Positions 1-64,000 of a stretch of DNA of 64,000 nt are shown piece by piece. Within the stretch, counting starts at the first letter, position 1. Each line of letters opens with the position of its first letter. The notes beneath the pieces were generated by a model. It was not told the origin of the DNA. It did no database searches and saw only the letters and a program-made list of their open reading frames with translations. Source of the stretch: an uncultured Syntrophaceae bacterium (GTDB lineage Bacteria > Desulfobacterota > Syntrophia > Syntrophales > UBA6807); contig CAZGAK010000006.1 in the NCBI GenBank assembly GCA_964523565.1, positions 4,589-68,588 of the forward strand, given 5' to 3'. A program made the translations under genes and the position numbers.

Positions 1-2305
1 CAGCCAGTTTTTCATGATCCTTAAGAAGATCAATCAGCCTGCTGTAATCTCCACGCTGGTTAAAGACAATGGACCACTTATTGAGAAGACTGATCAGAAG
101 AACTTCTTCTTTTCCCGTCTTCTTAGTTTCATTGGACAGGAGTTCGAAAGCCTCTTTGTAATACTGATGAGATTCATCAAGAGAATATCTTGCGAGGTTC
201 TTTTCGCCCGACTTCACAAGATATTCCACGGCTTTGAGAACTGATTGCCCCCGTTTGAAATGAAAAGCAAGGATTTCATAAAACTCTGAAATTCTGTCGC
301 GAAATAACTCCTCCATAACAAGGGCAATTCTCTCGTGAATTGCCCGGCGCTCCTTTTTTAAAAGACCATTATAAACAACATCCTGGGTCAGGGCGTGTTT
401 AAAAATATATTCGATATCAGGCTGGAAAAACCTTGTTTTTATTACGTCAAGTCTCTCCAGATCTCTGAGACACCGGTCTATACTGCCTTTGTGCTCCGTA
501 ATCCGCTTGAGAATATCGTAAAGAAAAGCCCTCCCTGCGACAGAGGCTTCCTGAAGCACCTTTTTCGTCTCCCTTTCAAATCTATCAAGCCGTGCAGAAA
601 TCACGCCCTGAAGGGTAGAGGGAATAGCTGCCTCAACGATTGGCCTCGTTAACTTCCAGATACCATTGCCGCGACTGAGCGTTCCCGATTCGATCAAGGA
701 ATTAATTACTTCCTCCAGATAAAAGGGATTCCCTTCCACCTTTTCCTGAACGAATTTTTTCAATTCAAGGGGAACCATGTCGGTTTTCAGCAAGGATTCC
801 ACCATCTCCTGTGCATCAGAGGGTGAAAGATCCCGGAGTCGTATCTCATTATGCACTTTTTCCATGCCGCCCGGCTCATGGCCGGTAAAAAGGCTGAAGG
901 GAGGCCTGTACACACAGAGAAAAAGGACGGCATTTCTGAAATCAGATAGAATTAAACGCAAGAATTCTACAGATGATGGGTCCGCCCAGTGGAGGTCTTC
1001 CAGACATATAATTGTTGGTCTTTCCTGTGCCAGACCTGATAAAATCGCATGAATCGCCTTTTGCAGGCAGGATTTCCAGAGCTCAGGACTCATCTCTTCT
1101 ACTTCGGGATAATTGAGGCCATAAAGACTCCCGATATAAGGAATAACGTCATCTCTATTTCCGAGCAGACTTTTAATACTCGATTCGATCTTTTCTTTAA
1201 CTTTTTCAGCGGAATCCCCCTCTTTAATTTGAAACAGTCTGTTCAAAAAATCGATCAATGGAAAATAGGGAATATTTTGAGAATATGCATATGCGTGTCC
1301 CTCCCGCCACTGAACCTCTCCAAGATCTAAAGTAGCCCTGAACGCCTCAACAAGCCTACTCTTTCCCGTTCCCGCATCCCCACAAATAGAGAAGATAGAA
1401 CTGTTTCCGTCTTTGAGTTTTACAACGGCATTGACAAGACAGGACATCTCTGTCTCTCTCCCGATCAGATCAGCCCTCAGGCCTGAGAGACGACGAATTT
1501 TAACAGGCCTTTCCTTCACGGACAGCACTTTGTAAACTTCAACCGGTTCAGCTTTTCCTTTAATCCTTGTGGATTCGAGACCTTCAAAATTGAAAAACCC
1601 TTCAGCATGGCGATAGGTATCAGGACCGATAAGAATTTCACCCGCGCCAGCCATATCCGTAAGGCGGGAGGCCAGATTAATGGCATCCCCGGTCATCCCG
1701 TGTTTCCCTTTTTCAATATCCATTTTATCAGTAACTACGAGCCCCGTATTGATACCGGTATGCACCGATATGGACCTTCCAATTTTTTCCTCCAGCTGGG
1801 GACTTATGGCTTCCACTACATCGTGTATTTCCCTTGCAGCCATGATGGCTCTGAACGGATCATCTTCATGGGTTTTTGGCACACCGAAAAGGGCCATGAC
1901 GGCATCACCGATAAACTTATCGATAATTCCTTCATACCTGGTCACAATCCGGGCAACTTCCCCGAAGATGCGATTCATAATTTCTTTGACTTCTTCGGGG
2001 TCTAATTTCTCCGACATTTCAGTATATCCGGACAGGTCGGAAAACAGGACCGTTATATGTTTCCGCTCACTTTTAATTGAACCGGGATAAGCGGCGGATT
2101 CGCCGCCGGGAGATGATGTTTCTGGATGGACGACAGGATTGACGTCCGGGGATTTTTTCAGACTATAACCGCATTCATTGCAAAATTTACCGGTAGGCGG
2201 ATTTACATTCCCGCATGCACGGCAGGAAATTTCCAGTCCGTGGCCGCACTCATTACAGAACCTGGCCCCATCAGGATTATCAAGCTGGCACTTTGGGCAT
2301 TTCAT
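1..2305 (-). CDS. Double-zinc-ribbon / class III adenylate-guanylate cyclase / AAA ATPase multidomain protein (3' end outside window)
   Basis: Not in the ORF track (no stop inside the window). Manual minus-strand translation of segments: MKCPKCQLDNPDGARFCNECG (zinc ribbon), ERKHITVLFSDLSGYT and IDKFIGDA (cyclase), GDAGTGKSRL (Walker A), LEDLHWAD (Walker B-like). Confidence 0.9.
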   Translation of the reverse strand, partial: MKCPKCQLDNPDGARFCNECGHGLEISCRACGNVNPPTGKFCNECGYSLKKSPDVNPVVHPETSSPGGESAAYPGSIKSERKHITVLFSDLSGYTEMSEKLDPEEVKEIMNRIFGEVARIVTRYEGIIDKFIGDAVMALFGVPKTHEDDPFRAIMAAREIHDVVEAISPQLEEKIGRSISVHTGINTGLVVTDKMDIEKGKHGMTGDAINLASRLTDMAGAGEILIGPDTYRHAEGFFNFEGLESTRIKGKAEPVEVYKVLSVKERPVKIRRLSGLRADLIGRETEMSCLVNAVVKLKDGNSSIFSICGDAGTGKSRLVEAFRATLDLGEVQWREGHAYAYSQNIPYFPLIDFLNRLFQIKEGDSAEKVKEKIESSIKSLLGNRDDVIPYIGSLYGLNYPEVEEMSPELWKSCLQKAIHAILSGLAQERPTIICLEDLHWADPSSVEFLRLILSDFRNAVLFLCVYRPPFSLFTGHEPGGMEKVHNEIRLRDLSPSDAQEMVESLLKTDMVPLELKKFVQEKVEGNPFYLEEVINSLIESGTLSRGNGIWKLTRPIVEAAIPSTLQGVISARLDRFERETKKVLQEASVAGRAFLYDILKRITEHKGSIDRCLRDLERLDVIKTRFFQPDIEYIFKHALTQDVVYNGLLKKERRAIHERIALVMEELFRDRISEFYEILAFHFKRGQSVLKAVEYLVKSGEKNLARYSLDESHQYYKEAFELLSNETKKTGKEEVLLISLLNKWSIVFNQRGDYSRLIDLLKDHEKLA

Positions 2306-2330
2306 CTTTTATGCCCCCTGGGACTTAAGT

Positions 2331-2390
2331 TTGACGGTTTCGTAAAAAGTCGGAGGTTTTGCCGTTTTGCCATTCCCGCGAAATCTGTGG
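2331..2390. mobile_element. Partial (left end only) MITE of the CGTAAAAAGTC family
   Basis: TTGACGGTTTCGTAAAAAGTC...GCCATTCCCGCG matches the left end of the complete element at 11592. Confidence 0.6.
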
Positions 2391-2391
2391 A

Positions 2392-2940
2392 TTAAAAAAC
2401 GAAAACCGCGGCAGCTACTACGGAAGTGTACCCTGTATTTTTAACAATAGCAGACTGGGTAATCTCTCTCGTCTTGACTATTTTGCCGCTTATCTTGAAG
2501 ATTTCTTCTTTTTCATTCCAGGCGGCATCAATATCGAAATCAATTCCCAGAGTCGATGCGAGCATGGCCGCTGCCAGGTCTTCCGCATATTCCCCCGCCT
2601 GTTTTCCTGTTTGACCATAGGCATGATGTTCACTGATATAGCCGTACATACTCTTATCGGCCGGAATGGCGCAACCAATCGAAGCGGCAATGAGCCTTCT
2701 CGGTTCATTACTGCTGCAACGGCTCATAACGCAATATGTTATAGCCCCGTGCTTCAATTCTTTCACGCCTTGCTTTCTTGAAACGACCTTGCAGCTCGGT
2801 GGAAAAATACTTGACACCTGAACTAAATTACACTTTTCTATGTCGGCATCTCTCAATGCCAGCTCAAAGGAGTGAAGTTCTTCTTTATGAGAACCTACGC
2901 CTTTCGTAAAAAACATTTTCCTGGGAACGAAATCCTTCAA
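2392..2940 (-). CDS. pdaD: Pyruvoyl-dependent arginine decarboxylase
   Basis: SFELALRDA...[10 protein letters not shown] self-cleavage motif, YGYISEHH; directly downstream of agmatinase. Confidence 0.9.
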
Positions 2941-2952
2941 TTTTCTTTCTCC

Positions 2953-3807
2953 TTATTGCCTTGAATTTATATACCCCATAACCCTGTATGTAAGTTTGGC
3001 TGCAGTATAATCAGGGGCAACCATCCCCGGAATGGGGGCCAGCTCAACGATGTCGAAACCCCGTATCTTGCAGTTGTCAGAGACCTCTTTGATAAGGTGG
3101 GTAAGATCCTTCCAGTAAACCCCTCCGGGCTCCGGAGTGCCAACTGCCGGCATAATAGACGGGTCGAGCACATCAAGGTCTATGGTCACATAGACATCTT
3201 TCGACAGGTTTTTGCATATTTCCCTTTCCCATAGGGGATTTTCGTGGAGAAAGTCCGGGGGAAATATTTTAATCCCGTTTTCTTTTATAAAAATCGCCTC
3301 CTCGGCGCTCATACTTCTAATTCCCACCTGAACGACAGGACATATCTCAGATATTCTGCGGCTGACGCAGGCATGACTGAAAGGTGTACCCTGGTATGAA
3401 TTCCTCATATCGGCATGGGCATCAAGATGAAGTACAGAGAGAGTTGGATATTTTTCCTTCATTGCCTGAACGGAACCAAGCGAAATGCTGTGTTCTCCCC
3501 CGATGATAACGGGTATCTTACCAAAAGAAAGGATGTAGGCGATCCTTTCGCGAACGGTCTCAATCATTTTTTCTGGTCCCCCTGCTTCCACTTCGAGAGG
3601 GGACAGGGTGTGGATCCCCGAAAGATAAGTTTCCGCGCGAAGATCTTCATCATAAAGCTCCATTTGACATGAAGCATCTATGATGGCTGAGGGCCCTTTT
3701 CTCGCTCCGGCCTGATAGCTTGTGGTTAAATCGTAAGGAACCGGAACTACAACAAAGGTAGCATTTTTGAAGGAAGAATATTCCGAATTTATCCCGCCGA
3801 AATTCAT
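2953..3807 (-). CDS. speB: Agmatinase
   Basis: GGEHS, DAHAD, DLDVLDP and GTPEPGG ureohydrolase motifs. Confidence 0.92.
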   Translation of the reverse strand: MNFGGINSEYSSFKNATFVVVPVPYDLTTSYQAGARKGPSAIIDASCQMELYDEDLRAETYLSGIHTLSPLEVEAGGPEKMIETVRERIAYILSFGKIPVIIGGEHSISLGSVQAMKEKYPTLSVLHLDAHADMRNSYQGTPFSHACVSRRISEICPVVQVGIRSMSAEEAIFIKENGIKIFPPDFLHENPLWEREICKNLSKDVYVTIDLDVLDPSIMPAVGTPEPGGVYWKDLTHLIKEVSDNCKIRGFDIVELAPIPGMVAPDYTAAKLTYRVMGYINSRQ

Positions 3808-3896
3808 AGCCCATTAACTCCAGGAAATATGGAGATGTAGCTACCATATATGATGATATCTGTCCATGTTTTGTTATTCAGTGTCCGAACAAATGT

Positions 3897-4616
3897 TTAT
3901 GATCTGTATGAAGCAAGCATGAATTCGCCATTATCATACAAAATATACGAATAATGGCTGACCCAGTCACCCAGAACGGCGAATGTCTTTTTCCTGCCAT
4001 CTATCACATAGTGCTCAATGAGGGGTTGATGACAATGCCCGAGAATGACGGCGTCAAAACCCTCACTGAATTTTTTCATGGAAAATGCCTTCATTTTATC
4101 GGCAAGTTCTTCAGCCGGCGTGGGCAGGTGATTTCTGCTCGTCCTGGAGCTAATCCCGGCAATCTTCCATAGAAGGTCAGAGGGGAGTTTTTTTTGAATC
4201 ACATAAAATACTTTACTTCTCAAGAATCTTCGCAGAAGCAAGTATGATTTATTTGTCGTATCTATTGTATCACCGTGGGATACAAATACCTTCTTTTTAT
4301 CCAGATCAACGGCAGCTCCATCAGAAAAAACATAGATACCGTGATTGCCGAAAAATTCATCAAGAAAGAAATCGTGGTTTCCTTCAAATAAATAGATATT
4401 CGTTCCCTGGTTTTTAAGTTCCAGAAGCTTATCAATCATTACCTGAAATTCCGGATATATGGCGTCATTTCTGCAAAACCAGAAATCAAAAAAGTCCCCT
4501 ACAATAAAAAGGTCACTCACGCTTCCCCTCATAGAATCAAAAAAACCAAGGAGGTTGCGATAACCTCTACTTTCCTGGTATTTCAGGTGTGCGTCAGATA
4601 GAAAAATTGCTTTCAT
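3897..4616 (-). CDS. lpxH: UDP-2,3-diacylglucosamine diphosphatase (calcineurin-like metallophosphoesterase)
   Basis: SDAH, GDFFDFW, GNHD, HGD, GHCH and LGDW motifs. Confidence 0.85.
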   Translation of the reverse strand: MKAIFLSDAHLKYQESRGYRNLLGFFDSMRGSVSDLFIVGDFFDFWFCRNDAIYPEFQVMIDKLLELKNQGTNIYLFEGNHDFFLDEFFGNHGIYVFSDGAAVDLDKKKVFVSHGDTIDTTNKSYLLLRRFLRSKVFYVIQKKLPSDLLWKIAGISSRTSRNHLPTPAEELADKMKAFSMKKFSEGFDAVILGHCHQPLIEHYVIDGRKKTFAVLGDWVSHYSYILYDNGEFMLASYRS

Positions 4617-4619
4617 TAT

Positions 4620-4680
4620 GCTGGTTGCTTGATGCTGGATGCTGGTTATTTGATACTGGATACTTGATGCCAGATGCCGG
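4620..4680. repeat. Degenerate heptamer tandem array (GATGCTG/GATACTG)
   Basis: About 8 imperfect 7-bp units filling the intergenic space. Confidence 0.7.
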
Positions 4681-4687
4681 GTAACTA

Positions 4688-5332
4688 CTAACGGTTGTTT
4701 ACCAGATATTCAGAATTTGCAAACATCGCATCTATTTCCTCGCCGGTCATTCCGGCGCCGGCTGCGATTTTACGCGCTATCTGCTTGCTGACAAGGTCGC
4801 CGGGCGAATGGCTATCTGTATTCAGCACCAAACCAACGTTAAGCTTCCTGGCCTGCTGAAGCACATGCCCGTTCGTCAAACTATGCCCCTGCCGCGTTGA
4901 AATCTCCAGAAATACAGAGTTTTGTGAGGCAATCTTCGCTTCTTCTTCCGAAATTAATCCCGGGTGGGCAAGTATATCAATAGGAGATTTGACGGCAGCA
5001 AGATTAGTTCCGGGAATTACCGGCTCAACGATCGTTTCCCCATGTACGATAACAATTCTGGCACCCATTTTTCTCGCTTCTTTTGACAGCTCAAAAATAT
5101 GGTCAGGATGAATGTGGGTGAGTTCAATGCCGGGAATCACCTTGATAGAATAGGCAGATGATATAACTTTACAAACATTAACAATTCTCGGGATAATGAA
5201 ATCAACATTTGAATGATCTGCATGATCGGTTATTGCAATTGCGCGACATCCTGCTACCTCGGCCCTCCTTGCCAGTTCTGTGGGAATTAATTCACCGTCG
5301 CTGAATATTGAATGGGTATGAAGGTCTATCAC
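4688..5332 (-). CDS. PHP-domain protein (histidinol-phosphatase-like)
   Basis: DLHTHSIFSDG, ITDH, ILAHP and TDSH motifs; GTG start at 5332 has an AAGGAGA RBS. Confidence 0.85.
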   Translation of the reverse strand: MIDLHTHSIFSDGELIPTELARRAEVAGCRAIAITDHADHSNVDFIIPRIVNVCKVISSAYSIKVIPGIELTHIHPDHIFELSKEARKMGARIVIVHGETIVEPVIPGTNLAAVKSPIDILAHPGLISEEEAKIASQNSVFLEISTRQGHSLTNGHVLQQARKLNVGLVLNTDSHSPGDLVSKQIARKIAAGAGMTGEEIDAMFANSEYLVNNR

Positions 5333-5553
5333 AACACATCTCCTTATTAGTATCAGTTTAATGTCATTAACGTAAACGGAATAGTTATTGAAACCGTTTA
5401 ACAAATTTAGCATTCAAGGTCAATAACGATAAAAATATGTAAAATATGGTGAGACAATACTTCTCTCTCATGTTATCGAACAATTGAAATATCTTCGTAT
5501 GTATTATATGTTGCATATGAATCCTAAATTCATAAACTGGAAGTAATCAGGAA

Positions 5554-6753
5554 ATGCCTAAGATTATAGATAAATATATTTTAAGGGAAATTTTCTTTCC
5601 ATTTTTCATGACCCTTTTTGTATTAACATTTGTCCTTCTGATGGGTAAAATCCTTCAGTTAATGGATCTCGTGATCAATAAAGGGGTAAACTTTGTAGAC
5701 ATATTAAAACTCATTCTTTATTTATTGCCTTCTTTTTTATTGATTACCATACCCATATCACTTCTTATATCCATATTGATAGGGCTGGGAAGACTTTCAG
5801 CGGATAACGAAATCACTATATTTAAGTCATCGGGGATAAGCATCTATCGCCTTTTATTACCCATAGGAATGGTTTCACTATTTGCCTTTATTATAACTGC
5901 TGTTATGGGGTTTTATTTTGTACATTATGGAAATTTTGCTACCAGGGATCTCCTTTTCAACATAGCAAAACAAAAGGCCAGTATAGGAATCAAGGAAAAA
6001 GTATTCAATGATGATTTTAAGGGAATTGTTCTCTATGCAGAAAAGATACCCGTTCACGGGAATTTTATGGAAGATGTTTTTATATCCGACAGCCGTATAG
6101 GCAAAGAACCGACCACAATTATTGCCCAAAAGGCTTACCTCGTATCAAATCCGGAATCAATGACTGTCACATTAAGACTAAAAAAAGGCAGCACACACAA
6201 TGTAGACCCAAACTTTAAGACATATAAAAAAATGGAATTCAGTTCATATGATATAAATCTTGACTTGTCCACACCTGTTGCAAAAGGAAACCAGGGATTC
6301 ACAAAGAAAAGCAAAGAAATGAAAGTTCGTGAATTGCTTGCAAAGATAAGAAGCTGCGACCGTGAGAATGCTGAAATCAGAGAATTTATTATCGAACTCA
6401 ACAAGAAGTTTACCATTCCACTGACTTGCATCGTATTTGGCATACTGGGAATTCCTCTCGGTATAGGACAGGCCAGATCAGGAAAATCGAGGGGATTTAC
6501 CATCGGTCTTTTCGTAGTCATGGTCTATTATGTTTTGCAACTGAGCGGCGAGGGTCTCGGGGAGACGGGAAAACTGCACCCTGTGATAGGTACATGGGCA
6601 CCAAATATAATCTTCGGAGCCGTCGGTATTTATATGCTAATCATGGCTGCAAAAGAAAAACCCCCGAGAATCGATTTTGTCTTTACCCCGATTAACAACT
6701 GGAAATTGAAGGTAATAAACTGGTGGCAAACCAGACGCACAGGCAAAGGATAA
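5554..6753 (+). CDS. lptF: LPS export ABC transporter permease LptF
   Basis: IIDKYILRE N-terminus, GRLSADNEI motif, 3+3 TM layout; tandem with lptG. Confidence 0.9.
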   Translation: MPKIIDKYILREIFFPFFMTLFVLTFVLLMGKILQLMDLVINKGVNFVDILKLILYLLPSFLLITIPISLLISILIGLGRLSADNEITIFKSSGISIYRLLLPIGMVSLFAFIITAVMGFYFVHYGNFATRDLLFNIAKQKASIGIKEKVFNDDFKGIVLYAEKIPVHGNFMEDVFISDSRIGKEPTTIIAQKAYLVSNPESMTVTLRLKKGSTHNVDPNFKTYKKMEFSSYDINLDLSTPVAKGNQGFTKKSKEMKVRELLAKIRSCDRENAEIREFIIELNKKFTIPLTCIVFGILGIPLGIGQARSGKSRGFTIGLFVVMVYYVLQLSGEGLGETGKLHPVIGTWAPNIIFGAVGIYMLIMAAKEKPPRIDFVFTPINNWKLKVINWWQTRRTGKG

Positions 6754-6760
6754 CGACATA

Positions 6761-7843
6761 ATGAGTGTCCTTGATCGTTACATAATAAAAGAATTCACAA
6801 GAATCTTCCTTTTAATTGTTCTATCACTTGCAGGGTTGTATCTTATTGTAGATTTTTTTGAAAGGATACGAATGTTCCTCAGCAATGATGCAACCCTCTA
6901 TCAAATCCTTTCCTATTTTTTCTTCGAGTTTCCGATGATCCTATCACTTATGTTACCTGTTTCAGTGCTGCTGGCTTCTCTTTTAACCTTCGCAATCCTC
7001 TCGAAAAACAGCGAAATAATTGCAATGAAAGCAAACGGGGTGAGTCTCTATAGAACCTCTCGCCCTGTCATTATTATTTCTATTGTCCTTTGTATCTTTT
7101 CCTTCTTGCTCAATGAGTTTATCACACCGTACACTAACCAGAAGGCAAAACATGTAAAGCTAATAGAAGTCCAGAAAAGGGAACAGCTGGGGGTTTTTAA
7201 ACAAAATCAGATCTGGTTTAAAGGCAAAGACGGAATATATAACTTCAATATGTTCGATCCTAAAACGGGCACATTGAAGGGGATAAAAATCAACTACCTC
7301 GATCGTGGAATGAAACTTACAGAGAGAATTGATGCCAGAAAAGCCGAGTGGAAGGACGGGAAGTGGGTGTTTTATGATCTTCTCATCACAAAATTTTCAC
7401 CGGGCAGCCTTCCCTCCCTTGAAAGAGTAAAATCACGGATTATAAATCTTTCCGAGAAACCTTCAGATTTCATGATCGTGCAAAAAGATACGGGAGAAAT
7501 GGGATATTTTGAGTTAAGAAAATACATAAAGAATATTCAGGTGGAAGGATATGATGCCACTCAATACATGGCGGATATGCACGGAAAGATTGCTTTTTCT
7601 CTGGTAAGCATTATCCTTGCAGTTATGGGCATTTCTTTTTCTCTTCTAAAGTCCGAAAGGGGCGGTGGGATCTCCCAGAGCATCGCTGTTGGAATTATTA
7701 TTGGATTTTCCTACTGGATCGTTTACGCCTTCTCCCTCTCATTAGGCCGTTCAGGAACATTGCCACCGCTGTTAGCAGCATGGATCGCAAACATCCTTTT
7801 TGGGATTGGGGCTGTTGTTATGTTTTCACGGGTAAAGACGTAA
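6761..7843 (+). CDS. lptG: LPS export ABC transporter permease LptG
   Basis: LDRYI, LSKNSEIIAMKANGVS and LPPLLAAWIAN motifs. Confidence 0.9.
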   Translation: MSVLDRYIIKEFTRIFLLIVLSLAGLYLIVDFFERIRMFLSNDATLYQILSYFFFEFPMILSLMLPVSVLLASLLTFAILSKNSEIIAMKANGVSLYRTSRPVIIISIVLCIFSFLLNEFITPYTNQKAKHVKLIEVQKREQLGVFKQNQIWFKGKDGIYNFNMFDPKTGTLKGIKINYLDRGMKLTERIDARKAEWKDGKWVFYDLLITKFSPGSLPSLERVKSRIINLSEKPSDFMIVQKDTGEMGYFELRKYIKNIQVEGYDATQYMADMHGKIAFSLVSIILAVMGISFSLLKSERGGGISQSIAVGIIIGFSYWIVYAFSLSLGRSGTLPPLLAAWIANILFGIGAVVMFSRVKT

Positions 7844-7844
7844 G

Positions 7845-8105
7845 AGGTTCAAGGTTCAAGGAACAAGGTCCGGATTAGAAGTTGAAAGTTTTTGGACTTC
7901 TTACAAGCCATCCATGTTGAACGTGCGTTGAGCAATGAAGAAAATAGAACGATCTGAAACCGAAACCTTGAGCCTTTAGCCTTGATCCTTGATCCTTGAT
8001 CCTTGATCCTTGATCCTTGATCCTTGATCCTTGATCCTTGGACCTTGTACCTTGCACCTTGGACCTTGATCCTTGATCCTTGTTCCTTGAACCTTGATCC
8101 TCAGA
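7845..8105. repeat. Heptamer tandem arrays in inverted arrangement (CAAGG-type left, about 20 CCTTGAN-type units right)
   Basis: 8 perfect CCTTGAT (7980-8035) within about 20 units at 7966-8105; complementary AGGTTCA/AGGAACA units at 7845-7870. Confidence 0.9.
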
Positions 8106-8106
8106 T

Positions 8107-9363
8107 TTACGTCCCCATCTCCCAGGAATTGAGATATTTTTCCTGTTCAGGAGTGAGGGTATCTATCTTGATTCCCATCGATTCTAATTTCAATCTGGCA
8201 ATGTCACTGTCAATATCTTCGGGAACACCGTAAACGACATTCTTCAGATTCTTTCCATTTTTCACGAGATATTCAGTTGAAAGGGCCTGATTGGAAAAAC
8301 TCATATCCATAACACTGGAGGGATGTCCTTCTGCCGCGGCAAGATTAATTAACCTTCCCTCCCCCAGGACGTATACACATCTTCCATCTTTTAACTTGTA
8401 TTCATCGATAAAATCCCTGATTCTTCCCGTGTGTGTTGAAATTTCCTTAAGGCCATCAATATCAAGTTCTACATTAAAGTGTCCCGAATTAGCTACAATT
8501 GCTCCGTCCTTCATCTTCAGAAAATGTTCTTTCCGGATAACATTGATATCTCCGGTCAGTGTACAGAAAAAATCACCAATCCCGGCAGCCTCGTAAATGG
8601 GCATAACTCTGTAGCCATCCATAACAGCCTCCAGAGCACGCAACGGATTAACTTCGGTTACGACCACATTCGCACCCATCCCGGAAGCTCTCATGGCAAG
8701 ACCTCTCGAGCACCACCCGTAACCGCATACAACAAATACAGAACCCGCTATCAATCTGTTGGTAGCCCTTATAATCCCATCTATCGTACTCTGTCCGGTG
8801 CCGTACCTGTTGTCAAACATATGTTTCGTGTTCGCATCATTAACGGCAATCAAAGGAAAAGCGAGGACTCCTTTCTCCGCCATAGCCTTTAATCTTATCA
8901 CACCGGTGGTTGTCTCTTCCGTGCCTCCTGTTATTCCTTCTATGAGTTCCCGGCGATCAGAATGGATTGTCGATACCAGATCAGCGCCGTCATCCATCGT
9001 TATGGTTGGTTTCAAATCCAGAACAGAATTTATATGATTGTAATAAGTATTGGTATCTTCACCATTGATGGCATACACGGGCATTTCATGATATTTCACC
9101 AGATAGGCCGCAACATAGTCCTGGGTGCTGAGAGGATTGGAGGCACAAAGAAAAACCTCGGCACCACCGGCCTTAAGAGTTTCCATGAGGCTTGCCGTCT
9201 CCGTCGTCACATGGAGACAGGCCCCAACCCTCATACCTTTAAGAGGCTTTTCTTTTTCAAATCTTTTTTTAATACTGTTTAAAACGGGCATACTTTTATT
9301 TGCCCATTCAACGCTCACCCTGCCCGCATCTGCAAGGCTTATATCCTTGATATCAAAATCCAT
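8107..9363 (-). CDS. ahcY: Adenosylhomocysteinase
   Basis: [30 protein letters not shown] and [11 protein letters not shown] motifs. Confidence 0.97.
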
Positions 9364-9432
9364 TTAGTCTCCTTGTCATTAGAGTCTTTCACAACAACTG
9401 CGTTTTTTGCGCAGATGTTGGTGTCAGCAGTG

Positions 9433-9620
9433 AAAAGGTACAAGGTACAAGGACAAAGTATCAAGGAAAAACCTTTAGCCTTTAGCCTTTAGCCTTTAGC
9501 CTTTAGCCTTTAGTCCTCAGTCCTCATTGCTCATTGCTCATTGCTCAGCCCTTTGCAGCTTTGCTGCCTTAGGTTATAGGCTGTTTCCCTTTGTCCTTTC
9601 GCCTTTTACCTTTTACCTCT
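9433..9620. repeat. Heptamer tandem arrays (6x CCTTTAG, TGCTCAT and variants; AAGGTAC units on the left)
   Basis: Six perfect CCTTTAG at 9472-9513 followed by drifting 7-mers. Confidence 0.9.
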
Positions 9621-9624
9621 GTTT

Positions 9625-10803
9625 TTATATCCCTGCTTCTTTTTTCAGATCTTCGACCATGTCCGTCTTTTCCCAGGGATAATCATCCATAAACAAGGTG
9701 GTCGGTATTTTCCTGTAAATATCGCCATTTAACAGTTCGAATCGTTCAATCATTCCTCCGGGGGTAAAATCGAAAACTGTTTCCACAATTTTTCCAAGTT
9801 CCTTATCAGGCATAACTCCCGTACCAAAGGTATTAATGTATATAGACATGGGCTTGGCAACGCCTATAGCGTAAGCCAGCTGAATCGAACATTTCGTTGC
9901 CAGACCGGAGGCTACAATGTTTTTTGCCGCATAACGAGATCCGAAAGATGCGGAACAGTCGACCTTTTCCGGCGATTTATTTACGACAGCACCGCCTCCT
10001 AACTGGGCGCCGGGATATGCACCATAGAACTGGCAGACAAGCTTACGACCCGTGACACCCGAATCGGCAGCACTGCAGGAATTAACAGCCTGCCATTCAC
10101 CGGTTGGATTGAATAAGAATTCTGTATCCTTGTCTACCCATTTTCCCAGGCAATCAAAGGCTTTCTCTTTTGCCATTTCTTCAATCTCATCTCTACCATG
10201 ACCTGCAATATGGCGATAATCAATGGCATTCGACATGAGTACCTTTGCTACCCTTACAGGTTTGCCATCGTCATCATAATCTACCGTTACCTGCCCTTTG
10301 CCATCAGGTGCAAAGAGGGGGCTTCTGGCACCCTCAAACGTCCTCATCATTCTGTTGACCAGCACGTAAGGAAGGGGCAAGAGCTCAGGCGTTTCATTAA
10401 TGGCAAATCCATACATAATCCCCTGGTCTCCGGCTCCTATTTCCTTGTATTTGCCAAGATCGGCCCGCGTACCGATGTTAATATCTGCTGATTGGGGGAT
10501 AATCGCATTAAAGATCCCCATTGAGTTTCCATTGAGTCCGACAGCCGAATCATTGTAACCCAAAGCCAATACGGTCTGACGAACAGAGTTTTCAATATCG
10601 ATATAGATTCTCGTGGCAACCTCCCCGCCAACAATACAAAAACCCTTTCCCAAAAATACCTCGAGACCGCAATGAGGCATTGTATTTATATCCATACCTA
10701 TCTTCTTTTCTTCATCCAGAATCTCGGCAATGACATTTGCCGCAATTGAATCTGCTACGATGTCCGGATGACCTATCTTGACTCCCTCAGATGTTATCTG
10801 CAT
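9625..10803 (-). CDS. metK: S-adenosylmethionine synthetase (divergent)
   Basis: TSEGV..GHPD, QSADI, GAGDQG, PDGKGQVT, TGRK and RYAAKNIVA; upstream of ahcY. Confidence 0.9.
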   Translation of the reverse strand: MQITSEGVKIGHPDIVADSIAANVIAEILDEEKKIGMDINTMPHCGLEVFLGKGFCIVGGEVATRIYIDIENSVRQTVLALGYNDSAVGLNGNSMGIFNAIIPQSADINIGTRADLGKYKEIGAGDQGIMYGFAINETPELLPLPYVLVNRMMRTFEGARSPLFAPDGKGQVTVDYDDDGKPVRVAKVLMSNAIDYRHIAGHGRDEIEEMAKEKAFDCLGKWVDKDTEFLFNPTGEWQAVNSCSAADSGVTGRKLVCQFYGAYPGAQLGGGAVVNKSPEKVDCSASFGSRYAAKNIVASGLATKCSIQLAYAIGVAKPMSIYINTFGTGVMPDKELGKIVETVFDFTPGGMIERFELLNGDIYRKIPTTLFMDDYPWEKTDMVEDLKKEAGI

Positions 10804-10824
10804 AAAATTTCTCCTTTGGCAATT

Positions 10825-11472
10825 TTATTGATCTGTTTTTTTATTCTCTCTATACATATAAATTGTATCACGTTCAGGCGGTGAAATAATACCGCCCGAT
10901 ATGATAAGCGTGAAGGCCTCCTCCACCGTCATATCGAGATTAATTACATCACTTTCAGGTATCATAATATAAAACCCTGATGTCGGGTTTGGCGTCGTGG
11001 GGACGAAGATATTAATGTTCTGCTGGGATGTTTTAGACTGCACCTCCCCCCTGGACATGCCTGTAACAAAAGCTACGGAATAAAGCCCCTTTCGGGGATA
11101 CTCTATAAGGACTACCCGCTTGAAACTCTGGCCTTTATCACCAAATATTGATTCGGCAAGCTTTTTCACTGCCATGTAAACACCACTGATGAATGGTATT
11201 TTGCCGAGAACCCACTCACCTAACTGGACAAGTTTGTTGCCAACAAAGCTTTTGACAACAAGCCCCACCATAAAGATTAATACAATCGTAAAGATAACGC
11301 CGAGACCCGGTATGTGGAAGGGAAGAACATTGTCCGGATGAAGCTTAGGGGGAATAATCTTGAGAAGATTGTCCATCATCTTTACCATAATAAAAATGAT
11401 ATAAGCTGTAACACCAACAGGGACAGTAGCAATTATTCCGGTCAGGAATATATTTTTGAATGTTTTTTTCAT
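10825..11472 (-). CDS. DUF502 membrane protein
   Basis: Two N-terminal TM segments, VVLIEYPR, FVPTTPNPTSGF and IISGG. Confidence 0.9.
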   Translation of the reverse strand: MKKTFKNIFLTGIIATVPVGVTAYIIFIMVKMMDNLLKIIPPKLHPDNVLPFHIPGLGVIFTIVLIFMVGLVVKSFVGNKLVQLGEWVLGKIPFISGVYMAVKKLAESIFGDKGQSFKRVVLIEYPRKGLYSVAFVTGMSRGEVQSKTSQQNINIFVPTTPNPTSGFYIMIPESDVINLDMTVEEAFTLIISGGIISPPERDTIYMYRENKKTDQ

Positions 11473-11541
11473 TTCTTAATCTTTGCAAATAATTTTAACT
11501 ACCCTTTAGCAAAAAGATTGTCTCTTTTCAATCAATCATTT

Positions 11542-11573
11542 AAAAAGGGGTGGAGATACTTCCCCACCCCTTT
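11542..11573 (-). terminator. Intrinsic terminator downstream of panD
   Basis: GGGGTGG/CCACCCC stem with flanking A and T tracts. Confidence 0.6.
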
Positions 11574-11591
11574 GTTAATCCAACATCAATA

Positions 11592-11810
11592 TTGATGGTC
11601 TCGTAAAAAGTCCGAATTTCCGTCGTTTTGTCATTCCCGACCTGATCGTTCGACTGAGCGTTCGACTGAGCTCACGCCGAAGTCTCACGTCGAAGTCGAA
11701 AATCCATAACTGTGTGTAATTACTGGATTCCCGCTCCCCGATCGGAGTCGAGGACAGGTTTCGCGGGAATGACAAATTGGCAAGTTTATGACTTTTTACG
11801 AAGTCATCAA
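11592..11810. mobile_element. MITE with 21-bp imperfect TIRs, TA flanks and nested palindromes
   Basis: TTGATGGTCTCGTAAAAAGTC ... GACTTTTTACGAAGTCATCAA, flanked by TA on both sides; internal GTCATTCCCG...CGGGAATGAC stem and CGACTGAGC repeats. Confidence 0.8.
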
Positions 11811-11816
11811 TATTGA

Positions 11817-12164
11817 TTATTTAATCCTGTTTTTTTCGTCAACAAACACACAATTTGCGGACCAGTTTTGTGCTGAGTCGTTGTCCATGGAAACATAAGT
11901 TACTATTATGATAATGTCACCCTTAGATCCTTTTCTCGCTGCAGCACCATTCAAGCCGATAACACCAGAATCTTTTTCGCCCTCAATGGCATAGGTTGAA
12001 AACCTCTCTCCATTGGACACATTGTATATGTTCACTTTCTCATAGGGAAGAATATCGGCAGCCTTCATAAGGCTTTCATCTATGGTGATACTCCCTTCAT
12101 AATCAAGATTGGCATCGGTAATGGTCACTCTATGAAGTTTTGATTTAAGCATAAATCTTTGCAT
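11817..12164 (-). CDS. panD: Aspartate 1-decarboxylase
   Basis: [21 protein letters not shown] and LNGAAAR. Confidence 0.97.
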
Positions 12165-12218
12165 CTCTGTTCTTTCCCCCTACAGCAAAAAGGCAAAACA
12201 GCTTTTTGCGCCTTTATT

Positions 12219-13076
12219 TCAGATATCCAATGGTTCCCCAAACACATAATTATCGATAAGCCTTGGCAGACCTACACGAACCGCCAGCGCTACGACAGAC
12301 TCAGCTTCCAGTTGTTCCACATCTTCCATTGTTGTGGTATCGCAAATCTTGACATAATCGATTTTAGCATGGGGGTGCCCTTCTATAAATTTTCGCATCT
12401 CCCCGATTATCCTGCTGGCATTCCGTTCGTCATTATCATACAGTTCCCTGGCAAGCTTAAGAGACCTGCTCAAACTGAGAGCTGACTCTCTTTCATTATC
12501 CTTCAGATATGTATTTCTCGAACTCATTGCAAGACCGTCAGGCTCTCTCACCGTCGGCATACCGACAACTTCAAGATCCATATTAAGATCATCTACCATC
12601 CTCTTGATCGTCACCAGCTGCTGGAAGTCCTTCTTGCCAAAGATCGTCACATGGGGCTTTACAATATTAAAGAGTTTAGCGCAAACCGTTGCTACACCGC
12701 TGAAGTGTCCCGGTCTCGACAAACCACACAGATTGTTTGTAACTCCCTCAACATCGACATAAGTTTGATAATGGTTGGGATACATTTCCTCGTTTGGAGG
12801 ATAGAAAATTACGTCAACGCCAACATCCCTGGCAAGCTTCTCATCCCTTTCAAAATCCCTCGGGTATTTTTCTAAATCTTCACCGGGGCCAAACTGGGTC
12901 GGGTTAACGTAGATACTGATAACCAGACAATCCCCCCGTTTCCTCCCATCTATCATCAGGTCCAAATGCCCCTGATGGAGATATCCCATAGTGGGAACAA
13001 ATGAAATTTTCTTCCCTGCCATCCTCATGGATTCGGAATATGCCTGCATTTCACGAACGGATTCAATAACTTTCAT
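12219..13076 (-). CDS. panC: Pantoate--beta-alanine ligase
   Basis: VPTMGYLHQGH, VNPTQF, RPGHF, FGKKDFQQ, GLAMSSRN and RLIDN; start reassigned to ATG 13076 because the longer ORF start lies in the leader terminator. Confidence 0.96.
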   Translation of the reverse strand: MKVIESVREMQAYSESMRMAGKKISFVPTMGYLHQGHLDLMIDGRKRGDCLVISIYVNPTQFGPGEDLEKYPRDFERDEKLARDVGVDVIFYPPNEEMYPNHYQTYVDVEGVTNNLCGLSRPGHFSGVATVCAKLFNIVKPHVTIFGKKDFQQLVTIKRMVDDLNMDLEVVGMPTVREPDGLAMSSRNTYLKDNERESALSLSRSLKLARELYDNDERNASRIIGEMRKFIEGHPHAKIDYVKICDTTTMEDVEQLEAESVVALAVRVGLPRLIDNYVFGEPLDI

Positions 13077-13088
13077 GATTTCCCCCAC

Positions 13089-13182
13089 AAAAAAAGCCTC
13101 TCCGTCTGAGACGGGAGGCTTAAACATACTACTTGACTTCTTCCCTTCCGTCCCAGTCCTTAACCGGATCCAGGCGGTTTGA
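13089..13182 (-). promoter_or_regulatory. pan-motif-like leader RNA with terminator/antiterminator
   Basis: Leader ACCGCCTGGATCCGGT..ACTGGGACGG; CTGGGACGG can pair with CCGTCTCAG inside the terminator GCCTCCCGTCTCAGACGGAGAGGC-T7 just upstream of panC. Confidence 0.7.
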
Positions 13183-13326
13183 GTTTGAGATGAGGGCTAC
13201 CAGAAAAAAATACCTCTGTCAAGGGATTTATCCTGAGCACGCCGAAGGATTTGTATCGAGCTTAGCTTAAAAGATATCAAGGGAGGTTTCAAGTAATGAT
13301 GCACGATTTCTCGTACATTGATCTGT

Positions 13327-13707
13327 TTATGGTTTCGCAAATTCTGTAATCTCACCGGCACTATCAACTTCATAATAGTGCCTTCCACCTGCGGGGGTTG
13401 CCCTGATCCAGGTGTTAGCCATTACTATGGTAACTTCGGTATCCGTATCCCGGAATCCTCCTTCCTGCAGTCTGGCAAAGGATAAGCCAGACCATTCCTG
13501 ACTCGCATTATCCGCCAGGTAGGACAGCGCCGCGGTGTATGCGTTCCTTGCCGCTGACAGGGCCGCAACATCCTCGGCGTTTTTCTTATACCTCATAAAG
13601 TTAGGAATAGCGATGGCCGCCATGATACCGATAATCGCGATGACAATCATCAGCTCAACCATCGTAAAACCTTTTTGATCCCTCTTTCTCCTCAATTTTA
13701 TTAACAT
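13327..13707 (-). CDS. pilA: Type IV pilin (short, aromatic-rich)
   Basis: Class III signal peptide KG|FTMVELMIVIAIIGIMAAIAIPNF; 113-aa mature protein. Confidence 0.85.
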   Translation of the reverse strand: MLIKLRRKRDQKGFTMVELMIVIAIIGIMAAIAIPNFMRYKKNAEDVAALSAARNAYTAALSYLADNASQEWSGLSFARLQEGGFRDTDTEVTIVMANTWIRATPAGGRHYYEVDSAGEITEFAKP

Positions 13708-13734
13708 AATATGCTTCCTCTGTCCGGCCTTCTA

Positions 13735-13888
13735 TGGTGCGAGACATTTGCATAACGTCCCCTTTTGACCAATTTCTGCGTCAGTCTCAAATTTTAATCC
13801 TCGAAATATCCAATATATTCCTATGGTTAAAATTTTCGCCTTCCTTGAACTTGAACAAAATTGAACATTCTGCAAAGGTCTCACACTA
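13735..13888. mobile_element. MITE with GAGAC(A/C)TTTGCA TIRs
   Basis: Left GAGACATTTGCATAACGTCC versus reverse complement of right end GAGACCTTTGCAGAATGTTC (16/20); internal hairpin; sits just upstream of the pilin gene. Confidence 0.7.
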
Positions 13889-14102
13889 TCACCGGCGGAT
13901 TATACGGCCGCTTGAAGCATGAAATAAGTGAATAACCTCTTTTAAATCCGTATCGATAAATCAATTTGAAAGAGTCTATACTAAAAATCCGGGACAAGCG
14001 CAACGACATGTTTCACGTCTGATGTGTGAAACGTATTACTTTGTTTTATAATATAAATGGATGTTATTTTTAAATCCTTCTTCACCACTAAAGTCAAAAC
14101 AG

Positions 14103-14963
14103 TTACATTTCGGGGAAAATAGCATTGCTAAGTCTTCCAAATTCTTCTACAGTCAACGTTTCTCCCCTTCTCTGTCCATCAATCTCCAGCCCGTTGAGAA
14201 TTTTGTCAATATCCGTTTTAGACGATCGTAAGAGGTCTGAACTTTTCAGATTGTTCAAGAGGGTTTTTCGTCTCTTTGAAAAGGCGGTTTTTACGACCTT
14301 AAAGAAAAAATCAGCATTCTTTACTTCAAACAGGGGCGTTTCTCGAACAACCATCTTCAGTACGGCAGAATCAACCTTCGGTTTGGGATAAAAACAACCG
14401 GCCGGAACCATCGTGACCCTTGAGGGTATCGTATACATTGAATTTATAACGGAAAGTAAACCATACTCTTTCGTACCGGGAGATGCCATAATCCTGTCAG
14501 CCACTTCCTTCTGGAACATCAGGACTATTGTCGAAATACAATCTCTAAATCCAATCAATCTGAATAATATCTGCGATGAAATGTTATAAGGAATATTACC
14601 GATCACCTTTAACTTCCGCAAGTCACCAACATGTTCCTTTATCTCGCCAAAGGCTGAGTAAAAATCATATTTCAGGACATCCTGCTTCAGTATCTCGATA
14701 TTAGAAAAATCTTTCAGTTCTTCTTGCAAGACGTTTAACAGTTTCGGATCTATCTCAAGGGCTATGACCTTTTGCGCATGCTCTGCAATCATGGCCGTCA
14801 TGACCCCCAGCCCGGCACCTATCTCGACAACAATATCATCATTGTTAATGTCCGATATTTTCACAATTTTTGCTGTGATATTGTTGTCGATGAGAAATGA
14901 CTGTCCCAGGCCCTTAAAGGGATGTATTCCATATTTTTTGAGGATACTTCGGGGAGATGTCAT
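14103..14963 (-). CDS. rsmA: 16S rRNA m6,2A1518/1519 dimethyltransferase
   Basis: LGQSFL, EIGAGLG, GNIPYNISS, MFQKEVA and PKPKVDS. Confidence 0.95.
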   Translation of the reverse strand: MTSPRSILKKYGIHPFKGLGQSFLIDNNITAKIVKISDINNDDIVVEIGAGLGVMTAMIAEHAQKVIALEIDPKLLNVLQEELKDFSNIEILKQDVLKYDFYSAFGEIKEHVGDLRKLKVIGNIPYNISSQILFRLIGFRDCISTIVLMFQKEVADRIMASPGTKEYGLLSVINSMYTIPSRVTMVPAGCFYPKPKVDSAVLKMVVRETPLFEVKNADFFFKVVKTAFSKRRKTLLNNLKSSDLLRSSKTDIDKILNGLEIDGQRRGETLTVEEFGRLSNAIFPEM

Positions 14964-15415
14964 ATCTGATGTTTATGTTTCTTTCTGATGGCTACCACGG
15001 TCTTATAGGCGATAAAATATGCCGGAACGGCAAAAAATGGCGCCATTATGATTCCACCTGCCAATAAGGGAGAGGCAACACACCATCCATTATTCACAAT
15101 ATGCCATATGGAATAATCGTTGAAAACAATCTGCAAATTGTTATTTCCCAGCAGGAACTTCCCTAATTGATATTGTGTAACATAAAAAAAAGGTATGGTT
15201 AGCGGATTTGATATTAGAAGAGAGCCAAGAATTGCGGCAGTAAAATTTTGCCTTAGTAAAAAAGTTAAAATGGCTATTAAAATGGTGTGAAACGGTATCG
15301 TCGGAGTTACCCCGATAAATATTCCGATGGCCATACCGAAGGCAATACTCTCCGGCGCCCCCTTGAGGCTAATGAATTGATCGTAAAATTTCCTGAATCT
15401 TTTCTTTGGATTCAT
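14960..15415 (-). CDS. DUF2062 membrane protein
   Basis: PESIAFGMAIGIFIGVTP...SNPLT; ATGA overlap with the tsaD stop. Confidence 0.85.
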   Translation of the reverse strand: MNPKKRFRKFYDQFISLKGAPESIAFGMAIGIFIGVTPTIPFHTILIAILTFLLRQNFTAAILGSLLISNPLTIPFFYVTQYQLGKFLLGNNNLQIVFNDYSIWHIVNNGWCVASPLLAGGIIMAPFFAVPAYFIAYKTVVAIRKKHKHQI

Positions 15416-16434
15416 ACTTGTTTCATGACAGACCCTGACTCCAGCGGCCATCTGGATATGGCATTCAAATCGAAATGATCCTTTTTCCCTTTTCTTAAAA
15501 GATTATCACCGACAACTGCTATCATTGCGGCGTTGTCTGTGCACATAATCACAGGAGGTATAAATACTTCTATGCCTTTATCCTTCGCTTTCTCATAAAA
15601 TCCATCGCGCAGCCTGCTGTTTGCCGCAACCCCACCTGATACCACAACCCTTGAAACAGAACAACCCCCGGCAGCCCGCAGGGTCTTTTCAACCAGAACG
15701 TCTACAATAGCCTCCTGGTAACTCGCCACTACATCAGGAATCTCATCTTCCGTTAAGGGATCTTCCCTTTTTTTAATATAGTTTAACAACGACGTCTTGA
15801 GCCCGCTGAAACTAAAGTCCAGGCTGTCTTTCATAGACCGTGGGAATTGAACATATGCGGGGTCTCCTCTTTTGGCCAGTTTATCTATCACAACCCCTCC
15901 CGGATACCCCAGATTGAGCATCTTTGCGGCCTTATCGAATGCTTCTCCGGCGGCGTCATCCCGGGTTTGTCCGATAATACTGAAATTCCCGAAATCCTGA
16001 ACAAGATAAATGATTGTATGACCCCCTGACACAACGAGGGCAATAAATGGAAAATCCGGTTTTTCTTCACTCAGAAAGATAGCCGCGATATGACCTTCAA
16101 GATGATTTACACCTACAAAAGGGATCCCTCGTGCGAAGGCTATTGATTTGGCTACGGAAAGACCAACCAGAAGAGAACCGACCAGACCGGGCCCTCTCGT
16201 AACAGCAATGCCTTCGATATCGCCAAGAGAAACCCCTGCATCATCCAGCGCCTGCATGATTACAGGAACGATAGCCTCTATATGTTTCCGGGATGCAATC
16301 TCCGGCACTATGCCGCCGTATTTGCTATGTACATCAATTTGAGAGGCAATAACATTAGAAAGAAGAGATGTGCCATTGTGAACCACGGCAGCCGCAGTTT
16401 CATCACAGGAGGATTCTATACCTAATACTAACAT
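15412..16434 (-). CDS. tsaD: tRNA N6-adenosine threonylcarbamoyltransferase
   Basis: GIESSCDET, HLEGH, SGGHT, DDAAGEAFDK and CTDNAAMIA. Confidence 0.97.
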   Translation of the reverse strand: MLVLGIESSCDETAAAVVHNGTSLLSNVIASQIDVHSKYGGIVPEIASRKHIEAIVPVIMQALDDAGVSLGDIEGIAVTRGPGLVGSLLVGLSVAKSIAFARGIPFVGVNHLEGHIAAIFLSEEKPDFPFIALVVSGGHTIIYLVQDFGNFSIIGQTRDDAAGEAFDKAAKMLNLGYPGGVVIDKLAKRGDPAYVQFPRSMKDSLDFSFSGLKTSLLNYIKKREDPLTEDEIPDVVASYQEAIVDVLVEKTLRAAGGCSVSRVVVSGGVAANSRLRDGFYEKAKDKGIEVFIPPVIMCTDNAAMIAVVGDNLLRKGKKDHFDLNAISRWPLESGSVMKQV

Positions 16435-16508
16435 ATTTTATTCTCCACAAAAGTAGCAAAAAGATATATAAGAAACATCATTATTTGTAAACAAGAAAGG
16501 ACAAGAAA

Positions 16509-18125
16509 GTGGAGATTCAAACCGATTTTCTGGTTTTGGGAAGCGGTATTGCCGGTTTTTGTTTTGCCATAAAAGCTGCAGATCTGGGAACAGTTGCCAT
16601 TGTTACAAAGAAAGAAAAAGTGGAATCAAACACAAATTACGCCCAGGGCGGTATAGCCGCCGTCACCGACAAAACGGACAGCTTTGAATCTCACATAAAA
16701 GATACTCTCACAAGCGGGGCAGGCCTTTGCAAAGAAGATGTGGTCAGAACAGTTGTCACCGAAGGTCCCGATAGAATTAAAGAATTAATAGAATGGGGCG
16801 TTGAGTTTACCAGGGCTGAAAACGACAATTCCACCATCTATGACCTGGGAAGAGAAGGCGGTCACAGTCGCAGAAGGGTCTTGCATTCAAGGGATTTCAC
16901 GGGAAGAGAATTAGAAAGAGCACTCGTTGAAAAAGCGGACTCGAAAAAAAACATCGAAATCTATGAAAACTTCTTTGCCATCAATCTTATCCTTGAATCA
17001 AAAGTTCCGGGAGGAAAGGTTGGAGTTGAAGGAGGAAGGAAAGATAAATGCATCGGGGCCTATGTCTTTGATGTAAATCATAACGTTGTTCACACCTTCA
17101 GGGCAAAATTCATCATGCTTGCAACAGGAGGATCAGGAAAAGTTTATCTCATCACCACAAATCCAGATATCGCAACAGGAGATGGCATAGCAATGGCCTA
17201 CCGTGCGGGAGCAGAGATTGCCAATATGGAATTCATCCAGTTTCATCCCACCTGTCTATACCATCCCGAAGCCAAATCTTTTCTTATCAGCGAGGCAATA
17301 CGAGGCGAAGGGGGCGAACTAAAACTAAAAAACGGCTCAACCTTTATGGAAAAATATCATTCCATGAAGAGTCTCGCACCGAGGGATGTAGTCGCCCGGG
17401 CCATCGATATGGAGCTGAAAAAATCGGGGGACGAATATGTTCTGCTCGATATAACTCACAAAGACAGAGCTTTTCTCATCGACAGGTTTCCAAATATATA
17501 CCAAAGATGCCTCGAATTCGGGATAGACATGGCAAAGTATCCTGTTCCAGTGGTTCCCGCCGCCCACTATCAATGCGGCGGTGTTGCAGTAAATTCTCAC
17601 GGGGAGACGAACATAGACCGGCTCTTCGCGTGTGGCGAGGTCTCCTGTACCGGCCTTCACGGCGCAAATCGCCTTGCAAGTAACTCCCTTCTTGAGGCGG
17701 TGGTATTCGCACACAGAAGCTTTATGAAAGTATCCGAATTGCTTCCCCAAACAAAGGATGAAACAATAGCCATCCTACCGTGGGACCCTAAAGGAGCAAC
17801 AGAAAGTGATGAATCCGTCGTTGTTTCGCATAACTGGGATGAAGTCAGATCGTCCATGTGGAACTACGTTGGCATCGTCAGAAGCAATAAAAGATTAGAG
17901 AGGGCAAAAAGAAGATTGGATCTTATTACCCGGGAAATTGAGGAATACTACTGGAACTTTACCATAACCAGAGATCTCCTGGAACTTCGGAACATCGCCA
18001 CGGTGGCAAAACTGATCATAGAATGTGCACAGCTGAGAAAAGAAAGCTGCGGCCTTAATTATAACCTTGATTATCCCGAAAGAGACGACACAGGGGGGTT
18101 AGAGGATACGATTATAAGAAAGTGA
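16509..18125 (+). CDS. nadB: L-aspartate oxidase
   Basis: GSGIAG, YAQGGIAA, EGGHS, QFHPT, LISEA, AHY and HGANRLASNSLLE. Confidence 0.95.
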   Translation: MEIQTDFLVLGSGIAGFCFAIKAADLGTVAIVTKKEKVESNTNYAQGGIAAVTDKTDSFESHIKDTLTSGAGLCKEDVVRTVVTEGPDRIKELIEWGVEFTRAENDNSTIYDLGREGGHSRRRVLHSRDFTGRELERALVEKADSKKNIEIYENFFAINLILESKVPGGKVGVEGGRKDKCIGAYVFDVNHNVVHTFRAKFIMLATGGSGKVYLITTNPDIATGDGIAMAYRAGAEIANMEFIQFHPTCLYHPEAKSFLISEAIRGEGGELKLKNGSTFMEKYHSMKSLAPRDVVARAIDMELKKSGDEYVLLDITHKDRAFLIDRFPNIYQRCLEFGIDMAKYPVPVVPAAHYQCGGVAVNSHGETNIDRLFACGEVSCTGLHGANRLASNSLLEAVVFAHRSFMKVSELLPQTKDETIAILPWDPKGATESDESVVVSHNWDEVRSSMWNYVGIVRSNKRLERAKRRLDLITREIEEYYWNFTITRDLLELRNIATVAKLIIECAQLRKESCGLNYNLDYPERDDTGGLEDTIIRK

Positions 18126-18190
18126 AGGCTCCGCCGCCTGCAAGCTCGTAATTCGTAATTTGCAAAACGTTATTCGATTTCCGTTTTCCG

Positions 18191-18799
18191 TTACTTTCCC
18201 CATTCAAGCTCAATTTTTCCCAGTACACTGGTGAAGACAAGTTTTAACTGTTGCGTTTCGAACAACGGGGGAAAAGGAGAGAACTTGAGACTATAAAACA
18301 TCCCGTGATGTTGATTTACGTACGGGAAAAATTCCACAATGACAGGGGTAATCTTTTCAATCTTTCTCACCTCTATGGGATATACCCTGCTTCCTTTTTC
18401 ATCTGCGAGAAAAATCTTCCAGATAGAACCGGCTTTTGAAAAATCATTTGAATCCTTCTCGGGGATATAAGCATAAAACAGAAACTCTTCGAAATCAGAT
18501 GCGAGGTCAATGTGTAGCTCCTGCTTCGTTTTCTTTTCCGAATCCGTCAAAAGATATATTCTCGAGTACTCTGCAAGATAAGCCTCGTTAAACTCACTGC
18601 CTTTATACGTCGCAACAATATGGGCCCTGGTTTCAAACTGAGAATACTCTGTCTTGTCCCTGGTCCACTTATTTAAGGCGCTAAAATACTCTTTCGAGAT
18701 ACTTTCGTCTTTTACTATGTCAATATATTCTTTAACCTCGCTACAGGCAAGACAGATCATCAAGAGAATTAATAAAACTCCCCATACTCTCTTCTTCAT
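18191..18799 (-). CDS. Hypothetical lipoprotein
   Basis: MKKR, a hydrophobic stretch and lipobox CLAC; GGAG RBS. Confidence 0.75.
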   Translation of the reverse strand: MKKRVWGVLLILLMICLACSEVKEYIDIVKDESISKEYFSALNKWTRDKTEYSQFETRAHIVATYKGSEFNEAYLAEYSRIYLLTDSEKKTKQELHIDLASDFEEFLFYAYIPEKDSNDFSKAGSIWKIFLADEKGSRVYPIEVRKIEKITPVIVEFFPYVNQHHGMFYSLKFSPFPPLFETQQLKLVFTSVLGKIELEWGK

Positions 18800-20096
18800 T
18801 TTCCCCTCCGAGCACCCTGATAAATATGTAATTCACATGAGTTAAAAAATTCTCCACCCTGAATGTACCTTCAATATCCTCCGGACTCAAATATGACATA
18901 ACTTCACTATCACCAAGGAGCAACTGTTTAAATTCAAGTCCCTCTTCCCACGATTTCATCGCATTTCTCTGTACAATGGTATAGGCGTTTTCCCTGGAGA
19001 TTCCCTTTTCGATCAACTTCAGCAAAACCATTTGAGAAAAGACCAGTCCTCTGGTCATGTTGAGATTCGAAATCATTCTCTCAGGATAAACAGTAAGATT
19101 GTCTATCATCCCGATAAACCTGTTAAGCATAAAATCAAGCAGTATCGTGGCGTCAGGAGCGATGACTCTCTCAACGGATGAGTGGCTGATGTCCCTCTCA
19201 TGCCAGAGAGCAACATCCTCCAGTGAAGTCAGGGCATACGATCTCATCAGGCGTGCGAGACCGGAGAGGTTTTCAGAAAGAACGGGATTACGCTTGTGCG
19301 GCATGGCCGATGAACCCTTCTGGCCGGGAGAGAAGAATTCTTCTACCTCCCTAACCTCAGTCCTCTGAAGCAGCCTGATCTCTGTGGCAAATTTATCAAT
19401 AGAAGATGCAATGATTGCCAGTGTTGAAAAAAACTCAGCGTGCCTGTCCCTTTGAATAACCTGTGTAGAAACAGGGGCGGGTTTAAATCCCAGCCTGCCG
19501 CATACATATTCCTCGACCATTGGATCTACAAAGGAAAAGGTTCCCACGGCCCCTGATATTTTACCATAGCTGATAGCTTCTTTTGCTCTTAACATTCTTT
19601 CCCTGTTTCTTTCCATTTCCTGATACCAGAGGGCCATCTTCAAACCGAATGTAATTGGCTCGGCATGTATCCCGTGGGACCTCCCGATCATTAAGGTATC
19701 CTTATACTGAAAGGCCTTTTTTCTCAGGACGATCAATAGTTTCTCTATGTCATGGATAAGGAGTTCAGCGGCTTCTTTTAAGAGAACGGCAAGTGAGGTA
19801 TCGAGAACATCCGAAGACGTCAGTCCCATATGGATATATCTCGCATCCTCGCCTACCCTTTCCGAAACCGAGGTCAGAAAAGCGATGACATCATGCTTTA
19901 CCGTTTTTTCTATCTCTTCAATCCTTGCTATATCAAAACCGGCCTTCTCTGTTATGTTGTTGAAAGAATGAATGGGAATTTTCCCCATACTGGCAAGGGC
20001 TTCACACGCAAGCAGTTCGATATCAAGCCATTTCTGATATATGTTTTCCTGGCTCCATATGGAAGCCATCTCTCTTCTCGAATATCTTGGAATCAA
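18741..20096 (-). CDS. purB: Adenylosuccinate lyase
   Basis: KHDV, TSSDVLDT, GRSHG, GSSAMPHKRNP and HERDISHSS. Confidence 0.97.
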   Translation of the reverse strand: MIPRYSRREMASIWSQENIYQKWLDIELLACEALASMGKIPIHSFNNITEKAGFDIARIEEIEKTVKHDVIAFLTSVSERVGEDARYIHMGLTSSDVLDTSLAVLLKEAAELLIHDIEKLLIVLRKKAFQYKDTLMIGRSHGIHAEPITFGLKMALWYQEMERNRERMLRAKEAISYGKISGAVGTFSFVDPMVEEYVCGRLGFKPAPVSTQVIQRDRHAEFFSTLAIIASSIDKFATEIRLLQRTEVREVEEFFSPGQKGSSAMPHKRNPVLSENLSGLARLMRSYALTSLEDVALWHERDISHSSVERVIAPDATILLDFMLNRFIGMIDNLTVYPERMISNLNMTRGLVFSQMVLLKLIEKGISRENAYTIVQRNAMKSWEEGLEFKQLLLGDSEVMSYLSPEDIEGTFRVENFLTHVNYIFIRVLGGENEEESMGSFINSLDDLSCL

Positions 20097-20290
20097 TTCA
20101 ATTCTCCTTACACAGTTATTCAGTGTTCTGCGTTTATGTTTTTTAATTCAAAATTAAAAATTGCAGTAATGCTATTACGGGAGAAAAAGTGAGTCAAGAA
20201 ATTTTAACTATCTGATTATTCAAAACAGTATCCTTGCATTAAATAATTTACGTTACCAGCAAAATTTTTCTTGTAATAAAAGAGATTTTA

Positions 20291-20337
20291 TGGCTATATA
20301 TAGTATCGTCACAGCAAACACATACAACATATTGTGG
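20291..20337. promoter_or_regulatory. Tandem NrdR boxes
   Basis: Cores CTATATATAG (20294) and CAACATATTG (20325) fit CwAyATaTwG, 31 bp apart, upstream of nrdD. Confidence 0.85.
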
Positions 20338-20375
20338 TATTTTATCACATTTTAGGCGTTAAGTGGAGGAATGTT

Positions 20376-22466
20376 ATGCACAAAAAAATAAGAAAAAGGG
20401 ATGGCCGATATGTCAAATTTAACGCTTCCAAGATAACAGACGCCATAGCAAAAGCAGGAGCAGCAACCGGCGAATTGGAAAGCGACGGCGCCCTGAAATT
20501 AACAATAAAAGCTCTGAATCTTGCCGAGAAGTTGTTTGACGACAAGATAATGACCGTAGAAGAAGTCCAGGACATCGTTGAGGAAGTCCTCTTATCCTCC
20601 CCATATCGCAAGACGGCCAAGGCATATATTATTTATAGAGATCAACACGCCAGATTAAGGGAAATTACGAATAAAATGGAAGTTGATCTTGTGGATCAAT
20701 ATTTGAAAAAAACGGACTGGAAAATCAACGAAAACAGCAACATGGATTATTCTCTCCAGGGATTGAACAACTATATCTCTTCTGAAGTCAGCAAGGTTTA
20801 CTGGCTCAACGAAATCTATCCCCCCGAAATAAAGAAGGCCCAGACTGAAGGCGACTTTCACATTCATGATCTCAGTCTCCTCTCCGTCTATTGTGTGGGT
20901 TGGGATTTATTCGACCTGCTTATTGAGGGGTTCAAAGGAGTATCCGGCAAAGTGGAAAGCAAACCGGCAAAGCATCTCCGGAGCGCGCTGGGACAGGTCG
21001 TAAACTTCTTTTATACACTCCAGGGAGAGGCGGCAGGCGCCCAGGCCTTCTCAAACTTTGACACCCTTATGGCCCCGTTTATACGGTACGACAACCTGAG
21101 TTTTAATGATGTAAAGCAGGCTCTGCAAGAGTTTATCTTTAATATAAATGTTCCCACACGGGTTGGCTTTCAGACGCCCTTTACTAATGTTACCCTTGAT
21201 GTAACGGTACCCGCATATTACGCTAAGCAAAATATCATTATCGGCGGGAAACCTATGAAGGAAACTTATCAAGAGTTTCAAAAAGAAATGGATACGTTCA
21301 ACAGCGCCTTTTTGGAAGTCATGTCTGAGGGCGATGCAAAAGGAAGGGTTTTTACATTTCCCATTCCAACATATAACATAACGAAAGCCTTCGACTGGGA
21401 TAATCCTAACCTTAACCACTTATGGGAAATGACATCCAAATATGGCGTACCCTACTTTTCGAATTTTATAAATTCCGACATGGATCCCGAAGATGCGCGG
21501 AGCATGTGCTGCCGATTGCGAATAGATAACAGGGAACTGGAAATGAGAGGAGGAGGCCTTTTCGGCTCCAATCCCCTCACGGGATCAATCGGAGTAGTCA
21601 CACTCAACCTGCCCAGAATCGGTTATCTTTCCAAAACGGAAGGCGAATTTATGGAGCAGTTGAGCAAGCTCATGACCCTGGCAAAAGACAGCCTCGAAAT
21701 TAAGAGAAAAGCCCTGGAAAGATACACCGATGGAGATCTTTATCCGTATACAAAATACTATCTGCGAAGCGTAAAAGATCGTTTTGGTGAGTACTGGAAG
21801 AATCATTTCTCAACGATTGGTCTTGTAGGTATGAATGAGGCCTGTCTGAATTTCATGGGCAAGAATATAGCCGACCCGGAAGGTCATGAATTCACCAGGA
21901 AAGTGCTTGATTTTATGCGGCGTGAATTACTCAGATACCAGCGGGAAACAGGAAATAATTACAACCTTGAAGCAACGCCTGCTGAAGGAACATCATACAG
22001 CCTGGCGAGAGCTGACAGGAAAAAATACGCCGATATTATCTGTGCCAATGTCAACGGTGACGGAGGAGAAAACGTCAATCCCTTCTATACCAACTCTACC
22101 CAGCTTCCCGTTAATTATACGGATGACATCTTTGAAGCCCTGGATCTGCAGGATGAAATCCAGACACGATACACGGGAGGAACGGTTTTTCATATCTACG
22201 CCGGTGAGCGAATCGCAAATCCTTCCGCTGTTAAGGTATTGGTGCGCAAGATCAGTGAAAAATACCACCTCCCCTATTTTACTTTCAGCCCCACGTTCAG
22301 CATCTGCCCGAACCATGGGTACATAAAAGGGGAAACAGAAAAATGCCCGGAATGTAATGAGCACTGTGAAATTTATTCCCGTGTTGTTGGTTACCTGCGC
22401 CCGGTAAACCAGTGGAATAAGGGGAAAAAGGAAGAATTCAAAATGAGACAGGTGTTTACAGTATAA
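20376..22466 (+). CDS. nrdD: Anaerobic (class III) ribonucleoside-triphosphate reductase with ATP cone
   Basis: IRKRDG ATP cone, HIHDL, SMCCRL, Zn site CPNHG/CPEC and glycyl-radical motif RVVGYL; GGAGG RBS. Confidence 0.95.
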   Translation: MHKKIRKRDGRYVKFNASKITDAIAKAGAATGELESDGALKLTIKALNLAEKLFDDKIMTVEEVQDIVEEVLLSSPYRKTAKAYIIYRDQHARLREITNKMEVDLVDQYLKKTDWKINENSNMDYSLQGLNNYISSEVSKVYWLNEIYPPEIKKAQTEGDFHIHDLSLLSVYCVGWDLFDLLIEGFKGVSGKVESKPAKHLRSALGQVVNFFYTLQGEAAGAQAFSNFDTLMAPFIRYDNLSFNDVKQALQEFIFNINVPTRVGFQTPFTNVTLDVTVPAYYAKQNIIIGGKPMKETYQEFQKEMDTFNSAFLEVMSEGDAKGRVFTFPIPTYNITKAFDWDNPNLNHLWEMTSKYGVPYFSNFINSDMDPEDARSMCCRLRIDNRELEMRGGGLFGSNPLTGSIGVVTLNLPRIGYLSKTEGEFMEQLSKLMTLAKDSLEIKRKALERYTDGDLYPYTKYYLRSVKDRFGEYWKNHFSTIGLVGMNEACLNFMGKNIADPEGHEFTRKVLDFMRRELLRYQRETGNNYNLEATPAEGTSYSLARADRKKYADIICANVNGDGGENVNPFYTNSTQLPVNYTDDIFEALDLQDEIQTRYTGGTVFHIYAGERIANPSAVKVLVRKISEKYHLPYFTFSPTFSICPNHGYIKGETEKCPECNEHCEIYSRVVGYLRPVNQWNKGKKEEFKMRQVFTV

Positions 22467-23159
22467 ATGATGAAAATCGGGGGCCTGCAAAAATTTTCCT
22501 TGATAGATTATCCGGAAAAAATATGTGCCATTGTATTTACACAGGGATGCAATTTCAGGTGCCCCTATTGTCACAACCCGGAATTATCAAACCCTGATCT
22601 TTACGAGAATTGCATCCCCGAGGAGGAGATATTTTCCTTTCTGGAAAAACGAAAAGGGAAACTTGATGCCGTCAGCATTACAGGAGGTGAACCAACCCTA
22701 CAGCCCGATCTCGTTGACTTTATTAAAAAAATAAAAGCGATGGGTTATTTTGTCAAGATAGACTCAAACGGATCACACCCTGAAGTCCTGAAAACACTGA
22801 TCGAAGACAAACTCATCGATTACCTCGCGGTGGACGTAAAGGCACCACCGGAAAAATACCGGAAGATTACCAGAGCTAAAACTAATCCTGATCTAATCAA
22901 ACAGAGTATCGACCTGATTAAAAAATCCAACATACCGCACGAGTTTCGCACAACCGTTGTAAAATCTCAATTAAACGAAAATGATTTAATAACAATCAGC
23001 AAGCTTGTAAAAAATGCCGAGCTCTACGTCTTGCAGAAGTTCGTCCCTTCCAAGACGATGGACCCGAAATTTATGAATAAAAAAACTTATTCCGATGAGG
23101 AATTTGACAAACTCAAGAAAAAAATTGAAAAAAATGTCCGGTCCGTTGTCGTGAGATAG
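22467..23159 (+). CDS. nrdG: Anaerobic RNR activating radical SAM protein
   Basis: SLIDYP, CNFRCPYC and TGGEP; directly after nrdD. Confidence 0.93.
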   Translation: MMKIGGLQKFSLIDYPEKICAIVFTQGCNFRCPYCHNPELSNPDLYENCIPEEEIFSFLEKRKGKLDAVSITGGEPTLQPDLVDFIKKIKAMGYFVKIDSNGSHPEVLKTLIEDKLIDYLAVDVKAPPEKYRKITRAKTNPDLIKQSIDLIKKSNIPHEFRTTVVKSQLNENDLITISKLVKNAELYVLQKFVPSKTMDPKFMNKKTYSDEEFDKLKKKIEKNVRSVVVR

Positions 23160-23218
23160 GTTGATAACTTCCTTGTCCCCGATAATCATCCCAAAAGCCC
23201 TTCCCAAAAAAATTCGGG

Positions 23219-23247
23219 TTGACACAAGCGTGTAACTCACCTATACT
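23219..23247 (+). promoter_or_regulatory. Sigma70 promoter of carB
   Basis: TTGACA-N17-TATACT. Confidence 0.75.
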
Positions 23248-23327
23248 CCAGCGGTTTAAAAACGGAACCTTACAGTAAAATCCCATTTCGAAAACATCCT
23301 AATTTTAATAATAAAAGGTAGATACAT

Positions 23328-26300
23328 ATGCCCGCACGAAAAGATATTAAAAAAGTAATGATTATAGGATCCGGCCCTATTATTATTGGTCAGGCTTGCG
23401 AATTTGATTATTCCGGCACGCAGGCATGCAAGGCTCTTAAAAATCTTGGATATGAAGTCGTCCTCGTTAATTCAAATCCGGCTACTATTATGACCGATCC
23501 CGGTATGGCTGACTCGACCTATATTGAACCACTCAATTTCCGGTGTTTGACGGAAATTATAAAAAAGGAACGTCCTGATGCGATCCTTCCCAACCTGGGC
23601 GGTCAGACCGGCCTGAACCTTACCTCTGAGCTTAACCGGGCCGGAGTTCTCGACGAATACGGTGTCAAGGTCCTTGGTGTGACTGTCGATGCCATTGAGC
23701 GTGGTGAAGACAGAATTGCATTTAAAAATACAATGGATCAGCTCGGCATCGAGATGCCACGGAGTGAACCGGCATACAGTGTCGAAGAGGCTGAAAAAAT
23801 AGCCGAAGAACTCGGTTATCCCGTTGTCATCAGACCCGCGTACACAATGGGGGGAACGGGAGGAGGCCTTGTATATAACAAGGAAGAACTCCAGACTGTT
23901 GCCGGCCGTGGAATATCCGCCAGTCTCATCGGACAGATACTGATTGAAGAATCTGTCCTTGGATGGGAAGAACTTGAACTTGAAGTCGTTCGAGACTCCA
24001 AGAATCAGATGATTACCGTATGCTTTATTGAAAACGTCGATGCTATGGGAGTTCACACGGGAGACTCTTTCTGCACAGCGCCCATGCTCACAATTTCTCC
24101 TGAACTCCAGGAACGTCTTCAAAAATACTCTTACGCCATTGTCGAAGCTATTGAGGTCATTGGCGGAACAAACACCCAATTTGCCCATGATCCTAAAACG
24201 GGAAGGGTTGTCGTTATTGAAATTAACCCGAGAACGTCTCGTTCCTCAGCATTGGCTTCAAAAGCAACAGGTTTCCCGATTGCCCTTATTTCTTCTCTTC
24301 TGGCAGCCGGTCTTACCCTGGATGAAATACCGTACTGGAGAGAAGGCACATTAGACAAGTATAAACCGTCTGGTGACTATGTCGTTGTTAAATTTGCCCG
24401 GTGGGCCTTTGAAAAGTTCGAAGGCTCCTATGATATGCTTGGAACACAGATGCGGGCCGTCGGCGAAGTCATGAGCATTGGCAAAACTTACAAAGAAGCT
24501 CTTCAGAAGGCAATTCGATCACTTGAAATCAATCGCTACGGCCTCGGATTTGCGAAGGACTTTCATGAAAAACATCTCGAAGATCTGATGGGACTTCTGG
24601 CCAGGCCAACGAGTGAAAGACAATTCATCATGTATGAAGCCCTCCGCAAGGGTGCAACCGTTGATGACCTCCATAAAAAGACCCACATCAAATCGTGGTT
24701 TATTGAACAGATGAAGGAGCTCGTCGAACTGGAGGGGGAAATCCTCAAATATAAAGGGGAAACGCTGCCCGATGATCTATTGATTCAGGCAAAAAAAGAT
24801 GGCTTTGCCGACCGTTATCTTTCACAGATCCTGAACATTCCGGAAAAAGACGTCAGGGAACGACGCAAATCGTTAGGTGTTGTCCAGGGGTGGGAACCGG
24901 TTCCGGTTAGCGGTGTAGAAAATGCGGCATATTATTTTTCCACCTATAACGCCCCCGACCAGGTTGAAACGTCAGGCAGAAAGAAGATTATTGTTCTCGG
25001 TGGAGGTCCAAACCGGATCGGTCAGGGCATAGAATTCGATTATTGTTGCGTTCACGCTGCCTTTACACTCAGGGATGAAGGCTATGAATCGATTATGATT
25101 AATTGTAATCCCGAAACTGTCTCGACGGATTACGATACATCCGACAGGCTCTATTTTGAACCCCTTACGGTTGAAGACGTTCTAAGTATCTATGAAAAGG
25201 AAAAACCTGAAGGTGTTATTGTTCAATTTGGAGGACAAACACCCCTTAATATTGCGAATGAGCTGGCTGGGGCCGGCGTCAAAATCCTCGGCACCTCGCC
25301 TGAAATGATAGATCTGGCAGAAGACAGGGATCAGTTCCGAAAAATGATGGATAAACTCGGAATTCCCGAACCTGAATCCGGAATGGCAAGCACGTTCCAG
25401 GAAGCCCTCGATATAGCAAAGAAGATAGGTTACCCTCTGATGGTACGACCATCGTATGTTCTGGGTGGACGCGGTATGGAGGTGATCTATGACGAGGTGA
25501 TGTTAAAACATTACATCGCCGCTGCTGTTGACGTAACACCTGAAAGACCGATACTGATCGATAAATTTCTGGAAAATGCAATTGAAGCCGAAGCTGACGC
25601 CATATCAGACGGTACCGATGCCTTTGTTCCCGCTGTCATGGAACACATCGAGCTTGCCGGTGTTCACTCCGGTGATTCTGCCTGTGTCATTCCATCCATA
25701 AGTATTCCGGCACGTCATGTCGATACCATAAACGAGTATACAAAAAAGATAGCAGTGGAACTAAAAGTATCGGGACTCATGAATATCCAGTACGCCATCG
25801 CGGATGATATTGTTTATGTCCTCGAGGCTAATCCCCGTGCCTCACGGACCGTTCCGCTTGTTTCAAAGGTTTGTAACATCTCCATGGCACGAATAGCAAC
25901 ACAGCTGATGCTCGGCAAAAAACTCCCGGATCTTAACCTGAAATCCAGAGATTTTCCCCACTTCGGCGTCAAAGAAGCAGTGTTCCCCTTTAACATGTTC
26001 CCCGAAGTTGATCCGCTTCTGGGACCGGAAATGCGATCAACAGGCGAGGTTCTCGGATTAGCGGATTCTTTCGGTCTTGCCTTCTTCAAGTCTCAAGAAG
26101 CAGCTCAACAGGCTCTGCCATCAAAAGGCACGGTATTGATAACAATATCTGACCCCGACAAGGCAGCTATTTTAGAAGTCGCCAAGGCCTTTAGTGAGCT
26201 TGGCTTTAATATCAAAGCCACGAAGGGCACTAAAGATTTTCTTGCCGGACATGGAATTAAAACAGAGCGGACACTTAAAATGCATGAAGGACGACCCAAC

Positions 26301-26528
26301 ATTGTGGATGCGATAAAAAATAAAGAAATTACCCTGGTCATCAATACACCAAGCGGCAAACTGAGCCAGCACGATGATTCGTACATACGGAAAGCGGCTA
26401 TCAAATATAAAATCCCGTATATTACAACAACAGCCGCGGCAGTTGCCGCAGCAAAGGGCATAGCGGCCATACGGGAAGGTCACGGAGGAGTAAAATCCCT
26501 TCAGAATTACCATGCAGACATTCGCTGA
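23328..26528 (+). CDS. carB: Carbamoyl-phosphate synthase large subunit
   Basis: IGSGPIIIGQACEFDYSG, duplicated ATP-grasp halves (GVHTGDS/GVHSGDS) and C-terminal MGS domain. Confidence 0.97.
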   Translation: MPARKDIKKVMIIGSGPIIIGQACEFDYSGTQACKALKNLGYEVVLVNSNPATIMTDPGMADSTYIEPLNFRCLTEIIKKERPDAILPNLGGQTGLNLTSELNRAGVLDEYGVKVLGVTVDAIERGEDRIAFKNTMDQLGIEMPRSEPAYSVEEAEKIAEELGYPVVIRPAYTMGGTGGGLVYNKEELQTVAGRGISASLIGQILIEESVLGWEELELEVVRDSKNQMITVCFIENVDAMGVHTGDSFCTAPMLTISPELQERLQKYSYAIVEAIEVIGGTNTQFAHDPKTGRVVVIEINPRTSRSSALASKATGFPIALISSLLAAGLTLDEIPYWREGTLDKYKPSGDYVVVKFARWAFEKFEGSYDMLGTQMRAVGEVMSIGKTYKEALQKAIRSLEINRYGLGFAKDFHEKHLEDLMGLLARPTSERQFIMYEALRKGATVDDLHKKTHIKSWFIEQMKELVELEGEILKYKGETLPDDLLIQAKKDGFADRYLSQILNIPEKDVRERRKSLGVVQGWEPVPVSGVENAAYYFSTYNAPDQVETSGRKKIIVLGGGPNRIGQGIEFDYCCVHAAFTLRDEGYESIMINCNPETVSTDYDTSDRLYFEPLTVEDVLSIYEKEKPEGVIVQFGGQTPLNIANELAGAGVKILGTSPEMIDLAEDRDQFRKMMDKLGIPEPESGMASTFQEALDIAKKIGYPLMVRPSYVLGGRGMEVIYDEVMLKHYIAAAVDVTPERPILIDKFLENAIEAEADAISDGTDAFVPAVMEHIELAGVHSGDSACVIPSISIPARHVDTINEYTKKIAVELKVSGLMNIQYAIADDIVYVLEANPRASRTVPLVSKVCNISMARIATQLMLGKKLPDLNLKSRDFPHFGVKEAVFPFNMFPEVDPLLGPEMRSTGEVLGLADSFGLAFFKSQEAAQQALPSKGTVLITISDPDKAAILEVAKAFSELGFNIKATKGTKDFLAGHGIKTERTLKMHEGRPNIVDAIKNKEITLVINTPSGKLSQHDDSYIRKAAIKYKIPYITTTAAAVAAAKGIAAIREGHGGVKSLQNYHADIR

Positions 26529-26538
26529 GAGGCATGCC

Positions 26539-27996
26539 ATGAAATCTATACAAGAAAACTGCGGCATTTTCGGTCTTTATGCTCAAAAGGAATGTGTTTA
26601 TGACATTTACCAGGGGATTGACTTCCTGCAACACAGAGGACAGGAATACTGCGGCATATCCACATACAATCAGGAAATAGATCGGATAAAACAGATTGAT
26701 TTCCTCGAACAGCAGAATGAGGAACATGACAGTGACCTGTCCTTCGGTAAAGAAATCAATCATGTCACCCATCACGGCAAGGTTATTGATACTTTCACTG
26801 ACGAAGAATTGCGAATTTTGAAGGGATACTGGGGTATCGGCCATGTCAGTCTCTGGGAACGGCAACCGATGAAGTGGCAAACGGGGCACGGAGAAATTGC
26901 CGTCGCCTTCAGTGGTAATGTTATAAACGCCGATGAACTGATGCAAGAAATGATGGATCGCGGCAAGTCGTTCTACAAAAGCTATGATATAGAAACAATC
27001 TCAAAAATTATCATCGAAGAACCGGATACAGTCAGTGGCATAAAGGCCCTTGCTAAAAAAGTCAAGGGCGCTTATTCTCTTGTCGTTCTATCCAAAGACG
27101 GAATTTATGCAACACGAGACATTTATGGATTTCGCCCGCTTATGCTTGGTAAAGATACCGAGCGCTATGCGGTAAGTTCAGAATCCCGTGCTATTCAAAA
27201 TCTTGGCATGGAAAATGTGCGGGATATTGGCCCCGGTGAAATAGTCCTGATTAATGACAGGGGATTTCAAACTGTGGGACAGGCCCACTCTCCCCGGAAG
27301 GCTCATTGTGCCTTTGAATGGGCCTACACTGCAAGTATTGATTCCGTAATCGATGGTGTCCACGTACAGGAAGCACGTAATAATATGGGTGCACAGCTCG
27401 CACAGCGAGATATCGATGAAGGCGGTTTAGGTGCCGATCTTGTAGCGCCGGTTCCCCTGTCGGGAATTGGTCATGCACTCGGATACCATCAGCGTTCCAA
27501 AATTGATTACCAGGAAGTGTTTCTCTATCATCGCTACGCTGATCGCAGTTACATGCAGGCAACCCAGATTGCCCGTGAGAAAATGGCAAAACGCAAGCTG
27601 TCTGTGCTTCATTACGCCGTCAAAGGAAAAAGCATCGTCCTCTGCGATGACTCTATTGTGCGGGGAACACAGATCATGAACAAGGTAAGAGATTTGAAGA
27701 ACGCCGGCGCCAAGAGTGTACACGTACGTATTGCCTGTCCGCCACTGATGTACCCCTGCGATTTTGGCGTCTCGACACGATCCCATGATGAACTGATCGC
27801 CCGTCAATTAATAAACACAGGTGATATTACATCTATGGACCAATTGTTAGAGATTGAAACGTGGATCGCAAATCAGATCGGTGCAGATTCTGTCAAATTC
27901 AACACCATGGATGCTTTTGTTTCGGCCCTGATGATTCCCAGAAAAGAGCTCTGTTTACGATGTTTTGATGGCATTAATCCCCTCGAAGACCGGTAA
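26539..27996 (+). CDS. purF: Amidophosphoribosyltransferase-like protein (atypical glutaminase domain)
   Basis: Propeptide then CGIFG, LQHRGQE, PRPP loop LCDDSIVRGT and Fe-S cysteines (CAFE, YPCDFG, CLRC). Confidence 0.75.
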   Translation: MKSIQENCGIFGLYAQKECVYDIYQGIDFLQHRGQEYCGISTYNQEIDRIKQIDFLEQQNEEHDSDLSFGKEINHVTHHGKVIDTFTDEELRILKGYWGIGHVSLWERQPMKWQTGHGEIAVAFSGNVINADELMQEMMDRGKSFYKSYDIETISKIIIEEPDTVSGIKALAKKVKGAYSLVVLSKDGIYATRDIYGFRPLMLGKDTERYAVSSESRAIQNLGMENVRDIGPGEIVLINDRGFQTVGQAHSPRKAHCAFEWAYTASIDSVIDGVHVQEARNNMGAQLAQRDIDEGGLGADLVAPVPLSGIGHALGYHQRSKIDYQEVFLYHRYADRSYMQATQIAREKMAKRKLSVLHYAVKGKSIVLCDDSIVRGTQIMNKVRDLKNAGAKSVHVRIACPPLMYPCDFGVSTRSHDELIARQLINTGDITSMDQLLEIETWIANQIGADSVKFNTMDAFVSALMIPRKELCLRCFDGINPLEDR

Positions 27997-28073
27997 CACC
28001 TCTATTACGCACGGGGACCGTATATCAATGCCTTTGAGAGGTTCAGGGTCATCACGAGACTTTTGAAAAATGT

Positions 28074-28493
28074 TCAATTACCAGAAACCTGACCTGTGAT
28101 ACGCCTCGTCCTCGGCCGATTATCAAAATCAAGAAGAATGATCTGCTGCCATGTGCCCAATGTCATGTGACCATCCACAACGGGTACTGTAAGAGATGGA
28201 CCGAGAAGGGCTGCCCTTACGTGGGAGTATCCGTTTCCATCACCCCATCGTGCATCATGACTATAATAAATATCCCGCGGTGCAATCCTCTCAATTGCCT
28301 CTCTTAAATCATCAATTACACCGCTTTCATATTCTATCGTTGTTAATGATGCCGTTGACCCGGGAATGAAGAGCAGTACATGTCCCTCAGATATACCGGA
28401 TTCGGCAATTTTTTTCATAACCGTGCCTGTAATGTCCACAATGTCCGTATCGCCTGTTGTAGAAAGAGAAAAAGAGAAATTTGAAATTTTCAT
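28074..28493 (-). CDS. yjbQ: YjbQ/UPF0047 family protein
   Basis: GNGYSHVRA and LGTWQ...DFDNRPR; AAAGGAGA RBS before ATG 28493. Confidence 0.88.
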   Translation of the reverse strand: MKISNFSFSLSTTGDTDIVDITGTVMKKIAESGISEGHVLLFIPGSTASLTTIEYESGVIDDLREAIERIAPRDIYYSHDARWGDGNGYSHVRAALLGPSLTVPVVDGHMTLGTWQQIILLDFDNRPRTRRITGQVSGN

Positions 28494-28679
28494 GAGATTG
28501 TCTCCTTTGCTGGTCATTTAAAATCTGAGAATGCTAACACAGGCTTATTCAATATTCAATGATACATGCGTCGATAAAAAATCAATCTTGCCATTGCTCT
28601 CAATATCTGGTAGCTATAATCACTCTTGTACGAAAATCATAAAACACAGGATATTCAATAAAATAGAGGCAATATTATT

Positions 28680-29669
28680 ATGGGAAAAGACTCGATAAAA
28701 CGGGCGAAGGAAGTCCTGAAAATAGAAGCGGAAAGTATCTTAAGCCTCGTTGACAAAGTTGATGACAATTTTTCCAGAGCTATCGACATGATATGCAAAT
28801 CAAAGGGACGGGTTATTGTCACAGGAATAGGCAAATCCGGCCTTGTCGGGAAGAAAATCGTTGCCACCCTGACCAGCACGGGCACACCTGCCCTCTTCCT
28901 GCACCCCGTAGAGGGGTTGCATGGTGATCTCGGTATCGTCACAAAGAATGATGTTATGCTGGCAATCTCCAACAGTGGTGAAACGGATGAATTAAACATG
29001 ATCATTTCGAACACCGAAAAGGTTGGGGCCCCTCTTATCGCATTTACGGGCAATATGAACTCAACCCTTGCCAGATTGAGCAACGTGGTCATCGATGTGG
29101 GTGTTACAAGGGAAGCCTGCCCTTTCGGTCTCACCCCGACATCAAGCTCCACCGCTACATTAGCCATGGGAGATGCACTGGCCGTAGCACTGATAAAGAA
29201 AAAAAATTTTACAGAGAAGAATTTCTTTAAATTTCACCCGGGAGGACATCTGGGACTGAGACTGATGGCAAAAGTCAGAGATGTCCTGATTACTGGTGAT
29301 CAAATCCCCAAAGTTTCCCCCGGGTCCCCGGCATTGGATGCCATCAAGATAATTGACGAAAAAAACGTCGGCTTTGTTCTCGTTACTGATCGGGAAAATC
29401 ACCTGATAGGCATACTAACGGATGGCGATATAAGACGTTTTGTTAAATTGGGGTTAAATTTCAAAGAGAAAATTGTCGATGAATTGATGACAAAATCCCC
29501 CATGACTATCAGTCCGGACAAATCCCTCGCCGATACAATAGAAACCATGCAGAAGAAAGAGATCACCACACTGGCTGTTGTAAATGAGAAAGGCCAGCTT
29601 GATGGATATGTTCATTTGCATGATATTCTCGGAAGAGGAGGAACGATAAAAATTTCGGTTCCTGTCTGA
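28680..29669 (+). CDS. kdsD: Arabinose-5-phosphate isomerase (KpsF/GutQ; SIS + 2 CBS domains)
   Basis: GIGKSG, HGDLG, SNSGET, PTSS, FHPGG and TDGDIRR. Confidence 0.92.
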   Translation: MGKDSIKRAKEVLKIEAESILSLVDKVDDNFSRAIDMICKSKGRVIVTGIGKSGLVGKKIVATLTSTGTPALFLHPVEGLHGDLGIVTKNDVMLAISNSGETDELNMIISNTEKVGAPLIAFTGNMNSTLARLSNVVIDVGVTREACPFGLTPTSSSTATLAMGDALAVALIKKKNFTEKNFFKFHPGGHLGLRLMAKVRDVLITGDQIPKVSPGSPALDAIKIIDEKNVGFVLVTDRENHLIGILTDGDIRRFVKLGLNFKEKIVDELMTKSPMTISPDKSLADTIETMQKKEITTLAVVNEKGQLDGYVHLHDILGRGGTIKISVPV

Positions 29670-29683
29670 TTAGGAGGGATTTG

Positions 29684-30211
29684 ATGCCAATCTACGAGTT
29701 TGATGGAAAGAAGCCCGGGATTTCCCCGAAAAGCTTTGTCCATCCTGAAGCCGTTCTCATAGGCGATGTGACCATCGGCAACCGATGCTATATAGCGCCA
29801 GGTGTCGTAATAAGGGCGGATTGTGGACCGATTATCATTCACGATGATACAAGCATTCAGGACAACACAGTAATCCATGTCAATCCGGGCGCAAAGGTTA
29901 TTGTTGAAAGGGAAGTTCTCGTAGGACACAGTGTTGTCTTACATGACGTTCATATCAAGTCGAGATGCGTCATAGGAATGGGGGCAGTTTTATTATTCGG
30001 GGTGGTCTGTGAGGAGGGTGTTTTTATCGGCGCCGGATCAGTTGTTCCGAACGGCATGCATATTCCCGCCGGAAAACTTGCAGTCGGAATGCCCGCAAAA
30101 ATAATCAAGGATGTAACTCCCGAACAAAAATCGTATGCCAGATTCGGAGTTGAGGATTATTTAAGACTCACTGAAGAATATCTAAAGGGGATGAAGCTGG
30201 TTTCCCGATGA
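29684..30211 (+). CDS. Gamma-carbonic-anhydrase family hexapeptide-repeat protein
   Basis: LIGDV, IRAD, SIQDNTVIH and VGHSVVLH. Confidence 0.88.
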   Translation: MPIYEFDGKKPGISPKSFVHPEAVLIGDVTIGNRCYIAPGVVIRADCGPIIIHDDTSIQDNTVIHVNPGAKVIVEREVLVGHSVVLHDVHIKSRCVIGMGAVLLFGVVCEEGVFIGAGSVVPNGMHIPAGKLAVGMPAKIIKDVTPEQKSYARFGVEDYLRLTEEYLKGMKLVSR

Positions 30212-30222
30212 AAATATCATAA

Positions 30223-30924
30223 TCACGAATCGCTGGCCTTCAACCCACCCTTTTTGTTCCAGTATTGATCCTCTTTTTCATATTCCTCTATCATTTTTCG
30301 CTCGACGTAAAGTCTGTTTTTCTCAAATTCTCCGGAATCCATATCTTCAGGAAGAAACTCAAGAGAACCAAAACGAATGACAACCCTGCTGAACGGCTTG
30401 GGAACCATGAACCTGTCCCAGCTGTTAAATATCCATGGTTTTTCATAAAGAACAAAGGTGGGGCAAAGTGCGGCTCCCGACTGCTGCGCCAGGGATATAA
30501 GACCAGGTTTTATAACATGGGGCGGCCCCGTCGGGCCGTCTACAATATGGCCGGCAAGTTGAGTCTTAATAACTTCATCAACCATTCCCCTCAAAGCCTT
30601 CTTGCCTCCCCGGGAACTTGATCCGCGCACCGGTATCCAGCCGACTTTCTTAGCAACATCGGCAATAAAATCTCCGTCTTTACTCTGAGAAATCATAATA
30701 CAAATCGGCATGCCAAGTATTTTGGGGAGATAAAACCCTCCAAAAAACCTCTGGTGCCAGGAGGCTAATATGACCCGCCCGTTGTTTTCCAGGTGGTTTC
30801 TGATTTCCTCCTCGTTTTCAAAGCTCAGTCTCATTGTTTTTGCATACAAATTTAGAATATGGTACGCAGGAAAGGTCAATAAATACTTAACAATAAAATA
30901 CTTTGTTTCTTTTTTTAGATTCAT
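30223..30924 (-). CDS. DUF374 / lysophospholipid acyltransferase family protein
   Basis: WHQR, ISQSKDG, RGSSSRGG, DGPTGP and SWDRFMVPKPF. Confidence 0.88.
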   Translation of the reverse strand: MNLKKETKYFIVKYLLTFPAYHILNLYAKTMRLSFENEEEIRNHLENNGRVILASWHQRFFGGFYLPKILGMPICIMISQSKDGDFIADVAKKVGWIPVRGSSSRGGKKALRGMVDEVIKTQLAGHIVDGPTGPPHVIKPGLISLAQQSGAALCPTFVLYEKPWIFNSWDRFMVPKPFSRVVIRFGSLEFLPEDMDSGEFEKNRLYVERKMIEEYEKEDQYWNKKGGLKASDS

Positions 30925-30958
30925 TTTGATCCGGATATTTTTTTGTATTTAAAATATC

Positions 30959-30990
30959 AAAGGGGTTGGGTCGCAAAGACCCAACCCCCT
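30959..30990 (-). terminator. Hairpin terminator after tRNA-Val
   Basis: GGGGTTGGGTC/GACCCAACCCC perfect 11-bp stem. Confidence 0.7.
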
Positions 30991-30999
30991 AATTCCCAA

Positions 31000-31074
31000 T
31001 GGTAGGCGGTACTGGATTTGAACCAGTGACTTCTACCGTGTGAAGGTAGCACTCTCCCACTGAGTTAACCGCCC
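31000..31074 (-). tRNA. tRNA-Val (anticodon CAC)
   Basis: GGGCGGTTAACTCAGTGGGAGAGTGCTACCTTCACACGGTAGAAGTCACTGGTTCAAATCCAGTACCGCCTACCA forms a cloverleaf with encoded CCA. Confidence 0.97.
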
Positions 31075-31397
31075 ATAGTTTCGATTCATATATCTTAAAG
31101 AAATCTCTTTTTCAAGACAAAAAACCGGATGAATCCTAAGCAATATCATACTATCCTGAAAATGATTAAAGATACTCAAGGGATAGTATAAATTATAGTA
31201 TTGACAGAAAACCATTTTTCTTATTATACTTAATTCCACATCGCGCTGATTTCTGAGCGGAATTAATTTAGATATTCTGTTTGCTTGATGTTTCACTTCA
31301 GTAATCCGATCAGCCGCACTTGATAAGACTTCTCAACGGTTCATCTTCCTTCTTCTGAACACTTTCTGATAACTAAAGAAAGGAGAACTAAGACACT

Positions 31398-31634
31398 ATG
31401 AAAAAATTTGAATACCAGATAACCATTCATCCTGTGGAAACCTTCAAGCAGGTGGCCTTTTTCTGTACCCAGGAAGGAGAATGCAGTCTGGAGGAACTTC
31501 CCTCCGACCAAGTTAAAGTTCTCCAGACACTATTGAATGAAAGGGGGCAACAGGGCTGGGAACTCGTCGATATGTCCTTCGGCAAGGATGGTCTTCTGGC
31601 CATCTGGAAAAGCGAAGTAAAAGTAAACAGTTAA
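31398..31634 (+). CDS. Small DUF4177-like protein
   Basis: FEY...LNERGQQGWELV pattern; AAGGAG RBS; TTGACA...TATACT at 31201-31230. Confidence 0.75.
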   Translation: MKKFEYQITIHPVETFKQVAFFCTQEGECSLEELPSDQVKVLQTLLNERGQQGWELVDMSFGKDGLLAIWKSEVKVNS

Positions 31635-31693
31635 CAATAAAAAGGCGGGGAAGCAAAAATTAATGGAACCTTTATAGCTAACGCACCAGGTCA

Positions 31694-31722
31694 TTGACAC
31701 ACCACCATCTTTATTTTATACT
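31694..31722 (+). promoter_or_regulatory. Sigma70 promoter
   Basis: TTGACA-N17-TATACT, implying a leader of about 145 nt before ATG 31876. Confidence 0.75.
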
Positions 31723-31875
31723 GAAAATGTAAGAAACTAGGAATTGTAAGGCTGTTGCATGATGAAAATATTTTCATAACGAAGATCAGGCAACAGCCTG
31801 GTGGGTTCTTATTCTTCAGAAAGAGGATAAGGGCTCGTTCAATGAATCCTCTACAAAAGAAAGGAGGAAATTAAA

Positions 31876-32169
31876 ATGAAGGCAGTTGTCATTTTTACAG
31901 GAACAGGGCCAATTCTGATTCTAACTTCTTATGAATCCATGACTAATGCTGATTTTGTTGAGAAGCTTGCAACAAAGGGGATTAAAAAATTTATCGCTGT
32001 TGAGCTCCCCATGGAAAAGGTCAAAAAAATATACGGGGAGCGCTTTCTGGTTATCATGGAAGATCTTTATCAAACCGATGACTTACGGGTTCTTGACTAC
32101 AACGGGTACAACATTTTTGCCAACTTTTCCTTTGCAGAACTGGGAGAACCAGTTTATTACGAACCATAA
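31876..32169 (+). CDS. Hypothetical 97-aa cytosolic protein
   Basis: Strong AAGGAGG RBS, its own promoter and terminator, protein-like composition (FTGTGPILILTSY...DLRVLDYNG). Confidence 0.85.
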   Translation: MKAVVIFTGTGPILILTSYESMTNADFVEKLATKGIKKFIAVELPMEKVKKIYGERFLVIMEDLYQTDDLRVLDYNGYNIFANFSFAELGEPVYYEP

Positions 32170-32202
32170 ATAAAGAAGCGTTTGTTAGCTTCGGAAAGAC
32201 GT

Positions 32203-32242
32203 AAAAAAAAGCAGGCTCATATTTTCAGGCCTGCTTTTTTCT
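32203..32242. terminator. Bidirectional intrinsic terminator
   Basis: A8-GCAGGC...GCCTGC-T6 between convergent genes. Confidence 0.8.
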
Positions 32243-32258
32243 GTTCAGGAAAACTCGT

Positions 32259-32714
32259 TTATTTTTTGTCGATTTTTCTGATCTGCCATAACAGGTGAAC
32301 CAGGCAGCATATTTCCCCATGTTCATCTTTGATCTCGAGATCCGCGACCATATCAACCTTCCCTTTCTCCTCAGCAGCTTTCTGTGCATTCTCAACCTGT
32401 TCGGGAGTCAGCTCTATCTCGACAATCATATCGGTCGTAGCAGGACGTCTGTAACGAATTGCAGACTCTTTCAGTAAAGGGAAGTATTTCTTATGATCAA
32501 AGGAAGTGAAAAAGAGTACGCCTGCTGAAAAATCGGCAAGAGAAAAAAGTGATCCCGCATACACTGTACCGAAATGGTTAATATTAGGTTCCTTGGGCAA
32601 CTTCAGTTTTGTATAACGATCCCTGAAGTCAACAATCTTGATTCCCATTTTCTCGATTATCTTTATAACCTGTTCGAGATAGTTCACAAGATCTTTATGT
32701 TTGTCTTCGATCAT
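32259..32714 (-). CDS. Hotdog-fold thioesterase (PaaI/YiiD-like)
   Basis: NINHFGTVYAGSLFSLAD motif. Confidence 0.85.
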   Translation of the reverse strand: MIEDKHKDLVNYLEQVIKIIEKMGIKIVDFRDRYTKLKLPKEPNINHFGTVYAGSLFSLADFSAGVLFFTSFDHKKYFPLLKESAIRYRRPATTDMIVEIELTPEQVENAQKAAEEKGKVDMVADLEIKDEHGEICCLVHLLWQIRKIDKK

Positions 32715-32736
32715 AGCCTTCTCCCTTTGCAAAAAA

Positions 32737-34404
32737 TTAATGAGTGTTTTCTAATTTTTTCTTTATATCCTCTCTCAACTCTTTTTTGATAATCTTACCC
32801 ACAGGGTTCCTCGGAATCGCATCTATAATCTCTAAACGTTCCGGAAGCTTGTAGGATGCTATGCCCTGATCTTTCATGAATGAAGTTAGCTCTTCCAGTT
32901 CTACATTTTCTCCTTCTCTGGGAACCACATAAACGCAAGTCTTTTCATCCATGATCTCATCAGGATAACCAACAGCCGCTACGTCAGCTATTTTGGGATA
33001 ACCGAGCAACATATTCTCTATCTCCTGGGCGCTTATGTTGAAACCGCCACGAATGATGATGTCTTTAGTTCTGTCAAAGAATCCAATGCAGTCTCCCTCT
33101 TTTATCTGGAAGAGATCACCCGTATTAAAGTAACCATCTTTATCAAATGATTTCTCCGTAACATCGGGAATTCTAAAGTAGCACGGTATGACATTAGGTC
33201 CCCGATACCACAATTGACCCACACTGCCGACTTCCGTTAACTCCTCTCCCGTAGCGGGATCCACTATCTTTGTCTGAAAAAATTGCGCTGCAGGCGTACG
33301 CCATTCGGTCCCCGGTTTCCCCCATTGAGGAAAATTATAGATACGTTTTTCCGCATCGGGAACATCAAAAGGACCTGAAACTATACCTGTCGATTCATTC
33401 TGGCCCCATATATTTCCAAATTCGATGCCCCAGCGTCTTTTCAATTCCTGAACGGACCAGAGGGAGGGAGGAGCACTGCCAATAGTGATCATTCTTATGT
33501 TGCTCAGGTCAAATTCGTCTACCCTGGGATGCTTCAGCAACATATTGACAACTGCCGGAACAAGAAGAGTGTAGGTAATTTTCTCCTTTATAAATTGTTC
33601 GATCAGCTGCGGCGGGTTGAAGGGATGATGCAAGACCATCTTGTTGCCCAATAGCAACCAGGGGATGTATATTGTCCCGATAGAGGCCATATTCACCAGT
33701 GGTCCGGCCGTGATAAAATTGTCCTTGTGACTCATTCCCGTTGAATCCATTTGCATATTAGCCATGATAACCCAGCTGTTATGACTTATGGGACATCCCT
33801 TCGGTTGGGCCTCCGTGCCGGATGACCAGCATAGCGTGAAGACATCATTGGCATCTAAAGGAATGCTATCCAGCTTGCCGGTTACATCCCCCTTGGACAT
33901 CTCTCTAATCTCCGGCAGGGTAAGGATATGCTTTAAATCCGGAAGCTTTGGCTGAAGTTTTGCCCCCATCTCCCTGTGTTTGAAACCGTGAAATTCTTCG
34001 ACGGTGATAAATGCCCTGGCTTCTGTCAATCCGGCGACATACTCGAATTCAGATGCCCTCCACTGCATCGGCATGGGAGATATAAGACCTCCCGCCCTGG
34101 TAATTGCCAGATAAAGCATGGCCAGCTCCCAGCAGTTGGGTATTTGCACTATAATGATATCATCCTTTTGAATGCCCATTTTGAGGAGCCCCTCCGCGGT
34201 GGCATCAACCGCCCTGTCAAACTCCCTGTATGTCGGTCTTTCCGGCTTGAAACCCACCAGATCTTCCTTATCGTAAGGATCTACGACACACACCTCATCT
34301 GGATATTTACTGACATTGTCCTTAAAATAATCGATTAGTGTCTTCGTTCCCCACGCCCCTTTTTCCGTCCATTCCTGAATCATTTGCTCAGACGCTAAAA
34401 TCAT
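32737..34404 (-). CDS. Acyl-CoA ligase (AMP-binding superfamily)
   Basis: WSSGTEAQPKG, WGQNE, TGD, RTKDIIIRGG and PRNPVGK. Confidence 0.9.
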   Translation of the reverse strand: MILASEQMIQEWTEKGAWGTKTLIDYFKDNVSKYPDEVCVVDPYDKEDLVGFKPERPTYREFDRAVDATAEGLLKMGIQKDDIIIVQIPNCWELAMLYLAITRAGGLISPMPMQWRASEFEYVAGLTEARAFITVEEFHGFKHREMGAKLQPKLPDLKHILTLPEIREMSKGDVTGKLDSIPLDANDVFTLCWSSGTEAQPKGCPISHNSWVIMANMQMDSTGMSHKDNFITAGPLVNMASIGTIYIPWLLLGNKMVLHHPFNPPQLIEQFIKEKITYTLLVPAVVNMLLKHPRVDEFDLSNIRMITIGSAPPSLWSVQELKRRWGIEFGNIWGQNESTGIVSGPFDVPDAEKRIYNFPQWGKPGTEWRTPAAQFFQTKIVDPATGEELTEVGSVGQLWYRGPNVIPCYFRIPDVTEKSFDKDGYFNTGDLFQIKEGDCIGFFDRTKDIIIRGGFNISAQEIENMLLGYPKIADVAAVGYPDEIMDEKTCVYVVPREGENVELEELTSFMKDQGIASYKLPERLEIIDAIPRNPVGKIIKKELREDIKKKLENTH

Positions 34405-34440
34405 TTTTTTCTCCTCCTTTTTTGATTGCCTTGGGTTAAA

Positions 34441-36441
34441 TCAGTAAAAATTCTTCCCGAAGAGCTTCTGGCTCAGACCGATCAGGTCTGCCCATTTCAA
34501 CGGACCTCCCTTGTCGGGAGGAAATCCGGTACCCCATATCATTCCCACATCGATCATCCGCGGATCATCTACGATTTGCCTGTCAAGAAGATCTCTCCCT
34601 ACTTCTACCAATGCTGTCAGGAGACCGGTTTGAATTTCTTCTTCTGTCTTTTCCTTCGGTTCCCTCTTGGCAATAAGCGGGATGACTTCAGGATCAACAC
34701 TGCCGTCTTTCAAGAAGAATCCCTTGCCCGATTTTTTCAGACCGAGACGACCATCTTCCACTACATTCTTGAGCGTTTTCTGTTCGACACCCATGCCGAC
34801 GAATATCTTATGCGGCACATCTATTCCCACCTCATCGGTAAGCCTGATCGGTCCCACGGGCATGCCAAACTTTGTAATGGCCCCGTCCACCTTTTCTATT
34901 GCGTTTCCTTCTTCCACATATTGAAGGGCATTCAGAAGAAACGGGAAGAGCATCGCGTTTACTACAAAGCCCGGATTGTCCTTGCATACAATGGGTCTTT
35001 TCCTGATTGAGGCGGCAAAATTCAGGAGATTATCAACGGTATCCTGACTTGTTTTTTCACCCCTTATGACTTCCACAAGCTGCATCAACCGCACGGGAGA
35101 GAAGAAATGGGTGCCGCCAAACCTCCCGGGATGAGACACATATGAAGACATGGCGGTAATCGGAATGGAAGAAGTATTGCTCGCAATGATACAGTCGTCA
35201 CTTACAACTTCACAGAGTTCCTTATAAACCTGTTCTTTTACTTTGATGTCTTCAAAAACTGCTTCAATGACAATATCCACATCTTTGAAGTCGTCCTTAT
35301 ATTCAGAAGTAACAGTAAGGAGATTCATCAGATCATCCACGGGAACCTTCAATCTCTTCTTTTCGGCCATACCATCGAATATCTTTCTCAGGAATGCCTT
35401 CCCCGGTTCGAGGGCTTCCGGTATATCCTTGACGATGACCGGCACCCGCATGTTTCTCAGTATATCAATAACAATGCCGCGTCCCATTGTTCCAAAACCG
35501 AGAACAGCCGCCTTCTTCAGCGGTCTGGTCTCAAATCCCTTCGTCATCATTGCTTTAGGTTTGTCTGTCATTGTTTTAATAAAAAATGTATTTATACTCC
35601 CTTTTGCCTCATTTGTAAGGATAACCTCGGCAAAACACTTCTTTTCTATTTCCAAACCCTCTTCTAACGGAAGTTTTAACCCCTCCTGGATAGATTTAAT
35701 GGCCAGCATGGGACCAGGCAGTTCACGTCCTTTCGTAACCTTGAGAACACCCTGGCGTGCCATCTCGGCGGCAGCATCAATCTGAGAAAAATCATGTTCC
35801 GGTCTCTTCAATTGCACCGTTCCCGATATTATTTCCTGAAGAAACAATTTGGCCTCTTCGAGAAGATCGCCGTCGGCAGAAACAATTCTATCAACAAAAC
35901 CGGCCTTGCAAGCCTCGGCCGCGGGCAGTAGTTTACCTCTCAGGATAAGCTCAATGGCGGGATATCCGATCAGGCGTGGCAACCTTTGAGAACCTCCCCC
36001 CCCGGGGAAGAGCCCCACGTTGCATTCTGGAAGACCGATAATGGTCGTCTTTGACTCCTTTGCTATTCTTGCCGTGCAGGCAAGGACAAATTCCAGGCCA
36101 CCACCGACACAGTGACCATTTATGGCCGCCAGAGTGGGAATCTTCAACGCACTGGTTCTGTTAAAAGAATCGTGAAAGACTTCAAGCGCCGTTCTTATTT
36201 CTTCCTCTGACTTCATTTTCTCCAACATTTTCAGGTCAGCACCGGCAAAAAAGTTGTCCCGTTTTCCCGAAATGAAGATTACGCCCTTTAGACTTTCATC
36301 TTTCTCAAGGTTCTCAAGAACTTCACGAAATCCTGTTATTGCTTCTTCAGTCCATGTATTCATGGCATCGCCGACAACATCAAAGGTCACAACACCTATG
36401 TCGTCTTCCACCTCTAAATTGAAAATCTTATTACTGGCCAT
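34441..36441 (-). CDS. Fatty-acid oxidation complex alpha subunit (enoyl-CoA hydratase + 3-hydroxyacyl-CoA dehydrogenase; FadB/FadJ-like)
   Basis: FFAGADL, GGGLE, GLPE, GFGTMG, EAVFED, ASNTSS, HFFSP and PGFVVN. Confidence 0.92.
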   Translation of the reverse strand: MASNKIFNLEVEDDIGVVTFDVVGDAMNTWTEEAITGFREVLENLEKDESLKGVIFISGKRDNFFAGADLKMLEKMKSEEEIRTALEVFHDSFNRTSALKIPTLAAINGHCVGGGLEFVLACTARIAKESKTTIIGLPECNVGLFPGGGGSQRLPRLIGYPAIELILRGKLLPAAEACKAGFVDRIVSADGDLLEEAKLFLQEIISGTVQLKRPEHDFSQIDAAAEMARQGVLKVTKGRELPGPMLAIKSIQEGLKLPLEEGLEIEKKCFAEVILTNEAKGSINTFFIKTMTDKPKAMMTKGFETRPLKKAAVLGFGTMGRGIVIDILRNMRVPVIVKDIPEALEPGKAFLRKIFDGMAEKKRLKVPVDDLMNLLTVTSEYKDDFKDVDIVIEAVFEDIKVKEQVYKELCEVVSDDCIIASNTSSIPITAMSSYVSHPGRFGGTHFFSPVRLMQLVEVIRGEKTSQDTVDNLLNFAASIRKRPIVCKDNPGFVVNAMLFPFLLNALQYVEEGNAIEKVDGAITKFGMPVGPIRLTDEVGIDVPHKIFVGMGVEQKTLKNVVEDGRLGLKKSGKGFFLKDGSVDPEVIPLIAKREPKEKTEEEIQTGLLTALVEVGRDLLDRQIVDDPRMIDVGMIWGTGFPPDKGGPLKWADLIGLSQKLFGKNFY

Positions 36442-36686
36442 ACTTATCTCCTTTTCCATAATTATAGAGATGTTATGCGTTTAAAATCCTGACAATTTCA
36501 ATTAGGACACAGCTTTTCGCAGATGTACTCAGATCACTTTTTCAGGAATCCTGACAATCTGCCTGCCTTTTTAAATGCGGAGCATATTTAACCTGGACAT
36601 TTATCCGCGGTCGATTAAAAATAGAATAAATCTTGAGAAGCCGCCCCGCCGCCACGGCAGGGCGCTTTCTCACCAGACTTACTTTA

Positions 36687-38342
36687 TTACATATAAACAT
36701 CCTTATACTGTTCTCTGAGTACCTTTTTGTCGATCTTGCCAACACTGGTCCTGGCAATTTCATCAACAAACAGTACCTCATCAGGAAGCTGCCACTTCGC
36801 ATATTTCTCACCGAGATGTTCATGAATATCCTCTTTGCCAACTTTCCCCTTCTGTTCTTCTCTCAGGACTACCAGGGCTAACGGTCTCTCCTCCCACTTG
36901 GGATGGCTCACTCCGATAACGGCAGCTTCCAGTACGGCAGGATGGGCGACTATCTCATTTTCCATATCTGTGCCTGAAATCCATTCACCGCCGCTCTTTA
37001 TTAGGTCTTTTACCCTGTCCGTTATCTTCATGTACCCCTCTTCATCTATCGTCCCGGCATCTCCGCTCCTCCAGTAGCCATCTTCAGTAAATTGATTCTC
37101 AGTACCTGTGGCATTGTAATATTTGGCTGTAATCCATGGCCCCCTTATTGCTACCTCTCCCGCGGATTTGCCATCGTGCGGAAGGTCATTGCCGAAGTCA
37201 TCCACCACCTTCATATCAAGCCCCACAACAGCATAACCCTGTTTTCTCTTGAGATCCCACCCTTCTTCCTCCGACATCTCTTCCGCCAGCCACGGTTTCA
37301 ATCTGTTTATGGTAACAAGCGGGGTGGTTTCCGTAGCGCCGTATGCATGTATAATCTCGGCGCCGGTCATGTCATACAATCCTTTCATCAGGGATACAGG
37401 AGGCTCAGTGGCACCGGAGAGAAAACGCGCGCCCTTCAAATCAGGCTTAACTTCCATCTTTTTTATGTACTCAAACATGGGCATGAAAATAGCAGGGGCG
37501 CCGTCTCCGACTGTCACTTTTTCCTGCACCATCAGATCAACAAGCGGGCCCAGATCTTCCATGGCATACCGTCCGGGTAACAAAAGCTTTGATCCAACCA
37601 TGGTAGCCGCCTGGGGAGTACCCCATCCCATGGCATGAAACATCGGAACGATCTGGAAAAAACAATCCCTGTAAGACAACTCCGCATTCATAGCGATTGC
37701 CGCGGAATGAAGATAAACATTACGATGGGAGTAATAAACGCCCTTCGGATCTCCAGTTGTTCCAGTGGTGTAACAGGCGGCATAGGCGGATTTTTCATCA
37801 AGGTTCAGCCACTCGTACTCAGGTTTCGCCTCCTTGAGCAGTTCTTCGTAACTGTATATCGGGCTCAGCTTCGTTTTGATATCAGCAAGATCCCTGTCAG
37901 TCAGGATGACGTAACCTTTAACCGTTTCACATAGAGGCGCGATGGCTTCAGCAATAGGTATCAATGTTTCATCCACAAAGATAAATTTTGCTTCCGCATG
38001 ATTGACAACATAGCTCAAATCTTTAGGTGATAACCTCAAATTCATCTGGAGAAGGACAGCCCCCGTGCCCGGAATCCCAAAGTCCATTTCATAGTATCTG
38101 TTTGTGTTCCATTCAAGCACCCCGACACGATCACCAATCTCTACCCCCAAACTATCTAAAGCATTGGCAAGTCTTTGTATTCTTTCATAGGCATCCCTGT
38201 ATGTGTACCGGAATATTCCACTCGCCTTCTTTGTGACAATTTCCTGCCTGGCAAAATTTCTCGCGCCATGTTTTATAAGATTAATCATGTTTAACTGGTA
38301 ATCATCCTGCATCGTTGATGGAAATCCTTTTACAATTTTCAT
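36687..38342 (-). CDS. Medium/long-chain fatty-acid--CoA ligase (AlkK/DmdB-like)
   Basis: YTTGTTGDPKG, VPMFHAMGWG, KSGGEWIS and HPKWEERP. Confidence 0.92.
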   Translation of the reverse strand: MKIVKGFPSTMQDDYQLNMINLIKHGARNFARQEIVTKKASGIFRYTYRDAYERIQRLANALDSLGVEIGDRVGVLEWNTNRYYEMDFGIPGTGAVLLQMNLRLSPKDLSYVVNHAEAKFIFVDETLIPIAEAIAPLCETVKGYVILTDRDLADIKTKLSPIYSYEELLKEAKPEYEWLNLDEKSAYAACYTTGTTGDPKGVYYSHRNVYLHSAAIAMNAELSYRDCFFQIVPMFHAMGWGTPQAATMVGSKLLLPGRYAMEDLGPLVDLMVQEKVTVGDGAPAIFMPMFEYIKKMEVKPDLKGARFLSGATEPPVSLMKGLYDMTGAEIIHAYGATETTPLVTINRLKPWLAEEMSEEEGWDLKRKQGYAVVGLDMKVVDDFGNDLPHDGKSAGEVAIRGPWITAKYYNATGTENQFTEDGYWRSGDAGTIDEEGYMKITDRVKDLIKSGGEWISGTDMENEIVAHPAVLEAAVIGVSHPKWEERPLALVVLREEQKGKVGKEDIHEHLGEKYAKWQLPDEVLFVDEIARTSVGKIDKKVLREQYKDVYM

Positions 38343-38398
38343 GATTTTTCCTCCTTTTTTGTCTGATCTTAACTCGTATGAGCTCCCCATAAAATGCA

Positions 38399-38451
38399 TT
38401 CGTAAAAGTCGCAAGAGTTGCCTTGCCCTGCCTTTCCTTAACTTTTACGAA
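38399..38451. mobile_element. Minimal MITE remnant (CGTAAAAGT family)
   Basis: TTCGTAAAAGT ... ACTTTTACGAA perfect 11-bp inverted repeat. Confidence 0.6.
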
Positions 38452-38520
38452 ATTGCCATCCCCAAATAACCTCCTTTCTGAATTATTATTAGCGCCCTCT
38501 TACGTCTTCCAAATTATTTC

Positions 38521-39660
38521 CTATAGCCCCATCATCCTTCCAACGATAACCTTCATGACTTCCGTTGTCCCCGCGAAAATCGGTATAACCCGAACATCCC
38601 TTGCAAACCTGCATATGGGATATTCTTCCATATATCCGTAACCGCCGTGAAGCTGTACGCAGTGGTAGGCAACGCGATTGGCCATCTCCGGAATCCAGGC
38701 CTTGGCCATGGAGACTCGCTGGACAATATCTTTGCCGGCAATATAATCACCGATAAGAGAATCGATGAACGTTCTTCCCAGTTCAATCTCGGTGGCCATT
38801 TCCACAATCTTGAATGTATTGTGCTGTAACGAACTGACAGGCTTTCCAAATATCATTCTTTCCTTGCAGTATGTAACGGTCATATCGAGCATGGCCTCCG
38901 CCATGGACTGAGCCATAATCGATGCAATAAGCCTCTCCCCCTGGAGTTTCTGCATTAGATAATAAAAGCCTTTGCCTTCTTCACCGAGAAGATTGGAAAC
39001 AGGAACGGCGCAATCCTCAAAAATAAGCTCTGCCGTATCCTGGCTGTGAAACCCCATCTTCTTTAGATTCTGCCCCTTTGTAAACCCGGGTGTACCGTCT
39101 TCAACACATACAAGACTGATTCCCTTGGTGCCGGCCGTCGTATCAGTTTTAACGACAACAATCACCAGATCACAGTGTATTCCGATAGAGATAAATGTCT
39201 TCTGCCCGTTAATTACATATTCGTCCCCTTCTCTTATTGCTGTCGTGCGGACAGCAGCTAAATCCGAACCGGTACCGGGTTCCGTCATGGCAATAGCCGT
39301 AATAATATCTCCGGAAGCGCAACCGGGAAGCCACCTCATCTTCTGCTCTTCATTTGCGAAACTGTGGATGTAGGGAACAATTATATCGCTGTGTAATCCG
39401 GCCAAAAGACCATGAGCGCCAACATAGGTGAGCTCTTCGTTGATGATTACGGAGTATTCAAAACCCACACCTGATCCACCATATTTTTCTTCCAGCCACG
39501 GGCAGAGGAAGCCATTTTCACCCATTTTCTTCCACATTTCCTTAGGTATGATCCCGTCTTCTTCCCACTGTTCTATAAACGGTGTTACCTCTTTATGAAT
39601 AAACTTCTTAAAGGCATCGCGAAAAATATCATGTTCTTCACTGAATAACTCTCTTCTCAT
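38521..39660 (-). CDS. Acyl-CoA dehydrogenase (LCAD-like)
   Basis: AMTEPGTGSD, NGQKTFI, QLHGGYGY and IFAGT. Confidence 0.93.
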   Translation of the reverse strand: MRRELFSEEHDIFRDAFKKFIHKEVTPFIEQWEEDGIIPKEMWKKMGENGFLCPWLEEKYGGSGVGFEYSVIINEELTYVGAHGLLAGLHSDIIVPYIHSFANEEQKMRWLPGCASGDIITAIAMTEPGTGSDLAAVRTTAIREGDEYVINGQKTFISIGIHCDLVIVVVKTDTTAGTKGISLVCVEDGTPGFTKGQNLKKMGFHSQDTAELIFEDCAVPVSNLLGEEGKGFYYLMQKLQGERLIASIMAQSMAEAMLDMTVTYCKERMIFGKPVSSLQHNTFKIVEMATEIELGRTFIDSLIGDYIAGKDIVQRVSMAKAWIPEMANRVAYHCVQLHGGYGYMEEYPICRFARDVRVIPIFAGTTEVMKVIVGRMMGL

Positions 39661-39692
39661 TTTTTCAGCTCCTTCTGGCGAATGTATTAAAA

Positions 39693-40913
39693 TCACACTT
39701 TAAGGATAACAGCTTCACCCTGGGCAAGCCCTCCGCAAATGGCGGCAACACCGTATCCACCTCCGCGTCTTCTAAGTTCATGGGCCAATGTCATCGTAAT
39801 TCTGGCAGCACTGGATCCTACGGGATGACCAAGAGCTATAGCGCCACCATTGACATTCGTTTTTCCCTTAAGCTCTTCCCATTTTTTCTCGTCTCCGTTG
39901 GCAAGGATTTTTGTGGAAACAAGAGGCATTGCGGCAAAGGCTTCATTAATCTCAATGAGATCCATGTCATCAATCGTCATGCCCGCAGTATCCAGAGCCT
40001 TCTGTACCGACTGTGCCGGAATCGTGCATATGTATCGTGGACCAGCGGCGGCACATACAGAGGTAACGACAGTGGCCAGTGGTTCCAGCCCCCTATTTTC
40101 TGCCTGCTCTCTCGTCATAATAAGAAGAGCGCTGGAACCGGCGCTGATGGGAGGAGCATTGCCCGCTGTTATTGTGGGACTTCCATATATCGGTTTAAGC
40201 CTTGCCAACGCTTCTATAGAAGTGTTCTCACGAATACACTCGTCCTTCTCAATAACAACCGGATCGCCTTTCCTTTGAGGAATTACGACAGGCATGAGTT
40301 CTTCTCCAATTTTTATTTTCCCGTCTAAATAGGCCTTTGCAGCAAGTTTATGACTTCTCGCTGCCCATTCATCCTGCATTTCCCTTGTTACATCATATTC
40401 AACAGCCACTTCACCTGCATCCACGGCAATTGTATTGAACCCCATGGCATCGTAGCCCAGATAAAAGAGAGGATCTATCAATTTGACATCCCCCAATCTT
40501 CTTGCCCATCTTACCCCGGGAGCCAGATGAGGACATCTGGGCATATTTTCCGATCCTACGGCCATTGCAACTTCTAATTCTCCCGCCCTGATGCCGCGTA
40601 TGCCAAGGCGTAAGGCTGTCAGAGAAGAACAGCAAGCCCTATCTATTGATAGCGAAATGTTTTCTCCTGGAAATCCAGCCAGGAGACTCGCCTGTCTCCC
40701 CGGGACATCAGTTTCCAGAGCAAATTCGGCAGGCAAACAACTGCCATAATTGATTTCGTCAACTTCCTCCGGTTTGACACCCACCCTCTCAATCACCTCT
40801 TTCATGACCATAACCCCGAGTTTGATGCTCGGTATATCCTTCATTGCACTGTCGAACCTGCTGAAGGGTGTTCTCACAGCACTTACTATAACGATATCAT
40901 CCTTGCTTTCCAT
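39693..40913 (-). CDS. Acetyl-CoA acyltransferase (canonical thiolase)
   Basis: RTPF, RACCSS nucleophile region, NEAF, GHPVG and CGG; the longer ORF start lies inside a repeat element. Confidence 0.92.
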   Translation of the reverse strand: MESKDDIVIVSAVRTPFSRFDSAMKDIPSIKLGVMVMKEVIERVGVKPEEVDEINYGSCLPAEFALETDVPGRQASLLAGFPGENISLSIDRACCSSLTALRLGIRGIRAGELEVAMAVGSENMPRCPHLAPGVRWARRLGDVKLIDPLFYLGYDAMGFNTIAVDAGEVAVEYDVTREMQDEWAARSHKLAAKAYLDGKIKIGEELMPVVIPQRKGDPVVIEKDECIRENTSIEALARLKPIYGSPTITAGNAPPISAGSSALLIMTREQAENRGLEPLATVVTSVCAAAGPRYICTIPAQSVQKALDTAGMTIDDMDLIEINEAFAAMPLVSTKILANGDEKKWEELKGKTNVNGGAIALGHPVGSSAARITMTLAHELRRRGGGYGVAAICGGLAQGEAVILKV

Positions 40914-40969
40914 ATCTTTCATATCTCCTTTTTCGGTCTCGTCACTCTCAGATTCATCACAAATGATAG

Positions 40970-41116
40970 TTAAAAGCTTTGAATAATTACAGCCCAAGTC
41001 ATTGCGAGAAGCAAAGTGACGAAGCAATCTGTTTTGTTGTCAATAAGTTATAGATTGCCGCGTCAGCCGAGGGCCGACTCGCAATGACAACACGCGGCTT
41101 TGTGCAAACCTTTAAA
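40970..41116. mobile_element. MITE/REP-like palindromic element
   Basis: GTCATTGCGAG...GCAATCT...AGATTGC...CTCGCAATGAC hairpin inside weak TIRs (TAAAAGCTTTGAATAA / TGTGCAAACCTTTAA). Confidence 0.7.
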
Positions 41117-41136
41117 GTTTACGGACAGTTATGTTT

Positions 41137-41904
41137 TTATTTTGCCTGCATCCTGATGGAACCATCGAGCCTGATCACTTCACCATTCAGCATGGGGTTC
41201 TCGATAATATGCCGGGCTAACTGAGCATATTCTGAAGGTCTCCCGAGACGTTGCGGGAAAGGAACCATTTTCCCCAGGGCATCACGCACACTTTCAGGCA
41301 ACTGAGCGAGCATAGGCGTGTCAAATATACCGGGATTGATCGTGCAACACCTGATCCCGTACTCGGCACACTCCCTGGCTACGGGGAGGGTCATACCCAC
41401 GACACCAGCCTTGGACGCACTGTACGCAGGCTGCCCAACCTGGCCATCGGTGGCAGCCGCAGAGCCGGTATTAACAATGACACCTCTTTCACCCTCATCA
41501 TTCGGGGTATTGTTTACCATCTGCTCAACAGCATATCTGATGACCCTCATCGTACCGATCAGATTTAACTGCACTACTTTCTCAAACATAGCCATAGACA
41601 TGGGGCCTTTTCTGCCTATAATCTTCTCTGCAACACCAATCCCGGCACAATTAACAACAACATTAATACTACCGAAGGTATCAACCGCCTTATTTACTCC
41701 CGCCTGAACACTCTCATCACTGGTTACATCGGTCTTAACAAACACTACATTCTCGCCAAGCTCCTTTACCAATGCTTCACCTTTGTCCGCTTGAACATCA
41801 AAGATAGCGGCGCGTCCCCCACCATCCACTATACTTCGTACACAAGCTTCTCCCAATCCCGATGCACCACCAGTTACAATTGCCATACTGTCTGCTACGT
41901 TCAT
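41137..41904 (-). CDS. SDR 3-hydroxyacyl-CoA dehydrogenase type II (HSD17B10-like)
   Basis: TGGASGLG, NCAGI, YSASK, PGIFDTPML and LNGEVIRLDG. Confidence 0.92.
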   Translation of the reverse strand: MNVADSMAIVTGGASGLGEACVRSIVDGGGRAAIFDVQADKGEALVKELGENVVFVKTDVTSDESVQAGVNKAVDTFGSINVVVNCAGIGVAEKIIGRKGPMSMAMFEKVVQLNLIGTMRVIRYAVEQMVNNTPNDEGERGVIVNTGSAAATDGQVGQPAYSASKAGVVGMTLPVARECAEYGIRCCTINPGIFDTPMLAQLPESVRDALGKMVPFPQRLGRPSEYAQLARHIIENPMLNGEVIRLDGSIRMQAK

Positions 41905-41958
41905 AAACCTCCTCCTTTATTGTTTGTATGATTTTTTATAAAAAATAAGCTCAGCTGA

Positions 41959-43149
41959 CTATACACATCCTCTCCGGCCCAATGATTCTTCTAATTCAGC
42001 CATCCCTCTTAGCTTCTCAATAACCTCTTTCAAAACTTCAGTCGTATAGTTTATCTCTTCCAGAGTATTTTCCCGCCCCAGGCTAATCCTTACAGTGCCT
42101 TTGGCTATGTTTCGCGGCACACCTAACGCAGAAATGACATGAGAGATCTCTATTGAATCGGAAGTACAGGCAGAACCGGCAGAAATTGCGATTCCCTTAT
42201 TATCCATTTCTCGAACGATAGATTCTGCTTCAATACCCTCAATAGATATGTTCAAAACATGGGGTAGCCTCTTTTCTGGATGGCCGTTTACAAGAATATC
42301 AGGGATTTCTCCCGAAATCCGCGTTTGCAGGTGGTCTCGCAATTTTCTCAAATTATCCATCTGAGAGGCACATTCTTTTTCTGCTATTTCACAGCCCTTG
42401 CCGAAACCTGCAATGGCCGCAACGTTCTCTGTTCCATGTCGGAGGCCTCTCTCCTGATGCCCTCCATACAGGATGGGATTTATCTCCGTACCCTTTCTGA
42501 TATACAGGGCACCTATGCCCTTCGGACCATACATCTTGTGGCCGGAAAGAGAAAGCAAGTCCACGTCAAGGTGATTGACGTCTACCTGAATCTTCCCGAC
42601 TGCCTGAACTGCATCGGTATGAAAAATAATTTTTCTCTCTTTCGAAATAGCCGCAATCTCCAGGAGAGGTTCAATAGTCCCTGTTTCATTGTTTGCGTGC
42701 ATGATACTGATAAGAATCGTCTTATCAGAGATCGCCTCCTTAACATCTTCAGGATCAACAAGCCCGTTTGGGTCTACCGGAAGATATGTAACTTCACAGC
42801 CTTTCCGCTCCATGTATTCACAGGTGTTCAAAACGGCATGATGCTCAATGGCAGAGGTTATGATATGATTCACTTTCTTTTCAGATGCATGCGAGACTCC
42901 CCGAATAGCAAGGTTGTCAGCCTCCGTACCGCCGCTCGTAAATACAATTTCTTCTGGCGTGGCTCCGATAAGATGGGCAACTTTTTCTCTCGCTTCATCT
43001 AACGCTTTTCTCGCATCCTGTCCAAAGGCATGTATACTGGAAGGATTGCCATAGAAATCCTTGAAGTATGGAAGCATTGTTTCCATGACCTCAGGGTGAA
43101 CAGGAGTTGTTGCACAGTGATCAAGATAAATTCGCTTTATTTCAACCAT
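41959..43149 (-). CDS. Cysteine desulfurase (IscS/NifS group I)
   Basis: YLDHCATTP, FTSGGTE, EHHAV, DAVQ, SGHK and SAGSACTS. Confidence 0.93.
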   Translation of the reverse strand: MVEIKRIYLDHCATTPVHPEVMETMLPYFKDFYGNPSSIHAFGQDARKALDEAREKVAHLIGATPEEIVFTSGGTEADNLAIRGVSHASEKKVNHIITSAIEHHAVLNTCEYMERKGCEVTYLPVDPNGLVDPEDVKEAISDKTILISIMHANNETGTIEPLLEIAAISKERKIIFHTDAVQAVGKIQVDVNHLDVDLLSLSGHKMYGPKGIGALYIRKGTEINPILYGGHQERGLRHGTENVAAIAGFGKGCEIAEKECASQMDNLRKLRDHLQTRISGEIPDILVNGHPEKRLPHVLNISIEGIEAESIVREMDNKGIAISAGSACTSDSIEISHVISALGVPRNIAKGTVRISLGRENTLEEINYTTEVLKEVIEKLRGMAELEESLGRRGCV

Positions 43150-43307
43150 TGAACCAGTAGAATTTCCCCGCTTTTAAATCCGGTTTTTCAAATCTTTCAT
43201 TACTTACAGGCGACGGCAGATGCGTCAGCTACAGCCTCTACTGTCTGCCCCGGCTCCCGGCATGAACCAATTCCGCTTTCTTATTCACGACACACGATCC
43301 ACGCCTT

Positions 43308-44111
43308 TTATCGTCCATTAAAGTCGGGTTTTCTCTTTCCCATGAAGGCGGCAACAGCTTCCATCATATCTTTTGAAGTGAAGAGTACCATATTTTTGTG
43401 CTTGGCCATCGACATGCCTTCCTGAACATTGACATATCTGCTGTAGTTGAGGACTTCTTTTGTTGATCGAACTGCGAGGGGCGCATTTTCAGCTATCCGG
43501 GATGCAAGTTTTTTTGCGCCCTCCATAAGCGCTTCTTCATCTCCATAAACCGCATTTACAAGTCCCATGCGTTCGACCTCCCTGGCAGAGAAGAACCCTG
43601 CCGTATAGGCCATTTCTCTCGCAAATCCCTGCCCGACAATAAGGGGAAGCCTCTGAAGTACTCCCATATCCGCCACAAGACCTATAGCAGCTTCTCTCAG
43701 GGAGAATGTTGCATCTTCGGTACAGAGACGAATATCACAGGCCGAAATAATATCGAGCCCACCGCCGATACACATACCGTGGACTGCCGCGATAACAGGC
43801 TTTTGACATTCCTCAAGCACATTGCAGCAGTCAAATAAATAGTGTAATTTTTCGGGGAATTCAAGGTTGCTTTTTGCCTTGCCGTCCAGACCCATGGAGG
43901 AAATGTCTTTCAAATCAAGACCGGCACAGAAGGCCTTTGCGTTACTTTTAAGAATAATCACCCTTGCCTCGTCCATCGCATTTAATTCCCTGACGGCCTC
44001 TGTAATTTCGGCCGTAAATGCCAGGCTGAGTGCATTAAGGCTTTCTGCCCTGTCAAGGGACAATGTGGCAATATTATTTTCTATTTTCAGTTCAACAAAT
44101 TTATAATCCAT
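43308..44111 (-). CDS. Crotonase-family protein, dienoyl-CoA isomerase (ECH1)-like
   Basis: FCAGLDL, GGGLD and E..IGLVADMGVLQRLP, as in Delta3,5-Delta2,4-dienoyl-CoA isomerases. Confidence 0.85.
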   Translation of the reverse strand: MDYKFVELKIENNIATLSLDRAESLNALSLAFTAEITEAVRELNAMDEARVIILKSNAKAFCAGLDLKDISSMGLDGKAKSNLEFPEKLHYLFDCCNVLEECQKPVIAAVHGMCIGGGLDIISACDIRLCTEDATFSLREAAIGLVADMGVLQRLPLIVGQGFAREMAYTAGFFSAREVERMGLVNAVYGDEEALMEGAKKLASRIAENAPLAVRSTKEVLNYSRYVNVQEGMSMAKHKNMVLFTSKDMMEAVAAFMGKRKPDFNGR

Positions 44112-44137
44112 CCTTTCACCCCTTATAAATTCTGATT

Positions 44138-45136
44138 TCACCCAAGCGTTTCTCCAAGGGCCAACCGACATAAATCGCTTATCATGTAAGTCTTCAATCC
44201 CGCTTCGTCACATTCATATGAGAGCGCATCCAGGCACATGGGACAGAGGAAGATCATCGCCTCGGCATCGTTATACTTTGCATCCTGGATATTTATATCC
44301 TGATACTCCGGAAACTTGGTACCCCGCCTTAAAATGCCTTTCAAATCCTGTCCACAGCATAAGGAATCCAGTCTGTCATATTTCCTCGCTACTCTTTCTA
44401 CACCGATCAACTTGAAAATTTCATCCAGCATCGGTTCCTTCCATGGCGTTAACCTGGAGGCACACGGTCTTTGATAGGCTACTTTCATATTTAAAAACTT
44501 AACATCTTTTTTATGGTTTTTTAGATAATTTAAGAGGTATTCGAAGATATGAATCGGCTTGAAAGTAAGTTCAATACCGTACTTTGGAGCAATACCAGCC
44601 ATAAGAGAATAACAATCATCATGCATAAAGATAATCTCATCGACACCTAAGGACGCATATTTATTCACTAATAACTGGGTACCTTCACGCATAATCGTTT
44701 CATTGCCCAGATGCGGGAAAATGACGTTGCAGAAAAAGTGACGCCCTTTAACGACGCTTAGTCCGTCAAACAGCTTTCCTTGAATGGGAAAAGGCATATT
44801 TGATCCAATGGTGCAGAGAGATATTACAGGCTCCCTCACTTCAGGGGGTTTAAACTCTCCTTTCGGTGCAAAGTTCTTCTGAAAAGCAGACAGTATTTTC
44901 GGATTTGTGTAGTCACCCAATTCCTCCAATCTCTCAAGAATCAAGTCAAACGGTTTCGCTCCTTTTGTACAGTATTCGTTGCAGGCAAAACAGGTGATAC
45001 ATTCTCTTAGCCAGTCTACCCTTTCACCATTAACCAGTCGTTCAAACTCACGGGCACCTTCCTCCTGATCAAAATCGATATACATGCATTTTGCCAGACA
45101 ATCGCCACAAAAATCGCATTTCAATTCATGAAACAT
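44138..45136 (-). CDS. Fe-S oxidoreductase with two [4Fe-4S] motifs and a CCG (cysteine-rich) domain
   Basis: CDFCGDCLAKC, CITCFACNEYC, YQRPC, LCCG and CPMC. Confidence 0.85.
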   Translation of the reverse strand: MFHELKCDFCGDCLAKCMYIDFDQEEGAREFERLVNGERVDWLRECITCFACNEYCTKGAKPFDLILERLEELGDYTNPKILSAFQKNFAPKGEFKPPEVREPVISLCTIGSNMPFPIQGKLFDGLSVVKGRHFFCNVIFPHLGNETIMREGTQLLVNKYASLGVDEIIFMHDDCYSLMAGIAPKYGIELTFKPIHIFEYLLNYLKNHKKDVKFLNMKVAYQRPCASRLTPWKEPMLDEIFKLIGVERVARKYDRLDSLCCGQDLKGILRRGTKFPEYQDINIQDAKYNDAEAMIFLCPMCLDALSYECDEAGLKTYMISDLCRLALGETLG

Positions 45137-45190
45137 CTTATACCGTCTCCTTCTATGTATTCTGGAAAGAAAAAACAATGATTCATAACT

Positions 45191-46339
45191 TTACAATCCC
45201 AAGATATCCCGGGCGATAATCATAATTTGAATTTCATCCGTTCCACCGCCTATCTGCTGTAATTTCGCATCGCGCATCATCCTTTCAACGGGAAATTCTT
45301 TCATATATCCGTAGCCGCCCAGGATCTGGACCGCTTCCGTCGTGATTTTCATGGCAGTTCTTGCCGTGTAGAGTTTCGCATATGAAGCTATCAAGTTCAT
45401 ATCCCTGTGTAATCCCTTATCGGCCATGGCCGCACCTTTGTATGTAATAAGGTGTGATAGTTCAATTTCCATGGCCATATCAGCAAGTTTGGCCTGAATA
45501 AGCTGAAAAGAAACAATCGGTTTACCAAACTGAACTCTCTCTTTCGCATATTTGAGTGCACATTCATAAGCTCCTCTTGATAATCCGAGCGACATGGCAC
45601 CCATGCACACCCTCTCGGTGTTCAAACCGCTCATTAAAACGAGGGCGCCACTATTTTCTTTACCGAGGAGGTTTTTTGCAGGTACCTGACAGTCTTCGAA
45701 GATCAGCTCTCCCGTGGGAGAACCGCGCCATCCCATTTTTTCAAATTTCTTTCCCCTTGAAAAGCCGGAAAACTCTTTTTCAACGATAAATGCAGACACG
45801 CCGCGGGCACCTTTTTCCATATCTGTCTTCGCATAGATGACGAAGACATCACCGACGGGCCCGTTTGATATAAAAATTTTCGAACCATTCAGAATATAAG
45901 AATCTCCCTTTTTATCCGCCCGAAGCCTCATTGACATCACATCAGATCCGGCTGACGGTTCGGTCATGGCGAGGCCCCCTACCTTTGTTCCTTCACAGAG
46001 TGGGGGCAGATACTTTTTCAACTGCTCTTCATTGGCGTTTCTCCTGATATTATCTATACAAAGACATGCATGAACCCCCCACGAAGCCGCTGTTGACAGA
46101 CAGGCGACAGAAAGTTCCTCGGTAACGATGCACATTTCGGTGTATCCCGCACCGGCACCGCCGTAATCGACGGGTGCAGTTATACCCAGCAGTCCCATGT
46201 CTCTTAATTTACTGAAACTCTCCGTGGGAAACCGTTCGTCCCTGTCAATTTCATATGCTAAAGGGGCCACCTCTTTTTCAGCAAACGTTCTTATTGTGTC
46301 CCTTAACATCTTTTGTTCTTCGGTAAATTCCAGCATCAT
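45191..46339 (-). CDS. Acyl-CoA dehydrogenase (isovaleryl-CoA dehydrogenase-like)
   Basis: GLAMTEPSAGSDVMSM, GSPTGELIFED, LMSGLNTER and QILGGYGY. Confidence 0.9.
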   Translation of the reverse strand: MMLEFTEEQKMLRDTIRTFAEKEVAPLAYEIDRDERFPTESFSKLRDMGLLGITAPVDYGGAGAGYTEMCIVTEELSVACLSTAASWGVHACLCIDNIRRNANEEQLKKYLPPLCEGTKVGGLAMTEPSAGSDVMSMRLRADKKGDSYILNGSKIFISNGPVGDVFVIYAKTDMEKGARGVSAFIVEKEFSGFSRGKKFEKMGWRGSPTGELIFEDCQVPAKNLLGKENSGALVLMSGLNTERVCMGAMSLGLSRGAYECALKYAKERVQFGKPIVSFQLIQAKLADMAMEIELSHLITYKGAAMADKGLHRDMNLIASYAKLYTARTAMKITTEAVQILGGYGYMKEFPVERMMRDAKLQQIGGGTDEIQIMIIARDILGL

Positions 46340-46464
46340 ACATGCCCTCCACGTCACAAAGCAAGAGAGAGAAGGAGTATGCCGGGGCACGCTCCATCTC
46401 TCTTCCCTTCACCGTTTTTCCTGATTAACACGACTGTTCCTAAGTACCTTTCACAGGGCCTTAA

Positions 46465-47799
46465 TTAAAATATATTCTTCCTCAGTAATCCCATCTCCCG
46501 GGCTGCCTTTGTCAGGTCGTCCCTGAAGTCGGGATGCGCTATACTGATCAACGCCTCTGCCCGTTCAGGTTCGGTTCGGCCGTAGAGATCGGCAACACCG
46601 TACTCTGTCACGACATAGCCCGTATAATGACGGGGGACAGTAACACGTGAACCCGTCGGCAAGGCAGGTACAATCCTTGACCGTGTGCCCTTTATAGCTG
46701 TTGACGGAACCAGGTTAATGGCGCGTCCGCCCGGTGACCAGAAAGCCCCGACGACAAAATCAAGCTGTCCGCCTGTACCGCTCCGCATACGGGTTCCATA
46801 TGACTCGGAGTTAATCTGTCCGCACAGGTCGATCTCCACAGACCCGTTAACCGCAACCACATTATCTTCCTGGGCTATGACCGAAATGTTATTGGCGTAA
46901 TAGGTAGATCGCCATTCACACATGGGGTTATTAGCAAGCCAATCGTAAAGTTCCTTGTCCCCCATGGTAAATGCCAGGAGAACCTTTCCCGGATTGACTT
47001 TTTTATAATTACAGGTAACGACACCTTTCTCAACCAGATCATGGATTCCCGCAGGGGCCATCTCCGTATGGATGCCCATATCTTTCAACCCTGACTCCAA
47101 GAGCAGTTTGCTGATCATCGCCGGCACGGCACCGATTCCAACCTGCAAGCAGTCTCGATCCTTGAGCAGTGTCACAACGTTTTGCGCCATTTTCATCTCT
47201 ACATCCGATGCCTGCGGCGTTGGTACCGGAGGCATGGGATTCGGATTCTCCACAAAAGCGTCAAACATGGAAACATGGAAATTCGTCTCACCAAATGTCC
47301 TCGGCATCTGTTCATTGATCTCGACGATAAGATAATCACATTGTTCCATCAATGTCGCCGTATAAAATGTATCGAGACCCAGATTTACATACCCGTGTTC
47401 ATTCGGCGGCGTGGCCTGCATGACCATCCCCATTCGACGGGGATATACGCGGGCCCGATGGGGCATCTTGATCCCGATATCCGAACTCTGGCATGGCCAG
47501 AAATTTGCCCACTCACTATCGGCCAACGCCTGCTGATGCGGCATAGGTGAATAGAATGCCGGTATCAGATTGAAGGTATCTCTGCACTCCGGTTGAAAAA
47601 TCTTGTACGGTCTCAGCACAAGTGCAAAATTGTAGTCCACATCGCTTAGTTCATCTTTCCGGTCTGCAATAGCATCCATGATCAGATTGGTTGGCTGTCC
47701 CAGACACAGCGGTGTCCAGAACCGATCACCCGATTTCACAATTTTCGCTGCTTCTTCTGCCGACATTAACTTGCTTTTGTAATATTCTTTCCAACTCAT
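46465..47799 (-). CDS. Acyl-CoA:carboxylate CoA-transferase (4-hydroxybutyrate CoA-transferase/acetyl-CoA hydrolase family)
   Basis: [27 protein letters not shown] and IAHPDFR. Confidence 0.92.
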
Positions 47800-47835
47800 A
47801 CTTTACCCCCTTTTTTATTTTTCTTAAGCACCCTG

Positions 47836-47867
47836 TGTTGGATTTCGCTCTGCTCAACCTAACCTAC
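47836..47867 (-). repeat. GTAG-type REP element
   Basis: GTAGGTTAGGTTGAGCAGAGCGAAATCCAACA: GTAG tetranucleotide followed by an imperfect hairpin. Confidence 0.6.
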
Positions 47868-47883
47868 ATGTCTACATTTCATT

Positions 47884-48345
47884 TTAAGCCGGTTCAAAAT
47901 ACTTAATATCCAGTACATGACCCTTTCTATCGTCATTCCATACTGCCTTTACTTTCATCCCATTTTTAACTGTCTTTCTTACGAGATCAAAATCAGTAAG
48001 ATCAAAACCACCCACTAAATGGAGAAAATCTACATCAGTTCCGTCCAGTCTGATCAACGCACCTATAAAAGGTGGTTTAATAGGCTGACCAAAATAACTG
48101 TAATTAACGTAACTCCACGCGGTCAGCGTTCCTTCCTGAGCTGCTTCTACCCACTCATCGGTATCGACGAAGCAACGGGGGCAGAAGCTCCTCGCCGGCA
48201 CGAGGACCCTCCCGCATTTCGAACATTTTGTACCGTATATGATTTCATTTTCCATACCTTCGAAGAATTTAGTCCATGTCGCACCATAGGCCAATTCATA
48301 TGGAAGCCTGATCTCAGTTTTTAACGTCTTAAATTCTTTTGCCAT
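47884..48345 (-). CDS. DUF35 Zn-ribbon/OB-fold protein
   Basis: GTKCSKCG..VPARSFCPRC; follows two SCP2-type thiolase genes. Confidence 0.92.
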   Translation of the reverse strand: MAKEFKTLKTEIRLPYELAYGATWTKFFEGMENEIIYGTKCSKCGRVLVPARSFCPRCFVDTDEWVEAAQEGTLTAWSYVNYSYFGQPIKPPFIGALIRLDGTDVDFLHLVGGFDLTDFDLVRKTVKNGMKVKAVWNDDRKGHVLDIKYFEPA

Positions 48346-48366
48346 GATTCTATATCCTCCCCTTCG

Positions 48367-49536
48367 TTATAGTTCTGATCCGACAATCATAATCCCGTTA
48401 AACTGATCGACACCACCCATGGCGTGACTCAAGGCCGTTTTCGCACCCGGAATCTGGTGATCCCCGGCCTTATCCATAACCTGCAGGGCTGCTTCAGCCG
48501 TTCTGATGAGCCCGGTCGCACCGATCGGATTTGTGCATAATGTTCCGCCAGACGGATCACAGGGTAATTCTCCGTCTCTCGCAAATGTTCCCTTCAAAAC
48601 CAGGTCGGGAGCTTCTCCGAGACCGCAGAATCCGAAGCACTCATAAAAAATCATTTCCTGGAATGTGAAAGGATTATATACCTCGGCAACATCCAGTTCC
48701 TTCCGCGGATCTTTGATACCCGCCATGTCATATGCCTGCTGCGCCGCCCCGACCGCACTCTGCCAGACGGCTTTATCGCTGTCACCGAAGTAATATTCTT
48801 CACCTCTATATCCGACACCTTTGACCCAGGCCACCTTGTTCAGGCCCAGTTTTTTTACCATCTTATCCGAAGCAAACAAAACTGCACAGGCGCCATCTGA
48901 ATTCGGACATACATCGAGAAGCCTAACCGGATAGGTAATAATCCTCGCGGTCTTTACATCTTCCATGGACACTCTTATCTTTATGTGGGCATACGGATTA
49001 TCAAAGGCACTGTCATGGTGGGTCACCGAAATAAATGCCGCCGCATCTCTCACTTTTTCTTCGTCCAGATTGTAGCGAACACTCCACATCTGGGATTGCA
49101 TGGAAAAAACGCCCGGAGCACCGGCAATAAAATATCTCTGATAGAAAGGATCGGCAACTGTTGTCATCGTTGCCTGACTGTCGCCTTCGTTCATCTTTTC
49201 ATGACCCACTGCCAGCACCAGATCAGCCATGCCCGATGATACCCAGTAATATGCCGTATGAGCTATTGACACTCCCGTGGACCCGCAGGTCTCGGTTTTC
49301 AGAATCGGTTTGCCCGCCGCCTTCATGGCATCGGCAAAATAAAAGTGGGTAAGTGCTACACCTTCCATCATAGAAGGCATCGTCCCCGAAACTACGCCAT
49401 CAATATCATCAGGGGTCAGTCCGGTTTCTTCATATACCCGCACAACTGCTTCACGAACCAGATCCGGATAACATACGTCCATTCTCCTCCCGTGGTTCGT
49501 CTGTCCAACCCCTATAATTGCAACTGGTCTACCCAT
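48367..49536 (-). CDS. SCP2-thiolase-like protein, Ltp3-like
   Basis: GVGQT, PSMMEGV...ADAMKAAGKP, CPNSDGA, AEVYNPF and PSGG..TNPIGATG; lacks the canonical thiolase histidines. Confidence 0.85.
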   Translation of the reverse strand: MGRPVAIIGVGQTNHGRRMDVCYPDLVREAVVRVYEETGLTPDDIDGVVSGTMPSMMEGVALTHFYFADAMKAAGKPILKTETCGSTGVSIAHTAYYWVSSGMADLVLAVGHEKMNEGDSQATMTTVADPFYQRYFIAGAPGVFSMQSQMWSVRYNLDEEKVRDAAAFISVTHHDSAFDNPYAHIKIRVSMEDVKTARIITYPVRLLDVCPNSDGACAVLFASDKMVKKLGLNKVAWVKGVGYRGEEYYFGDSDKAVWQSAVGAAQQAYDMAGIKDPRKELDVAEVYNPFTFQEMIFYECFGFCGLGEAPDLVLKGTFARDGELPCDPSGGTLCTNPIGATGLIRTAEAALQVMDKAGDHQIPGAKTALSHAMGGVDQFNGIMIVGSEL

Positions 49537-49548
49537 ATTGGTTACCTC

Positions 49549-50691
49549 CTAATTGCCTAAAATCGCAACAGCGTGGCACTGACCGGCGAAACCATGTGTC
49601 CCATGAGCCAAAGCTGTTTTTACTTCTTTATCGACCTGGCGTTCCCCTGCTTCACCCCGTAATTGCAAAGTTGTTTCAACAACCCGTTGAAGTCCACGTG
49701 AAACATATGGATTATTCGCCAGAACACCTCCTGACGGATTAACCGGCAGGTCACCATCTTTTTGTGTTGCCCCGCTGTCGATAAATTCGCCACCTTTGCC
49801 GGTACCGCAGAATCCAAGATCCTCACACCACAGCAATTCCTGGAAGGCGTAGGGTTCCGTGATCTCTGCGAGATCTATTTCCTTCCGAGGGTCGGAAATA
49901 CCGGCCATTTTGTAGGCCCTCTCTGCTGCATTCTTCAACTGCCCGTCAAGTAGATCTCTATCACCGAGATAATAGCTGTCTAATGAGCTTCCATAACCCT
50001 TAAACCAGACCGGCTTGTCCGTTAACTCCCTGGCCTTTTTCTCCGATGCCAGAAGAACCGCAACGATCCCCTCCGATTTCGGAGCGACCTGCATTGCAGT
50101 CAAAGGGTCAATGATCCTTTCGGAGTTGAGAATATCCTCAACGGTGTATCTCCCCTTTTTGTGAGCATAAGGGTTCCCCAGAGCATTCTGCAAATTTTTC
50201 ACTGCCACTTTTGCGCACTGCTCCTCCGTAATTCCATAACGCTCCATGTAAAGTCTCATCTGAAAAGCGGCCGCCATGGTTTCCTGCAGACCAAGACCTC
50301 TCGTGTAAAAGGGATCGGTGTACATCAACGTGCAGGCATCATTCTCCGGATTCTCCGAACCTTTGCAGAGAGAAATAATCAATGCAGTATCGTAGTGTCC
50401 CGTGAGAATTCTCATGACACCGTAAAAGAAGGCAAACAGTGATTCACCATCCTGACGTGAAGCATTTTTTAAAAATGCCCCCGTTGTCTCCCAGTAATAA
50501 GAATTGGCACACGATATTCCTCCATGAAAAATATCTGACGAGGCACTGATGATGGTTCCCAGATCATCTCTGGTTAAACCCACCTTATCCAGGACTTCCT
50601 TTGTGACCACATAAGCCTGGTCATAAAAGTTATCCTTGGATTCAGCGCCGGCATTTTGTGCCACTGCTACAATTGCAACTTTTCCCGGCAT
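49549..50691 (-). CDS. SCP2-thiolase-like protein, Ltp4-like
   Basis: SASSD, ILTGHYDTAL..KGSE, AEITEPYAFQE and NPSGGVLANNP; no canonical catalytic Cys/His. Confidence 0.85.
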   Translation of the reverse strand: MPGKVAIVAVAQNAGAESKDNFYDQAYVVTKEVLDKVGLTRDDLGTIISASSDIFHGGISCANSYYWETTGAFLKNASRQDGESLFAFFYGVMRILTGHYDTALIISLCKGSENPENDACTLMYTDPFYTRGLGLQETMAAAFQMRLYMERYGITEEQCAKVAVKNLQNALGNPYAHKKGRYTVEDILNSERIIDPLTAMQVAPKSEGIVAVLLASEKKARELTDKPVWFKGYGSSLDSYYLGDRDLLDGQLKNAAERAYKMAGISDPRKEIDLAEITEPYAFQELLWCEDLGFCGTGKGGEFIDSGATQKDGDLPVNPSGGVLANNPYVSRGLQRVVETTLQLRGEAGERQVDKEVKTALAHGTHGFAGQCHAVAILGN

Positions 50692-50722
50692 ACCAACACT
50701 TCCTTTCTTAATTTATTATTTA

Positions 50723-50865
50723 TGACAGTTTCGTAAAAAGTCAAACTCAGCGAATCTGTCATTTCGACCACAGGGAGAAATCTTATTTTTTCAATGTGTT
50801 ACGGTCTAAAGATTTCTCGTTTCACTCGAAATGACAAGCTATTGAGACTTTTTACGAACGCATCA
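50723..50865. mobile_element. MITE of the CGTAAAAAGTC family
   Basis: TTCGTAAAAAGTC ... GACTTTTTACGAA TIR core; internal TGTCATTTCGA...TCGAAATGACA and GAGAAATCT...AGATTTCTC stems. Confidence 0.8.
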
Positions 50866-50909
50866 TTTATACATTCTTTCCCAAGAATCCTTTTCAGTCA
50901 TTCAATTTG

Positions 50910-51365
50910 CTATGCAGGTTTTCTGCCGACGATTATCTTCGTTACGTAGACGATTGCATCCTCACCGCGTTGATTTTTAATGACATTCTCATGCTCAATT
51001 ATTCCGCGCTTGTCATCTTTCGCCGTTAGATTTTTAATCTTGACCACGCAATGTATCGTATCGCCGATTTTTATGGGCGCCGTAAACCGGACAGATTCAA
51101 TGCCATAAAAAGCTATAAAGCTCTTCGGAAGCATTACATAAGGCCCCAGACGAAACATCAAAGCGCTTCCAACAACCAGCCCCAGGAATCCATGAGCTAT
51201 CCGTTCCTTAAAGGGTGTCTTCGCCGCATATTCAACGTTCGTGTGAAGCTCGTGCCAATCTCCCGTAAAGGCCGAAAACATTACTATGTCCGTTTCTGTT
51301 ATCGTTCTTCCCGGTGACACAAAAACTTCCCCCTCTTTGTAGTCTTCGAAGTAGAGTTTCTCCAA
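50910..51365 (-). CDS. MaoC-family (R)-enoyl-CoA hydratase
   Basis: YFED, GRTITETD, TGDWHELH (D-x4-H dyad) and RIAHG; TTG start after AGGAGG (ORF track start 51374). Confidence 0.9.
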   Translation of the reverse strand: MEKLYFEDYKEGEVFVSPGRTITETDIVMFSAFTGDWHELHTNVEYAAKTPFKERIAHGFLGLVVGSALMFRLGPYVMLPKSFIAFYGIESVRFTAPIKIGDTIHCVVKIKNLTAKDDKRGIIEHENVIKNQRGEDAIVYVTKIIVGRKPA

Positions 51366-51430
51366 ACAAGTCACCTCCTTTTTTTCCCTTTCAATACATT
51401 AAAAGAGTTTTTCTTTTTTGTTTCGCTTAT

Positions 51431-52591
51431 TTACATTTTCAGAAGTTCACGAGCGATAACAAGACGCCGGATTTCGGAAGTTCCTGCACCGATCGTGCCC
51501 AATTTTGCGTCCCGCCAGAATCGTTGGACAGGGTATTCCATGCAGTAACCGTAACCACCATGGATCTGGACAGCCTCCTCGCATATCTTGATTGACATTT
51601 CAGCCGCAAAGAGTATTGCTGCAGACGATATCTGGTGGACCTCCGTTCCTTTTCCACCCTTCTCTACTTCACCGGCCATCATTGCCGCTTTGTAACACAG
51701 CAAACGCGAAGCTTCGATCTGCGTATACATGTCGGCTAATTTTCCCTGAATAAACTGGAAAGAAGCGATCGGTCTGCCAAACTGAACCCTCTCCTGTGAA
51801 TATTTCAGGGCCAACTCAAAAGCACCCTCAGCTATGCCGAGTGCATAGGTGGAGTAAAAGGCTCTTTCTACATCAAGGCCACCCATCATAACGGCAATTC
51901 CTCTGTTCTCCGCACCAAGAATATTCTCCTCTGAAATTATGCAGTCCTCCAAAATCAGCTCCGCGGTCTGAGAGCCCCTGTTACCCACTTTATCCAGTTT
52001 CTTTGATACGGAAAATCCGGGAATTTGTGTTTCCAGAATGAAAGCGGTAATTCCTTTCGGACCTGCATCCTTATCGGTCCTCGTATAAAGAACTATCGTA
52101 TTTGCATCAGGACCATTGGTGATGAACATTTTCGTGCCATTCACGACGTAATGATCACCTTCTCGTCTAGCCGTTGTCTGTATGCTTACGGCATCGGATC
52201 CCGCATTTGGTTCTGTAAGTCCCAGAGCTCCTACATGTTCTCCGGTACATAATTTGGGTAAATACTTCGTTTTTTGTGCCTCATTTGCATTCGTGTTCAG
52301 ATTATTACAGCACAGGTTTGCGTGGGCTCCCCATGAAAGCGCAATCGCAGGACACACCCTTGCCAGTTCTTCACATGCTAAAGAGGCAGACAGAATATCG
52401 GCGCCGGCACCACCATATTCGGGATCAACGGTTATACCGTTAATACCCAGATCCCCCAGCTTTCTCCACATTCCTTCCGGCCATTCATCCGTTTGATCCA
52501 TTTCCTCGGCAACATGCTGCAACTCCTTTGCCGCAAAATTTGCAACACTATCTTTTAACATTCTGTGTTCATCACTCAGATTAAAATCCAC
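51431..52591 (-). CDS. Acyl-CoA dehydrogenase (isovaleryl-CoA dehydrogenase-like)
   Basis: SWGAHANLC, EPNAGSD, NGTKMFITNGP, GLDVER and IGAGTSEIRR. Confidence 0.92.
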   Translation of the reverse strand: MDFNLSDEHRMLKDSVANFAAKELQHVAEEMDQTDEWPEGMWRKLGDLGINGITVDPEYGGAGADILSASLACEELARVCPAIALSWGAHANLCCNNLNTNANEAQKTKYLPKLCTGEHVGALGLTEPNAGSDAVSIQTTARREGDHYVVNGTKMFITNGPDANTIVLYTRTDKDAGPKGITAFILETQIPGFSVSKKLDKVGNRGSQTAELILEDCIISEENILGAENRGIAVMMGGLDVERAFYSTYALGIAEGAFELALKYSQERVQFGRPIASFQFIQGKLADMYTQIEASRLLCYKAAMMAGEVEKGGKGTEVHQISSAAILFAAEMSIKICEEAVQIHGGYGYCMEYPVQRFWRDAKLGTIGAGTSEIRRLVIARELLKM

Positions 52592-52720
52592 GGCCTATAC
52601 CTCTCTGTTATGTTTTTGTTAGATGAAACATTTTCTCGATTTCTATTTACTTTGCCATAATAGAAGCATTGGTTTTCGCAAAACCAATAGAGGAACATCA
52701 TAATATCTTGCTATTTCATA

Positions 52721-52736
52721 AGCATAAACAATGCCA
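52721..52736 (-). promoter_or_regulatory. Sigma54 (-24/-12) promoter of the acyl-CoA catabolic operon
   Basis: Minus strand TGGCATTGTTTATGCT gives GG-N10-GC, 130 bp upstream of the first gene and divergent from a sigma54 activator. Confidence 0.8.
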
Positions 52737-52915
52737 CCCTCAACTGATGCATATTCATTAACTATTTCAAGGAAATAGTCGTTACGCTCTGTCAATTGCC
52801 TGTATTCAGGGGGGTCACTATATGGACACCAGTTATTATTTGGACAAATATTGACAGATTGAATCCTTTCATGTACACTCGCGCCTATCAACAAAACCCG
52901 GGGAGACCTAGACTA

Positions 52916-55900
52916 ATGGCAAAAGCTGACAGAGTTTTGTCTCAATTACCTGATGACGAAAAACGGTTCCTTTATAGCTTTATTGCCTTCCCTGATTTTT
53001 TCTCTGTGGACTGGTTTTCCGGTATGCCGGATTTCCTTCCATCAAAATTGATCTCTCTGATCTTAACATTGAATCGCGGGCAATGGATTATTCCGGAAGA
53101 AAAAAAGCCCGGATGTTACAAGTGGTCTAAAAAGTTCTCGCGGCAGGAGGTTATAAGTAAGATACCGGCCGAAGAAATGTCTCGATACTATCGAAACACT
53201 GTAGACATTCTTTCAAAGTACCTGCCGAACAGTGAGGAAAACACCCTGAAGATGGCCAATCAGTGTCTCCTTGCCGGCATAGAAACAACCGACCTGGATA
53301 TCATTTTCAAAGCGGCTCTCTCTGAAGAAAAAAACCATAAAATCTCGTCAGCCATAACACTGTATGATTCTCTTCTCGAATACATCGAAAGTCTCATTGT
53401 CAGTGAAAAAGTCGACCTTTCCAGCGATACGTGGTGTACATTTATCAGGACAATTGAACGTCGGGCGTCACTGTCTCTGTTTCATCCAAGCATCAAGAAG
53501 ATTAATCGATTTCTTTCCATGGCCCTCGATATGGCTATCCATCTCGGTGACAAGAGATCCCAGGCATCCCTGCAACTTCTTATAGGACAAAATTACTGGA
53601 TGTCATTCCAGCATGAAAAAGCCGTTCAACACTTTGACCTGGGCTGGAATATGATCAATGCAATAAAAGATGATAATTTATATAAACGGGGGTTGCAACT
53701 TCAGGGATTATCCTGTTGGATTAAAGGTAATTTTCGCGAAGCAATTCAGGCTTACGAGGAATCACTGGGAGAGCTTGATTCTATCTCAGATGATGATTTT
53801 ATCCTCCTTACGGCACTTCATCTCGCCCTCTGCTACACTCAGGTCGGGATGCCGCAGAGAGGATTAGGGATTACAGAGGCCATTGAACGTCAGGCAGAAA
53901 AAAACGAAAACTGGCCGCTGGTATCCCTGACGATGGCAACAACGGGAGTTATCTTCCTGGAAATCAGACAGCTAAAGAACAGTAAAACTTACTTCGAAAG
54001 GGCTCTTGAGCTTGCCAGAAGGGAAAACATACCCATGGCAAAAGTTATGTCCGGTATAGGTATGGCCAATATTGAATGTCTGGAAGGAAACTTCGATGTG
54101 GCATCCGAATATTTTAAGGTTCTTTGGAAACTGCGTAAGTCGAGCTGGTATCATACCCTCAACAGCTCTCATATTTTTGAAGCCGGCTATATGCTGCACA
54201 TTAAGGATGTCTCTCCCGTTGAACTCAGTCCGGTTATCAATTTTTTATATCAACTGAAAGAAGAAGACGTCAATCCCTTCATGTACAGCATTATCCGCAG
54301 ACACCAAATTCTGATATTAGAAGAAAACAGAACACCCGGCCAAAAGATAAAAGAACTGTTAAAGCTCGAAAAATCGGTCAAAAACAGTGGGGCAACTTTA
54401 GAGCTCGCAAAAATCAGGGTTGATCTTGCCAATCTTTTTGTTCAGACAAATAACTGGCAAAAGGCTGAATTTTACGGGAGAAAGGCATGGAAATTTTTAA
54501 AACCCATCGCCAAGGACGTTTATCCAGCACATCTCGAACATTTGATTCCCCATGACGATGTTACAAGAGAAGATCGATTGTTTGATCTTGTCATCGAAAT
54601 GGGTGAAGCATTAACGAACCAGGAAAATATCGAACGGCTTCTCACGAATATCATTACTTCAATATCACGCTTGACGGGGGCAGAAAGAGCAGCCCTCTTT
54701 ATCAAGGACGGGGCCCCCTCAGGTCTCGAAATGGTTGCTTCGAGAAACCTCGTCAAAGAACACGTCCTGGACGAAAGTTTCAAAAAAACACTCAATGCCA
54801 TCAAAGCCGCTGCCAATAGTAACGACGGCACAATCACTCAATACGAAATAAACAGACGCGACTCTGTTGATTTTCGCCATGTTATAATTGCACCGCTGAT
54901 TCTATCGGAAAACGTGATCGGTGTCCTCTATCAGGACAGCCGTTTTTTTTCGTTTGACACGAGTCCCGGCAAGATCAATCTTCTTTCAGCGTTGGCATCT
55001 CAAATTGCCGTATCAATTGACCGGGCACAGGCATACGATGAAATAGCACGCCTGAACAAAAGACTCATACAGGAAAATCTCTACTATATGGAAGAAAAGG
55101 AAGAATTCAGGCCTTTCGGTGAAATCATCGGTAACAGTCAGACTATTATAAACCTCCACCATCTTATACACAAAGTAGCTCCCACACAATCGACCGTTCT
55201 CATCTCCGGTGAGACAGGTGTCGGAAAAGAACTTGTGGCACGGGCAATCCATCGTGACAGCGCGAGACAAAACGGTCCCTTCATTAGAGTCAATTGCGCA
55301 GCGCTCCCTGATACGTTGATAGACAGTGAACTTTTTGGTCATGAAAAGGGTGCTTTCACGGGAGCGGTAAAAACCAAAGCCGGCCGGTTCGAACTGGCCA
55401 ACGAAGGTACCATTTTTCTGGACGAGGTATCGGAACTTCCCCCCTCAACACAGAGCAGACTGTTACGAATCCTCCAGGAAAAAGAATTTCAGCGTGTCGG
55501 AGGAACAACCACCCTTCATTCCGATTTTCGCCTCGTTACGGCCACAAATAAGGACCTGGGAAAAGAGGTCGCAAACGGAAAGTTCAGAGCGGATCTGTTC
55601 TACCGGTTGAATGTCTTTCCCGTAAGCGTCGCACCCCTCAGGGAAAGAAAAGAAGACATACCGCTTCTGGCAACTCATTTTCTCAATCTATTCTGTTCCC
55701 AGTACAATAAGCATTACTCGGGTATTCCCGAGTCTGAGATGGAAAAACTCATAACCTATTCCTGGCCGGGAAATATCAGGGAACTTTCCAACATGGTTGA
55801 GCGTGCCGTTATTTTAGGGGGTCCCGTAATCAGGTTCGCCGAATTGGAAAGCAAGAAGATTGCCGACGTAACCGACGATGAAGTCCTGGATCTTAAAGAT

Positions 55901-56059
55901 ATGGAGAAGATGCAGATCTTCAAGGCCCTGAAAAAGACCAATGGGAAAATCGGCGGCAAGAATGGGGCATCGGTTCTCCTGGGACTGAAAAGAACGACGC
56001 TCATCAACCGTATGAAAAGGCTCGGCATTACAGTAGAGAAAACCGCAACACGCCAATAA
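52916..56059 (+). CDS. Sigma54-dependent enhancer-binding activator (TPR-like N-terminus, GAF, AAA+, HTH)
   Basis: [42 protein letters not shown] and C-terminal HTH; GGGAG RBS before ATG 52916. Confidence 0.93.
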
Positions 56060-56246
56060 TCATTATATAATTATGAAAGGCAGGATTTGACCTTTCAGAC
56101 ACTTTCATATCGATCCTTGAGTGACAATTATCTACCTGCAAGTTCATACAATTCATTTGAGACAAAGGAATCTTTTGTAGATAATATAAGGTCATTCAAT
56201 AGCCAATAATCAGGATGAATACAATTCGAGACCTTTCACACAAATT

Positions 56247-56699
56247 CTAAGAAGTTTTTGTTTTGGAAATATTGTCCGTTTTACGTATGGTGTGAATCGA
56301 GTGCGCATGGACTACTTTCCTGCCGGATTCGTCGAAAATATCCGCTTCAAGTACCGCAGAATTTCGTCCGCGATGGATGATGTTCCCTTTAGCTGTTAAC
56401 ATACCCCTCATAGCAGGTAACAGATAATTAATATTTAGATTTTGGGTTGCAATGACTTCATTGTCTTTAATCGATGTAGCCAGGGCTAAACCGCAAGCAG
56501 AGTCGGCTAACGATGCTAATGCGCCGCCATGTGCTGTATTGTAAATGTTGCAGTGAGTATCCTCTACTTTCATTTTCATGACGCAACCTCTGTCTGTAAA
56601 CTCGATCAACTTCATGTTAAAATGTTTATAATAAGACGATTCATTTACCAGATCTTTTATTCGAGAAAGATAAGATGCCTGTCTTTTATCCGTTGACAT
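56247..56699 (-). CDS. PaaI-family thioesterase
   Basis: NIYNTAHGGALASLAD. Confidence 0.88.
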   Translation of the reverse strand: MSTDKRQASYLSRIKDLVNESSYYKHFNMKLIEFTDRGCVMKMKVEDTHCNIYNTAHGGALASLADSACGLALATSIKDNEVIATQNLNINYLLPAMRGMLTAKGNIIHRGRNSAVLEADIFDESGRKVVHAHSIHTIRKTDNISKTKTS

Positions 56700-56714
56700 T
56701 TGTGGGTTACCTCG

Positions 56715-57656
56715 TCATGATCGATCAATTCTTTTTACCAGTTCCGGCACTACTTCTTTAATATCCGCCACCATCAGGTAATCGGACATCTTCATGGTGT
56801 TGGCATTCTCGTCTGTATTCACCGATATAATTGTTTTCGCATCACGTATTCCGACGGTAAACTGAACCTGCCCCGAAATCCCCAGGAGAATGGCGAGATC
56901 GGGCTTACATTTCTTACCAGACAGTCCGATTATTCTCTCTTCAGATAACCATTTTTTATCCGTCGCAACCGGTTTCGTACAGGCCACTTCTCCTTTCAGT
57001 CTCTTCGCCAGGATTTCCACCATTGGCAAATCATCGTTGCTTTCCAGTCCCTGACCGATGGCGACCAGTACCTCGGCGGCCTCGATATCAACTGAATCTT
57101 CCATCTTCGGCCTGACTTCAAGAACCTTGATGCCGGAGGGCTGTGCTTCTACCGCGATATCATTAATCATGCCTTTTTCTCTTTCACCCATCATTTCATA
57201 GGTTTTGGGGGCAATGGCGATCACCTTGTTTTCTGATTCGATGACCTGGGTCGCCACTGTTGCACCGCCAAGGGCGATGCGCTGACAGTAAATTTTCCCG
57301 CCTTCGATTTTTATGTTACCCACATCTGTCAGACATCCGCCGTCAATCATATATGCCAGCCTTCCGGCGATTTCCTTACCTCTCCGATTTGAAGAAAGAA
57401 ATATGACAGACGCACCTGTCTTTTCAGCCACCTGGCTGATTGCCGACGTCACAGCCGCCGTATCAGCTATCTGTATCGCTTCGTCCTGTATTCTGTATAC
57501 ATCACTGCACCTCAGGGCCAGAATTTCGGACTGGTCATCATTGTTTATACTCAGGGCCTTTACTCCGAGTCCCAGTTCCGCGGCAATGCTTTGAGCTGCC
57601 GACAAAAGCTCACAGGCATAATTACTATTATCGCTGTAAACCAGAATACTGCTCAT
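56715..57656 (-). CDS. etfA: Electron transfer flavoprotein alpha subunit (FixB-like)
   Basis: IEAAEVLVAIGQG, IGLSG, GISGQVQF and VNTD. Confidence 0.9.
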   Translation of the reverse strand: MSSILVYSDNSNYACELLSAAQSIAAELGLGVKALSINNDDQSEILALRCSDVYRIQDEAIQIADTAAVTSAISQVAEKTGASVIFLSSNRRGKEIAGRLAYMIDGGCLTDVGNIKIEGGKIYCQRIALGGATVATQVIESENKVIAIAPKTYEMMGEREKGMINDIAVEAQPSGIKVLEVRPKMEDSVDIEAAEVLVAIGQGLESNDDLPMVEILAKRLKGEVACTKPVATDKKWLSEERIIGLSGKKCKPDLAILLGISGQVQFTVGIRDAKTIISVNTDENANTMKMSDYLMVADIKEVVPELVKRIDRS

Positions 57657-57661
57657 ATTCG

Positions 57662-58417
57662 CTACCTCTCCAGCCTTCCTGTGCTTTCGAGAACCTTCAC
57701 CAGTTCATCGACCGACTCAACAACAATTCCCTTCCGCTCACTTATAGGCGCCAGGTTACTGATAGTGACAACTTTCTTTTCATCGGGAATCTGAATGCCC
57801 AGATCATCGGGTCGGTAAATCTCTTTTGGTTTTTTCCTCGCCTTTAAGATGCTCGTTACCGATGGAATCTTCGGCTCCTTTATTTCCGAGACGACACTGA
57901 TAACCGCCGGGAGCGGGGCCTCGATAATTTCATCGGAATTCTCCAACGAACGGGTGACGCGCACCAGTGAGTCGTTCAATTCTATTTGTTTTGCATAACC
58001 CACCTGAGGATACCCGAGAATTGCCGCCACGCCTGAGACAACCCGCCCTGAGTAGTTATCCGCGCTTCCTTCACCGAACAGGATGATATCGACACCATCG
58101 ATTTTACGAATTGCTGCCGCCAGCACACCGGCAATGACCGAACTCTCCGCATCGGTGAGATTATCATCTTCAATCAACACGGCTTCGTCCGCACCGGCCG
58201 CCAGAGCTTCTTTGATGGTGTCTTTAATCTCTTCATTCCCTGCCGATACAACGATCACACGTCCCTGAACTGATTCCTTTAACTCGACAGCAACCTCAAG
58301 GGCACTCTTGTCGATATCACCCAGAACCATGGGAATATTATCCAGGACCGGTTCGCGATTTCGAATTCGAATCTGGTGTAAATCCGGTATTTGTTTCACT
58401 GCTACGACGATATTCAT
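57662..58417 (-). CDS. etfB: Electron transfer flavoprotein beta subunit (FixA-like)
   Basis: VAVKQIPD, ALAAGAD, GEGSAD and EPKIPS. Confidence 0.9.
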   Translation of the reverse strand: MNIVVAVKQIPDLHQIRIRNREPVLDNIPMVLGDIDKSALEVAVELKESVQGRVIVVSAGNEEIKDTIKEALAAGADEAVLIEDDNLTDAESSVIAGVLAAAIRKIDGVDIILFGEGSADNYSGRVVSGVAAILGYPQVGYAKQIELNDSLVRVTRSLENSDEIIEAPLPAVISVVSEIKEPKIPSVTSILKARKKPKEIYRPDDLGIQIPDEKKVVTISNLAPISERKGIVVESVDELVKVLESTGRLER

Positions 58418-58522
58418 ATTTATGACTTATGCCCCCTCCCCTTTATCCCCTCCCGCCAGGGAAATTCGACCTTTTGAGAGATCGTCAATGATAGTGATGC
58501 TCAACCTTGTGTCCGATATCTC

Positions 58523-58912
58523 TTATGAGCGACTGCCTCTTAGGACTAAGCCGGCAATGATCATTTTCTGCACGTCTCCCACGCCCTCAATCTGCGGGCC
58601 GATGATGGCATCACGATAGAGCCTCTGAATTGTATAGTCTTCCATGACCCCGTAAGAACCGTGAACATCGACGGCAATACGGGCCACATCAACTGCATTC
58701 TCACACACGAAACTTTTTGTCAGTGCCGCCTCTTTGGCAAATTGCATCGGGTCTTTTACGTCATTGGCCAGGCAACCGAGTCGGTACGTGAGCCATCGCG
58801 CCGCCTCTACTTTTATTGCCAGCTCCCCTACCCTGAGCTGAATAGCCTGAAACCTTGCTATAGCTTCTCCCCTGTGTGTTTTTTCGGTGGCGTATTTCAC
58901 CGCCTCTTCATA
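58523..58912 (-). pseudogene. 3' remnant of an acyl-CoA dehydrogenase
   Basis: YEEAVKYA...FQAIQ...VHGSYG...RLYRDA..EG is the ACAD C-terminal domain only; there is an in-frame TGA just upstream and only about 50 bp to the preceding gene. Confidence 0.8.
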
Positions 58913-58961
58913 TCAAATCCGGGTACCAGATATTTTTCCTTTTTGTGTTCGGTCGGACGAG

Positions 58962-59750
58962 CTATGAACCCGTAAAGTCTGGACGTCGCCTTTCAAGGAA
59001 TGCCGCGATGCCTTCTTTTGCATCCTGCGTCTTCGTCATATCAGCGATACCCCGAGCTTCATGTTCCATCTGACTTTCTATGGTTTCTGAGAACGTTTTA
59101 TTAAGCAGTCTCTTGACCGAACCGAATGAAAGCGTTGGTCCGTTCGCAAGCTTTTTAGCAAGGGCTTCCGCTTCTTTCATGAGTTCATCATCTGGAACAA
59201 CCTTATTGACAAGACCCCATTCCAGTGCTTCCCGGGCACTCACTCTTTTATTGGTCAGTATTATCTCTTTTGTCCGCGCAAGACCAATCATCCTCGGCAA
59301 GAAATACGTCATACCGCCATCGGGAGAAAGTGCGGCAGCGGTGTAAGCTGCCATGAACATTGCCGACTCTGCGGCAATTATCATGTCACCGCAAAGAGCA
59401 AAGCTCATCCCCATTCCGGCGGCAGGACCGTTAACGGCTGTGATCAGAGGTGCATTCATTCGAATGAAACGTGAATTAGCCGCATGTGCGTAAACGGTTA
59501 TTTCCTTCAGGGCTGCTCCGAGGTCATCTCCGAATCCGGTAAAATATTTCAGATCTCCACCAGCACTGAACATCTTTCCCGCCCCCGTCAACAGAACGGC
59601 ACGAATCTCGGGATCTTCATCACACCGAATCGCTGCATGCATGAGATCTTTTCCCATTGCGATATTTAATCCGTTGGCGGCTTCAGGCCTGTTTAAGGTA
59701 ATGTAAGCCACATGGTCTTTGACCTCAAAAGTAATCGCTTCATACTGCAT
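58962..59750 (-). CDS. Enoyl-CoA hydratase/isomerase (PaaG-like)
   Basis: LNRPE, FSAGGDL, AAGMG, LSPDGG and EGIAAF. Confidence 0.88.
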   Translation of the reverse strand: MQYEAITFEVKDHVAYITLNRPEAANGLNIAMGKDLMHAAIRCDEDPEIRAVLLTGAGKMFSAGGDLKYFTGFGDDLGAALKEITVYAHAANSRFIRMNAPLITAVNGPAAGMGMSFALCGDMIIAAESAMFMAAYTAAALSPDGGMTYFLPRMIGLARTKEIILTNKRVSAREALEWGLVNKVVPDDELMKEAEALAKKLANGPTLSFGSVKRLLNKTFSETIESQMEHEARGIADMTKTQDAKEGIAAFLERRRPDFTGS

Positions 59751-59798
59751 AATAATCTCCCCTACTAATTTAACATATCTCTTATTTTCTACATCATA

Positions 59799-60689
59799 TT
59801 AAGATACCATCTCCTCAATAATTCCCTTTGCAGATTTGATATCTTTTATCAGAGCGCTCACCTGTCCGGCACTTGCGGGGAAGATCTCGAAATTTCCACT
59901 ACCCCAGGCCTTTGGCGCATCCTTAAAATTGTATTCCTGTAAGAGGTCTATCCCGGGATCTTCTATCTGTTCTTTTAGCTTGGGATTTATGATAGATCTT
60001 ATTTTCATTTTTCCCAGAGGTAACAGTGTTGTGCCGCCATCACCGCAATCGACGACTGCCTTCTTCCATGCATCCGGAGCAGTGCATTCCTCGGTTGCAA
60101 TAAAACGCGTCCCGAGCTGAACACCCTGAGCACCGAGAGCCAGCGCAGCTCGATACCCCCGTGAGTCAGCTATTCCTCCGGCTGCAACAACCGGAATGTT
60201 AACACTGTCTACCACCAGCGGCACCAGTACCATGGTGGAAGATTCGGGGTTGTTGGTACGAAGACCACCGGACTCCGAACCGGAGACGATCAATCCGTCA
60301 ACACCGGCATCCTCCGCCTTTTTCGCCTGGACAGCTGAAAGAAGAACATGGAGCCCCTTCATTCCAAATGAGTGAACCTGGTCATAGATTTTCCCCGGAG
60401 ACCCTGCTGACGTGGTGACTGTCTTTACTCCCGCTTCTGCCAGTATCTCTAAAATTTCCATGTTCGCAGGATTCGCAAGCATCAGGTTTGCCCCAAACGG
60501 CTTGTCCGTCAACTCACGGACCTCGTTTATCAGTTGTTTTGTGCTTTCAGCATTACTGAACCCCAGGGCCAACATTCCGAAGGCTCCGGCCTCGCAGATG
60601 GCAGCTATCAGCTTGGGGCTGTTCATGTGGCCGATTGGTCCCTGAATGATGGGGTAACGACTTCCCAGGATGTTTAACAATTCAGACAT
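59799..60689 (-). CDS. Nitronate monooxygenase / FabK-like FMN oxidoreductase
   Basis: YPIIQG, PFGANL, ESGG, AAGGIAD, GTRF and AGQ. Confidence 0.88.
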   Translation of the reverse strand: MSELLNILGSRYPIIQGPIGHMNSPKLIAAICEAGAFGMLALGFSNAESTKQLINEVRELTDKPFGANLMLANPANMEILEILAEAGVKTVTTSAGSPGKIYDQVHSFGMKGLHVLLSAVQAKKAEDAGVDGLIVSGSESGGLRTNNPESSTMVLVPLVVDSVNIPVVAAGGIADSRGYRAALALGAQGVQLGTRFIATEECTAPDAWKKAVVDCGDGGTTLLPLGKMKIRSIINPKLKEQIEDPGIDLLQEYNFKDAPKAWGSGNFEIFPASAGQVSALIKDIKSAKGIIEEMVS

Positions 60690-60744
60690 AATATATACCT
60701 CCTTCTTTTTTTTATGTATTCTTTATGTATTCTTATAGACCCCC

Positions 60745-60870
60745 CTTTTGGCCCCTGTACTACGACAAAACACCAATTCTGCCGGTTCATTGCTAAGGGT
60801 ACCGATTGGACAAGCTTAAGAATCCGTTCGATTACTTCACGTGATAAAGGCTCCGATTTAAATATTCTAT
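60745..60870 (-). pseudogene. 5' remnant of a nitroreductase-family gene
   Basis: RIFKSEPLSREVIERIL...PLAMNRQNWCFVVVQG resembles the nitroreductase N-terminus (R.F...P...APS..N.Q.W.FVVV); the rest is absent. Confidence 0.6.
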
Positions 60871-60922
60871 ACAACAATATTGCGTGCAATATAATTGTAC
60901 ACAAGCTGTATGCCTAAAACAA

Positions 60923-61345
60923 TTATTTGTCTGACCGATGTCTGACTTTATTGAGGAGACACCTCAGTTCTTTTTCTTCATCTTTGTTCAAAATACTCAG
61001 AAATTCTGAATTAGCCTTTTCCATAACTCTGGCAACTTCCTGTCCGGTTGTTCTTCCCTTTTCAGTCAAATGAATCTGTATTGCTCGCCGATCATTTGGA
61101 TTCTGTTGACGTTGGACGAGTTTTGCTGACTCAAGCCGATCCAGGATGCCGGTCAGGGTAGCGCTATCGAGTGATACTCTCATTCCAAGATCGCTCGAAG
61201 CTATCTGGTCATTATCAAAGAGAAACCGTATAATCATTGCCTGCACTGCAGTTAGACTTAGTCCCGATACCTTCTGACCCCAGAATCTCGCTCCAGTCTG
61301 GCTCGCTTTGGCAAGTTGAAAAAAGATACAGTCATCGGCTTTCAT
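60923..61345 (-). CDS. MarR-family transcriptional regulator
   Basis: LDSATLTGILDRLE and DRR....LTEKG. Confidence 0.92.
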   Translation of the reverse strand: MKADDCIFFQLAKASQTGARFWGQKVSGLSLTAVQAMIIRFLFDNDQIASSDLGMRVSLDSATLTGILDRLESAKLVQRQQNPNDRRAIQIHLTEKGRTTGQEVARVMEKANSEFLSILNKDEEKELRCLLNKVRHRSDK

Positions 61346-61718
61346 TATAGCCCCTTCACTAATAGTCTTGTGTACCATTTACTTGTGTGCAAGCATATTA
61401 TTTCCCCGATATAACTGTCAAGAAAAAACTGCTTGACCTTAATAAAATGTTTCGCGATTTCGGAGTGATGATACTAAGCGGCTGTTTACACCTCAAAAAA
61501 TCGACTATGGAGTTATGATATTGATTTCCTGTATGCAATTCGTAAGCAGGATTTGTCCCATTTCCCTGTTTGTTTATTCTTCCTGGAAGAGTGATATATC
61601 CTCTATCCCATTGAATACGACTTTTCAGTTGGTAAGCAAGCCAATCCTTCCTGAATAGAGTACCGTAGAAAGATATTCTCTCCTTGATATCAATAAACAT
61701 ATAGTTTACTCTTCGATC

Positions 61719-61937
61719 ATGATTAGATCTTTTCGGTGCAGCGAAACAGATAAGATTTTTAGTCGGGAATTTTCTCGAAAATTTCCCAGTGACATTCAAG
61801 CGCGGGCATTTATGAAACTTAATGCCATTGATGCGGCCGTTCAGATCCAGGATTTGCGACTTCCTGCCTCTAATCGGCTCGAGATTCTGAAAGGGGACGG
61901 AAAGGCCAATGGAGTATTCGCATTAACGATCAGTGTT
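61719..61937 (+). pseudogene. higB: HigB (plasmid-killer/RelE family) toxin, frameshifted and truncated
   Basis: MIRSF..ETDKIF...DLRLPASNRLEILKGD, then KGQWSIRINDQ continues in another frame; the C-terminus is missing. Confidence 0.85.
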
Positions 61938-62187
61938 GGATGAACTGACGTTGTCCCAATATCGCCTTGCGAAAGGGATTCGTGTGTCCGCCATGCGGGT
62001 CAATTACGTCGTGAATGGAAAACGACCGGTTACCGCTGAACTCGCTCTGCGTTTAGGGCGGTATTTTGGCCAGAGCCCGCGTTATTGGCTGAACCTGCAA
62101 AGTCGATATGACATGGATATTGCGGAAGATACCTTGTCAGACCAGGTGGAGAAACAAGTTCAACCACTCGCTTCTGCTGTGTCATAA
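61933..62187 (+). pseudogene. higA: HigA antitoxin lacking its N-terminal HPGE segment
   Basis: LSQYRLAK..V...R...VVNGKRPVTAELALRLGRYFG.SP.YWLNLQ..YD; abuts the broken higB. Confidence 0.8.
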
Positions 62188-62260
62188 CTTCCTGAAAGAG
62201 TGATTCTTCTTGATCGGCAGCCCATAACACACTACGAATGGTAATCTTCGATAGATCATA

Positions 62261-62726
62261 TAGCAGTTATGTAGTCAGTTTAATTATGTTGTGAGTATAA
62301 TTCCATTTCCTTCCGAAAGATTAAAAAAATCCTTTTAATTCTCTTTTATTTTTTACTTCCCTTGCTATCTTACTTTTATGGCAGAAAGACGATAGCCATA
62401 TGATCAAGTGGCTTGCCTTCCGCACCATTAAAAAATCCCTATTATTCAGTGCCTCAGGCATAAGGAGGAAAAAAATGATGGAACCAAGCTGCCTGAGAAA
62501 CAGAAACTCCCTTTATCTGATCGTGTGGCCTTTAAGGCTTTATTGCCCGCTGGAGGCTTAACAGCAGACGTGCTTAGCCTATAAATAATTATGTTGTGAG
62601 TAAATTTTGAATTATGTTGTGAGTCCTTATAACGTATTGTTATTAAATCAAATATCCATTTCCAAGCTCTTGGTAAATATCCCAATATATTTCAGGTGGA
62701 TAGATGAGCTCGCAACATAATAGCAG
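62261..62726. mobile_element. 460-bp non-autonomous unit with 13-bp inverted ends and a TAGCAG direct repeat
   Basis: TAGCAG|TTATGTAGTCAGT ... GCTCGCAACATAA|TAGCAG, plus three internal TTATGTTGTGAGT copies. Confidence 0.55.
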
Positions 62727-63026
62727 TTGTCGACAGTTGAAGATCTAAGCAGACAATGAAGATATGCAATTCTTATGTTCAAATTTCCCGCATTAAAGAG
62801 CTGTGGCAACTGTTATCAGTTTTCATGACTCAGGAATTATGATGCTCCTGGCAAGATATCTTTAATCGTCGATTTGATAATTTTGTTATATACAGTAAAT
62901 CCATATCTTGAAATTTTCAGGCTCCTTTTTTAATCGGCTGTGTCACCATATAGCTTTTTTTCACTTCAAGCGGTTGCATAACCATATGTAAATCTTAACA
63001 AATGCCGAGAACTGTAAAATCAGGTG

Positions 63027-63284
63027 TAAAATTGTCGAGATTCTTTACAAAATCGAATTTTTGCTCTGATGCACTTGTTACAAGGGTTTCAGCACGTTTA
63101 AGCTATTGAGAGGCCAAAAATTGTCGGACTTCTTTACAAGTGTGAAACAGCAAAAAACACGTAAAAACAATTGAGAGCCAATATATACAGAGTGTGAAAA
63201 AAAATTATTCTATTAATTTATACAACTTATTAACGCACTCACAATATTTTTCCAAGCAGAATTCATCTTTGCATGGTTTTTGCT
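63027..63284 (+). promoter_or_regulatory. PrsR-type enhancer repeats and a degenerate sigma54 site upstream of the PEP-CTERM gene
   Basis: AAAATTGTCG..TTCTTTACAA direct repeats near 63028 and 63117; TTGCATGGTTTTTGCT at 63269-63284. Confidence 0.6.
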
Positions 63285-63367
63285 TTATAAATTAAAAAGT
63301 CGGTCACTTATTAAGTAATTTTTCAATTAAGTTTCTATTCGCGGAGGCGAAGAAAGGAGTTTCACTT

Positions 63368-63967
63368 ATGAAAATTTTGAAATTTTTTGTTGTAGCATTG
63401 GTCCTGATGTGTTTCTGTACGCCAGGGTTATCTGGAACGATCGATTTTGAAGGCATGCCTGAAGAATATCAATATGGTTATGGTCATCAAAACTTCGCCG
63501 ACTATTGGGAAGGCGTGTGGTTCGGTCCTGATTCAACTGTTTTGGATAGGAATTGGCCCCTTAATTACTATAACTATACCGGTTATCCTCCACATTCTGG
63601 TGACGCAGTATTGTTTTCGTATTCTACTCCTTACATAGATGCTATTTTTGACAATGCCGTGGACGAGGTCTCCATGTGGTATACGTCTGGTAATAACTTT
63701 TACCTGGATGCTTACGATGAATATGACAACTTAATCGCCACTGTCACGGGTGCCCCGAATTTATATTCTAACTCTCTGATTACGATTACATTGTCAAGTT
63801 ACGATATCAAACGTGTCCGTATGCATGATACGGGTAACTACTTCACGATCGATGACTTTACAGCAGAATTCGTATCAGGACAGCCGAGCGGAGTTCCTGA
63901 ACCATCAACGCTGCTGCTCCTCGGCTTCGGAATTCTCGGCCTTGTCGGTCTGCGGCGCAGGGAATAG
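63368..63967 (+). CDS. PEP-CTERM exosortase-target surface protein
   Basis: N-terminal signal peptide; C-terminal VPEPSTLLLLGFGILGLVGLRRRE; AAGGAG RBS. Confidence 0.95.
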   Translation: MKILKFFVVALVLMCFCTPGLSGTIDFEGMPEEYQYGYGHQNFADYWEGVWFGPDSTVLDRNWPLNYYNYTGYPPHSGDAVLFSYSTPYIDAIFDNAVDEVSMWYTSGNNFYLDAYDEYDNLIATVTGAPNLYSNSLITITLSSYDIKRVRMHDTGNYFTIDDFTAEFVSGQPSGVPEPSTLLLLGFGILGLVGLRRRE

Positions 63968-64000
63968 AAAATTAAAAACATATACTTAAGTTAAAACAGT

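Follow-up and report, generated by a model that had tools for sequence, protein, structure and literature searches.

A thiolase-fold protein pair with a DUF35 partner as a candidate retro-aldolase module in an uncultured Syntrophaceae bacterium

Two adjacent thiolase-fold proteins, here named ThlA and ThlB, are encoded together with a DUF35 protein in the genome of an uncultured Syntrophaceae bacterium, and alignments show that the Cys/His/Cys/His catalytic set of thiolases is absent from both. Since these residues have been lost and genes for a dehydrogenase and a hydratase precede the pair, the two thiolase-shaped proteins most likely cleave a hydroxyacyl-CoA by a retro-aldol reaction. More specifically, we consider it moderately probable that ThlA, ThlB and the DUF35 protein form a heteromeric, Ltp3/Ltp4-like retro-aldolase and that the five genes constitute a dehydrogenase, (R)-hydratase and retro-aldolase module. 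This reading draws on the conserved synteny of the trio together with the rarity of linked 3-hydroxyacyl-CoA dehydrogenase genes.

Organization and control of the locus

The window, by which we mean the whole 64,000-nt stretch of DNA that was analysed, carries five open reading frames on the minus strand from 52591 to 47884. An ORF check and Pfam matches agree with the gene content that the initial annotation had given for this region. The features of the locus are as follows:

52796-56059, plus: sigma54-dependent activator with TPR, GAF, AAA+ and HTH parts (Pfam Sigma54_activat 235 bits, GAF_3, TPR_12, HTH_8)
52721-52736, minus: sigma54-type -24/-12 promoter motif TGGCATTGTTTATGCT, about 130 nt upstream of ACAD1
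51431-52591, minus: ACAD1, 386 aa, isovaleryl-CoA dehydrogenase (IVD)-type acyl-CoA dehydrogenase with three Pfam acyl-CoA dehydrogenase domains
50910-51374, minus: MaoC, 154 aa, single-domain hot-dog enoyl-CoA hydratase (Pfam MaoC_dehydratas 77.8 bits)
49549-50691, minus: ThlA, 380 aa, thiolase-fold subunit of the "deletion" class (Pfam Thiolase_C_1 only, 120.5 bits)
48367-49536, minus: ThlB, 389 aa, "Gly/Tyr/Asn" class (Thiolase_C_1 113.3 bits and partial Thiolase_N 37.6 bits)
47884-48345, minus: DUF35 protein, 153 aa, four-Cys zinc ribbon and OB fold (Pfam zf-ChsH2, OB_ChsH2_C)
46465-47799, minus: CoA-transferase of the acetyl-CoA hydrolase/transferase family (Pfam), butyryl-CoA:acetate CoA-transferase-like
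45191-46390, minus: ACAD2, second IVD-type acyl-CoA dehydrogenase, 49% identical to ACAD1
44138-45178, minus: HdrD-like Fe-S/CCG-domain oxidoreductase (weak Pfam matches: Fer4_10 22.6 bits, under the cut-off; CCG 21.6 bits)
43308-44171, minus: crotonase-family enoyl-CoA hydratase (Pfam ECH_1 184.9 bits; NCBIfam PRK06142 284.5 bits, cut-off of 308 not reached)
32259-43149, minus: same-strand context with NifS-like protein, SDR, canonical thiolase, ACAD3, acyl-CoA synthetase, FadB-like protein, acyl-CoA synthetase and thioesterase (Pfam)
41137-41904: the SDR of this downstream context

The five best PDB matches of ACAD1 are all isovaleryl-CoA dehydrogenases, at 395-368 bits, and the best match outside this group reaches 348 bits, which bears out the initial description of ACAD1 as IVD-like. 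Alignment with 1ivh reveals LD-x-ER and IGAGTSE in both proteins, motifs that we take to be markers of a catalytic Glu placed as in IVDs. Judged by their sequences, both ACAD1 and ACAD2 are IVD-type enzymes. In the PDB, MaoC matches 1q6w, the hydratase domain of PaaZ and 5cpg, an (R)-specific enoyl-CoA hydratase, and the protein is presumably (R)-specific as well. The CoA-transferase scores 315.8 bits with NCBIfam TIGR03948, under the cut-off of 674.8, and the HdrD-like oxidoreductase is likely the electron outlet for the ACAD/ETF system. Farther downstream, a NifS-like gene recurs in 13 related loci, and for the other genes of 32259-43149 no link to the trio was seen at comparable identity in related loci. 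Short contigs of 99-100% identity from four metatranscriptome libraries map along the operon, indicating only its presence in RNA libraries.

The proposal that this is a sigma54 operon holds, given the divergent activator and the TGGCAT-N5-ATGCT motif in front of ACAD1. The listed TTG start of the activator probably lies too far upstream. Of 64 related loci, 9 have a similar -24/-12 motif in front of the module (background rate 0.0056 per 360 nt), and an activator homologue is divergent from the module in many related loci; across the whole window the pattern is not enriched (30 matches versus 25.8 expected). We did not find rpoN in the source assembly, which is 96.8% complete; the gene is present in all nine other genomes of the family.

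Residues at the active site

Both HMMER alignments with solved SCP2-type thiolases and a 131-row alignment put Gly85 of the ThlB motif ETCGSTG in the thiolase nucleophile column. In the same protein, YNPF replaces HDCF, with Tyr287 in the His slot (HMMER pairs it with the HDCF His of 6hsj), and TNP replaces GHP, with Asn336 in the His slot. The nucleophile loop of ThlA is three residues shorter, with TEPY in place of HDCF and NNP in place of GHP. The substitutions, and the lack of a thiolase catalytic set in either protein, though not the shorter loop of ThlA, had been read from the sequence beforehand and are reproduced by the alignments, with one exception: the pairwise HMMER alignment with 7yvy alone sets Cys84 of ThlB on the nucleophile, by way of an opened gap, which makes the assignment of Gly85 to the nucleophile column probable rather than firm.

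In the 131-row alignment, the Cys, His and His columns are each 100% conserved among 31 canonical thiolases, and the same columns in 41 rows of the ThlB clade hold Gly (93%), Tyr (78%) and Asn (93%). All 120 close ThlB homologues carry Y-[ND]-P-F. ThlB is also the best-conserved gene of the module, with 70-97% identity among 79 loci that span many MAG lineages. Such a residue pattern marks ThlB as a candidate catalytic aldolase subunit. ThlA, which is below the cut-off of every NCBIfam model and belongs to a class in which the column of the HDCF His is variable, is probably a non-catalytic, inert partner. The DUF35 protein, whose four Cys are invariant across 17 homologues, is expected to be a scaffold subunit.

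Phylogeny and conserved gene order

In a tree built from the 131 rows, the canonical thiolases group in a 40-row clade (support 100). ThlB falls outside it and belongs to a 49-row clade (support 95); 37 rows of the latter have the Gly/Tyr/Asn combination, and it also includes P0132, a true PRK08313 member (704 bits). ThlA falls in the deletion class, and so does a PRK07937-like protein. The order of the trio is preserved in nearly all related loci, whose hosts are all uncultured anaerobes: where there was room to judge, ThlA immediately precedes ThlB in 69 of 70 loci, and the DUF35 gene immediately follows ThlB in 72 of 74. Upstream of the trio, in the 58 loci with room to judge, we found MaoC in 25, an ACAD in 29 and both in 19; downstream, a CoA-transferase is present in 22 of 53. 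One locus combines the trio with an ACAD pair and a MaoC-type pair, arranged as in steroid side-chain operons. In just 7 of 79 loci did we detect a gene for a 3-hydroxyacyl-CoA dehydrogenase or an SDR-like protein, each time 6-9 kb from ThlB. The core of the initial annotation, dehydrogenation and hydration followed by Ltp-type non-thiolytic cleavage, fits this evidence of signature, clade and synteny; linkage to both ACAD and MaoC is limited to a subset of loci.

Discussion

The trio resembles Ltp3/Ltp4 in several ways. It consists of an adjacent pair of thiolase-fold paralogues and a DUF35 gene (the actinobacterial system has a neighbouring DUF35/OB-fold gene), ThlB groups with a true PRK08313 member that has the same Gly / Tyr-x-Pro-Phe / Asn-Pro signature, and the class of ThlA holds a PRK07937-like protein; PRK08313 and PRK07937 we take to be Ltp3 and Ltp4. 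On the other hand, ThlB and ThlA stay under the PRK08313 and PRK07937 cut-offs (for ThlB, PRK08313 is the best NCBIfam model, at 373 bits against 514), the hosts are strict anaerobes with small genomes (uncultured Syntrophales and relatives), and the trio is accompanied by an IVD-type ACAD, a small MaoC and a short-chain CoA-transferase, with no steroid genes.

Two thiolase-fold aldolases of solved structure are more distant. According to PMC12329534, the catalytic base is Tyr294 of YDHF in Ltp2 and Tyr302 of YDCY in the bile-acid aldolase Sal, at the site where thiolases have HDCF, and both Ltp2 and Sal (Gly89) carry Gly at the nucleophile position. Ltp2-ChsH2 (PDB 6ok1) and Sal-Shy (PDB 9myr) thus share with our trio the nucleophile-position Gly, a Tyr opening the HDCF-equivalent motif and a DUF35 partner, and in the Ltp2 pathway, too, an ACAD and a MaoC hydratase act earlier. 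Sal even has an amide, Gln352, at the GHP-His site that Asn336 occupies in ThlB. However, both aldolases are homodimers rather than paralogue pairs, the DUF35 of Sal is fused to a hydratase, YDHF of Ltp2 differs from YNPF, and the sequence matches to ThlB are remote (E 8e-18 for Ltp2, 6e-15 for Sal). Moreover, ThlB has neither known proton donor: Pro289 stands at the essential acid Cys304 of Sal, and Asn336 at the acid Tyr344 of Ltp2, an equivalence that rests on motif spacing. A Foldseek search ranked archaeal thiolases best, Ltp2 26th and Sal 44th, and did not separate aldolases from thiolases. Closest to the trio by sequence and structure are the benzoylsuccinyl-CoA thiolase BbsAB (7pxp) and the archaeal thiolase/HMG-CoA synthase/DUF35 complex (6esq; the genome has its own set of this type on another contig), which share its fold and DUF35 partnership. 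Yet these keep Cys/His/His and do Claisen chemistry, whereas ThlA and ThlB lack the set, lie outside the thiolase clade and reach 108 and 150 bits with the BbsB model, whose cut-off is 750. The reaction type proposed for the trio is that of HMG-CoA and HIHG-CoA lyases (Liu/Atu), which convert a tertiary 3-hydroxyacyl-CoA to acetyl-CoA and a ketone, but those enzymes are TIM barrels, unrelated in fold, whose substrates are carboxylated and which have separate genes in this genome.

Could ThlB be an unusual true thiolase or acyltransferase after all, with Cys84 as nucleophile, in an ordinary beta-oxidation set whose dehydrogenase (e.g. the SDR at 41137-41904) is encoded elsewhere? Cys84, next to Gly85, is kept in 119 of 120 close homologues, coincides with the nucleophile of 7yvy in the alignment described above, and in the AF2 model (pLDDT 92.6) begins the helix that bears the nucleophile in thiolases; an SDR, a FadB-like gene and a canonical thiolase follow on the same strand. 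Around this site, the two AF2 models show local differences in secondary structure. We nevertheless regard such a role as quite improbable: in the 131-row alignment Cys84 is one column early, with the anchors Glu82 and Gly88 conserved and no indel between them, the wider ThlB clade mostly has Gly at position 84, ThlA and ThlB both lack both His and the HDCF Cys, dehydrogenase genes show no synteny with the trio, and the window already contains a canonical thiolase. Sequence and fold matches also include PhlC/PhlB and TbSLP, and a retro-aldol proton donor is not evident in ThlB, which would be compatible with C-acyl transfer as in PhlABC, TbSLP-like decarboxylation or a non-catalytic scaffold. 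TbSLP itself decarboxylates malonyl-CoA weakly. Against these options, which we hold to be very improbable, the operon has no KAS-III-like PhlA partner, ThlB has Gly in the column of Cys88, which we take to be the residue that PhlC needs, and the status of ThlB as the best-conserved gene of the module argues for an enzyme.

The role of carboxylation deserves separate consideration. The initial annotation saw a carboxylase-independent route for beta-branched acids, with isovalerate, isoprenoids or steroid side chains as putative substrates. In its specific form, this would be an isovalerate/leucine route that replaces methylcrotonyl-CoA carboxylase to save ATP, running from isovaleryl-CoA through 3-methylcrotonyl-CoA and 3-hydroxyisovaleryl-CoA to acetone and acetyl-CoA. 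Two IVD-type ACADs, a short-chain-type CoA-transferase and a small single-domain MaoC fit this route; as stated there, the window lacks a biotin carboxylase gene, and the genome has only one of the ATP-grasp kind. A literature search for a known 3-hydroxyisovaleryl-CoA lyase listed no paper with this term, so the route would be new. The genome as a whole speaks against it, making it quite unlikely. A further contig encodes an HMG-CoA lyase (323 bits, NCBIfam cut-off 246) together with a carboxyltransferase, a crotonase, an HMGL-like protein and a biotinyl carrier of 71 aa, and this cluster, along with a Na+-pump beta subunit encoded in the genome, makes a Liu-type route without an ATP-grasp carboxylase plausible. 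Within the order, this carboxyltransferase is present in 41 of 45 ThlB-positive versus 48 of 106 ThlB-negative genomes, although these related genomes are not independent samples and may merely share a lifestyle; the two systems co-occur and do not replace each other. Besides, we found no hydantoinase-B-type gene for acetone carboxylation, and a yield of acetate, acetone and 2[H], with acetyl-CoA spent on activation, would provide no ATP. The same co-occurrence favours a trio that acts as a lyase after a carboxylation step, cooperating with the genome's carboxyltransferases instead of bypassing them, as do HMG-CoA or HIHG-CoA lyase in the Liu/Atu pathways and, as proposed, Ltp3/Ltp4 in C24-branched sterols, whose side-chain route includes a carboxylation. 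PMC6593523 cites Ltp3/Ltp4, on the basis of genetics, as aldol-lyases for these side chains. In a sister MAG, moreover, an operon with a ThlB paralogue lies about 8 kb from a MaoC and Carboxyl_trans pair on one contig. This was the only one of 79 loci in which a carboxyltransferase was noticed (the tblastn queries did not include one), the window operon has none, the order ACAD-MaoC-ThlA-ThlB suggests consecutive steps, and the carboxyltransferase cluster has an HMG-CoA lyase of its own, which leaves this role unlikely in our view.

For the retro-aldolase module that we favour, we infer the following course. ACAD1 would produce a 2-enoyl-CoA and, being IVD-type, would tolerate a branch at C3; the MaoC protein would hydrate the product to a 3-hydroxyacyl-CoA, and the ThlA-ThlB-DUF35 complex would cut the C2-C3 bond with neither oxidation nor CoA, releasing acetyl-CoA (or propionyl-CoA) and an aldehyde or ketone. 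In this complex, ThlB would be catalytic, with Tyr287 as the general base on the 3-hydroxyl, the Gly85 backbone and Asn336 holding the hydroxyl and the enolate, and Cys84 or Cys334 as candidate proton donors; ThlA would be the inert dimer partner and the DUF35 protein the zinc-ribbon scaffold. The expected substrate is a branched, short- to medium-chain acyl-CoA, and the downstream CoA-transferase could activate the free acid with the acetyl-CoA released.

Operon content and regulation

By its sequence, the trio of adjacent genes encoding ThlA, ThlB and a DUF35 protein is a putative heteromeric Ltp3/Ltp4-like thiolase-fold lyase of strict anaerobes, that is, a variant of a known enzyme type. 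The trio closes a block of five minus-strand genes at 47884–52591, and open reading frames and Pfam searches agree with the initial annotation of this block:

51431–52591, minus strand: ACAD1, acyl-CoA dehydrogenase (ORF and Pfam)
50910–51374, minus strand: MaoC-domain protein (ORF and Pfam)
49549–50691, minus strand: ThlA, SCP2-thiolase-fold protein (Pfam: C-terminal thiolase-like domain only)
48367–49536, minus strand: ThlB, SCP2-thiolase-fold protein (Pfam: C-terminal thiolase-like domain and partial Thiolase_N)
47884–48345, minus strand: DUF35 protein (ORF and Pfam)

After the DUF35 gene, the same-strand run continues with a CoA-transferase of the acetyl-CoA hydrolase/transferase family, a second acyl-CoA dehydrogenase (ACAD2), an HdrD-like Fe-S protein and a crotonase, followed by a NifS-like protein, an SDR, a canonical thiolase, a third acyl-CoA dehydrogenase, two acyl-CoA synthetases, a FadB-like protein and a thioesterase. 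The NifS/IscS-like cysteine desulfurase (41959–43149, minus strand) lies among these beta-oxidation genes; in 13 of 79 related loci, a homologue comes after either the trio or the pair formed by the CoA-transferase and ACAD2.

A sigma54 activator is divergent from the operon, with ETF genes on its far side, and at about 130 nt 5′ of ACAD1 there is a GG-N10-GC motif, TGGCATTGTTTATGCT. Matches to the sigma54 pattern across the whole window are not above chance (30 against 25.8 expected); evidential value resides only in the position of the motif and in its recurrence among relatives: of 64 related loci, 9 also have a motif of this type ahead of the module, with 0.0056 expected per 360 nt. No rpoN with either Pfam domain was found in this assembly. 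Since all nine other genomes of the family possess rpoN, its absence is probably an assembly gap. The 218-nt spacer between MaoC and ThlA (50692–50909, minus strand) contains a sigma70-like promoter match, TTGACT-18-AATAAT, at 50744–50715. Contigs from two RNA-library runs depart from the window within this spacer, at 50786 and 50857, a divergence that may reflect strain variation or an inserted repeat.

Active-site residues of ThlA and ThlB

The residues that define a thiolase active site are largely replaced in both proteins. HMMER alignments with solved SCP2-type and archaeal thiolases reproduced the earlier by-eye reading that HDCF is replaced by YNPF in ThlB and by TEPY in ThlA; together with a 131-row alignment they likewise reproduced the change of GHP to TNP and NNP, respectively. 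Consequently, the His and Cys of HDCF and the His of GHP are missing from both ThlA and ThlB. The 131 proteins aligned comprise representatives of the wider family, the close family of ThlB, ThlA and the genome's canonical thiolase (from contig C11). They fall into three classes: canonical thiolases (E-x-x-C-x-S-G, HDCF, GHP), a Gly/Tyr/Asn class that includes ThlB, and a class with a three-residue deletion at the nucleophile loop that includes ThlA. In this alignment, the nucleophile column is occupied by Gly85 of ThlB, and ThlA has a gap there.

Residues at three ThlB active-site columns (41 rows of the ThlB clade; 31 canonical thiolases)
Gly85 column: Gly in 93% of the ThlB clade; Cys in 100% of canonical thiolases
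Tyr287 column: Tyr in 78% of the ThlB clade; His in 100% of canonical thiolases
Asn336 column: Asn in 93% of the ThlB clade; His in 100% of canonical thiolases

Tyr287, which stands opposite the HDCF His, is present in all 120 close homologues listed. Because the same column is variable within the ThlA class, the pattern of residues fits ThlA being an inert partner, with ThlB as the candidate catalytic subunit.

Could ThlB nevertheless be an ordinary thiolase? The nucleophilic Cys of thiolases lies at the N-terminus of helix N-alpha-3, and ThlB does have a cysteine, Cys84, directly before Gly85; it is kept in 119 of the 120 close homologues listed. A single pairwise HMMER alignment (7yvy) sets Cys84 on the nucleophile, whereas the 131-row alignment sets Gly85 there and has Gly at position 84 in most of the wider ThlB clade. 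AF2 models of ThlB (pLDDT 92.6) and the genome's canonical thiolase (pLDDT 91.7), compared as DSSP strings, are locally unlike at the nucleophile loop: the helix begins two residues past the anchor Glu in ThlB and five in the canonical thiolase, so that Cys84 may yet be the structural counterpart of the thiolase nucleophile. Even in that case, canonical thiolysis by ThlB is unlikely, given that it lacks the two His residues and the second Cys. A Foldseek search with the ThlB model returned the SCP2/archaeal thiolase fold (6esq, TM 0.94), a match that does not discriminate aldolases from thiolases. Complex prediction for ThlA, ThlB and DUF35 gave a median score of 0.63 for DUF35 as partner, against 0.81 for the control with ThlB swapped out, and so speaks neither for binding nor against it.

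Family placement and comparison with characterised aldolases

FastTree placed the canonical thiolases in a 40-row clade (support 100), with the remaining 91 rows as its sister group. Within the latter, ThlB belongs to a 49-row clade (support 95) of which 37 rows are Gly/Tyr/Asn, and the ThlA group comprises 34 deletion-class rows (support 92). The best NCBIfam model for ThlB is PRK08313 and that considered for ThlA is PRK07937; we take these models to represent Ltp3 and Ltp4 of mycobacteria. ThlB shares both its clade and its active-site signature with P0132, a true PRK08313 member (704.5 bits; AG, YVPF, NP), yet itself scores under the cut-off (373.3 against 514 bits). ThlA reaches 162.9 bits against PRK07937, under the cut-off of 419; its class includes a PRK07937-like protein that is also under this cut-off, at 331 bits. 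A literature search for PRK08313 and PRK07937 found nothing, and the protein cluster collection searched returned only generic thiolase-domain clusters.

To our knowledge, the biochemically known thiolase-fold aldolases come only from aerobic steroid degraders (Ltp2 and Sal). The named proteins Ltp2, Ltp3, Ltp4, Sal and BbsB were placed not in the tree but by motifs given in a 2025 JBC paper on Sal (PMC12329534) and by HMMER alignments to other PDB chains. As described in that paper, the base of Ltp2 is Tyr294 of its YDHF motif and the acid is Tyr344, while Sal uses Tyr302 and Cys304, both within YDCY; the corresponding motif is YDCF in TbSLP and HDCF in SCP2 thiolases. The position of the thiolase nucleophilic Cys is Gly in Sal, and an equivalent Gly was proposed for Ltp2 (PMC12329534). 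Measured against these data, ThlB has both features common to Ltp2 and Sal, namely Tyr at the base position and Gly at the nucleophile position. The general acids differ: Cys304 of Sal corresponds by motif position to Pro289 of ThlB, and the position of Ltp2 Tyr344 and Sal Gln352 corresponds by spacing to Asn336, so that, by motif position and spacing, ThlB has neither the acid of Ltp2 nor that of Sal. Ltp3 and Ltp4 are cited as aldol-lyases acting on C24-branched sterols in PMC6593523. Our literature search found no in vitro characterisation of the two-paralogue Ltp3/Ltp4 type, and none of the papers listed mentions DUF35.

Given the residue pattern, the clade and the synteny described below, we regard an aldolase-type reaction as the best-supported mechanism for ThlA-ThlB-DUF35 and lean, with some reserve, towards it.

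Acyl-CoA dehydrogenases and MaoC

Isovaleryl-CoA dehydrogenases are the closest solved structures to both ACAD1 and ACAD2. Alignment of ACAD1 with 1ivh (human IVD) and 4kto pairs LDVER with LDLER and finds IGAGTSE on both sides. We take LD-x-ER together with IGAGTSE to mark a catalytic Glu on helix G, with loss of the MCAD-type Glu (Glu376 position), and the helix-G arrangement gives space for a C3 branch. The earlier label of ACAD1 as IVD-like is therefore fair as far as nearest structures and shared motifs can tell. The MaoC domain scores 77.8 bits in Pfam (cut-off 27), and the protein contains, as read by eye, GDWHELH, in which Asp and His presumably have the spacing of the hydratase-2 motif.

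Relatives, synteny and distribution

The close family of ThlB is tight: 120 listed homologues, many of them annotated as 'acetyl-CoA acetyltransferase', are 72–100% identical, and the next representatives drop to 59% and then 43%. The 79 related loci, all titled as MAGs, are mostly from Syntrophales/Syntrophaceae; some derive from Desulfomonilia, Desulfarculia, Thermodesulfobacteriota and Bacillota, with ThlB family members 70–97% identical. The trio itself is nearly invariant in order. Among loci with room to judge, ThlA lies directly 5′ of ThlB in 69 of 70 and DUF35 directly 3′ in 72 of 74. The surroundings are looser, with MaoC upstream in 25 and an acyl-CoA dehydrogenase in 29 of 58 loci (both in 19), and a CoA-transferase downstream in 22 and an acyl-CoA dehydrogenase in 36 of 53; two DUF35 genes occur in 16 of 53. 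Genes resembling 3-hydroxyacyl-CoA dehydrogenases or SDRs were detected by tblastn, which has low sensitivity for SDRs, in only 7 of the 79 loci, always far from ThlB.

Beside the close homologue, several loci have a second ThlA/ThlB module in tandem, with its own DUF35 gene or genes and 31–45% identity to the window's pair.

Loci with a second ThlA/ThlB module
L041, L045, L049–L051, L057, L060, L063, L069, L075, L077–L079, L081

At L081, the second module is accompanied by a protein with two SCP2 domains, a beta-keto-acid cleavage enzyme (BKACE), two adjoining acyl-CoA dehydrogenases and a MaoC-type gene pair, a layout reminiscent of actinobacterial steroid side-chain operons. Of 151 genomes sampled from this order of uncultured syntrophs, 45 have a member of the ThlB family, as do 37 of the 117 that are of high quality; its occurrence is patchy among families, often with two or three paralogues per genome.

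Relation to carboxylase-dependent routes

The initial annotation proposed a carboxylase-independent route for beta-branched acids such as isovalerate. The window indeed encodes no biotin carboxylase, but this framing lacks support at the level of the genome, which encodes three carboxyltransferases along with six HMGL-like matches, one biotin carboxylase, a Na+-pump beta subunit and a biotinyl carrier. Contig C24 (about 7526–12722; locus L001) has a run of genes in one direction for a carboxyltransferase of 574 aa, a crotonase, an HMGL-like protein of 401 aa, a biotinyl carrier of 71 aa and an HMG-CoA lyase, which scores 323 bits where the NCBIfam cut-off is 246; no ATP-grasp biotin carboxylase adjoins them. 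This cluster may constitute a leucine/isovalerate route of the Liu type, in which carboxylation would be Na+-coupled or of transcarboxylase type and, it seems, need not involve an ATP-grasp enzyme. Carboxyltransferases of the type found on contigs C24 and C27 occur in 89 of the 151 genomes of the order, and they accompany ThlB in 41 of 45 genomes as against 48 of 106 genomes without ThlB, these being related genomes rather than independent samples. Since the carboxyltransferase is so regularly found alongside ThlB, the co-occurrence speaks against ThlA and ThlB being a substitute for the carboxylase route. A hydantoinase-B-type gene was not found in this assembly. In literature searches, none of the papers listed used the term 3-hydroxyisovaleryl-CoA, and no paper was found on isovalerate and methylcrotonyl-CoA in syntrophs by metagenomics.

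Several further gene clusters were noted on these contigs. Downstream of the C24 carboxyltransferase cluster (15833–18472, L001), a short-chain fatty acid transporter (SCFA_trans, 528 bits) is followed by the only BKACE of the genome; BKACE genes also occur within paralogous ThlA/ThlB modules of other MAGs (L072, L081). Contig C27 (about 8971–12558, L002) carries a MaoC gene with a carboxyltransferase (557 aa) and an HMGL-like protein (383 aa), adjoined on the opposite strand by a BaiCD-like flavoenzyme. In the sister MAG (L072), the same pairing of MaoC and carboxyltransferase and a ThlB paralogue are separated by about 8 kb. Contig C11 (about 27800–34700; L003 7827–14659) encodes an archaeal-type acetoacetyl-CoA thiolase (630 against an NCBIfam cut-off of 403), whose neighbours are a 499-aa HMG-CoA synthase with DUF35 fused to its C-terminus, a 3-hydroxybutyryl-CoA dehydrogenase and two CoA-transferases of family III.

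Presence in RNA libraries

Coded lake-water metatranscriptome libraries contain 9–28% of the region's sampled words, and four of them (13–28% of words) hold contigs 99–100% identical to pieces of most cluster genes. The evidence consists of assembled contigs and signifies presence in RNA libraries only; uncovered bins carry no meaning. One contig in each of the four matches just the roughly 30 nt at 41000–41029, where the canonical thiolase ORF has its annotated 5′ end. These contigs have flanks unlike the window on both sides, one extra base past 41014 and a depth of 7–16, above that of the rest. This suggests that the stretch is a short element which also occurs in some other sequence of higher abundance and that the long N-terminal extension of the canonical thiolase ORF is not real.

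Biological implications

A broader proposal, to which we give tentative and distinctly lower credence, is that ThlA-ThlB-DUF35 forms the catalytic core of a widespread anaerobic variant of beta-oxidation that splits beta-branched acyl-CoAs with no redox step and no thiolysis. A beta-branched acyl-CoA of iso-, isoprenoid or sterol origin would be dehydrogenated and then hydrated to a tertiary alcohol, which a retro-aldol reaction would split into acetyl-CoA and a ketone. The paralogous modules of the same lineages, some of which have two DUF35 genes, paired acyl-CoA dehydrogenases, paired MaoC proteins, an SCP2-domain protein and a BKACE, would then serve successive branch points of isoprenoid chains. 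Such a pathway, if true, would account for the removal by syntrophs of methyl branches that block ordinary beta-oxidation. Little is understood of the sink that branched lipids and short branched acids represent in sediments, peat and digesters. Were the activity confirmed, their anaerobic breakdown would gain a redox-free C–C cleavage step, and the 'acetyl-CoA acetyltransferase' annotation of many listed homologues would be corrected. ThlB itself is a highly conserved member of its family across anaerobes; its gene is linked to those of IVD-type dehydrogenases and is represented in metatranscriptome libraries from lakes.
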